A DNA stretch of 28,978 nt from a virus: the IMG/VR virus record IMGVR_UViG_3300020370_000023, positions 1 to 28,978 of that record. One strand, 5' to 3'. The translations under genes were made by a program, and so were the position numbers. Below, piece by piece: positions 1 through 28,978 of the stretch; position 1 is the first letter of the stretch; the number at the start of each line of letters is the position of its first letter. The notes beneath the pieces are model-generated. The model was not told the DNA's origin, did no database searches, and saw nothing but the letters and a program-made list of their open reading frames with translations.

Positions 1-77
1 ATTACAGGTTTAAGTATAGTTACTTCTTAATCTTAATTAGTAGTTTTCATATATTTCTTGATTAGAGTGGTTTATGC
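1..77. repeat. Terminal overlap copy 1: nt 1-77 are identical to nt 28902-28978 (circular closure; unit length 28,901 nt)
   Basis: Read directly: ATTACAGGTTTAAGTATAGTTACTTCTTAATC...GAGTGGTTTATGC occurs at both ends. Nt 1-30 repeat the last 9 codons plus stop of the CDS ending at 28931. Confidence 0.95.
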
Positions 78-91
78 CACTCTTTTCTTTT
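64..91 (+). terminator. Rho-independent terminator downstream of the tube-like gene (across the circular junction)
   Basis: Perfect 7-bp stem AGAGTGG (64-70) / CCACTCT (77-83), 6-nt loop TTTATG, followed by TTTCTTTT. Confidence 0.7.
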
Positions 92-97
92 ATATAC

Positions 98-129
98 CAA
101 ATAAATAATGACTTTTTCTATTATATAAT
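98..129 (+). promoter_or_regulatory. Late promoter-like bipartite element, copy 1 (CAAATAAATA-N9-TCTATTATATAAT)
   Basis: CAAATAAATA at 98-107 and TCTATTATATAAT at 117-129. The ATG of the next gene is at 132. Spacing is identical to the copies at 25136 and 26594. Confidence 0.6.
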
Positions 130-131
130 AT

Positions 132-611
132 ATGATACAAGCAATCACTGAAACTAACCTAACAACTTATTTACAGACTGAAGATAATCGTATAGACACT
201 TCAGTAGGATCAGACAAAATAAGGCACTTAGTTAAGTTCACTAATGACATGGATAAGTCAGTTCAGTATGCTTATTCAACAGTTCATTTAATTTATGATA
301 GATATACAAAGTTTGTATTTGATTATAATGCAACACCTGATGTTTATACTGGTAAAGTAAACTTTATACCGTCAGGATTTTGGAAATATGAAGTATATGA
401 AGTAAGTTGGACAGGTGCAGTAGCTATTAGTGCAGGAAACGCACCTATTAATGAGAATGATATATTGCCAGTAGGGCCTACTCATGGCGTAGTTCAAGGT
501 TTAATAACTAAAGGCAAAATGTATGTAGCAGATAAAGCAGGAACAGCACAAGTACAATATACACAAAGGCAAGAGCCTAGTGGAACTAATTATATATATT
601 ACGGACAATAA
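132..611 (+). CDS. Hypothetical protein, late (virion) module
   Basis: 159-aa ORF directly after promoter-like copy 1. Its composition looks like the other structural genes. No family recognised. Confidence 0.6.
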   Translation: MIQAITETNLTTYLQTEDNRIDTSVGSDKIRHLVKFTNDMDKSVQYAYSTVHLIYDRYTKFVFDYNATPDVYTGKVNFIPSGFWKYEVYEVSWTGAVAISAGNAPINENDILPVGPTHGVVQGLITKGKMYVADKAGTAQVQYTQRQEPSGTNYIYYGQ

Positions 612-621
612 AAAATAAAAA

Positions 622-897
622 ATGGCAATAGAAAATGTACAACAACTCTTAACAGAGCAATTAGGTAAAAACGGAGGTACTGAGATATTCACAACAGCAG
701 CCCAAACAAGCAAAGACTGGTATTGTGTTTACTTTCCTGTTGAAAGTGTAGTAGCTTCAATTACAGTAGCAGATGCAACTGGTGAAGCAGCTCTTCAAAC
801 GACTTTAGCAGCAGGAACAACTTTGTTTATGAATATAACCGCAATTACACTTACAAGTGGTATTGGAATAGGTTATCATGAAGGCGTTACAACATAA
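622..897 (+). CDS. Hypothetical protein, late module
   Basis: 91-aa ORF with an A-rich leader (AAAAATAAAAAATGG) and tight spacing to its neighbours. Confidence 0.55.
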   Translation: MAIENVQQLLTEQLGKNGGTEIFTTAAQTSKDWYCVYFPVESVVASITVADATGEAALQTTLAAGTTLFMNITAITLTSGIGIGYHEGVTT

Positions 898-900
898 GAC

Positions 901-1080
901 ATGCTATCACTTAAATTAGGCATAAGTTTAAATAACATCAAAGCAGGTGGAGGTGGAGGAGGAGACCCTATCTCATCTATGGTAGCTGATTTCCAGTCAA
1001 GAGTAACAACTGATGGCGGAACTAACGAGGGTAGCTCTTGTTTAACCACTATACTAACCGACTTAAATGATATATCATGA
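901..1080 (+). CDS. Small hypothetical protein (59 aa, contains a G6 glycine run)
   Basis: My own translation: MLSLKLGISLNNIKAGGGGGGDPISSMVADFQSRVTTDGGTNEGSSCLTTILTDLNDIS. It fills the gap exactly, and its stop overlaps the next ATG (ATGA at 1077-1080). It is below the ORF-track length cutoff. Confidence 0.45.
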   Translation: MLSLKLGISLNNIKAGGGGGGDPISSMVADFQSRVTTDGGTNEGSSCLTTILTDLNDIS

Positions 1081-2249
1081 CATTATTAGATGATTCTAAA
1101 ATAATTACTACTGCCAACTCTTTTAAAGCAGGAACTCTTTATAGTATTAAGCCTGATGACGCTAGTGCAGATTTTACTATAACTCGTTCTTCAACTGCTA
1201 CAAGGATAAACAGTTCTGGCAATATAGAGTCTGTTGCAATAAATGCACCACAAATTACTTATTCAGGTGGTTGTGCCTCTTTTTTAGTAGAACCACAAAG
1301 AACAAATTTACATCTATATAGTGAAGAACTTGACAATGCCGCCTATCAAAAAAGTGATGTAACAGTTAGTGCAAATGCAGTAACTTCTCCTGATGGAACT
1401 ACAAATGCTGATGAATGCGAAACAACAAGTAATGGCGCTCAATTATACCAACAAATTTCTTTAGCAGCGTCAACAACTTACACTTGGAGTTTTTATGCTA
1501 AAAAAGGTACTATGACAGATGTAGGTCAGCAGATTTATAATATGAATGGTGATGGAGAGTATGGAACTGGCGGTAAATATTACTCTCAAATTGGTGCTGA
1601 TTGGACAAGAATATCTTTTACTTTTACAACTGGTGTTAACGGTGGAAACACACGCTTTTATCCTATAAATGCTTCAGGAGTTACTGGGTCTATATATTTA
1701 TGGGGCTTTCAGATAGAACAGTATTCAGCAGACACTTCATATATTCCTACAACTAGCGGTTCAGTTACAAGAGTAAAAACAGTATGGGAAACAACAGGGC
1801 TTGGTTCCGTATTAAAACCAACAGAAGGAGTTTTAATGGCAGAGATAAGGTTTCCTCATGGAAGTACAGACATGGCTACAAACATTTTAAGTGTAAGTAG
1901 TGGTAATTTTACGAATATGGTAAACATAGGATATTGGGCTGGTTATTTTGCACAAGTAACTATGGGTGGCGCACACTTGATGTTTGCACTTGGAACTGGG
2001 CCTACTGTTGATACAAATTTTCATAAAATTGCTGTTAAATATAAAAGTGGTGATTGTGCTGTTTGGGTTGATGGAGTTGAAACAACCACTTCAACACTTA
2101 CTGGTGCACCTACTGGAACAAATATAAATATTATTTCAGGCTCTTATGGTAACAGTAGTGGATTTTGGCCTTTCTTTGGTGAAATAAAACAGTTAGTGTA
2201 CTTTGATAATATACTAACAGATTCTCAACTATTAGATTTAACTAATTAA
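1077..2249 (+). CDS. Tail fibre / receptor-binding-type protein with a LamG (concanavalin-A-like) domain
   Basis: The motif YLWGFQIEQ...SYIPTTSGSVTR is typical of phage fibre proteins carrying ConA-like/LamG domains. The C-terminal half (NIGYWAGYF...FHKIAVKYKSGDCAVWVDG...IKQLVYF) looks like a LamG beta-sandwich. Confidence 0.55.
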   Translation: MTLLDDSKIITTANSFKAGTLYSIKPDDASADFTITRSSTATRINSSGNIESVAINAPQITYSGGCASFLVEPQRTNLHLYSEELDNAAYQKSDVTVSANAVTSPDGTTNADECETTSNGAQLYQQISLAASTTYTWSFYAKKGTMTDVGQQIYNMNGDGEYGTGGKYYSQIGADWTRISFTFTTGVNGGNTRFYPINASGVTGSIYLWGFQIEQYSADTSYIPTTSGSVTRVKTVWETTGLGSVLKPTEGVLMAEIRFPHGSTDMATNILSVSSGNFTNMVNIGYWAGYFAQVTMGGAHLMFALGTGPTVDTNFHKIAVKYKSGDCAVWVDGVETTTSTLTGAPTGTNINIISGSYGNSSGFWPFFGEIKQLVYFDNILTDSQLLDLTN

Positions 2250-2250
2250 T

Positions 2251-2598
2251 ATGAATATATATAAACTACAATACGATAATAAAGCACAAGCTGATGCTGA
2301 CTTTTTAGACAAAGGAGTAACTCAAATAATAGAGGTTGAAGGTCAACAACACACAGCAAATACTAGCACAACTCAAGCAATAGTAGACTTAGGCAGAATA
2401 GTAGAAACACCTGGAACTTATGACCCTGATGGTCATGTAATTACACCGCCTGTTTATTATGATGGTGTATTTTACGATATAATGACTACTAAGCATATAG
2501 ACTTTGGAGCTCATGCTTTAACACCTACTAAATGCGTACATGGCTTTGCAGGTTACAGTATAGATGCAAATGGAGATAATGTAGAACCACAACAATAA
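2251..2598 (+). CDS. Hypothetical protein
   Basis: 115-aa ORF starting 1 nt after the preceding stop. No family recognised. Confidence 0.55.
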   Translation: MNIYKLQYDNKAQADADFLDKGVTQIIEVEGQQHTANTSTTQAIVDLGRIVETPGTYDPDGHVITPPVYYDGVFYDIMTTKHIDFGAHALTPTKCVHGFAGYSIDANGDNVEPQQ

Positions 2599-2600
2599 TT

Positions 2601-4622
2601 ATGAAAGATAACATCATTAATATTAATTTAGAAACAAGTACATCGCCGACTGTCGCTGAAGTAAGGGGTAAAGATTGGATCGAATACGGAACTGAAGATT
2701 GGAGAAACTTATATCCGCAGTTTATTATAGACTTATACTATTCAAGCTCAATAACTGCTGCAATCGTAAATGCAACTGCTGAAATGGTAGCAGGTGAGAA
2801 TTTAATCATAGAAGATGAAAAAGATAGAAATGAAGAGGCTAGAGTAAAGCTTGAAAACTTTATGAATAGAGCTAATGGTAATGAAAGCTTACATGAAGTA
2901 ATAAAGAAGTTAGCTTTTGATTTTAAACTTCAGGGTGCTTTTGCTCTTAACATAGTTTGGTCTAAAGATCGCACACAAATTGCAGAAATATACCATGTAG
3001 ATGTTTCTAAGGTTCGTTGTGCAAGACCTGATGAATTTGGCAAGACTAAAGGTTATTACATTTCTGCAGACTGGTCAAACACTAGACAAAACAAACCATA
3101 TTATGTTTCTTGCTTTAATGTTAATGATAGAACATCAGCTAATCAAATAATGTATTCAGGATTATATAGTCCTAATATGAACTCTTATTATACACCTGAC
3201 TGGGTGTCTTGCACAAATTGGAGTCTTATAGATTCTAGAATTAGCGAGTACCACTTAAACAACATAAGCTCAGGATTTTCAGGTTCTTTTATGATTAACT
3301 TCTCAAATGGCATACCAACACAGGAAGAGAGATTTCAGATAGAACAAAGTATAACGGAAAAATTCACATCACAAAATAATGCAGGGAAGTTTGTATTGAC
3401 TTTTTCAGATGACAAGACTAGAACACCTGAAGTTAATGCGATAAGTCCTGCTGATTTAGATAAGCAATATTTAGCACTTCAAGAATTACTAACTCAAAAC
3501 ATTTTATCAGGACACAGGGTAACTTCACCTATGCTAATGGGGATTAAGAACGACACAGGACTTGGCTCTAATGTAGATGAACTTAACTCAGCAGCAAACT
3601 TTTATCTTAATACAGTAGTTAAACCATTTCAAGATCAGATAGTAAAACAACTTAGAAAAATCTTTCAAGTTAATGATATGGATATGCCTGTAAACTTTGT
3701 ACAGCTTAAACCAATTACTTTAGAGTTTACAAGTGAAGATTTAAAAGGCATTTTAACTGAAGATGAATTGAGAGAAGAAATGGGATTGCCACCTTTAGAT
3801 GTAGAAATCAGAGAAGATTTTAGCAAAGTAGGAAATATAGATGGGAAGCCAGTATTTGACACAATAAAAGAAGCTGAGGCGCACGCAAAGACTTTAGGGT
3901 GCGAGGGGTACCATCCACACGAATACGAGGGCAGAACTGTTTACATGGCGTGTAAAGACCATTCTTCAGCAACAGAACTTGCAAAGTTTATTGAAGAATT
4001 TGGTGAAGATATACCTGAAGAGTGGGAATTAGTAGATGAAGAAAAAGTTGTAGATGAACACGCTGACTTTAATTTTGAAGAAGTTTTAAATGATGTAGCT
4101 AATGAAAAGATAGAATTAACTTCAACAGGTAGGGCTTTGCCTGGTAGAAAGTCAGATCAAGATGGTATATCTAAAAAAACTTATGACTATTTTAGAGTAA
4201 GATATGTATATGCTCAAGATAATTTTTTAGTAAATAAAACAGGACAAGAAAGACCATTTTGCAAACAAATGATGGGAGCTAAAAAACTTTACAGAAAAGA
4301 AGATATTGTAGCTATGTCAGGTAAAGTTGTAAACGACTATTACTATTCTAAAAACCAAAAAAGAAATATAGGTTGGGGACCTAAAGGTGCTTTAAAATAT
4401 GATATATTCAAATTTAAGGGGGGGGGTAACTGTGAACATTTTTGGCTCCGCCAGATTTGGAAAACAGAATTAGGAAAATCAAGAACAACTAAGATAGAAG
4501 ATGCTGATTTAATTGGATATACTAAAGCGGTTTCAGAAGGATTTAGACCTGAAAAGAATAGCCCATTAGTAGCAAAGCCACCAAAAAGAATGAAAAATAA
4601 AGGATTTTTAACACCAAGATAA
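2601..4622 (+). CDS. Portal protein fused to a C-terminal MuF/SPP1-gp7-like minor head domain
   Basis: The N-terminal ~400 aa have a portal-like layout, ending GHRVTSPMLMGI...VKPFQDQIVKQL. A Cys/His motif follows (LGCEGYHPHEYEGRTVYMACKDH). The C-terminus (RPFCKQMM...GWGPKG...FKGGGNCEHFW) resembles the conserved Cys/His end of head-morphogenesis (MuF-type) proteins. Confidence 0.75.
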   Translation: MKDNIININLETSTSPTVAEVRGKDWIEYGTEDWRNLYPQFIIDLYYSSSITAAIVNATAEMVAGENLIIEDEKDRNEEARVKLENFMNRANGNESLHEVIKKLAFDFKLQGAFALNIVWSKDRTQIAEIYHVDVSKVRCARPDEFGKTKGYYISADWSNTRQNKPYYVSCFNVNDRTSANQIMYSGLYSPNMNSYYTPDWVSCTNWSLIDSRISEYHLNNISSGFSGSFMINFSNGIPTQEERFQIEQSITEKFTSQNNAGKFVLTFSDDKTRTPEVNAISPADLDKQYLALQELLTQNILSGHRVTSPMLMGIKNDTGLGSNVDELNSAANFYLNTVVKPFQDQIVKQLRKIFQVNDMDMPVNFVQLKPITLEFTSEDLKGILTEDELREEMGLPPLDVEIREDFSKVGNIDGKPVFDTIKEAEAHAKTLGCEGYHPHEYEGRTVYMACKDHSSATELAKFIEEFGEDIPEEWELVDEEKVVDEHADFNFEEVLNDVANEKIELTSTGRALPGRKSDQDGISKKTYDYFRVRYVYAQDNFLVNKTGQERPFCKQMMGAKKLYRKEDIVAMSGKVVNDYYYSKNQKRNIGWGPKGALKYDIFKFKGGGNCEHFWLRQIWKTELGKSRTTKIEDADLIGYTKAVSEGFRPEKNSPLVAKPPKRMKNKGFLTPR

Positions 4623-4624
4623 TT

Positions 4625-5200
4625 ATGAGCTATGTACTTTTTATATCAGAACAGAAGTTAAAATCTTCGACTGCCGTAAACTTATCAGTTGATGTGAATT
4701 TGCTCTTGCCTTATGTAAGGCAGGCACAAAAGTTGTATGTTGAAACCAAACTAGGAACTGATCTTACACAAAAACTAAAAGACTTAATTACATTAGGTAC
4801 AATAGGTAATGTAGGTAATGAAGCATACAAAACTTTAGTAGATGATTATATTGGTGATATGCTACCAAACTGGGCGTTTTATCATGCAGTTCCTTTTTTA
4901 AGATTTAAAATTGAGAATGGAAATATTTATTCTAAGACTTCTGAAACAGGAAACGCCCTTAGCACAGAAGAAGCTCAGCATTTAAGAGAAGAGGTAAGAA
5001 ATACTGCTGAGTATTACACAGAGAGAATGATAGACTATGTTAGAAACAATACATCAAGCTTTCCTGAGTATTCAACTAATTCAGGTGCAGATGTAAGTCC
5101 TGACTCTAATGCCTACTATAATGGTATGAATCTTGAAAGACCAATGCAAAAAGGAACTAAATTAACTTTAAGAGATTTTCTAACTCCCGATTTAACTTAA
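4625..5200 (+). CDS. Hypothetical protein; possible head-tail adaptor
   Basis: 191-aa ORF directly after the portal gene. It looks helical, with a gp6-like connector feel. The functional call rests on position only. Confidence 0.5.
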   Translation: MSYVLFISEQKLKSSTAVNLSVDVNLLLPYVRQAQKLYVETKLGTDLTQKLKDLITLGTIGNVGNEAYKTLVDDYIGDMLPNWAFYHAVPFLRFKIENGNIYSKTSETGNALSTEEAQHLREEVRNTAEYYTERMIDYVRNNTSSFPEYSTNSGADVSPDSNAYYNGMNLERPMQKGTKLTLRDFLTPDLT

Positions 5201-5260
5201 TGAAGAAATATTACAAGCCAAAAATAAAAAATATAAATAAACTTAAAACATACTTAAAAG

Positions 5261-5431
5261 ATGCCACTGAAGCAGATAACAAAAGAAGTAGGAGAAGTGT
5301 TAGGAGTAAACAGCGTAATATTAAGCGTAACGACATTCACTAACCTAGAACTATTTTTAAAAATAATACTGTTATTAGTTACAATAGTTTATACTGTTGA
5401 CAAGTGGTGGTATCATAAAAAGAAAAGATAA
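5261..5431 (+). CDS. Small membrane protein (56 aa), candidate holin/lysis accessory
   Basis: My own translation: MPLKQITKEVGEVLGVNSVILSVTTFTNLELFLKIILLLVTIVYTVDKWWYHKKKR. It has one clear TM segment and a basic C-tail, and sits just upstream of the DUF5675 gene. It is below the track cutoff. Confidence 0.45.
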   Translation: MPLKQITKEVGEVLGVNSVILSVTTFTNLELFLKIILLLVTIVYTVDKWWYHKKKR

Positions 5432-5488
5432 TGCCTAAGAAACGCAAATTAAATAGCAATAATCCAAAGTATAACAAAGCAATAAAAA

Positions 5489-5974
5489 GTGAAATTAAAA
5501 TGCGTAAAGAATTTGTTAAAGAAGTTAAAGGGTGTAAAATTTATAAGTCCTACTATCTCTAAAAACTCCAACATAAACCTTTTAATTCTCAGAGATACTT
5601 TTAGTGATGAAAGTACAATAGGAGAGTTATTTCTTAATGGAGAAAGATTTTGTGATACATTAGAACTACCTTATAAAGATAATCAAAGAAGTATATCTTG
5701 CATACCAGTAGGCGAATACAAAGTACGATTAAGATACCCAAGAGAAAGTGCTACTAGAAATTACTTGCACTTGCTTGTAGAAGATGTAAAAGACCGCTCT
5801 CATATTTTAATACACCGCGGAAATAAGCCCTCGCATACCCAGGGCTGCATATTAGTTGGGATGACAAGTCAACAAGACTTTGTTGGTAACTCTACTTTAG
5901 CTATGGATTTACTTATAAAAGAAATAATAAATTTGGGTGGCACTAATATTAATTTAATAATCAAAAATAAATAA
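5489..5974 (+). CDS. DUF5675-family protein, candidate cell-wall hydrolase (endolysin)
   Basis: LLILRDTFSDESTIGELFLNGERFCDTLE...IPVGEYKV...ILIHRGNKPSHTQGCILVG matches the DUF5675 pattern (TxGxL...TLE...IPxGxY...HxGN...GCIL). The conserved domain begins near 5575 and has no ATG nearby, so the GTG at 5489 is only a provisional start. Confidence 0.65.
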   Translation: MKLKCVKNLLKKLKGVKFISPTISKNSNINLLILRDTFSDESTIGELFLNGERFCDTLELPYKDNQRSISCIPVGEYKVRLRYPRESATRNYLHLLVEDVKDRSHILIHRGNKPSHTQGCILVGMTSQQDFVGNSTLAMDLLIKEIINLGGTNINLIIKNK

Positions 5975-5976
5975 TT

Positions 5977-6171
5977 ATGAAAGAATGGATTTTAGTACAA
6001 ACTTTAAAAAAGGCAATTTCAAGTCGTAAATTTCTATATACTGCAATTGGCTGTATAGCGACTTTACTTAGCGACCATTTAGGTTTAAATGCTGATGAGG
6101 TTAAAAACATACTATTTAGTATAGCAGCACTTGTCTTAGGTCAAGGTATTGCAGATGGATCAAAAAAGTAA
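5977..6171 (+). CDS. Two-TM small membrane protein, holin-like
   Basis: 64 aa with hydrophobic segments FLYTAIGCIATLL and ILFSIAALVLGQGI and a charged end DGSKK. It lies immediately after the DUF5675 gene. Confidence 0.55.
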   Translation: MKEWILVQTLKKAISSRKFLYTAIGCIATLLSDHLGLNADEVKNILFSIAALVLGQGIADGSKK

Positions 6172-6883
6172 TAATAGATTTAGATTAAAGCCGCATGAAA
6201 TAGCGGCATTAAAAAAGATGCGAGAAGCTGACACTAGGAATATCCTAGTTGTTGGCGACTTGCATGAACCATTTTGCCTAGATGGTTATTTAGAGTTTTG
6301 TATAGAGCAGTACGAGGCCTATAATTGTAATCATGTTATAATGATTGGCGATTGCGTTGATTCGCATGGATTTTCATACCATGAGCCTGACCCAAATGGA
6401 TTATCAGCAGGTAATGAGCTTGAATTAGCAATTAAAAAAATAGAAAAATGGCATAAAGCATTTCCTAATGCTGATGTATGTATAGGTAATCATGATAGAA
6501 TGGCAGCTAGAAAAGCAATGACTGGCGGTATTCCTGCTCAATGGATAAAGTCTTACAACGAAGTTTTAGGAACCCCAACATGGAACTGGGTTGAGTCAGT
6601 AGTGTATGATGATGTCCTTTACGAACATGGAGAAGGGGGGCAAGCTCAATCAAAAGCAAAGAATAACCTAATGTCAAGTGTTTGCGGTCATACTCATACT
6701 GAAGCATACTGTAAGTGGTTTGTAGGAAAAAGATACAGAATCTTTGGTATGCAAGTAGGTTGCGGTGTAGATGCTTCAACTTATGCTGCTGCTTACGCTA
6801 AAAACTTTAAAAAACAAGCCATAGGCTGCTCAGTAGTATTAAACAATGGTACACTACCAATAAATCTTTTAATGCCCTTATAA
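6149..6883 (+). CDS. Calcineurin-like metallophosphoesterase
   Basis: The family motifs occur in the expected order: VVGDLHEPF, MIGDCVDS, GNHD, GHTH. Confidence 0.8.
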   Translation: MQMDQKSNNRFRLKPHEIAALKKMREADTRNILVVGDLHEPFCLDGYLEFCIEQYEAYNCNHVIMIGDCVDSHGFSYHEPDPNGLSAGNELELAIKKIEKWHKAFPNADVCIGNHDRMAARKAMTGGIPAQWIKSYNEVLGTPTWNWVESVVYDDVLYEHGEGGQAQSKAKNNLMSSVCGHTHTEAYCKWFVGKRYRIFGMQVGCGVDASTYAAAYAKNFKKQAIGCSVVLNNGTLPINLLMPL

Positions 6884-6978
6884 TGCACCTAAAAGACTCT
6901 ACAAAGCTAACTCTACTCTACTTATTACTTATAGTAATAGTTTTACTTATTTCTCTTTAATTTTCTTGTTAACACTAT

Positions 6979-7014
6979 AATTGTTAATAACTTTGTAAAT
7001 AAAGTTGTAAATAA
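6979..7014 (+). repeat. Three tandem 12-bp repeats NNTTGT(T/A)AATAA (operator/iteron-like)
   Basis: AATTGTTAATAA (6979-6990), CTTTGTAAATAA (6991-7002), AGTTGTAAATAA (7003-7014). Further TTGT boxes start at 6966 and 7015. Confidence 0.7.
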
Positions 7015-7045
7015 TTGTGTCAATTAAAAATAATATGTATCTTTG
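7015..7045 (+). promoter_or_regulatory. Bacteroidota-type early promoter (-33 TTG / -7 TAnnTTTG)
   Basis: TATCTTTG at 7038-7045 matches TAnnTTTG exactly. TTG at 7015-7017 lies 20 nt upstream, and the first early ATG is at 7072. It sits in the 111-nt intergenic gap at the late-to-early boundary. Confidence 0.55.
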
Positions 7046-7071
7046 CATCATATTAATCAAAACAAAAACAG

Positions 7072-7326
7072 ATGTACTCAAATTTTAAAATGTTAGAAGC
7101 AACAAACAAAGAAGAAGCTATTGTATCAATATTAGATGTAATAGAAGAAAATCCATTATGGCTTAATAAAATTAATGATGGCTTATTTTTATTGGTAAAA
7201 AGTATTGAACCTGAACACAAAAGATTTTTATTAGAAAGGTCATTAGATGAACAAGTAATAGACTTGTTTGTTAAACTAAAAAAAGAATACTATCACTTTA
7301 AAGATTTTACACAATGGAATTACTAA
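7072..7326 (+). CDS. Hypothetical early protein
   Basis: 84-aa ORF, the first gene after the early promoter. Confidence 0.55.
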   Translation: MYSNFKMLEATNKEEAIVSILDVIEENPLWLNKINDGLFLLVKSIEPEHKRFLLERSLDEQVIDLFVKLKKEYYHFKDFTQWNY

Positions 7327-7688
7327 TTTGCGAAGATTACTACTTCTATAATAACGGAGTGTATAAAACAATAGAAAAACTATCACCTGAAGGTTGGTTT
7401 ACAGATTTAAAAAAAGTAGAACCAAGTATTAGAATCTTTGGAACTAGAGAGCAGGTAGATGAAGCTCTTGATACTTATATTGAATTGACTGGTCTTAATC
7501 TTGATGAATCATTTGAATATAAAACAGAAGAGAAAGGCAGCTACTGGGAAGATATTGTATTTAGTGAAACAAGAAAAGACAGACCTACACTAAAAGAATA
7601 CAATAAAGCTGTAAATAAGAATCTAGCAATATACAGAGAGAAATATAATAAACTAAATAATAACAAAGCATTAATAACAACGATATGA
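7314..7688 (+). CDS. Hypothetical early protein
   Basis: 124-aa ORF that overlaps both neighbours, suggesting translational coupling. Confidence 0.55.
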   Translation: MELLICEDYYFYNNGVYKTIEKLSPEGWFTDLKKVEPSIRIFGTREQVDEALDTYIELTGLNLDESFEYKTEEKGSYWEDIVFSETRKDRPTLKEYNKAVNKNLAIYREKYNKLNNNKALITTI

Positions 7689-8068
7689 AAACAGAACTAA
7701 TTAAAGAAAAATATAATAAATATGGATTAACTCCTGATGATATTTTTAAACACCAACACTATATAATTATAACAAGATCAGGAATTGATAAAATTCAAGC
7801 AATAGAAAATATTAGAATTAAATATGAATCTATTAAGTGTGAACCTAATTTTGCAGCAGTTAAAGCTACAGCAATAAAAGATGAACTTATTATTGAAACA
7901 TTTGGTTCAGCTTTAAAAGGAGATTTCAAAAATGGAAATTGCAATACTTTTTATGTATTAGAAATGTCTGAGAAAAGAGCTATGTCAAGAGCAGTATTAA
8001 AATTAACTGGATTTTATGAGCTTGGTGTATTTGGAGAAGATGAAAGTGAAGATTTTAAAAGAAAATAG
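7685..8068 (+). CDS. Hypothetical early protein (weak resemblance to recombination/annealing proteins)
   Basis: 127 aa. The segment YVLEMSEKRAMSRAVLKLTG...GEDE is reminiscent of conserved ends of phage single-strand-annealing proteins. This is too weak to support a name. Confidence 0.5.
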   Translation: MKTELIKEKYNKYGLTPDDIFKHQHYIIITRSGIDKIQAIENIRIKYESIKCEPNFAAVKATAIKDELIIETFGSALKGDFKNGNCNTFYVLEMSEKRAMSRAVLKLTGFYELGVFGEDESEDFKRK

Positions 8069-8071
8069 TAT

Positions 8072-8144
8072 GAGGGGGTTTGGTATCAATATAAATAATA
8101 ATGTCAGCAGTTATACTTTGTAAAGATATACGCCCCCTCTTTTT
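8072..8144 (+). terminator. GC-clamped long-loop hairpin plus T-run (probable terminator of the first early operon)
   Basis: GAGGGGG (8072-8078) pairs with CCCCCTC (8133-8139) across 54 nt and is followed by TTTTT (8140-8144). It begins 4 nt after the stop at 8068. Confidence 0.45.
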
Positions 8145-8163
8145 AATAATTAAAAATTAAATT

Positions 8164-8334
8164 ATGGAAACCGCAATACCTAATAACAGTATAAACAAAC
8201 CTTTAAGTGAAAGTGAGCAGCTTAGAACTGAAAACACAAGACTAAGGAAAAACAATTTAAATTTAAAATTGCAAATAATTAAAGAAAAAGAAAAAATATT
8301 AAAAATAATTAAGTACATTAAAAGTTACAAATAA
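8164..8334 (+). CDS. Small coiled-coil protein (56 aa)
   Basis: My own translation: METAIPNNSINKPLSESEQLRTENTRLRKNNLNLKLQIIKEKEKILKIIKYIKSYK. It has a heptad-like Leu/Ile pattern and fills an otherwise empty gap. It is below the track cutoff. Confidence 0.4.
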   Translation: METAIPNNSINKPLSESEQLRTENTRLRKNNLNLKLQIIKEKEKILKIIKYIKSYK

Positions 8335-8365
8335 AACCTAGTATTAATAAATTAAATAAATAAAA

Positions 8366-8692
8366 ATGGAAGTAAAAGGAAAATTAGTTAAGATGCTTAA
8401 ACTTGAAACAGGTGTAAGTAAATCAGGAAAAGAATGGAAAAAACAAACAGTTGTAGTAGACAATGGAGAAGAGTTTAATAACCTAATAGCAATAAGTGCT
8501 TTTGGTGAAGATAAAATTAAAGACTTAAATAAACTACAAGAAGGAATGACAGTATCTATTCTTTGTAATGTTTATTCTAGAGAGTATAAAGGTAAATATT
8601 ATCACAATATAGATGGATATTGGTTTACACAAAAAGCTGAAAATGAGGACTTTGTAACTTCAGACTCAAATGAGAATGATTTGCCGTTTTAA
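8366..8692 (+). CDS. DUF3127 OB-fold-like protein with an SSB-type acidic tail (candidate ssDNA-binding protein)
   Basis: MEVKGKLVKMLKLETGVSKSGKEWKKQTVVV...SREYKGKYYHNIDGYW fits the DUF3127 pattern. The C-terminal extension ENEDFVTSDSNENDLPF mimics the bacterial SSB tip (DDDIPF). Confidence 0.65.
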   Translation: MEVKGKLVKMLKLETGVSKSGKEWKKQTVVVDNGEEFNNLIAISAFGEDKIKDLNKLQEGMTVSILCNVYSREYKGKYYHNIDGYWFTQKAENEDFVTSDSNENDLPF

Positions 8693-8693
8693 A

Positions 8694-9203
8694 ATGATAC
8701 AAGAAGATAATTTTAAAAACTTATGTGACCTTACTACAAGATTAGTAGGGCTGCGTAAAGGTTCGCTTGCCTTCAAAAGCAGAAAACAAGAATACCAAGT
8801 ACCAAGAAGTGTTGTAGCAGTTGTTGCTAGGATGATAGATAATACACACCCAACTATAATAGCTAAACAGCTTAAAAGAGATAGGGTTTCTGTTTATCAT
8901 TATGAAAGAATGCACGAATCTAATTATCGATCTTTTCCTAAATATAGAGAGATTTTTAATTTAGTCTATAATGCATATTCTAGTATTCAGGGTTCTAAAA
9001 GAACATTTTCAGACTCTAGGGAGTTAGAAATATACTTAAGAGAAAGCGGAATAAGTAACAGTGATAAATACCAAACTATTATTAAAGTTACTTCAGGAAG
9101 AGCTGAATATAATATTAGACTCTCATATAAAGATTTTTACAATCAATTAGAATTATGTAAGTTTGCCCTGACAGATTGTAATTACAACTTAGAAATTATT
9201 TAA
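8694..9203 (+). CDS. DNA-binding protein with a DnaA-C-terminal-like HTH
   Basis: QVPRSVVAVVARMIDNTHPTIIAKQLKRDRVSVYHYERM resembles DnaA domain IV (R..aRqiamyl...IG..f.rdHsTV). I chose the ATG at 8694 rather than the track start at 8670 because it avoids overlap with the upstream stop at 8692. Confidence 0.45.
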   Translation: MIQEDNFKNLCDLTTRLVGLRKGSLAFKSRKQEYQVPRSVVAVVARMIDNTHPTIIAKQLKRDRVSVYHYERMHESNYRSFPKYREIFNLVYNAYSSIQGSKRTFSDSRELEIYLRESGISNSDKYQTIIKVTSGRAEYNIRLSYKDFYNQLELCKFALTDCNYNLEII

Positions 9204-9823
9204 TGGAAAAACCAAACTACTATGCTATAATACCTGCTGAAGTAAGGTACTCAAGTTTAAAACCTAATGCTAAACTTCTTTATGGAGAAATAACTGCATT
9301 AAGTGGAAAACTTGGGTACTGTTATGCAACTAACAACTATTTTGCAGAACTATATGGAGTTAGTAAAAACACAGTTAGCAGGTGGCTTAGCGAATTAAAT
9401 AAATTAGGATTTATAAATATAGAAGTAGAACGCAACGAAAATAAACAAGTGATTAAAAGAAAGGTAGGTATTGTTAAAAAAGACAATAGCCCTATATATA
9501 AAATAAGCAAAGAGAATAATACAAGTATTAATAATACAAGTAATATAAATATAACTAAAGAAAAATTTATTTCAGAGGTTATGACTTTTGATTATCCTAA
9601 AGATATGTTAGAGGATTTTGTAAACTACTGGACAGAGGGTAAAAAGAAAATGAGATACCAAAAACAAAGCACTTTTGAAATAAAATTAAGATTGTTGCGT
9701 TGGAATAAAAATAATAAGTCCTGGAATAAACCTCAAACAATGAGTAAGATACATCAACACTTACAGAAAAACATAAATGTAAAAGAAAAGTTATTAAAAC
9801 AATTAAAAAATGAAAACAATTAA
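9203..9823 (+). CDS. HTH replication-initiation / replisome-organiser-type protein
   Basis: The N-terminus YYAIIPAEVRYSSLKPNAKLLYGEITALSGKLGYCYATNNYFAELYGVSKNTVSRWLSELNKLGFI is the typical HTH_36/DnaD-like phage replication-protein signature. Confidence 0.65.
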   Translation: MEKPNYYAIIPAEVRYSSLKPNAKLLYGEITALSGKLGYCYATNNYFAELYGVSKNTVSRWLSELNKLGFINIEVERNENKQVIKRKVGIVKKDNSPIYKISKENNTSINNTSNINITKEKFISEVMTFDYPKDMLEDFVNYWTEGKKKMRYQKQSTFEIKLRLLRWNKNNKSWNKPQTMSKIHQHLQKNINVKEKLLKQLKNENN

Positions 9824-10178
9824 AACAATGTCAAAAGAAGATTTACTAATGTTGTCAGTAGATTTAGTAAGTAAAACCTATATTGAATTAGGACAAAACA
9901 ATGTAGAAGAAGATACAATAACAATAATGGCTAAAAGTTTAGCTAATGATTTAGCAAGAATTTATAAAAACTTTTATTTTGAAGACGCTGAAAATGCTTT
10001 TCATTTAGGAGTAAGAAGTCCTATGACATCTGACTTTATACATTTAACAGTTCCTACTTATATGAAATGGTTGCGAAAACATCAAGATATAATATGGGAT
10101 GCAAGAGCAAGAGTTGATAAAGGAGAGAATCCTAATCAAGTACCTCATTACAGACCTGAACCAAAACTACTCAAATGA
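9810..10178 (+). CDS. Hypothetical protein
   Basis: 122-aa ORF overlapping the upstream gene by 14 nt. Confidence 0.55.
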   Translation: MKTIKTMSKEDLLMLSVDLVSKTYIELGQNNVEEDTITIMAKSLANDLARIYKNFYFEDAENAFHLGVRSPMTSDFIHLTVPTYMKWLRKHQDIIWDARARVDKGENPNQVPHYRPEPKLLK

Positions 10179-10233
10179 TAGGTTAAGTAATAATCGCAGC
10201 AATAGTGCTGCATATAAACTATAAATTAAAAGA

Positions 10234-10452
10234 ATGAAAACACTTACACAAAAAGAAAGAATTATTAGACATTTAAAAGACAAAGGATCAATTACATCAT
10301 TAGAGGCTATGAGAGAGTATGGCATAATGCGTTTAACATCAAGAGTTTGTGAATTAAAAAACGAGGGCTATTTGATTAGAAGTGAGTTTGTTAGCAGTAA
10401 AAATAGATACAATGAGCCTGTATCTTTTAGTAAATATTCACTAATAAGTTAA
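10234..10452 (+). CDS. Winged-helix DNA-binding protein (HTH_39-like)
   Basis: ERIIRHLKDKGSITSLEAMREYGIMRLTSRVCELKNEGYLI matches the small phage wHTH family pattern (L..G.iT..eA...lgi.RLaaRI.eLr..Gy.I). Confidence 0.6.
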   Translation: MKTLTQKERIIRHLKDKGSITSLEAMREYGIMRLTSRVCELKNEGYLIRSEFVSSKNRYNEPVSFSKYSLIS

Positions 10453-10453
10453 A

Positions 10454-10861
10454 TTGAAGTCAATAAGTAAACTTAAAAAAGAACTAGATAAGTGGTTTAG
10501 TCTTTACATTAGACTAAGAGATAGTCAAAATGGATTAGTACAATGCTTTACTTGTGGTAAAGTTGCACACTATAAAAAAGGCGGTATGCAATGCGGACAC
10601 TTTCAGTCTAGGCGGTTTATGGCAACTAGATATGATGAACAAAACTGTTCAGCTCAATGTGTTGCTTGTAATATGTTCAGAGCAGGAGAGCAATACAGGT
10701 TTGCATTAGCTATTGATGCTAAGTATGGTGATGGCACTGCTGATGAACTGCAATTTAAAGCTAGACAAACAATGAAGTTCACTAGAGCTGATTATGAAGA
10801 AAAAATAAGTTATTACAAGTCAGTTGTTAAAAAATTAAAAAAAGAAAAGGGAATAGAATAA
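10454..10861 (+). CDS. ninG: NinG/Rap-like recombination endonuclease
   Basis: WFSLYIRLRD...CFTCGK...QCGHFQSRRFMATRYDEQNCSAQCVACN...GEQYRF parallels lambda NinG (FIRERD..C.SCG...aGH...lRf.e.N.h.QC..CN). It uses a TTG start 2 nt after the preceding stop. Confidence 0.7.
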   Translation: MKSISKLKKELDKWFSLYIRLRDSQNGLVQCFTCGKVAHYKKGGMQCGHFQSRRFMATRYDEQNCSAQCVACNMFRAGEQYRFALAIDAKYGDGTADELQFKARQTMKFTRADYEEKISYYKSVVKKLKKEKGIE

Positions 10862-10882
10862 TTTTTTTTATAACTTTGAAAA

Positions 10883-11239
10883 ATGCACATTCCTATTTAT
10901 TCAAGTGAAGAACACAAATCAATAGTAGATGTTTATGTTTTAATGTGCAAACAATTTGTAGAAGAAGTAACAACAAAAGCAAGATACAAAAATTATTTAG
11001 AGGTGTTAGACTTAGTTATAGAATATTCTAACAACTATGGCAAAGGAGTTAGAGAAAACAATTTTTATGACTGGATTACTATTATACCAATAAATGTATC
11101 TGTTGCCACTAGCGGATTTTTTGCAGGAGTAGAAACTAAAACTAACTCAGCAGTTATAAGAGCTTATAAGGTTGTATTAGACCAAATGCTGCAAGAGGTT
11201 ATTGATAGAATAGATAAACTAGAACCTACTCATGACTGA
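10883..11239 (+). CDS. Hypothetical protein, translationally coupled to the sigma-like gene
   Basis: 118-aa ORF overlapping the next gene by 8 nt. Confidence 0.55.
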   Translation: MHIPIYSSEEHKSIVDVYVLMCKQFVEEVTTKARYKNYLEVLDLVIEYSNNYGKGVRENNFYDWITIIPINVSVATSGFFAGVETKTNSAVIRAYKVVLDQMLQEVIDRIDKLEPTHD

Positions 11240-11813
11240 TATTTATATTGAAATATCAAAGCTAACAGACAAGTTCAGAACAATGGCTTATGGAATAACA
11301 ACAGATGAAAATAAAATAAATGAAGCAGTACAGGAATTGATGCTTTATTTTTTACAGATGAATCCTGAAACGCTTAGGAATATTTATGAAAAAGATGGAA
11401 TAGATGGAATAACAAGATACGGGGCTGTTGCATTAAGAAGAGCATTAACAAGCACAAGAAGTAATTTTTATTATAAATATGAAAAGTATTATACACATAT
11501 TGATGGTTCTGTTTTTAGTTCTAATACAACTGACACTAATGAGTATATTATTCCTGATGGTTTTAATTATAAAGATATTTCAAATATTCCAAACGAAGAA
11601 GTAGATAACCATAAGATAATGAAATTAGAAGCAATAGATAAAGAGTTAGACAAGCTAGAAAGTTGGTACGATAGAAAACTTTTTCAGTTATATTATAGCG
11701 GTGAGACACTTGACAGTTTAGCAGCTAAGACTAAAATAAGTCGTAACAGTCTTTTTACAACAATAGATAAAGTAAGAACAATAATTAAAAAGAAATTAAA
11801 TGAAGATTTATGA
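11232..11813 (+). CDS. Sigma-70-family-like transcription factor (region 2 and region 4 features)
   Basis: Region-2-like: NEAVQELMLYFLQMNPETL...RYGAVALRRALTSTRSNF. Region-4-like HTH: YDRKLFQLYYSGETLDSLAAKTKISRNSLFTTIDKVRTIIKKKL. Confidence 0.55.
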   Translation: MTDIYIEISKLTDKFRTMAYGITTDENKINEAVQELMLYFLQMNPETLRNIYEKDGIDGITRYGAVALRRALTSTRSNFYYKYEKYYTHIDGSVFSSNTTDTNEYIIPDGFNYKDISNIPNEEVDNHKIMKLEAIDKELDKLESWYDRKLFQLYYSGETLDSLAAKTKISRNSLFTTIDKVRTIIKKKLNEDL

Positions 11814-11914
11814 TCCTGTAAAAAAAGATAGTTTTGTAATGCAGTTTGGTTTTAAAAGTCCAAACTGGCATCCAAGAACTAAAAATACTTATATAAAAAA
11901 AGAAGATAGAAAAA

Positions 11915-12316
11915 GTGAATAGATTTTTTGTTTCTGATGAAGTCTATCAAGACAGGATAGCAATATGTAAAGAATGTGTTTACTATTTTAAACCAACAGG
12001 AACTTGTAAGCGTTGTTTATGTTTTATGAAAGTAAAGGCAAGACTAGCACCAATGGCGTGTCCTCAGAAGTATTGGGATAAAACAACAGAAGTACAAACA
12101 CCTGATGACTTGCCACAAGAGATAATAGATGAAATATTAGATATGTGGAAAGACTTAAAAACAGGAAGAGCAAAAGATGTTCAAGCTAAAAAAAGAATGA
12201 TAGAGACCTACAACACTATACATATGACTTCTTATTCGCCTACTACAAATTGCGGTTCGTGTATATCAACTTGTTTTGATGCAATTAAAAAACTATATAA
12301 AAAATACAGCGAATGA
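11915..12316 (+). CDS. Cys-rich (zinc-binding-type) hypothetical protein
   Basis: CKEC...C..CLC...ACP near the N-terminus and CGSC..C near the C-terminus. It has a GTG start. Confidence 0.5.
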   Translation: MNRFFVSDEVYQDRIAICKECVYYFKPTGTCKRCLCFMKVKARLAPMACPQKYWDKTTEVQTPDDLPQEIIDEILDMWKDLKTGRAKDVQAKKRMIETYNTIHMTSYSPTTNCGSCISTCFDAIKKLYKKYSE

Positions 12317-12495
12317 TAAGAAATACAAAAGAAATACTAGACTATTACTTTAAAAACCCTAGCAAAAACAGTAACAAAGAGATGGCAGAAAGATTTAATA
12401 TTTGTACAATTACTTTTAGTAGAATACTGTCTAAGGAATTAAAAAGAAGAAGAGAAAACAGTATGGTTAGAAGATTTATTAATAAAAATGTTTGA
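12313..12495 (+). CDS. Small basic protein, possible HTH
   Basis: 60 aa. NKEMAERFNICTITFSRIL resembles a short HTH. Its start overlaps the upstream stop (ATGA). Confidence 0.45.
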   Translation: MIRNTKEILDYYFKNPSKNSNKEMAERFNICTITFSRILSKELKRRRENSMVRRFINKNV

Positions 12496-12610
12496 AACAC
12501 TAAGACATATTATAGGTATTTGTGGAGAACCACATCCAAGTTTAATTACTTTATTACTTGGAACACCTATTGCTAGTTATTTAATATATAAAATAAAAAA
12601 TAAAAAATGA
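12488..12610 (+). CDS. Small membrane peptide (40 aa)
   Basis: My own translation: MFETLRHIIGICGEPHPSLITLLLGTPIASYLIYKIKNKK. It overlaps both neighbours by 8 and 4 nt and fills the 12496-12606 gap. Confidence 0.4.
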   Translation: MFETLRHIIGICGEPHPSLITLLLGTPIASYLIYKIKNKK

Positions 12611-12864
12611 AACAAGATTATAAAAGAACGCCTGAGCCAAGTTATTATTTAGGAACATTGTATGGTTATTCAGCCAAAGACATAGTTGATGATTTTAACT
12701 TAAACGCATGGACTGCTCAAGCAGTACAGTATATACTAAGAGCAGGAAAAAAAGATGGTAGTCCTGCTGAACAAGATATACAAAAAGCAATTAATGTTTT
12801 GCATTTTGAGTTAGAAAAACTTTATGAAAAAAGTAAAACTAGAACAGGAGGACTAGCAAAATGA
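12607..12864 (+). CDS. DUF3310-family protein
   Basis: PSYY...DIVDDFNLNAWTAQAVQYILRAGKK...DIQKAINVL follows the DUF3310 pattern (P.yY...i..i......f..gnaiKYl.Rag.K...dl.KA..yl). Confidence 0.65.
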   Translation: MKQDYKRTPEPSYYLGTLYGYSAKDIVDDFNLNAWTAQAVQYILRAGKKDGSPAEQDIQKAINVLHFELEKLYEKSKTRTGGLAK

Positions 12865-13118
12865 CACTATATTATTGTAAATGTTGTAAAGAAGAAAAAG
12901 AAGTAAACAAAGCTAAAATAGTTTACAGAGATAGTAAATGGGTTGCAGATGTTATTTGTAGTTGTGGCAAATATATGGATAGCGAACCTGAAGATGGTAT
13001 GCCAAACCTTAAAAGAACTGAAGCGTCTTTAAGTAAAAAGATAAGGCATGATAAACTATGGGCTGGTGCTAAAGAAAAATTAATAGGAGAACGAGGTATT
13101 AACGAAAAATTTAACTAA
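12861..13118 (+). CDS. Zinc-ribbon-like small protein
   Basis: A CKCC...CSCG pair of Cys dyads in an 85-aa ORF. One of the few AGGAGG-like sequences in the window lies 8 nt upstream. Confidence 0.5.
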   Translation: MTLYYCKCCKEEKEVNKAKIVYRDSKWVADVICSCGKYMDSEPEDGMPNLKRTEASLSKKIRHDKLWAGAKEKLIGERGINEKFN

Positions 13119-13624
13119 TGAAATTATTATACTTATTATTATACATGCAAACACAAATGTCAGTTAACTGGTGTGACTCAATATCATATTCAGTAATAGA
13201 AAACTCAAATGGTGTTTTTAGCGTGACGATTGAAACAACAGACTCTTTAGATAATTATTGTGACACAGTTGATGTTTATTGGGGGGTTTGTAATAGTGAT
13301 TTTTGTTTTAGTGGTATTGGTGCATTTGCATCGTTTCCAATAATACAACTTACAGATACAGTAAAAGTATGTTACAATGCTTACATAATGAATCCGCAAG
13401 GAGCAGGTACTACAATAATACCTTGCACTAACCAGTGTGATACTGTTGTATTTAATGGGCTAGAGTGGGTTCAATTTCCAATAACAAATAGTGTTGGTGT
13501 AAATGAAATACCACTAAGATTAAATAAAAAAATATATAACCTGCAAGGCATAAAACTTTTTAAAGAGCCTAAAAATAAGATTTATATTAAGAATAGAAAG
13601 CTGCATTATGAACTTCGTGATTAA
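13118..13624 (+). CDS. Cys-rich putative secreted protein with a T9SS C-terminal-domain-like tail
   Basis: It has a hydrophobic N-terminus (MKLLYLLLYMQ) and about 11 Cys. The C-terminus VGVNEIPLRLNKKIYNLQGIKLFKEPKNKIYIKNRKL resembles Bacteroidota Por/T9SS sorting domains (tGI.ei....vY.LqG..v..p..GiYI.nGkK). Confidence 0.4.
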   Translation: MKLLYLLLYMQTQMSVNWCDSISYSVIENSNGVFSVTIETTDSLDNYCDTVDVYWGVCNSDFCFSGIGAFASFPIIQLTDTVKVCYNAYIMNPQGAGTTIIPCTNQCDTVVFNGLEWVQFPITNSVGVNEIPLRLNKKIYNLQGIKLFKEPKNKIYIKNRKLHYELRD

Positions 13625-13991
13625 TACAAGTCAAGACAAACAGAATCTTTTTAATTACTTAAAAGAGCTTAATAGTGATTACATAGTTAAAGTAAAAAAG
13701 CAAAGAAACAACAGAAGCAATATGCAGAATAACTATTACTGGGCTTGTATAGTACAACCATTAGGAGAATCACTTGGATATTTTCCTGATGAAATGCACG
13801 ATACTTTAAAGGTCAAGTTTGCAAGTGAATGGCAAAGCATAGATATAAACGATAAACAGATAGGACTGCAAACAGTTAATAGTACAGCAAGAATGAATAC
13901 AAAAGAGTTTGAAGTTTATGCAGAACAAATAAGGATTTGGGCTTTAACAGAACTAGGTATAAGACTAATGCTACCAAATGAATATCAATAA
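13608..13991 (+). CDS. ninB: NinB/Orf-like recombination mediator
   Basis: VKVKKQRNNRSNMQNNYYWACI and STARMNTKEFEVYAEQIRIWALTELGI parallel lambda NinB (VVTIQERNRSLDQNRKLWACL and STSRMRVGEFAELLELIQAFGTERGV). Confidence 0.65.
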   Translation: MNFVINTSQDKQNLFNYLKELNSDYIVKVKKQRNNRSNMQNNYYWACIVQPLGESLGYFPDEMHDTLKVKFASEWQSIDINDKQIGLQTVNSTARMNTKEFEVYAEQIRIWALTELGIRLMLPNEYQ

Positions 13992-14761
13992 TGGAATTAA
14001 ATAAAATACATAATGAAAACTGCCTAGACACTATGAGTAGAATGCTAGATGACTTTGTTGATTTGACTGTTACTTCTCCACCTTACGATAATTTAAGAGA
14101 ATACAAGGGATATAGTTTTGATTTTGAAAATATAGCAAAAGAACTATATAGAGTTACTAAAGAAGGTGGTGTTGTTGTTTGGGTTGTTAATGATGCTACT
14201 ATCAATGGAAGTGAAACAGCAACAAGTTTTAAACAAGCATTGTATTTTAAGGAAATAGGATTTAAACTACACGATACTATGATTTGGCATAAAACCAATG
14301 CTATGCCTAATATATCAAAGAAAAGATACACCCCTTCATTTGAATATATGTTTATATTTTCTAAAGGGCAGCCGAAAGTATGTAATAGAATTACAGAAAA
14401 TTGTAAGTATGCAGGGAAAACAATACAAACATATACGACTAATAAAGAAAGTATAATGGGCTATAAAAACAGAAAGGAAACAAAGAAAGTAAAACCATTG
14501 CATAATATATGGAGTATAAAAGTATTTGGAACTAATTACGGACATCCTGCTATATTCCCCGAGAAATTAGCAAAAGATCATATAATAAGTTGGAGTAATG
14601 AAAATGATTTGGTTTATGATTGTTTTATGGGTAGTGGTACAACTGCCAAGATGTGCATACTTAATAATAGAAAATACATAGGAAGTGAGATAAGCAAAGA
14701 ATATGTAGATATAGCTAATAAAAGATTAATCAAATACAAAACTCAAAACAAATTGTTTTAG
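13991..14761 (+). CDS. DNA methyltransferase, beta-class N4-C/N6-A (no cognate endonuclease present)
   Basis: Catalytic motif IV (TSPPY) is N-terminal and AdoMet motif I (FMGSGTT) is C-terminal, plus IFPEKL. This is the PF01555-type architecture. Confidence 0.85.
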   Translation: MELNKIHNENCLDTMSRMLDDFVDLTVTSPPYDNLREYKGYSFDFENIAKELYRVTKEGGVVVWVVNDATINGSETATSFKQALYFKEIGFKLHDTMIWHKTNAMPNISKKRYTPSFEYMFIFSKGQPKVCNRITENCKYAGKTIQTYTTNKESIMGYKNRKETKKVKPLHNIWSIKVFGTNYGHPAIFPEKLAKDHIISWSNENDLVYDCFMGSGTTAKMCILNNRKYIGSEISKEYVDIANKRLIKYKTQNKLF

Positions 14762-14776
14762 TTTCTATTATATAGT
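14745..14776 (+). promoter_or_regulatory. Late promoter-like bipartite element, copy 2 (degenerate)
   Basis: AAAACAAATT (14745-14754), N9, then TCTATTATATAGT (14764-14776). It lies upstream of the terminase genes. Confidence 0.45.
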
Positions 14777-14805
14777 AAGAATTGAATAATCAATCTTTTT
14801 CAATT

Positions 14806-15075
14806 ATGGATAAACGAATAAATAACGGTGGTGCTAGAAAAGGTGCGGGGCGTAAGTCTAAGGCAGATGAACAAAGATTAATAGAGAACTTAACACCAAT
14901 GAATGAAAAGGCGTTAAAGTCTTTAGAACAAGGTATTGATAAAAAAGAACAATGGGCTGTTAAGTTATTCTTTGAATACTTTTATGGCAAACCTCAGCAA
15001 AGGGTAGATGTTACTTCAAATGATGAAAGCATTAATATGCCACTAATAAACTTTGTAGAAACTGAATCTGAATAA
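14806..15075 (+). CDS. Terminase small subunit candidate
   Basis: 89 aa from the ATG at 14806 (the track uses the in-frame TTG at 14782). It has a basic Gly-rich N-terminus (NNGGARKGAGRKSKADE) and sits directly upstream of TerL. Confidence 0.45.
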   Translation: MDKRINNGGARKGAGRKSKADEQRLIENLTPMNEKALKSLEQGIDKKEQWAVKLFFEYFYGKPQQRVDVTSNDESINMPLINFVETESE

Positions 15076-16264
15076 GAAATATCAAGCACTATTTAATTCT
15101 GATGCTCGTTATTTTATAATAACAGGCGGAAGGGGTAGTGGTAAGTCTTTTGCAGTTACAGTATTTTTAACTTTACTTACAATGGCTGAGGGGATCAGAG
15201 TATTGTTTACTCGTTATACAATGGTGTCAGCTCATTTATCAATTATACCTGAGTTCTTAGAAAAGATAGGACTACTAGGTTTTGAAAATATTTTTAGTGT
15301 AAATAAAGCTGAGGTTGTAAACTTAGGCAATCAATCAGACATATTATTTAGAGGTATTAAGACTTCAGCAGGAAACCAAACTGCAAGTTTAAAGTCATTA
15401 CAAGGTATTAGTTGTTGGGTCTTAGATGAAGCAGAAGAGCTTATTGATGAAGATATATTTGATACCATAGACCTTAGTATTAGAGAAAAGAATATACAGA
15501 ATAGAATAATACTTATATTAAACCCAGTTACTAAAGAGCATTGGATTTATAAAAGATTTTTTGAGGACAAAGGCGTAGAAGCTGGTTTTAATGGTTTTAA
15601 AGACAATGTATGCTATATCCATAGTACATACCTAGACAACAAAGAAAACCTCTCACAGAGCTTCTTAGAGCGTATTAAGACTATAAAGCATAGGAGTTTT
15701 AAAAAGTATCAGCATAAAATACTAGGAGGATGGTTAGATAGAGCAGATGGTGTAGTGTTTAATAATTGGAGTATAGGCGAATTTAATCCTGATGGCTTAC
15801 AGACTTCTTGTGGTATGGACTTTGGATTTAGTGTTGACCCTGACAGTCTCACAGAGGTCGCAATAGATAAGCGTAAGCAAAAGATATATTTAAAAGAACA
15901 TATATATAAGAATGGTCTAAAATCACAAGAACTTGCACAGATTATATTAGACAAAGTAGGTCAGAAACTTATAATAGCTGATAGTGCAGAACCTAGACTT
16001 ATAGCAGATTTAAAGCATTTAGGAGTAAACATTAAACCAGTAAAAAAAGGAACTATTGAAAGTGGCATAACTAGAATGCAAGATTTTGAGTTAGTAATAA
16101 CTCCTGAATCAACTAATATAGCTAAAGAGCTGAATAATTATATATACAGCGATCGATCCTCGAAATTATATGTAGATTCATATAACCATGCTATTGATGG
16201 AATTCGTTATAATGTTATTTATCACTTAGACAATCCTAATGCAGGTAAGTATTTTGTGCAATAG
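15062..16264 (+). CDS. terL: Terminase large subunit
   Basis: Walker A GGRGSGKS (15125-15148), Walker B CWVLDEAEE, and nuclease-domain motifs GMDFGFSVDPD, IADSAEPR, HAIDGIRY. The frame opens at 15059 after a TAG, the first ATG is only at 15182, and no ATG/GTG/TTG is available. The start given here (CTG at 15062) is a guess. Confidence 0.85.
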   Translation: MNLNKKYQALFNSDARYFIITGGRGSGKSFAVTVFLTLLTMAEGIRVLFTRYTMVSAHLSIIPEFLEKIGLLGFENIFSVNKAEVVNLGNQSDILFRGIKTSAGNQTASLKSLQGISCWVLDEAEELIDEDIFDTIDLSIREKNIQNRIILILNPVTKEHWIYKRFFEDKGVEAGFNGFKDNVCYIHSTYLDNKENLSQSFLERIKTIKHRSFKKYQHKILGGWLDRADGVVFNNWSIGEFNPDGLQTSCGMDFGFSVDPDSLTEVAIDKRKQKIYLKEHIYKNGLKSQELAQIILDKVGQKLIIADSAEPRLIADLKHLGVNIKPVKKGTIESGITRMQDFELVITPESTNIAKELNNYIYSDRSSKLYVDSYNHAIDGIRYNVIYHLDNPNAGKYFVQ

Positions 16265-16268
16265 AAAA

Positions 16269-16318
16269 GCCCCCCACTTTAAGTATTACGACAAGATAAT
16301 AGAAAGTTTGTGAGGGGC
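16269..16318 (+). other. GC-clamped long-loop inverted repeat after terL
   Basis: GCCCCCCAC (16269-16277) pairs with GTGAGGGGC (16310-16318): 9 bp with one C.A mismatch and a 32-nt loop. No T-run follows. Confidence 0.4.
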
Positions 16319-16374
16319 TAGTAACTAACTTGAAAACAAAAACCGTACAAATATATAAAAAAAAATAAAAGAGT

Positions 16375-16406
16375 AAACTAAATTTGAAGAATTTCTATTA
16401 TATAAT
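16375..16406 (+). promoter_or_regulatory. Late promoter-like bipartite element, copy 3
   Basis: AAACTAAATT (16375-16384), N9, then TCTATTATATAAT (16394-16406). The ATG is at 16409. Confidence 0.55.
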
Positions 16407-16408
16407 GT

Positions 16409-17008
16409 ATGAAGGTTAAAATTAAGAAGCAGGGCAAGACAAAAGAGTTTAAGTTAATTAGTAAGTGGGAAGATGTAACATTAGAGAAATGGTTAAAACT
16501 AATAGACTTTCACAAAGGTACAAAGAGTAAAGAAGCTCAAGAAACAATAGCAGCTTTATCTAATATTCCAAAAGACTTAATTAAGCAGTTGGAATTAAAA
16601 GATGTTGCACTTATAATGAGTAAGTTATCTGAGCTTCAAGCAAAACAAGATAGTTCTTTAAAAAGAATAGTTGAGGTAAATGGCAAAAGGTATGGTTTCC
16701 ATCCTAATTTAGATGAAATAACTTTAGGAGAGTATGCAGACATAGAAACCATGATTAAGAATGATATTGAAAAGAATATGCCTGAAGTAATGGCAATCTT
16801 ATATAGACCAATAGTTGAAGAAAACAATGATGTCTATACAATAGAAGCTTATGATGGTAATATAACCATAAGAGCGGAAGAAATGAAGAAGATGTCAGCA
16901 GAGCAAGTGCAATCAGCACTGGTTTTTTTTTATCATTTAGGCAAAGAATTGTCGCTGACTTTGCCATTATATTTGATGGAACGGCTGAAGGAAATGAAGA
17001 TGCAATAG
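16409..17008 (+). CDS. Tail-assembly-chaperone-like protein, short (zero-frame) form
   Basis: 199-aa acidic helical ORF (ITLGEYADIETMIKNDIEK...). It contains a slippery run near its 3' end and is followed by an apparent 162-nt gap. Confidence 0.5.
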   Translation: MKVKIKKQGKTKEFKLISKWEDVTLEKWLKLIDFHKGTKSKEAQETIAALSNIPKDLIKQLELKDVALIMSKLSELQAKQDSSLKRIVEVNGKRYGFHPNLDEITLGEYADIETMIKNDIEKNMPEVMAILYRPIVEENNDVYTIEAYDGNITIRAEEMKKMSAEQVQSALVFFYHLGKELSLTLPLYLMERLKEMKMQ

Positions 17009-17187
17009 CTTCAGAATCTTTTGCAGAAAAGTGGGGCTACTTTGGAATATTTTATAGACTGTGTAATGCTGATATTTCAAAGCTAGAACAGATAACTAAA
17101 CTTAATCTATTAGAAGCATTTACTTGGTTAAGTTATGAAACAGATTTAGAATCACAAAATAAAGTAAAACATGGCAGTAAGCAATAA
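16409..17187 (+). CDS. Tail-assembly-chaperone-like protein, long form by -1 frameshift at 16924-16930
   Basis: The -1 frame is open from 16861 to the TAA at 17185-17187. It reads ...LSFRQRIVADFAIIFDGTAEGNEDAIASESFAEKWGYFGIFYRLCNADISKLEQITKLNLLEAFTWLSYETDLESQNKVKHGSKQ. Confidence 0.5.
16924..16965 (+). promoter_or_regulatory. -1 programmed ribosomal frameshift signal (slippery heptamer, spacer, hairpin)
   Basis: T_TTT_TTT (16924-16930, inside a T9 run at 16923-16931) is in register with the zero frame. A 9-nt spacer follows, then a perfect 7-bp stem GGCAAAG (16940-16946) / CTTTGCC (16959-16965) with a 12-nt loop. Confidence 0.55.
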
Positions 17188-17719
17188 GAGTTATAACAAT
17201 GTAGTAAACACCCTTTGTAGAATGGGTGAGTATCACGAGCAAATTTCAACAGTATCAGTTGGAGACATATTTGATATTAATCTTGAAAAAATGGAGAAGA
17301 TGCCACTACTGCATATTAATCCAACATCTGTAACAACAGGAGATAGTGAATTGGTTTACAACTTTCAGATTTTTATTGCTGACTTGGTTTCTGAAAAAGA
17401 CAACTGGCAAACACATCAAGCTAAACAATTAACTAAACTATTAGACCCTAAGAACAACGAACAGCAAGTATGGAATCAGACCTTAGAAATATGTACTGAT
17501 TTTATAGGTATGTTAAGGCATAGTTCAAGACAATCACAAGAAGGAGTAAATGATATTAATGCTCCTTTATATTTTACACAAGACCAATTTACAATAGAAC
17601 CATTTCAAGAAAGATTTGACAATCTTTTGTGTGGTTGGACTTTTACAATAGGCGTTATAGTAATGAATGACTTTGATACTTGTGAGATACCAGTAACAGA
17701 TGCAGGTGCAGGGTACTAA
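17171..17719 (+). CDS. Hypothetical virion protein
   Basis: 182-aa ORF in the structural block. No family recognised. Confidence 0.55.
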   Translation: MAVSNKSYNNVVNTLCRMGEYHEQISTVSVGDIFDINLEKMEKMPLLHINPTSVTTGDSELVYNFQIFIADLVSEKDNWQTHQAKQLTKLLDPKNNEQQVWNQTLEICTDFIGMLRHSSRQSQEGVNDINAPLYFTQDQFTIEPFQERFDNLLCGWTFTIGVIVMNDFDTCEIPVTDAGAGY

Positions 17720-17786
17720 TGAAATTTAAGATAGGAAAATATACAATAGAAATAGGATTTTTTAAAATAACAATAAAATTATAAAC

Positions 17787-18236
17787 ATGGCAGATTTAGT
17801 AACAACAATAAGTGAATCAGTAACTTTAAATGGAGCAGTTAGAGGTGCTAGTAATTCAGTAACAACAACAGGTATAGTTGATGTAATGGAAAGAATAGTA
17901 ACTTGTACTCAAGCACAAACAACAACAATAGCAGTATTTGCTGCAAACCCTTACACTTCAGCAGGAGCAATAGATGTTGATAGAACAAGATATGTTAGAG
18001 TTACAAACTTAGACACTACTAACAACATTGAGTTAGCAGTAGTAACAACAGCAACTAATTATCAAGTAACAATAACTGGCGGAAATTCTCATATCCTAAG
18101 TATAGGAACTGAAGCAGCTATTGGAGAAACAGATACATCTCCAGCATTTGGTACTTTAGAAAACTTAGCATCTTTACAAGTAAAACCAGTAACATCAAAT
18201 GATGCTCAGGTAGAATTATTTGTAGGTCTTGTTTAA
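17787..18236 (+). CDS. Hypothetical virion protein (Thr/Val-rich, beta-type composition)
   Basis: 149-aa ORF with an A-rich leader. Its composition is typical of structural proteins. Confidence 0.55.
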   Translation: MADLVTTISESVTLNGAVRGASNSVTTTGIVDVMERIVTCTQAQTTTIAVFAANPYTSAGAIDVDRTRYVRVTNLDTTNNIELAVVTTATNYQVTITGGNSHILSIGTEAAIGETDTSPAFGTLENLASLQVKPVTSNDAQVELFVGLV

Positions 18237-18763
18237 TGAAAACGCAAAACATAGAAAGGTACTTAAATAGCTTTGGTAAACAAGTAGTAAACAGAGCTAA
18301 GAGTAATATTCAAAAAGCTAAAGGTGGCGGAACGAATTTAGAGAAATCTATAAGGTTTGAAGTCAAAACTGATGCTAATGGGTTTTCAGTACAATTTTTT
18401 ATGGATAGTTATGGTACTTTTGTAGATAAAGGAGTATCAGGAAACCAACAAGCTAGAAAATTTAAAGACTATAAAGGACAAGTAAAATCAAGTCCTTATA
18501 AATATACAACAAAGCAACCACCACCAAGTATATTAGCCAAATGGATAAGTAAAAAAGGCATGAAAGGCAGAGATAAAAAAACAGGCAGGTTTATTAGCAA
18601 TATGTCTTTAGCTTTTATAATTGGTAGAGCAATAAAAAGAGATGGAATACAAGGCATCAATTTCTTTCAAAAACCATTAGGACTTGGATTAAAGCAATTT
18701 GGGAAAGACTTACTTGGTGCAGTAAAAGAAGATATAATAGAAGGATTAACAACAGTAAATTAA
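18236..18763 (+). CDS. Possible neck/tail-completion protein (HK97 gp10-like feel)
   Basis: The layout NRAKSNIQKAKGGGTNLEKSIRFEV...GFSVQFFMDSYGTFVDKGV resembles the gp10-family pattern (...a...aP..tG.Lr.SI......y..fvE.G). The match is weak. Confidence 0.35.
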   Translation: MKTQNIERYLNSFGKQVVNRAKSNIQKAKGGGTNLEKSIRFEVKTDANGFSVQFFMDSYGTFVDKGVSGNQQARKFKDYKGQVKSSPYKYTTKQPPPSILAKWISKKGMKGRDKKTGRFISNMSLAFIIGRAIKRDGIQGINFFQKPLGLGLKQFGKDLLGAVKEDIIEGLTTVN

Positions 18764-18764
18764 T

Positions 18765-20177
18765 ATGGCAGCAAATTGTGTAATAGAACAACATCCAATA
18801 GGATTTTTTATACCAGTAGGACAGGAATTAATATTTGTAGTGTCTAACCGAGACGCAGTAGCAAATCAAACTAAAGTAAAGTTTTGTGCTGAAGTACATA
18901 TAGGCACTACTATACCAGTAACCGCTAATTCTGACAATTTAAAAGGTGTATTTAAAACAACCCCTAATAATGCAGGAGTAGGAATGTTTGATTTAAGGAA
19001 TGTAATAGAAAACTATGTAAAGGCAGATAACATGGCTGCTAATGGTAGTTCTTATAAAGGCACAACTACTTTAGATAGTGAAAGACACCCAGTTCATTTA
19101 ATAGACAAGTATTCTTTAAATACTAACTTAGGTCGTTATATGGTTATACAGTTTTATGTAGAATATCTAGGAGCGACAAATAATGGTGTTTCTGATCCTA
19201 ATGTAGTTGCTAGGCAAGATGGCACAACACAGAACTCTGAAGTTTATTTTCTTTTTAATGGTTATGTTAAACATACTGATAGTCTTTATAAGTCAGGTAA
19301 TAATTTTGGATTTGACACTTCTAAATTTTTTTTGAGTAGTATTACTGATGAATTTTTAACTAACGCACCTACTGAGCAATATGCAAATGTTGAGGACTAT
19401 GGAACTATGTCATTTGTAACATCTTCTATAAGCATGAATAGTATTGCACTTAATTATTATAGCAGCGATTATATTTCGTTAGGAACTGATACGGTTGTAA
19501 GAAACTCAAGCAATGGTGCTTGGGATAATCCTTTTGCAGCAGTTTCAGAAAATCAAATATTGCATATAGGTTGCTTTCCAGGCAATTTAAGAAATTGGAG
19601 TTCAACTTTTCAAGCATTAGTCACAGCAGGAACTATACAGGGCGGCTTTATTTCAGTACGGGCTTATTTTGATTTTTCAGCAATATCTAAGGCATATATA
19701 ATTCATGTTAATTGCCCTGACACTAAAAATTTTGAAAGCATTAGACTATGTTGGCTCAACCAATGGGGTGCTTGGGATTATTACACTTTTACTAAAAAGT
19801 CAACTAGAAGCACATCAACACAGGGGTCTACATATCATCAATTAGGTGGTAGTTGGAATGAAAGTCTATATAGACCTGATAGTTTTAAAGGTGGCAAGAA
19901 GTCTTTTAGAGTTAATGCTACTGAAAGAATTACAATGAATACTAATTTTGTTTCTGAAGATGACAATGTAATGTTTGAAGAACTAATTAATAGTCCTGAA
20001 GTTTATCTATTAGAGGGCTACCAAACTGATGCTGCTAATGCAGTTTTAAATAACTATGTAACACCAGTAAGACTTACAACATCTAGCTTTACTAAAAAGA
20101 CTTTAGCTAATGACAAACTTATTCAATATACATTTGAAATAGAAAAAAGTAAAACACTAAGAACGCAATCTATCTAA
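18765..20177 (+). CDS. Tail/baseplate structural protein (possibly distal-tail-like)
   Basis: 470 aa. The conserved-looking core is IRLCWLNQWGAWDYYTFTKKS...RITMNTNFVSEDDNVMFEELINSPEVYLL. It sits before the large tail protein. Confidence 0.45.
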   Translation: MAANCVIEQHPIGFFIPVGQELIFVVSNRDAVANQTKVKFCAEVHIGTTIPVTANSDNLKGVFKTTPNNAGVGMFDLRNVIENYVKADNMAANGSSYKGTTTLDSERHPVHLIDKYSLNTNLGRYMVIQFYVEYLGATNNGVSDPNVVARQDGTTQNSEVYFLFNGYVKHTDSLYKSGNNFGFDTSKFFLSSITDEFLTNAPTEQYANVEDYGTMSFVTSSISMNSIALNYYSSDYISLGTDTVVRNSSNGAWDNPFAAVSENQILHIGCFPGNLRNWSSTFQALVTAGTIQGGFISVRAYFDFSAISKAYIIHVNCPDTKNFESIRLCWLNQWGAWDYYTFTKKSTRSTSTQGSTYHQLGGSWNESLYRPDSFKGGKKSFRVNATERITMNTNFVSEDDNVMFEELINSPEVYLLEGYQTDAANAVLNNYVTPVRLTTSSFTKKTLANDKLIQYTFEIEKSKTLRTQSI

Positions 20178-22882
20178 TGAGTGTACAACTAATATTATAT
20201 CCGCAAAGTTATAATGGCTTAAATTCCTTATCAGGAGCAGGTACAGAGCATATTATTGATGGCATTGATTTTAATACTATAACTACTGCACCTTTTTCAG
20301 CATCTTTAGCAATACCAACAATTACTACTGCTGCTAATACTATAATACCAACAATGGTCATTAATTCTTGGTACACTTTTTCGCATGATTTAGTAGCACC
20401 TATTGAAGCAGCAGGTACAGTTTCTATTACAACCTCACAAGGTATAATGCAGAAATTGTCAAACCTTATAGTTGGGCAATTATATGATGTTGAAATAATA
20501 ACATCTGTTGCAACCAATTTAACCTTATATGTTTATTCAGGAACTAACCAACAAAACGCAATACCTGTTTCAGTAGTGGGTACTAATAATTTGCAATTTA
20601 CTGCAACATCTACTAATAATGTAATAATACTACATTCTACAAGTGTTAGTTTTTTAAAGTCAATATCAATAAAGCAAGCTGCTCAAAATCCAAGTGGTGC
20701 TATACAAGACTTAGCAACTGGTCAAGTTATTTGCGACCTTTATGAAGATGAAGATATCCCGTTAACTTTAAGTGTTGATGATTTTAAAAATGTAGCTGAG
20801 CAAGTACAGTCATATTCTAAGGCATTTAACCTACCTGCAACAAAACGAAACAATCAGATCTTTGACAATATATTTGAAGTAACAAGAGATACTAGCGGAC
20901 TAGCTTTTAATCCTTATGTAAGAACACAATGCGAATTAAAGCAAGATGGGTTTATATTGTTTCAAGGTTATCTTAGACTAATAGACATACAAGAAAAACA
21001 GGGAGAAATAAGCTATAATGTTAACTTATATTCTGAAGCTATTGCATTAGCTGACTTATTAGAAAACAGAACTTTTAATGATATTGACTTTTCTGAGCTT
21101 ACTCATGCTTATACATATACAGAAATTAGAAACAGTTGGCAGGGAGCATTAGCATTAACATACCCTTTGCCAGCAGGAACTTATGCAGGAACAGCAGGTG
21201 CTTCTACTACTAATGTTTTAAGATACCCGTTTGTAAATTGGAGTCATAACTTTACTTATAATGCAAGTACAGGGTTTCCAGTATTGCCTAATTTAGAAAG
21301 TGCCTTTAGACCTTTTATTTCAATTAAATATTTAATTCAAAGAATATTTGAGCCAACTCCATTTTCTTTTACTAGCACATTTTTTGATACTGCTGATTTT
21401 GAAAGGTTATCAATGGATTTTAACTGGGGTGGCAATGAGATGCCAGCAGTAGAAAATGAATACAATGGAACTTGGAATTTTGGAGCAGGAGTTACTTCAA
21501 ACATTGGAAACTCAGCATGGAAAGAGTTAAGACTTCTTCCTTCGACTGCTTTAGGTGGTCAACCAATATCAACAGTTCCTCCTAACTATCAGGGAGACCC
21601 AACAGCAGCAAACCCTTATATTATTACTGCAACAACAAATAATGAATTTTATAATATAAATTACACTTTTAGATTAAGAAACACAACAGGAGCGTCCGCA
21701 ACTTATAGCGTAAGATGGTTGCATACAACAGCAGCAGGTGTTACTACTAACATTGATTATTTGCCAAATCTTAGTTTAGCAAGTAATAGTAGTGCAAATT
21801 TTTCAGGTAGTTTTGAAATAGCTTTAAACACTGGAGACACTTTAAGCGCTCAGTTTAATGCTTCATCAAGTATAAGACAAAACGAAATGACTGCCGCAAT
21901 AAGTTCAGTAGTATTTTTAGTGTCTAGTATATCTGTAAATTCAGGAACTTTAAATACTTTAAGAGGTGAAATAGGACAATGGGAGTTTTTAAAAGGAATA
22001 ATGACAATGTTTAACTTAGTGTCAGTACCCGATAAAGATAACCCTAACAACATTATTATAGAACCTTATAAAGATATATTTTTAGAAAACCCAGACTCAA
22101 CTAAATTAGACTGGACAGATAAAATAGATATTGAAGAAATTAAACTAACACCATTAACAGAATTAAACAAAAGCACAATGTTTAAGTTTGTAGAAGATGA
22201 TGATGACTACGCTTTTACACAATATAAGATAGGGGTACAGAATCATTTGTACGGAAGTCAGTTTTTTGATGCTACTACAAGTTCTAATAACCTGCCTACA
22301 ATTTTAACAGGTGAAGAAGAGATAATTCCTGAACCATTTGCAGCAACAGTACCTAGACCATTAATGAATCAGTTTCCTGACTTTATTGTGCCTACTATTT
22401 ATTCTTATAATGCAGATGATGGCACTTCAGAGCCTTTTGACAATAGTCCTAGAATAATGTATAGAAACTATCATGGTTCAACAGGGGTACAAACATTGAC
22501 TAGCTGCACTTATTATGTGCCTAATCAAAACGGAGTTAGTGGGGATGCAACAGAAGATGAATTTCTACAATTCAGTCATTTGACAGATATACCAACAACA
22601 TTATCAACTACTGATTTTCATTTTGGTATTTGTCAGCTTATACAACCAATAGGCAATCCAACAACTAATAATTTATTTAATACTTATTGGCTACCTTATC
22701 TAAATGAGTTATACAATCCTGATACAAGAACAATGTCACTTAAAGTAAATTTAACTTCAGGTGATATTAATACTTTTAAATTCTTTGATACTGTATTTAT
22801 TAAAAACAGAGAGTTTAGAGTAAACAAGATAGACTATAAACCAAACGATTTAGCAACAGTAGAATTTATACTTATACCATAA
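20177..22882 (+). CDS. Large tail/baseplate protein (host-recognition apparatus)
   Basis: At 901 aa it is the largest ORF in the window. It has beta-rich composition and is start/stop-coupled to both neighbours. Confidence 0.5.
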   Translation: MSVQLILYPQSYNGLNSLSGAGTEHIIDGIDFNTITTAPFSASLAIPTITTAANTIIPTMVINSWYTFSHDLVAPIEAAGTVSITTSQGIMQKLSNLIVGQLYDVEIITSVATNLTLYVYSGTNQQNAIPVSVVGTNNLQFTATSTNNVIILHSTSVSFLKSISIKQAAQNPSGAIQDLATGQVICDLYEDEDIPLTLSVDDFKNVAEQVQSYSKAFNLPATKRNNQIFDNIFEVTRDTSGLAFNPYVRTQCELKQDGFILFQGYLRLIDIQEKQGEISYNVNLYSEAIALADLLENRTFNDIDFSELTHAYTYTEIRNSWQGALALTYPLPAGTYAGTAGASTTNVLRYPFVNWSHNFTYNASTGFPVLPNLESAFRPFISIKYLIQRIFEPTPFSFTSTFFDTADFERLSMDFNWGGNEMPAVENEYNGTWNFGAGVTSNIGNSAWKELRLLPSTALGGQPISTVPPNYQGDPTAANPYIITATTNNEFYNINYTFRLRNTTGASATYSVRWLHTTAAGVTTNIDYLPNLSLASNSSANFSGSFEIALNTGDTLSAQFNASSSIRQNEMTAAISSVVFLVSSISVNSGTLNTLRGEIGQWEFLKGIMTMFNLVSVPDKDNPNNIIIEPYKDIFLENPDSTKLDWTDKIDIEEIKLTPLTELNKSTMFKFVEDDDDYAFTQYKIGVQNHLYGSQFFDATTSSNNLPTILTGEEEIIPEPFAATVPRPLMNQFPDFIVPTIYSYNADDGTSEPFDNSPRIMYRNYHGSTGVQTLTSCTYYVPNQNGVSGDATEDEFLQFSHLTDIPTTLSTTDFHFGICQLIQPIGNPTTNNLFNTYWLPYLNELYNPDTRTMSLKVNLTSGDINTFKFFDTVFIKNREFRVNKIDYKPNDLATVEFILIP

Positions 22883-23736
22883 TGGCAACACCTTATTTAA
22901 ACGGATATACAATTAAACCTGCTTCAGTTAATGCAATAGGACTGGTAACATTTACTGATGGCACTAATGATGTTACGCCTAACCAACAACAATGCGAAGC
23001 GTATGGCTATACTTATGATAAAGCAACAGGGACTTGCAAGGCATTTACATTTAGTAATAATTTAGGTAGGAATATAAGAAACGAAAATAACAATATACAG
23101 GGTGTTGGTAATAAGACTGAAACAGGTACTAACAACACCTATATAATGGGAGAAAGCAATACTGTTAAAGGTATGTCAAGAAACAACATTATAATAGGTA
23201 CAAATAACGAAATATCTAATAGTGTAAACAACTCGTTTATCTATGGAAATAAAGCAAACTCAATAGCTGACAACTCAATAGTATTAGGTGGTAATAACAG
23301 TTCAGATATATTAGGTAAAAGACAAAACACTACTATAATTTATGGTGGGGCTACTGAAGATGGTTCAGCAACAGATGCTTATTTAAACAATGTAACTGGC
23401 AGTTATTACAAACCTGCAAGTGTTGCTAATAACAGTATTTTATATTTTCAAAGTGAAACAATAGCAGTAAGAGTAGGAGGTATGTCAGCAGGAAGCACTG
23501 GAGACTACAAAGCATGGGTTGAAAGGGGTGTAATTAAAAATGCTAGAACTACATTAAGTATAGACATGAGTAAAACAGCTATTAGTTCAAGTGGTACAAC
23601 TACTGGTTGGGATTTTGAAAGTCAAGTATCTGGTACAGATTATAAACAGTCACTAACAGGAGCTGCTAATACAGAAATAGAATGGGTTTCAACTATTAGG
23701 ATAACAGAAATAAGAACAAGTGTAGATTTAACATAA
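22882..23736 (+). CDS. Tail fibre/spike protein with YadA-head-like 14-residue repeats
   Basis: Consecutive 14-residue repeats of the form xxNxxIxGxxNxxx: NNTYIMGESNTVKG / MSRNNIIIGTNNEI / SNSVNNSFIYGNKA / NSIADNSIVLGGNN. Confidence 0.5.
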   Translation: MATPYLNGYTIKPASVNAIGLVTFTDGTNDVTPNQQQCEAYGYTYDKATGTCKAFTFSNNLGRNIRNENNNIQGVGNKTETGTNNTYIMGESNTVKGMSRNNIIIGTNNEISNSVNNSFIYGNKANSIADNSIVLGGNNSSDILGKRQNTTIIYGGATEDGSATDAYLNNVTGSYYKPASVANNSILYFQSETIAVRVGGMSAGSTGDYKAWVERGVIKNARTTLSIDMSKTAISSSGTTTGWDFESQVSGTDYKQSLTGAANTEIEWVSTIRITEIRTSVDLT

Positions 23737-23742
23737 AAAGAT

Positions 23743-25131
23743 ATGGCAACTAAAGAAGTTTTAGAAATGGAGATTAAAAGTAACACAGGAGAGGTTACTA
23801 AAGATGTTGAACAATTAGACAAAGCAACTGACAAAGCAGCAGGGGGTTTTGGTGGCATAAGCAGAGCTATTAAAGGCGTAGGAACTGCTATTAAAGCAGC
23901 AGGTATAGGTCTAGTAGTTGGTTTATTTGTTAAAATGATGGATGTTTTCAGGCAAAATCAAAAAGTTTTAGATTTTTTTAATATAGCTATGGAGTCTTTA
24001 AGTTTAGCTTTTAATGATTTATTTAAATTTATTGATAATAATATAGGCGTTATTACAAGTCATTTAAAAGCATTATTTACTGACCCATTAGGAGAATTAT
24101 ATAAATTAGGTCAGGGGCTACAAACATTTTTTATAGATAATCTTGGTGGCGTTATTGATTTTTTAGGCTCTCTTGGTAAATTAATAGCAACAAATCCTAT
24201 AACAAACCCAAAATTATTTGCTAAAAATTTAGCAGAAGTAAGTATATCAGCACAAAAGGCAAAAAAAGATTTAACTACTGTTTTTGATGAAATTACAAAC
24301 TCAGTAACTAATTATACTAAAAGTATTGTAGATAATGCTAAACAAACAGTTACACTTAGAAAAGAAAGTGAACTAGCAGCAGTTAAGGTTCAGGGGTTAA
24401 TAGAAGAATATGACAGGCAAGCTGAAAAACTTAGACAAGTTAGAGATGATGAAAGTAAAACTTTTGAAGAAAGAATAGAAGCAAATAATAAGTTAGGTGA
24501 AGTTCTAAAAGAGCAAGAAAGAGAGATGCTTAAATTAGTTGACATTCAAATTGCTTCAGCACAAGCAGATTTAGACAAAAATGATAGTCTTGAAAATCAA
24601 ATAAGATTACAACAAGCATTAAATGAGAAAAAAGCAGTACAAGCTCAAATAACTGGTTTTGAATCAGAACAATTAACAAATAACATAGCTTTACAAAAAG
24701 AGCAACAAGCAGTAGCACAAGAAAATGCAGATGCACAAATAGAAGCTTTTTCTAATCTTGCAGGATCATTAAGCGCATTAGCAGGAGAAAATAAAGAATT
24801 AGCAGCAGCAGGAGCAATTATAGACACTTATGCAGGAGCAAACAAAGCATTTGCACAAGGTGGTGTAGCAGGTTTTGTTACAGGAGCAGCTATTATTGCA
24901 GCAGGTTTAGCTAATCTAAAAAAAATATATGAGACACCAGTGTCAGGTAGTAGCGGTGGATCAGTTGGAGCAGGTGCTATTGCTCAACCTCCTGCACCTC
25001 AAATGATGTCAGGAGCGTTCCAATTAAGTGGGGGTCAAGCACCTGAAGCTATGAGAGCTTATGTAGTAACAGATGAAATGACTAACAGTCAAAATCAACT
25101 AGCCAATATTAGAAGAAGAGCTACAATTTAA
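23743..25131 (+). CDS. Tape-measure-like / ejection protein (coiled coil plus Gly/Ala-rich hydrophobic segments)
   Basis: 462 aa with hydrophobic segments (GVGTAIKAAGIGLVVGLFV; AGAIIDTYAGANKAFAQGGVAGFVTGAAIIAAGLA) and long Q/E/K/L coiled-coil stretches. Confidence 0.45.
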   Translation: MATKEVLEMEIKSNTGEVTKDVEQLDKATDKAAGGFGGISRAIKGVGTAIKAAGIGLVVGLFVKMMDVFRQNQKVLDFFNIAMESLSLAFNDLFKFIDNNIGVITSHLKALFTDPLGELYKLGQGLQTFFIDNLGGVIDFLGSLGKLIATNPITNPKLFAKNLAEVSISAQKAKKDLTTVFDEITNSVTNYTKSIVDNAKQTVTLRKESELAAVKVQGLIEEYDRQAEKLRQVRDDESKTFEERIEANNKLGEVLKEQEREMLKLVDIQIASAQADLDKNDSLENQIRLQQALNEKKAVQAQITGFESEQLTNNIALQKEQQAVAQENADAQIEAFSNLAGSLSALAGENKELAAAGAIIDTYAGANKAFAQGGVAGFVTGAAIIAAGLANLKKIYETPVSGSSGGSVGAGAIAQPPAPQMMSGAFQLSGGQAPEAMRAYVVTDEMTNSQNQLANIRRRATI

Positions 25132-25135
25132 AAAT

Positions 25136-25167
25136 CAAATAAATATTAATTAAATCTATTATATAAT
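25136..25167 (+). promoter_or_regulatory. Late promoter-like bipartite element, copy 4
   Basis: CAAATAAATA (25136-25145), N9, then TCTATTATATAAT (25155-25167). The ATG at 25168 abuts it. Confidence 0.6.
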
Positions 25168-25653
25168 ATGCCATGTACTAAGTGTAAAGATGGGAAATAC
25201 AAATGGGGGGAAACTGGAGAGTGTAAATACGACTCAAAAGAATCTTGTGAAAAAGCTAATCCTAAAAAATACAATAAGATGAGACCAACACCACTAGGAA
25301 AGAAGTCGTATGAAGAATACGAAAAAGAATTAAAAGAATTTAACTTGAGTAAAGTTGAAAGAGTTGAGTTGGCTATAATAGATGATATAAATAAACCTTT
25401 AGACAAAGCTATGAGTGATTTTGGCAATATAGAGGTAGGATTGTTTAAAGCAGAAAATACTGCTGTTGCAGCAGTTGGCAATTATGAAAAAGCTGCAAGA
25501 GAAGCTGCTAAAGGAGTAAAAGCAGCAAAAGAATTAGGAGTTAGTTCAGATATAGTTAAATTGTTTTCTACTAGATTAAATGAAGCAGAAATGGGGGCAA
25601 AAGATGCTTCTAATATAGCAAAACAAATTCAAAACATTATTTCAAAATTATAA
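25168..25653 (+). CDS. Cys-rich small protein sharing a C-terminal module with the prohead protease (candidate head-internal/scaffold-associated protein)
   Basis: N-terminus MPCTKCKDGKYKWGETGECKYDSKESCEKA. C-terminus VELAIIDDINK...KAAKELGVSS, paralogous to residues 209-278 of the next protein. Confidence 0.55.
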   Translation: MPCTKCKDGKYKWGETGECKYDSKESCEKANPKKYNKMRPTPLGKKSYEEYEKELKEFNLSKVERVELAIIDDINKPLDKAMSDFGNIEVGLFKAENTAVAAVGNYEKAAREAAKGVKAAKELGVSSDIVKLFSTRLNEAEMGAKDASNIAKQIQNIISKL

Positions 25654-25662
25654 TAAGATAAT

Positions 25663-26589
25663 ATGAAAGAAACTAAAATAGTAGAATTAGTAATAGCAGA
25701 TGATAGTCAAGAACTAGCTATTGATGCTATTAGCTTAGTAAACTCTCCAGCAATAGAGCAAGACTTCGTTTTCTTTGGCAAAGAGAAAAACAACTTGACA
25801 TTTGCAAAGGTAGATGAAGAAAAGCGTATGCTAGTATCTCCAGCTTTAATACCTAATAAGCAGATATTTAGATATGATCCAAACACCGACTCTGAGTATT
25901 ATGTATATTTTAGTCCTGATACAGTTAGAAAAGCTAGTGAGTTATATTTAAAGCATAACAACCACCATAAAGCAACTTACGAACATAAAGATAGAGTGTC
26001 AGGAGTTCTAACAGTTGAATCGTGGATTAAGGAAGGAGATAATGATAAGTCAAAAATGTTTGGCTACGACTTGCCTAACGGAACTTGGTTCGTTAAAATG
26101 AAGATTGAGAATGATGAACTTTGGAATAAGATAAAAGAAGGAGAGCTTAAAGGATTATCAATTGAGGGGTATTTCGCTAATAAATTTGAACAAATGAATA
26201 AGAAACAACCAACAACAGAACAAATACTATCAGCTTTAAATGAGATAATACAAGAATCTAAAAAGACTGAACTAAAAGCAGAAAAGGTTGAATTAGGTTT
26301 AGTTGATGATATTGAAAAATTACATAAAGAAGCTTCTAAATTAAGTAGTGAAGCAAATGGCTCAGGATTAAGTGCAGTAAGAAAAGCAATACAAAAAGCA
26401 GATAAAGATTTTACTCAATTATCAAGAAAATCTGAAGATGGTATAGATAAGGCAGAAAAGTTTATTAAAGCAGCAAAAGAACTTGGAGTAGATTCTAAAC
26501 AGGTTCAGGGTTATCTTAACAACTTTAAGAGTTGGGAAAATGATGCAGATTATTGGATAAAACAATTAAATGCTGATCAATATAACTAA
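25663..26589 (+). CDS. XkdF-like prohead protease (Peptidase_S78_2-type) with a C-terminal extension
   Basis: AISLVNSPAIEQDFVFF...MLVSPALIPNK...YFSPDTVRKA...HK...ESWI...GTWFVKMKIENDELWNKIKEGELKGLSIEG matches the XkdF-family layout. Confidence 0.7.
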   Translation: MKETKIVELVIADDSQELAIDAISLVNSPAIEQDFVFFGKEKNNLTFAKVDEEKRMLVSPALIPNKQIFRYDPNTDSEYYVYFSPDTVRKASELYLKHNNHHKATYEHKDRVSGVLTVESWIKEGDNDKSKMFGYDLPNGTWFVKMKIENDELWNKIKEGELKGLSIEGYFANKFEQMNKKQPTTEQILSALNEIIQESKKTELKAEKVELGLVDDIEKLHKEASKLSSEANGSGLSAVRKAIQKADKDFTQLSRKSEDGIDKAEKFIKAAKELGVDSKQVQGYLNNFKSWENDADYWIKQLNADQYN

Positions 26590-26593
26590 AAAT

Positions 26594-26625
26594 CAAATAA
26601 ATAAATAACTATTCTATTATATTAA
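26594..26625 (+). promoter_or_regulatory. Late promoter-like bipartite element, copy 5
   Basis: CAAATAAATA (26594-26603), N9, then TCTATTATATTAA (26613-26625). The ATG is at 26636. Confidence 0.55.
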
Positions 26626-26635
26626 AAAAGAACCT

Positions 26636-27331
26636 ATGGACATTAAAGAACAAATATTAGTAGCACTTGGCTTAAACAAAGCCGAAGATGAAATTAAATT
26701 AGCTTGGCAAGCAAAGTCAGAAGATGGCACAATCTTTGTTTCTACTGCTGAAGAATTAGAATCAGGCGTGGACATATCAGTCCTTACTGAAGATGGTACA
26801 ACAATACCTTTGCCTATTGGCACTTATAAGACTGCTGAGGGAGTTTCTTTCAGAGTTGAAGAAGAAGGTGTAGTATCTGAGGTTATGGAGTCAGAAACAG
26901 AAGAAGAGGTTGAAGCATCTGAAGAGGTTGAAGAAATGGCTAAAGAAGATGACTATGATGAAGAAGCTGATGTAGCAGACTGGCAGGGTATGGAAAAGCG
27001 TATCAAGAACTTAGAAGATGCAGTTAGTGATCTTAAAAGACAAATAGGAGAAACAGGAGATGTAGAAGAAATGGCTGAAGAAGTAACTGAGCCAGGAACA
27101 AATCCTAAATCAATTAAAACTACTGAAGTAGTTGAATTTTCAGCAGAAGAAGAGTTAGAAAAACTTAAAGCTGAAAATGAAAAACTTAAAACGGAATTGG
27201 CAGCTAGTCCTGCTGATGCACCGATTAACACAAATAAATTTAGTTCTGACAATGCAAGACCTGTATTGTCAAGAAGAGAATACAATAAGCTTTCAAAACA
27301 AGAAAGATTTTTATACAATTTAAACAAATAA
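26636..27331 (+). CDS. Acidic coiled-coil protein, scaffolding protein candidate
   Basis: 231 aa with very acidic stretches (ESETEEEVEASEEVEEMAKEDDYDEE) and coiled-coil segments. It lies between the protease and the capsid gene. Confidence 0.5.
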   Translation: MDIKEQILVALGLNKAEDEIKLAWQAKSEDGTIFVSTAEELESGVDISVLTEDGTTIPLPIGTYKTAEGVSFRVEEEGVVSEVMESETEEEVEASEEVEEMAKEDDYDEEADVADWQGMEKRIKNLEDAVSDLKRQIGETGDVEEMAEEVTEPGTNPKSIKTTEVVEFSAEEELEKLKAENEKLKTELAASPADAPINTNKFSSDNARPVLSRREYNKLSKQERFLYNLNK

Positions 27332-27353
27332 TAATAATTAAAAAATAAAAAAA

Positions 27354-28286
27354 ATGGCATTTAATGTAACATCAAATTTTGCGGGAAAAGAAGCGGGCGG
27401 CTATCTAGCGGCTAGTTTAAAAGAAGCAAGGTCGTTAGACTACTTAACACAAATTAATAATGTTCGTTATAAGAGCAATTTGCAAACTATGGCGGGCACA
27501 TCATTATTGGTGGACAGCACATGCGACTTTACTGACGCGGGTACTCTTGCTCTTACTGAGAAAGTACTTGAAGTAAAGCCACTACAAATAAATATTGACT
27601 TATGCAAAAATAACTTAGTTTCATCATGGGAATCTTTACAGATGTCAGGAGCTTACGCTACACCTCCACCATCATTTGAAGACTATGTAATCTCTTACAT
27701 GGGCGGAATTATTGCTGAAGGGGTTGAAAACTCAGTTTGGAGTGGAGTTACTGCTACAACAGGTGAGTTTACAGGATTCTTAGGAACAGCAGTAGGTTAT
27801 TTACTACCAGGAGTTGACGCAACAGTTATTCAATCAACTGCTTCAGGTGCTTACTCAGCAGCTAACATAATTGCAAACTTACAAACTTTAACTGCTGACA
27901 TGGCAGCTAATGTACCTGCAATTTTAGGTAAAGAGGACTTGCATATATACATGAACAATAAAACTTATGCTTTCTATATTTCAGCAGTATCTACATTAGG
28001 ATATGTAAACGCTTACAACATGAATGGTGATTATGAGCCAGTATTTGAAGGGTACAAGATTGCAGTTTGTCCAGGTATGCCTGACAACCAAATGGTAGCG
28101 GCTCAAAAATCTAACTTATTCTGGGGAACAAATCTAGTGGATGACTTTGGAGATGTTGGAACAGGAGTTAGAATAGGTTTAATGGACATGGCGAATCTTG
28201 ACGGTTCAGATAACATGAGACTTGTAGCTAGATTCTCAGGAGGTGTTCAAACAGGAGTTGGAGCAGATATCGTAAGACAATCGTAA
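27354..28286 (+). CDS. Major capsid protein (HK97-fold type)
   Basis: 310 aa, following the protease and scaffold. It has ordinary, non-biased composition and is followed by the strongest terminator in the genome. The N-terminal region (NFAGKEAGGYL...) looks like known MCPs. Confidence 0.65.
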   Translation: MAFNVTSNFAGKEAGGYLAASLKEARSLDYLTQINNVRYKSNLQTMAGTSLLVDSTCDFTDAGTLALTEKVLEVKPLQINIDLCKNNLVSSWESLQMSGAYATPPPSFEDYVISYMGGIIAEGVENSVWSGVTATTGEFTGFLGTAVGYLLPGVDATVIQSTASGAYSAANIIANLQTLTADMAANVPAILGKEDLHIYMNNKTYAFYISAVSTLGYVNAYNMNGDYEPVFEGYKIAVCPGMPDNQMVAAQKSNLFWGTNLVDDFGDVGTGVRIGLMDMANLDGSDNMRLVARFSGGVQTGVGADIVRQS

Positions 28287-28297
28287 TAATACAAAGT

Positions 28298-28323
28298 AGG
28301 GGGCGTAAAAACCCCCTTTTTTT
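28298..28323 (+). terminator. Rho-independent terminator after the capsid gene
   Basis: AGGGGG (28298-28303) / CCCCCT (28312-28317), an 8-nt loop, and a T7 run at 28317-28323 whose first T closes the stem. Confidence 0.8.
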
Positions 28324-28343
28324 AACTTTTAAAACAATAAAAT

Positions 28344-28931
28344 ATGGCATGTACAGCACTTAGCAAAGGTAGAGGACTTGACTGTAACCGAATTTCAGGA
28401 GGTGTTAAATATATTTATTTCTCAGTATATGATGATTTTGCAAGATCTGACTGGGCTTATGCTTCAGGTACAGAGGGAGAAATAGACACTATTAACTTCC
28501 AAAGTTCTACAATATATAGATATGCAGTGCCAAGAGGTTCTACAACCGCAAACGAGAGTCTTACAGGCTCAGTTGAAAATGGTACTCTTTTTTATACACC
28601 TACTGTAAATATGGTTATAAACCGACTTACTAAAGAGGATCAAAATCAGATTAAACTTTTAGGACAAACGCAAGTTAGAATATTTGCACAACTTAATGCG
28701 ACACACCCTGCAACAGGGAATGATGTAATAATCTGTATGGGGATGCACAACGGTATGTCAATGAACGCAGGAACTGCTGATAGTGGTGCTGCATTTGGAG
28801 ATAGAAACGGATATACTTTAACTTTTGATGGGTTAGAAGCACAACCTTTTGCTATGTTAGAAGATGTAGCAGCAGGAGGGGCACCTTTTTCTAATGCAGG
28901 TATTACAGGTTTAAGTATAGTTACTTCTTAA
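28344..28931 (+). CDS. Major tail (tube)-like protein
   Basis: 195 aa directly after the MCP gene. The pattern GGVKYIYF...ESLTGSVENGT...GDRNGYTLTFDG resembles siphovirus tube proteins. The last 30 nt are duplicated at nt 1-30. Confidence 0.45.
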   Translation: MACTALSKGRGLDCNRISGGVKYIYFSVYDDFARSDWAYASGTEGEIDTINFQSSTIYRYAVPRGSTTANESLTGSVENGTLFYTPTVNMVINRLTKEDQNQIKLLGQTQVRIFAQLNATHPATGNDVIICMGMHNGMSMNAGTADSGAAFGDRNGYTLTFDGLEAQPFAMLEDVAAGGAPFSNAGITGLSIVTS

Positions 28932-28978
28932 TCTTAATTAGTAGTTTTCATATATTTCTTGATTAGAGTGGTTTATGC
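28902..28978. repeat. Terminal overlap copy 2 (identical to nt 1-77)
   Basis: Exact 77-nt identity with the window start. Confidence 0.95.

Follow-up and report, generated by a model that had tools for sequence, protein, structure and literature searches.

A candidate phage-specific late promoter abutting start codons in a family of marine Bacteroidota phages

Several phages encode sigma factors that serve their middle and late genes, among them the ECF-like gp36 of phiEco32, gp28 and gp33/34 of SPO1, and gp55 of T4. Leaderless middle and late transcripts are said to have been described in the Thermus phage phiYS40 by Sevostyanova et al. in 2007. In Deinococcus-Thermus, a -10 element that adjoins the open reading frame yields leaderless mRNA (PMC12340547). 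Among the Bacteroidota only ∼5.5% of mRNAs are leaderless (PMC9723704), and a study of F. johnsoniae found 87% of predicted leaders to be longer than 10 nt (PMC6847099). Sigma-A promoters of this phylum carry the -7 box TAnnTTTG, with almost no variation at T-12, A-11, T-8, T-7, T-6, and G-5; in F. johnsoniae the box extends from T-12 to G-5, leaves 4 to 5 nt to the transcription start site (TSS), and is accompanied by AT-rich elements centered at -28 and -18 (PMC6847099). A set of uncultured marine genomes that group with Persicivirga phages has been assigned to putative Flavobacteriaceae phages, as 'group 1' of Nishimura 2017 (PMC5332604).

The window analyzed here is the whole 28,978-nucleotide stretch IMGVR_UViG_3300020370_000023, a member of the Nishimura et al. 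set grouped with Persicivirga phages. Sequence comparison showed its first and last 77 bases to be identical, so that it represents a circularly assembled, complete phage genome of ∼28.9 kb, with a G+C content of 32%. All credible genes lie on the + strand and none is preceded by a Shine-Dalgarno sequence. Scans of the window ORFs against PHROG and Pfam, together with one hairpin read from the window sequence itself, gave the following map:

7072-14761, + strand, early/replication block (SSB, replication initiator, NinG, NinB, DNA methyltransferase)
from 14806, + strand, late, small-terminase-like ORF and large terminase
16409-25131, + strand, late, structural genes
25168-25653 and 25663-26589, + strand, late, the second being a prohead-protease-like gene
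26636-27331 and 27354-28286, + strand, late, the second being a capsid-like gene
28298-28324, + strand, terminator-like hairpin AGGGGGCGTAAAAACCCCCT with T7, 3' of the capsid-like gene
132-6883, + strand, late block across the circular junction (tail protein, portal)

The sole nucleotide match among cultured phages was a 137-bp stretch of a Tenacibaculum phage, and the capsid-like protein has 28% identity with its counterpart in the Nonlabens (Persicivirga) phage P12024S. The host range most likely comprises marine Flavobacteriia, and the lifestyle is most likely lytic.

A bipartite motif, [C/A]AA[A/C]TAAAT(A/T)-N9-TCTATTATAT, occurs exactly five times in this genome, in each case on the coding strand at a gene boundary of the late region:

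98-129, + strand, site 1, upstream half CAAATAAATA (98-107), N9, core TCTATTATATAAT (117-129), at the head of the block 132-6883
14745-14776, + strand, site 2, upstream half AAAACAAATT, N9, core TCTATTATATAGT (14764-14776), marking the early/late boundary
16375-16406, + strand, site 3, upstream half AAACTAAATT, N9, core TCTATTATATAAT (16394-16406), at the head of the structural block 16409-25131
25136-25167, + strand, site 4, upstream half CAAATAAATA, N9, core TCTATTATATAAT (from 25155), flush against ATG 25168 and heading 25168-25653 plus the prohead-protease-like gene
26594-26625, + strand, site 5, upstream half CAAATAAATA, N9, core TCTATTATATTAA (from 26613), at the head of 26636-27331 plus the capsid-like gene

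The original prediction had reported five copies at these coordinates, and all five were confirmed in the sequence. They are intergenic, as it had also stated, save for site 2, whose upstream half falls within the 3'-terminal 17 nt of the methyltransferase gene (stop codon 14759-14761), and none was found within the early block (7072-14761). The exact 10-mer core TCTATTATAT has six occurrences, five on the + strand and one, inside a gene, on the - strand (18732); dinucleotide shuffles gave a core count of 0.39 ± 0.63, and six was reached in 0 of 100. When both strands were scanned with a 35-nt position matrix built from the five window sites, as the original prediction had proposed, only these sites were returned, with scores of 33 to 41 bits against 8.2 bits for the next-best position on either strand. 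Because the matrix was trained on the same five sites, the independent evidence is provided by the shuffle test and by related genomes. The shuffles and the gap in matrix scores rule out chance or AT-rich composition as the source of the sites. A reverse-strand reading was also considered: the reverse complement ends in TATTTATTTG, yet this is not a TAnnTTTG box, the genes are all on the + strand, and so are 254 of 254 strong sites in the relatives. On the coding strand, too, the late motif does not match the -7 box of the Bacteroidota sigma-A promoter, in agreement with the initial description, as TTTG is present in none of the five cores.

Conservation was analyzed in 160 related IMG/VR loci (1.73 Mb, from uncultured marine phages), which were retrieved with the capsid-like protein and ORF 11232 as anchors and have identities to the window of 73 to 95% and 71 to 98% for these two proteins, respectively. 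The 80 capsid-anchored loci contain 147 copies of the exact core on the coding strand and 13 on the opposite strand, and a 40-nt matrix applied to all 160 loci gave 14 bits or more at 254 coding-strand sites and at 0 sites of the opposite strand. Not one of 251 evaluable sites lay inside a gene, defined as a reading frame open for 150 nt on both sides of the site, versus 48.5% of random positions. The scan of relatives envisaged with the original prediction therefore gave sites at gene boundaries only, with a complete strand bias, and the similar frequency within coding regions that it had named, for this genome, as a refutation was not seen. In loci anchored on ORF 11232, every site is downstream of the sigma-like gene, and none was seen in up to 10 kb upstream. 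Hundreds of related genomes keep the motif in syntenic position; the exact bipartite pattern is present in at least 119 IMG/VR stretches, and the matches listed are nearly all on contigs of ∼30 kb or less.

The upstream half is conserved independently, at the fixed 9-nt spacing. In 133 unique core-anchored instances its overall consensus is CAAATAAA(T)A, with a C at -19 of the core in 123 and three A positions that are kept in 128 to 133, and each of the nine spacer positions holds 0 to 0.4 bits. Two blocks at a fixed distance, separated by an unconserved spacer, are a feature of sigma-70-type promoters. The relatives show CAAATAAATA as the flavor of the upstream half in the classes of sites 1, 4, and 5, AAACTAAAT in the class of site 3, and CAAATGAAT, located in the methyltransferase coding end, in the class of site 2; the last is mostly represented by CCAAATGAAT or CAAACGAAT, which are nearer to the consensus than the upstream half of site 2 in the window.

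We sorted the sites of the relatives by the protein encoded downstream and counted the position of the ATG from the core start. In three of the five site classes, the ATG starts 13 to 16 nt past the core start. Codon-periodic variability begins at the abutting ATG (entropy of 0.40/0.27/1.0 at codon positions 1/2/3 in the site 4 class), and the N-termini are conserved from it (MPCxxC.. in the site 4 class, MKVKIKK.. in the site 3 class, and MIQAI..). The ATG that adjoins the motif is a genuine start codon. In the window, ATGs 132, 16409, and 25168 lie 5 to 7 nt past the hexamer TATTAT, distances that had been given correctly at the outset. For the gene after site 2, 14782 and 14806 had been given as alternative starts. 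Since orthologues keep an ATG 40 to 42 nt past the core start, this gene (small-terminase-like, MDKRINNGGARKG...) most likely starts at ATG 14806 and not at TTG 14782.

Where the ATG is elsewhere, 119 of 127 unique instances have a purine at core+13, and in the site 5 class this is an A in 29/29 instances, as would be expected of a preferred initiating nucleotide. If core+13 is numbered +1, the invariant block, with its C at -12, extends from -13 to -4 and the upstream half from -32 to -23. The ATG positions in the relatives and the TSS predicted for the window are as follows:

130 (A), + strand, predicted TSS of site 1, ATG 132, 2-nt leader; in the class (41 unique instances) ATG at core+13 (22), +15 (5), and +16 (8)
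14777 (A), + strand, predicted TSS of site 2, ATG 14806, 29-nt leader; in the class (terminase) ATG at core+40 to +42
16407 (G), + strand, predicted TSS of site 3, ATG 16409, 2-nt leader; in the class ATG at core+15 in 21/25
25168 (A of the ATG), + strand, predicted TSS of site 4, 0-nt leader; in the class ATG at core+13 in 33/34
26626 (A), + strand, predicted TSS of site 5, ATG 26636, 10-nt leader; in the class (scaffold/capsid) ATG at core+23 to +40, leaders of 10 to 27 nt

With the ATG at the purine or 1 to 3 nt past it in three of the five classes, the late mRNAs of these classes would have no leader or almost none. The leaderless late mRNAs of the original prediction are thereby supported, by geometry only; in the strict sense, the term would apply within the window to site 4 only. 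The 3' end of the core reads TATAAT and could pass as a -10 box, so the promoter argument relies on the register from C-12 to T-6; the TATAAT reading itself was rejected, as the TSS would fall downstream of genuine start codons. An A is favored at -3 relative to the ATG, and conservation at core+10 to +12 could come partly from this translation context and not from transcription.

The sites are asymmetric, keep a single orientation to transcription, and are confined to gene boundaries. Stoperators, known from the mycobacteriophages L5 and Bxb1, are likewise asymmetric, of one orientation and intergenic, and they block elongation in lysogeny; such arrays belong to temperate phages and comprise many sites scattered through the genome. 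That the motif consists of repressor operators of this type is nonetheless extremely improbable, given that the PHROG and Pfam hits include neither an integrase nor a repressor, that there are five sites only, each exactly at the head of an operon, and that the sites keep a fixed distance to the ATG and a conserved purine at core+13.

Site 1 is preceded by a further element:

64-95, + strand, intrinsic terminator, with stem 64-83 (AGAGTGG..CCACTCT) and a T-run, its end 2 nt from site 1

A stem-loop with a folding energy of -8 kcal/mol or below (median -14) and a T-run behind it are present at 41/41 unique site 1 orthologues; the T-run ends 10 to 16 nt before the motif, and the stems carry compensatory changes. 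Placed behind this terminator, the 6.7-kb block of essential genes needs re-initiation within ∼35 nt, a space that the motif fills. Matrix and host-box scans detected no other candidate late promoter in the 21 kb of late genes. A host-type box, TAAATTTG, at 16379 inside site 3 was taken as chance because it is not conserved in the relatives, and no other intergenic TAnnTTTG box was found in the ∼21-kb late region. The phage-specific late promoter class of the original prediction is thus well supported by the comparison with relatives: the sites occur only downstream of the sigma-like gene, site 1 follows a covarying terminator, and no conserved intergenic host-type box is found elsewhere in the late region.

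The same observations bear on whether the motif could act in RNA, as a processing site or a RegA-like translational operator, with late transcripts coming from promoters elsewhere. Like a translational operator, the motif overlaps or directly adjoins the start codon in three classes, and the gaps that hold sites 4 and 5 are short (36 and 46 nt) and not preceded by a terminator. Site 1, however, lies 2 nt past a strong, conserved terminator and would therefore rarely be transcribed from upstream, and no promoter candidate other than the motif is available in the 21 kb. The site regions have no Rfam family match and no shared RNA fold (z-scores of -1.2 to +1.7), and a spacer of fixed length and unconserved sequence, without structure, fits recognition of duplex DNA better. 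We consider an RNA-level signal very unlikely.

The proposed reader of the motif is encoded in the early block. The early region has TAnnTTTG boxes at 6988, 7038, 10871, and 11829, the first two in the 188-nt gap at the start of this block, and its relevant features are the following:

6988-7045, + strand, host-type -7 boxes TAACTTTG at 6988 and TATCTTTG at 7038, by pattern match only
10871-11239, + strand, host-type -7 box TAACTTTG (10871-10878), 4 nt, and ATG 10883 of a 118-aa ORF (10883-11239) that overlaps the sigma-like gene, by pattern and conservation
11232-11813, + strand, putative divergent ECF-like (group 4) sigma factor of 193 aa, by remote homology and fold

The protein encoded by ORF 11232-11813 itself has no Pfam match, and its best NCBIfam family, sigma70-ECF TIGR02937, was hit with an E-value of 4.7e-4 and 19.8 bits against a cut-off of 42.9; its relatives reach 26 to 39 bits on TIGR02937, also under the 42.9-bit cut-off. 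In the wider family obtained by an exhaustive HMMER search (33 members), Sigma70_r4_2 was matched by nine and Sigma70_r2 by four, and the family profile matched 'RpoE' (PDB ID: 9n9q_C) across both domains with an E-value of 4.4e-6, and SigH and SigW weakly. In an AlphaFold model (pLDDT 64), a disordered linker joins two helical domains. Foldseek matches in the PDB were essentially all sigma factors among about the first 46, the best being M. tuberculosis sigma-L (E-value of 2.5e-3, probability 1.0), with E-values of 1e-3 to 1 overall and low TM-scores. No sigma homologue was detectable by BLAST in cultured phages; P12024S was reached via its capsid and then by hhalign, in which its gp33, annotated with Sigma70_r2, was matched with 92% probability and an E-value of 6.6e-7. 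A two-domain sigma homologue was present in every relative examined and in P12024S. Remote homology and the predicted fold support the view, already put forward in calling this a sigma-like gene, that the ORF encodes a divergent ECF-like sigma with scores below the curated family cut-offs; because of these scores we do not claim formal membership of a sigma family. Polymerases were considered as well. A T7-like RNA polymerase gave no match for any ORF in PHROG or Pfam, and the 901-aa ORF 20177-22882 was rejected as a phage RNA polymerase, as it belongs to the tail module and matches only a PHROG of unknown function and no Pfam family.

The box, the 4 nt, and the ATG ahead of the sigma operon (10883-11813) are kept together in 70 of 76 relatives. 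From the known spacing of 4 to 5 nt, the A of ATG 10883 is the predicted start, and the operon is predicted to be sigma-A-driven and leaderless. It offers an internal calibration, in that the conserved arrangement supports a phage that sets its start codons on predicted start sites, here with a promoter of known type. We speculate, tentatively and at slightly less than even chances, that this marine Flavobacteriaceae phage family systematically builds promoters flush against start codons, both of the sigma-A type and of the type read by its own sigma. ORF 10883 was considered as a VRR-NUC protein like gp32 of P12024S, but the two show no similarity.

P12024S (genus Inhavirus) has five coding-strand sites, unannotated in its record, before the late genes gp01, gp05, gp08, gp41, and gp44. 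They follow the pattern AAAACAAA-N10-TTCCGTTAATATAnn, directly followed by ATG, with the core TT(C/T)CGTTA(A/C)TA(T/A)Ann; with the A of the ATG as +1, AAC occupies positions -32 to -30, and CGT positions -12 to -10 (AAC-N17-CGT). Aligned from the ATG, the P12024S and window groups share TT.C...T.ATATAA. immediately before it. Both phages have five bipartite late sites whose upstream half is A-rich and contains a C and whose core ends in ATATAnn ahead of the ATG, as well as homologous sigmas and a similar genome order. P12024S differs from the window in its core TTCCGTTAATAT, with CGT where the window has TAT, in a -35/-10 spacing that is ∼2 nt longer when the upstream halves are aligned, and in an ATG at a fixed distance in 5/5 sites. 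We regard these sites as a probable independent replicate of the late-promoter arrangement in a distant relative. The ECF signature of AAC (-35) and CGT (-10) was not found in the window family, which has CAAAT.. and TCTAT instead; AAC appears there only in the site-2 and site-3 variants, and CGT is absent.

The register of the element could also be a different one. The ATAAATA of the upstream half would then be the -10 element, with a TSS near the end of the spacer, and the core TCTATTATATAAT would be a 13- to 16-nt 5' leader that serves translation, for example as an AU-rich S1-dependent enhancer in an organism that lacks Shine-Dalgarno sequences. ATAAATA is close to the T4 late box, matching its consensus, TATAAATA, at 7/8 positions; moreover, the core is directly 5' of the ATG in three classes, and A is favored at -3. 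In the terminase and scaffold classes, on the other hand, an intact core stands 23 to 42 nt before the ATG, so the core is not tied to ribosome positioning, and the positions before the core are T/A-mixed, versus 94 to 100% purine at core+13. A sigma-4-like domain in the phage factor implies a -35 element, and the core of P12024S has its CGT at -12 to -10. Nor does the element look like a T4-type late promoter, which has a lone TATAAATA -10 box served by a gp55-like sigma together with gp33 and a sliding clamp; the element is bipartite, and the PHROG hits include no gp55-like late sigma, no gp33-like family, and no clamp-like or sliding-clamp loader family. We judge the shifted register to be quite unlikely, and retain the register with core+13 as +1.

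It is also unlikely, if rather less so, that these late promoters are read by another phage factor, with the host sigma-A holoenzyme assisted by a phage activator or appropriator and the ECF-like protein having some other role. Candidates for such a factor would be the 60-aa ORF 12313-12495, which reads as a small HTH protein, and the 118-aa ORF 10883-11239, which from its conserved arrangement is predicted to be always co-transcribed with the sigma gene. The AT-rich blocks of the motif at about -28 and -17 coincide with the -28/-18 elements of F. johnsoniae (PMC6847099), and the sigma assignment is sub-threshold. Set against this are the lack in the motif of TTTG, near-invariant in the sigma-A -7 box, and the occurrence of the two-domain sigma homologue in every relative examined and also in P12024S, where the sites look like classical ECF promoters.

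Co-variation between sites and sigma gives a lead toward the reader. The core persists exactly in phages whose sigma is only 52 to 67% identical to that of the window. In one sub-clade (eight loci), every site has changed together to TATATTATAT, a C-to-A switch, and its sigma carries L68I, T73Q, R76N, and K180N, at positions that are invariant among core-C sigmas with mutual identities down to 51%. A concerted change of all sites is a prediction of a single trans-acting reader, and we treat it as a lead and not as proof; as the clade is probably monophyletic, the co-variation counts as one event. In the most distant sigma clades (L162-L166), de novo 10-mer counts gave noisy results only, and the upstream regions suggest a related pattern, TTATAyTTATAAtaa followed by ATG.

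From the comparative evidence we infer, with considerable confidence, that the motif is a late promoter. The fuller claim, that it is read by the sigma of ORF 11232-11813 and that transcription starts at or next to core+13, we consider likely. In the proposed mechanism, host RNA polymerase with the host primary sigma would first transcribe the early block from TAnnTTTG promoters, and this block would supply, through the operon 10883-11813, the divergent ECF-like sigma. The phage sigma would then direct the host core polymerase to the bipartite element, with its sigma-4 domain reading [C/A]AA[A/C]TAAAT at about -32 to -23 and its sigma-2 domain reading TCTATTATAT between -13 and -4. The conserved purine 13 nt past the first T of the core would be the first nucleotide transcribed, and the terminase and scaffold/capsid units would have leaders of 10 to 29 nt.

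Were this correct, a large share of the key mRNAs of this family would be leaderless, in a phylum in which such mRNAs are rare, and a dedicated translation strategy could be at work, such as 70S-type initiation on 5'-AUG late in infection. The family would then also represent a natural system for leaderless translation without Shine-Dalgarno use. The element would define a promoter class of new specificity, belonging to a divergent ECF-like sigma, and natural co-variation might reveal which residues of this sigma set its specificity (T73, R76, and K180 are candidates). For an abundant family of ocean phages, a map of gene control would emerge that leads from early host-type promoters through a phage sigma to five late promoters. 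In hundreds of metagenomic genomes, late operons and true starts are marked precisely by the motif, which in the window fixes the start at 14806. The sigma and its promoter are a candidate orthogonal pair for the Bacteroidota, where genetic tools are scarce, and P12024S, growing on Nonlabens, is a cultured relative with analogous sites that can be used experimentally.

Full-text searches of the literature turned up no account of promoters of this type in Bacteroidota phages. A close functional parallel is with phiEco32, SPO1, and T4, in that we propose an early phage sigma that redirects the core polymerase to a consensus of later genes in a temporal cascade; the putative window sigma also resembles phage sigmas of this kind in its two domains and its ECF size (193 aa). 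Unlike those systems, the present one belongs to a Bacteroidota host whose primary sigma is unusual and which does not rely on Shine-Dalgarno pairing, and its consensus, CAAATAAATA-N9-TCTATTATAT, is without AAC/CGT and would form a promoter that abuts the start codon. The primary-sigma promoter of the Bacteroidota (-7 box, weak -33 TTTG) is similar to the late motif in having a conserved block from -12/-13 and AT-rich elements one and two helical turns upstream, and differs in that the late motif lacks TTTG and has an invariant C-12 and a specific C-32. The promoters of Deinococcus-Thermus share with the window a -10-like block that ends a few nt before the ATG and a TSS at the start codon, which for the window is a prediction; they depend on the host primary sigma and a generic TANNNT box used genome-wide, whereas the window has a phage-specific bipartite element. 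Phage sigmas with a consensus of their own are already known, and what sets the window apart is the combination, in the Bacteroidota, of a phage-specific late motif with a placement that abuts the ATG.

The 77 bp at window positions 1-77 recur identically and in the same orientation at 28902-28978, so the window is a complete, circularly assembled genome. In circular form, site 1, the late-promoter candidate at 98, therefore comes after the final gene of the genome (28344-28931) and the terminator of that gene.

The operon containing the ECF-like sigma gene (10883-11813) carries a host-type -7 box, within 10871-10885, exactly 4 nt 5' of its ATG, an arrangement kept in 70 of 76 relatives. From this spacing, we predict that the operon is transcribed as a leaderless mRNA from a host sigma-A promoter. 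A short way downstream of the sigma gene lies a 60-aa ORF (12313-12495) with an HTH-like sequence, MAERFNICTITFSRILSKEL, possibly an additional transcription regulator. Between two early genes, at 8069-8163, there is a long-range inverted repeat, GAGGGGG/CCCCCTC, enclosing ∼54 nt and followed by TTTTT; it may represent either a terminator or a hairpin with a regulatory role.

The frame of the large-terminase gene encodes the Walker A motif KLNLNKKYQALFNSDARYFIITGGRGSGKS 5' of the first ATG (15182), and in the window the preceding in-frame stop is not followed by an ATG, GTG or TTG (region, 15050-15185). The same holds for 26 of 36 unique variants among relatives, with CTG kept as the second codon past the stop. 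This pattern suggests either CTG initiation or coupling to, or frameshifting from, the small-terminase-like ORF, which ends at 15075. At 16269-16316, 3' of the same gene and ∼60 nt upstream of site 3 (16375), a GC-rich stem, GCCCCCCAC/GTGAGGGGC, encloses a 31-nt loop and is not followed by a T-run.

The core of the bipartite motif varies among related phage loci. In one sub-clade (L171, L193, L198, L207, L213, L228, L231, and L241), TATATTATAT replaces TCTATTATAT at every site, and the sigma factor of this sub-clade carries L68I, T73Q, R76N, and K180N. The single site seen in L237, 5' of an ATG at 13348, reads TCTATAATAT, and the L162-L166 clade has the pattern TTATAyTTATAAtaa with the ATG directly after. 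In many relatives, an extra motif copy precedes a gene encoding a ParB-like domain (MKQQVKISKVKGNPNNPR...), with the ATG at the proposed transcription start, 13 nt after the core start. This copy (L098, 2324; L105, 11975; and 10 other loci) lies ∼1.8 kb downstream from the sigma gene start; the window has neither the ParB-like-domain gene nor its motif copy.

Outside the five sites, the best minus-strand matrix match in the window, CAAATACAAACTTTGTATATCTATCATAAAT at 268-302 (-), falls within ORF 132-611 and scores 8.2 bits with the five-site matrix and 12.5 bits with the 40-nt family matrix; it is probably a chance match. Among the matches listed, L267 (IMGVR_UViG_3300028734_000012), a 176-kb viral contig much bigger than the ∼29-kb family, carries the exact bipartite pattern once, at 5701-5728; this may be a chance occurrence, or another phage may use the signal too.

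The cultured Nonlabens phage P12024S has five unannotated bipartite sites before late genes, each reading AAAACAAA-N10-TTCCGTTAATATAnn and followed directly by an ATG.

Bipartite sites of phage P12024S
134-181, bipartite site
2986-3033, bipartite site
5367-5414, bipartite site
23916-23963, bipartite site
25156-25203, bipartite site

These sites have an ECF-like geometry, AAC-N17-CGT.

Follow-up and report, generated by a model that had tools for sequence, protein, structure and literature searches.

Tailed phages recode several of their structural genes, among them the capsid gene of T7 (10A/10B) and, in SPP1, A118, and PSA, genes for major tail and capsid proteins. These frameshifts act on capsid or tail-tube subunits, and the extensions they add are often Ig-like. 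In the tail genes of dsDNA phages, a conserved -1 frameshift produces proteins of the lambda gpG/gpGT type (PMC5009743, reviewing Levin 1993 and Xu 2004). Two reading frames can also be joined by programmed transcriptional slippage, as at the T9 run of Shigella mxiE and the A9 run of Thermus thermophilus dnaX (PMC1088944, PMC5009743), and bacterial genomes begin to avoid A/T runs at a length of nine, owing to transcriptional slippage (PMC1088944).

Here, we describe a gene, which we call X, that appears from its sequence and that of its relatives to be a real and conserved recoding site. It lies in IMG/VR record IMGVR_UViG_3300020370_000023; the window is the whole 28,978-nt stretch that was analyzed, a marine phage of roughly 29 kb. 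The features that define the two frames of X are as follows.

16409..17008, + strand: 0-frame ORF of X, the 199-aa short isoform (ORF list and translation)
16923..16931, + strand: T9 tract, the putative recoding site, with the in-phase heptamer T_TTT_TTT at 16924-16930 (sequence)
16930..17187, + strand: -1-frame extension of X, 85 codons and a TAA stop at 17185-17187 (translation)
16930..17008, + strand: dual-coding overlap, with the 0-frame tail YHLGKELSLTLPLYLMERLKEMKMQ over the -1 frame LSFRQRIVADFAIIFDGTAEGNEDAI

The 0-frame codons at the run read GTT TTT TTT TAT, and translation shows the -1 frame to be open from 16861 to 17187. The slip product reads ...ALVFF|LSFRQRIV... across the junction and has 174 + 85 = 259 residues. 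The coordinates stated in the initial annotation, among them those of the T9 tract, the inverted repeat, and the -1 frame, were all correct on recheck, and the 162-nt "gap" at 17009-17170 and the neighboring terL (15182-16264) are as it described them. A scan of the -1 ORF in the window for start codons found no ATG, GTG, or TTG; the extension therefore cannot start independently.

Our first scan set comprised 80 IMG/VR loci with 69-97% amino acid identity to the X of the window. These loci, the window itself, and phage P12024S (∼26% identity) all carry T9 or T10 at the same codon, and wherever the extension was detected (in all but three of the loci), it lies in the -1 frame. A third clade, at ∼30% identity, has the same two-frame arrangement, and the extension of X is homologous both to the extensions of that clade and to the annotated gp39 of P12024S. 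When distinct frameshift-requiring loci were collected, a run was present at the homologous position in 141 of 141 (T9 in 73, T10 in 63, and T12 in 5), in several registers. Between the run and the extension domain, the -1 frame contains a stop or an ATG in none of these 141 loci and a GTG or TTG in only four. A metagenome scan added 53 distinct loci, 51 with T9 and the other two with the heptamer form described below. The run and the -1 extension are kept in ∼190 independent contigs; these fall in three deep clades, and P12024S, a cultured phage of Nonlabens, is among them. A homopolymer of at least ∼9 nt, never shorter than nine, stands at the junction of every AT-rich locus in at least five configurations (T9 in phases 0 and 1, T10 in phases 0 and 1, and T12), and the corresponding sequence of the GC-rich lineage is A3T4. 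One singleton contig, L177, reads T6-C-TT and has no in-phase heptamer. The composition of the window predicts ∼0.9 T9 runs, so a T9 run alone is at chance level. The initial annotation had treated the position of the heptamer in register as an independent sign; the heptamer is present, but a T run of at least nine holds one in phase in every register, so that being "in register" adds no independent support. The signal at X is far above chance because the run and the -1 ORF are conserved together in the relatives.

The variability of the aligned loci follows the two frames. Upstream of the run, the entropies of 0-frame codon positions 1/2/3 are 0.49/0.25/1.05, with position 3 as the wobble position; downstream, the -1-frame positions 1/2/3 give 0.44/0.27/0.92 (0.27/0.92/0.44 in 0-frame numbering). 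The pattern changes from the 0 frame to the -1 frame at the run, and the -1 frame is constrained right from the run, not just from the extension domain. These substitution patterns indicate that the -1 frame is under purifying selection, and the frame is conserved in related phages at all 141 loci. Within the dual-coding overlap (16930-17008), all three codon positions are less variable, at 0.44/0.83/0.69 vs 1.05 for a normal wobble position. An Arg codon, AGG, becomes CGN in relatives, a change that is synonymous in the -1 frame and converts LG to FA in the 0 frame. The 0-frame tail keeps the pattern FF-[YWLFC]-x-L-x-x-[ED]-L-L...[YF]-L in a set of 125 representatives obtained by clustering at 50% identity; of these diverse short forms, 97% have Y, W, L, F, or C directly after FF. 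On the other side, the -1-frame pattern L-x-F-[RK]-x-R is kept in the six long forms tallied and in the fused forms of alignment A3.

One lineage keeps the arrangement without the homopolymer. This GC-rich lineage (∼53% GC) has as members L175 and L176, the distinct IMG/VR sequences L179 and L180, and the metagenome contigs L235 and L237. Its junction has no T run, and here too the extension occupies the -1 frame. The junction reads GTA AAT TTT ATA TAC CGT TTA GGG, with A_AAT_TTT in phase at the homologous codon. The presence of this heptamer suggested to us that ribosomal -1 frameshifting is to be favored over polymerase slippage as the source of the long form.

Downstream of the run, the window contains one further element.

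16940..16965, + strand: inverted repeat GGCAAAG/CTTTGCC, 7 bp with a 12-nt loop, beginning 9 nt past the heptamer (sequence)

The initial annotation had read this repeat as a stimulatory hairpin. The 7-bp stem is indeed present at the spacing described, but it is not conserved, and a stimulatory role is not supported. It is absent from the minimum-free-energy fold, and the 60 nt downstream of the run fold no better than shuffles (z = -0.77). All seven pairs are retained in only 8/69 distinct relatives, with the middle pair broken in 58/69, and RNAalifold detected no consensus structure downstream of the run in the window clade. Nothing comparable was found downstream of the junction in the GC-rich lineage (z = -0.88). 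The repeat is probably specific to a sub-lineage and incidental. Of what had been called a "canonical" -1 signal, the in-phase heptamer and a conserved -1 segment devoid of start codons are found, but a conserved stimulatory structure is not. A terminator-like hairpin upstream of the run was also considered as a slippage stimulator and rejected; raw folding energies there are lower than elsewhere in the gene, but comparison with dinucleotide-shuffled controls removed the difference (mean z = +0.31), and adjacent hairpins numbered 90 vs 69.5 expected in a set of sequences that are not independent.

The product of X matches PHROG 32199, a family of unknown function, with E = 3.9e-16 over residues 39-183 (profile positions 21-159 of 175), and this match runs past the shift site. 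The distant lineage L320 matches the same PHROG. The family of X forms 5,259 clusters at 50% identity and is unannotated, and its two-frame arrangement is conserved across thousands of uncultured phages. The X of the window has no match to a tail assembly chaperone (TAC) family in Pfam, PHROGs, or NCBIfam, none was found when 58 family members were scanned against Pfam at E up to 1, and a profile search of X against PDB sequences returned nothing. An AlphaFold model of the long form was calculated with alignment A3, which covers three clades and replaced the shallow alignment A1 of an earlier, unusable run (pLDDT 50.6). This model has a pLDDT of 81 and a pTM of 0.74; one helix spans the shift site, three helices lie at residues 203-257, and the model predicts that the long form folds as one protein. 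Foldseek with the pLDDT-81 model gave no match in PDB (best E-value 6.3), and the matches in BFVD are all uncharacterized proteins. GTDB genomes, searched with two queries, yielded no prophage copies of X. A protein of Flavobacterium phage 6H (PHROG 25418) shares the motif YG...D.D.I.FGEY.D...YR and a C-terminal FFY with X. We rejected it as an informative distant relative, because the homology is weak (E about 2e-3) and a TAG follows its T6 run, and we keep it as a lead only.

The surroundings of X are also conserved. Two further features are needed here.

17171..17719, + strand: gene A, 182 aa, with its start 17 nt inside the end of the -1 extension (ORF list)
23743-25131: tape-measure-like ORF, matching PHROG 21537 "virion structural protein"

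X lies directly after terL and ahead of genes A-B-C-D, and the synteny terL - X - A - B - C - D is found in four lineages. Gene A is the first of the conserved virion-gene block A-B-C-D after X in all lineages examined; homologues follow X in P12024S, L082, L083, and L320, and the overlap of the extension stop with the start of gene A recurs in L082, L089, and L091. Relative to X, the tape-measure-like gene comes six genes later, 6.5 kb downstream. In none of the four lineages checked is X adjacent to it, and P12024S, L082/L083, and L320 share the order X-A-B-C-D-...-TMP-like. The ORF list thereby confirms the initial placement of X directly after terL and ∼6.5 kb upstream of the tape-measure-like gene. 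When neighbors A, B, and C and a 195-aa protein were searched against PDB with phmmer, nothing was found; against Pfam, NCBIfam, and PHROGs, the neighbors are mostly unknowns, and their matches do not settle the tail type (sipho or podo). Separately, a Bacteroidota-type motif, TAnnTTTG, occurs at 16379-16386, 23 nt upstream of X; this motif is not enriched in the window (47 observed vs 50 expected).

The initial annotation had likened X to a tail assembly chaperone. That identity was not supported, with no TAC profile, no match to a solved structure, and no adjacency to the tape-measure-like gene, and X resembles G/GT in expression logic only. A chaperone of the G/GT class would bind both the tape measure protein and the major tail protein and would be missing from mature virions. 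A chaperone role is possible, and our working role for X is that of a non-virion assembly factor for the genes A-B-C-D that it precedes.

Taken together, we give a probability of about 0.6 to the reading that X is recoded by a ribosomal slip at U9 into two isoforms that work as a non-virion assembly factor. The sequences show the signal, the two frames, and the conservation of and selection on these frames; the ribosomal nature of the shift, the need for both isoforms, and the function are what we infer here. The two products would share residues 1-174. Most ribosomes would stay in the 0 frame and make the 199-aa short form, which would end in an amphipathic helix. A fraction would slip back by one base on UUU-UUU within U9 (heptamer U_UUU_UUU, 16924-16930) and continue in the -1 frame to 17187, yielding a 259-aa long form in which the last 25 residues are swapped for a flexible linker and a small three-helix domain. 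The slippery sequence itself would be the conserved signal, with downstream RNA structure neither needed nor evident. Slippage of RNA polymerase, by addition of one U, would give an identical protein and may contribute in the lineages that have T runs.

Programmed transcriptional slippage might also account for the whole effect, with the polymerase adding one U on the T9-T12 run to give the same 259-aa protein; as a corollary, alleles with one extra T would yield the short form by reverse slip. This would fit the length of the run, which in none of the 141 + 51 AT-rich loci, over several registers, falls below 9 nt, although a ribosomal heptamer needs only seven, and nine A/T is the typical threshold at which such runs are avoided in bacterial coding regions (PMC1088944). 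It would also fit the residues after FF, which are chemically mixed (Y, W, F, and C have only T-initial codons, and L can have one), and the lack of a conserved RNA structure at the junction. Fused alleles with one extra T persist with their other frame intact. Such T10/T11 single-ORF alleles come from several independent projects, on contigs of metagenomic DNA, and, with the short-form frame still open, are easier to explain by slippage in both directions. However, the GC-rich lineage keeps the two-frame gene on A3T4 only, at which polymerase slippage is implausible, and has a textbook heptamer there. A dual-coding constraint, namely hydrophobic residues needed in both overlapping frames, could account for the first and ninth T, and some AT-rich bacteria suppress slippage at such runs (PMC1088944). 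Slippage as the sole mechanism is in our view doubtful. A wider reading, which we consider distinctly unlikely, would make X a second broadly conserved class of recoded gene in tailed phages, unrelated to TACs and encoding a two-isoform assembly factor for the neck or tail genes that follow it; T9-T12 would be a polymerase slippage site in most lineages, possibly a bidirectional one from which fused alleles give the short form, and the GC-rich branch would have switched to a ribosomal heptamer.

The variant alleles could instead point to the DNA itself, with replication slippage toggling T9/T10 such that virions encode either the short or the long form. T8, T10, and T11 variants of otherwise near-identical genes do occur in assemblies: P0137 and P0130 have N-terminal parts that are 100% identical, P0067 represents a fused allele, and P0287 looks like a T8 truncation. 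The variants are nonetheless a small minority, consensus assemblies being overwhelmingly frameshift-requiring; the GC-rich lineage has no variable repeat, and making only one form per infected cell would be of little benefit to a lytic phage. Such phase variation is very improbable. That the extension is a separate small protein, made from an internal start or by reinitiation after the 0-frame stop, is hardly credible, even though in P12024S an ATG marks where the conserved extension domain starts, GenBank annotates gp39 accordingly, and the extension-like ORF of phage 6H has an internal Met. The -1 ORF of the window lacks any start codon, the stretch from run to domain is free of ATG in 141 loci, the -1 frame of P12024S is open from its T9 run through that ATG, and the constraint on the -1 frame begins at the run, not at the domain. 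A miscall or pseudogene, in which the true genome has T10 with a continuous 259-aa ORF or the gene is broken, is almost certainly not the explanation. Errors are common in homopolymers, single ORFs of 243-261 aa make up a minority of the database proteins, and contigs with T10 or T11 exist. Yet 80 + 80 IMG/VR loci, the genome of a cultured phage, and 51/53 metagenome loci from many projects all have the disrupted frame, and the GC-rich lineage, which has no homopolymer, depends on the same shift. The 0-frame tail shows conservation at the protein level, and the exact 199-aa product, a hypothetical protein in public databases, is present on five contigs from seven sources. The few single-ORF contigs either carry exactly one T more or derive from long-read assemblies prone to indels, several of which contain other broken genes; with the alternative frame open in them, we rejected the idea that the fused ORFs represent a frameshift-free clade or ancestor. 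The T9/T10 miscall that the initial annotation had raised as a concern is contradicted by the disrupted frame in 141 loci and by the homopolymer-free lineage.

In thousands of marine and freshwater phages, and in two cultured Nonlabens phages, the annotation of the X locus shows a short hypothetical protein and, behind it, a gap or a tiny ORF. The real products would be two isoforms, of which annotation pipelines and PHROG 32199 miss the longer. The family offers a clean natural experiment on recoding signals, with U9-U12 in AT-rich genomes and A_AAU_UUU in the GC-rich branch apparently serving the same junction without a conserved RNA structure. If X turned out to be a chaperone, stoichiometric control in the manner of G/GT would have no obligatory link to the tape-measure locus. 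Both P12024S and its host, Persicivirga sp. IMCC12024, are available as cultures, making X directly testable.

Compared with known systems, X shares with T7 10A/10B and with the SPP1, A118, and PSA genes a two-isoform protein of the virion module that is recoded near its 3' end; unlike these proteins, X is modeled as alpha/beta plus helical, with no capsid or tube fold. PHROG 32199, itself unannotated, models only the short form (175 positions), whereas X also has a long form. As in mxiE and dnaX, a 9-nt A/T homopolymer within the coding region joins two frames, and as in mxiE, the longer product needs an added base, but the GC-rich relatives of X use a heptamer and no homopolymer. In dnaX, one lineage uses slippage and another ribosomal frameshifting; the wider, distinctly unlikely reading of X would place the same split within one phage gene family. 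Relative to gpG/gpGT, X differs in lying after terL instead of in the interval from the major tail protein gene to the tape measure gene, in having no TAC profile or solved-structure match, and in a slippery site that is a U run or A_AAU_UUU and not a motif of the G_GGA_AAG type. Like gpG/gpGT, it is a protein of ∼20 kDa encoded in a morphogenesis operon with a -1 shift near the 3' end, its minor, longer form would have the same N-terminus and a new C-terminal domain with both frames preserved, and the arrangement is conserved where the sequence is not.

The recoded gene X follows terL, and a slip at a run of T residues within it would join its 0 frame to an open -1 frame. The features involved are the following.

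15182-16264, + strand: terL (Terminase_3 plus Terminase_3C), with a 144-nt spacer before X
16409-17008, + strand: 0-frame ORF of X, 199 aa (ORF list, translation)
16861 to TAA 17185-17187, + strand: -1 open frame (translation)
16923-16931, + strand: T9 run (sequence)
16924-16930, + strand: heptamer T_TTT_TTT, in-phase X_XXY_YYZ, 0-frame codons GTT TTT TTT TAT
16940-16965, + strand: inverted repeat GGCAAAG/CTTTGCC (sequence)
17171-17719, + strand: next gene, A (ORF list)

A slip on the second TTT gives ...SALVFF/LSFRQRIVADF..., a long form of 174 + 85 = 259 aa. The extension covers the 162-nt "gap" at 17009-17170 and its end overlaps gene A by 17 nt; because the -1 ORF contains no ATG, GTG or TTG, it cannot be a separate gene. 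At 39% A and 29% T, the window is expected by composition to hold ∼0.9 T runs of at least 9 nt, and any such run contains an in-phase heptamer in any register. The T9, the register and the hairpin are each, taken alone, not beyond chance, and we consider that the case for recoding rests on comparison with relatives.

That comparison bears out the -1 frameshift proposed in the initial annotation. In gp38 of Nonlabens phage P12024S (L001), the homologous codon reads CTT TTT TTT TAT CAT TTA GG (T9 at L001 12485-12493), and the -1 frame is open from the run into gp39, a separately annotated homologue of the extension in the window. GenBank lists gp38 and gp39 (L001 12043-12737; record 23136-23830) as two hypothetical proteins; they are a single frameshifted gene, with gp38 its short form and gp39 its -1 extension. 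Among IMG/VR loci at 69-97% identity, T9 is found in 80 of 80 save one subgroup with T10, in the registers nTT TTT TTT Tnn, TTT TTT TTT Gnn and CTT TTT TTT TTC, and every detected extension lies in the -1 frame. A third deep clade (∼30% identity) has the same arrangement with T9, T10 or T12. When 141 distinct shift-requiring loci are pooled, the run is T9 in 73, T10 in 63 and T12 in 5, and never shorter; in all 141 the -1 frame is free of stops and of ATG codons from the run to the extension domain. A metagenome scan yielded a further 51 distinct loci with T9. The singleton JGI contig L177 (965-975, protein P0267) reads GTT TTT TCT TAC, or T6-C-TT, where its relatives have T10; it has no in-phase heptamer, its extension is nonetheless in the -1 frame, and the altered run could reflect an error, decay of this copy or a weaker site.

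Single-ORF homologues of 243-261 aa make up ∼10-15% of the clusters listed, and a miscall, in which the true window sequence is T10 and X is one long ORF, would place the window among them. This is ruled out by comparison: the disrupted frame is the consensus in 160/160 loci, all drawn from two IMG/VR scans, while the fused contigs were fetched deliberately for being fused. Three patterns are seen among the latter. Some alleles carry one extra T (T10 versus T9 in sisters, L089-L093; T11 versus T10, L082 and L088), giving a fused ORF of 245-261 aa with the short-form frame open in all; others are long-read assembly contigs with other broken genes (L085-L087); in the rest the switch of frame falls at various other places. 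Where the DNA of fused contigs was examined, the alternative short-form frame remains open. The fused allele P0067 recurs in contigs of at least three projects (JGI, Tara, ENA SPAdes), so some fused alleles are real; as a group they do not point to an ancestor free of frameshifting.

Per-site entropy by 0-frame codon position was computed for the clade of the window (72 distinct sequences). At positions 1/2/3 it is 0.49/0.25/1.05 upstream of the run, 0.44/0.83/0.69 in the overlap (16930-17008), where all three positions are constrained, and 0.27/0.92/0.44 after the 0-frame stop, where the wobble is position 3 of the -1 frame. A conserved -1-frame Arg is written as either AGG or CGN, a difference that turns LG into FA in the 0 frame. 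Both tails resemble genuine protein and are conserved, as FF-[YWLFC]-x-L-x-x-[ED]-L-L......[YF]-L in the 0 frame (125 short forms, 50%-identity clusters) and as FF-L-x-F-[RK]-x-R in the long form (6 long forms plus fused forms in A3, a three-clade protein alignment). From these tails and the shift in entropy, two products are encoded, both of them apparently constrained. In a GC-rich lineage (L175 801-1520; L178-L180, L235-L237) the 0-frame ORF continues to 239 aa over the whole extension with a low-complexity tail, which illustrates how chance stop codons set short-form length (167-239 aa in the family).

The GC-rich lineage (∼53% GC; ENA, IMG/VR and JGI contigs) also bears on mechanism. It lacks a homopolymer and reads GTA/GCA AAT TTT ATA/ATT TAC CGT TTA GGG. 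The extension again lies in the -1 frame, and the homologous codon carries an in-phase A_AAT_TTT, for which the chance odds are ∼1-in-100. A3T4 is an implausible substrate for polymerase slippage, and from the missing homopolymer and the in-phase heptamer the ribosome must do the shift, at least in this branch. The simplest reading is that the ribosome would shift to -1 family-wide, with dual coding fixing the flanking T's, and we put a mainly ribosomal shift at roughly 60%. We regard it as less likely that RNA polymerase slippage predominates in the T-run lineages, since the GC-rich branch keeps its extension without a homopolymer; even so, slippage would fit the uniform run length of at least 9 and the residue after FF, which is almost always one that a codon starting with T can specify, regardless of chemistry. 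Nine nucleotides is also the run length used by mxiE and T. thermophilus dnaX, and the length at which bacterial genomes typically start avoiding A/T runs (PMC1088944, PMC5009743). E. coli genes also show a depletion of UUUUUUU in every frame (PMC4066793). The two kinds of shift are not mutually exclusive.

The hairpin that had been proposed as stimulatory is present in the window but appears incidental. The predicted minimum-free-energy fold does not contain it, and the 60 nt downstream are folded no more stably than shuffled sequences (z = -0.77). Among 69 distinct junction sequences, 8 retain all seven pairs and 58 have lost the central one, overall stem pairing is 71.4% versus 68.7% in shuffles, and RNAalifold finds no consensus structure at the junction; the perfect stem is thus particular to the sub-lineage of the window. 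Conservation of the residues R-E/Q-R and D-F-A accounts for much of the remaining pairing. An apparent structure excess directly upstream of the run was lost against dinucleotide shuffles.

X has 4,021 matches among 90%-identity clusters, and a profile search (E <= 1e-3) returned 5,259 clusters at 50% identity, none with a Pfam domain or informative name. Most of the latter are proteins of 215-240 aa in which the match ends at about position 170, the shift site. The only cultured carriers are the Nonlabens (Persicivirga) phages P12024S and P12024L (∼26% identity), and a search of 185,579 GTDB genomes gave no copy. NCBI lists the exact 199-aa protein as hypothetical, from ∼29 kb contigs of a "Methanobacteriota archaeon" MAG; gene content and these nearest cultured relatives point to a complete Flavobacteriia-type phage genome misbinned into an archaeal MAG. 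Flavobacterium phage 6H (KC959568; L094 10047-10927, minus strand) has a weak homologue (hmmsearch E = 2e-3), a 191-aa CDS whose ...RCFFYSTR* terminus falls at a T6 run. The next 305 nt are unannotated and hold an extension-like -1-frame ORF, but in that frame a TAG follows the T6 run; the 6H protein spans only positions 1-190 of the 293 in PHROG 25418.

After terL come X, A, B, C, D, ..., then a protein resembling a tape measure or an ejection protein, an XkdF-like protease, scaffold and capsid; the portal and a carbohydrate-binding tail protein are encoded at the opposite end of the window. Within its C-terminal part, the portal gene (2601-4622) contains a G9 run (4418-4426, AAG GGG GGG GGT) in a genome of 18% G, perhaps a further tract prone to slippage or hypervariability. 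For terL, the earliest canonical start codon is ATG 15182, yet its frame is open upstream, where the Walker A motif (ITGGRGSGKS) is encoded (window 15041-15182). In relatives, a TTG or GTG ∼40 codons further upstream starts terL; no ATG, GTG or TTG is present in that frame at the corresponding region of the window, so the terL start here is probably a non-canonical codon that overlaps the stop codon (15073-15075) of a terS-like ORF. The terL-X spacer contains an A9 run (16357-16365) and, 23 nt before the X start codon, TAAATTTG, a match to the Bacteroidota -7 promoter motif, which is not enriched in the whole window (47 observed versus 50 expected).

A confident AlphaFold model built on A3, of a long form 81% identical to that of the window (pLDDT 81, pTM 0.74), predicts an alpha/beta N-domain, a long helix (164-184) straight through the shift site, a disordered linker (192-205) and a C-terminal domain of three helices. 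Among solved structures the model has no match (best Foldseek E-value 6.3) and, in BFVD, it matches only uncharacterised phage proteins; X has no sequence match in the PDB and no consistent match to a tail assembly chaperone (TAC) or other family in Pfam, NCBIfam or PHROGs. The X-A-B-C-D block is conserved in P12024S, L082/L083 and the distant L320, which makes X a constant member of a virion-gene operon, and in none of these or the window does X adjoin the tape-measure-like gene.

On the comparative sequence evidence, the recoding site is real and strongly conserved, and the phage protein family that carries it is abundant and unannotated; with P12024S and its host in culture the mechanism is directly testable. 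The TAC label given initially is unproven: X shares the expression logic of the G/GT genes, but neither their position nor homology to them was found, and we do not file it as a TAC. A G/GT-like assembly factor for the downstream A-D proteins is our leading, if tentative, suggestion for its function. X would join a known kind of phage morphogenesis gene, that in which a -1 shift provides two isoforms.
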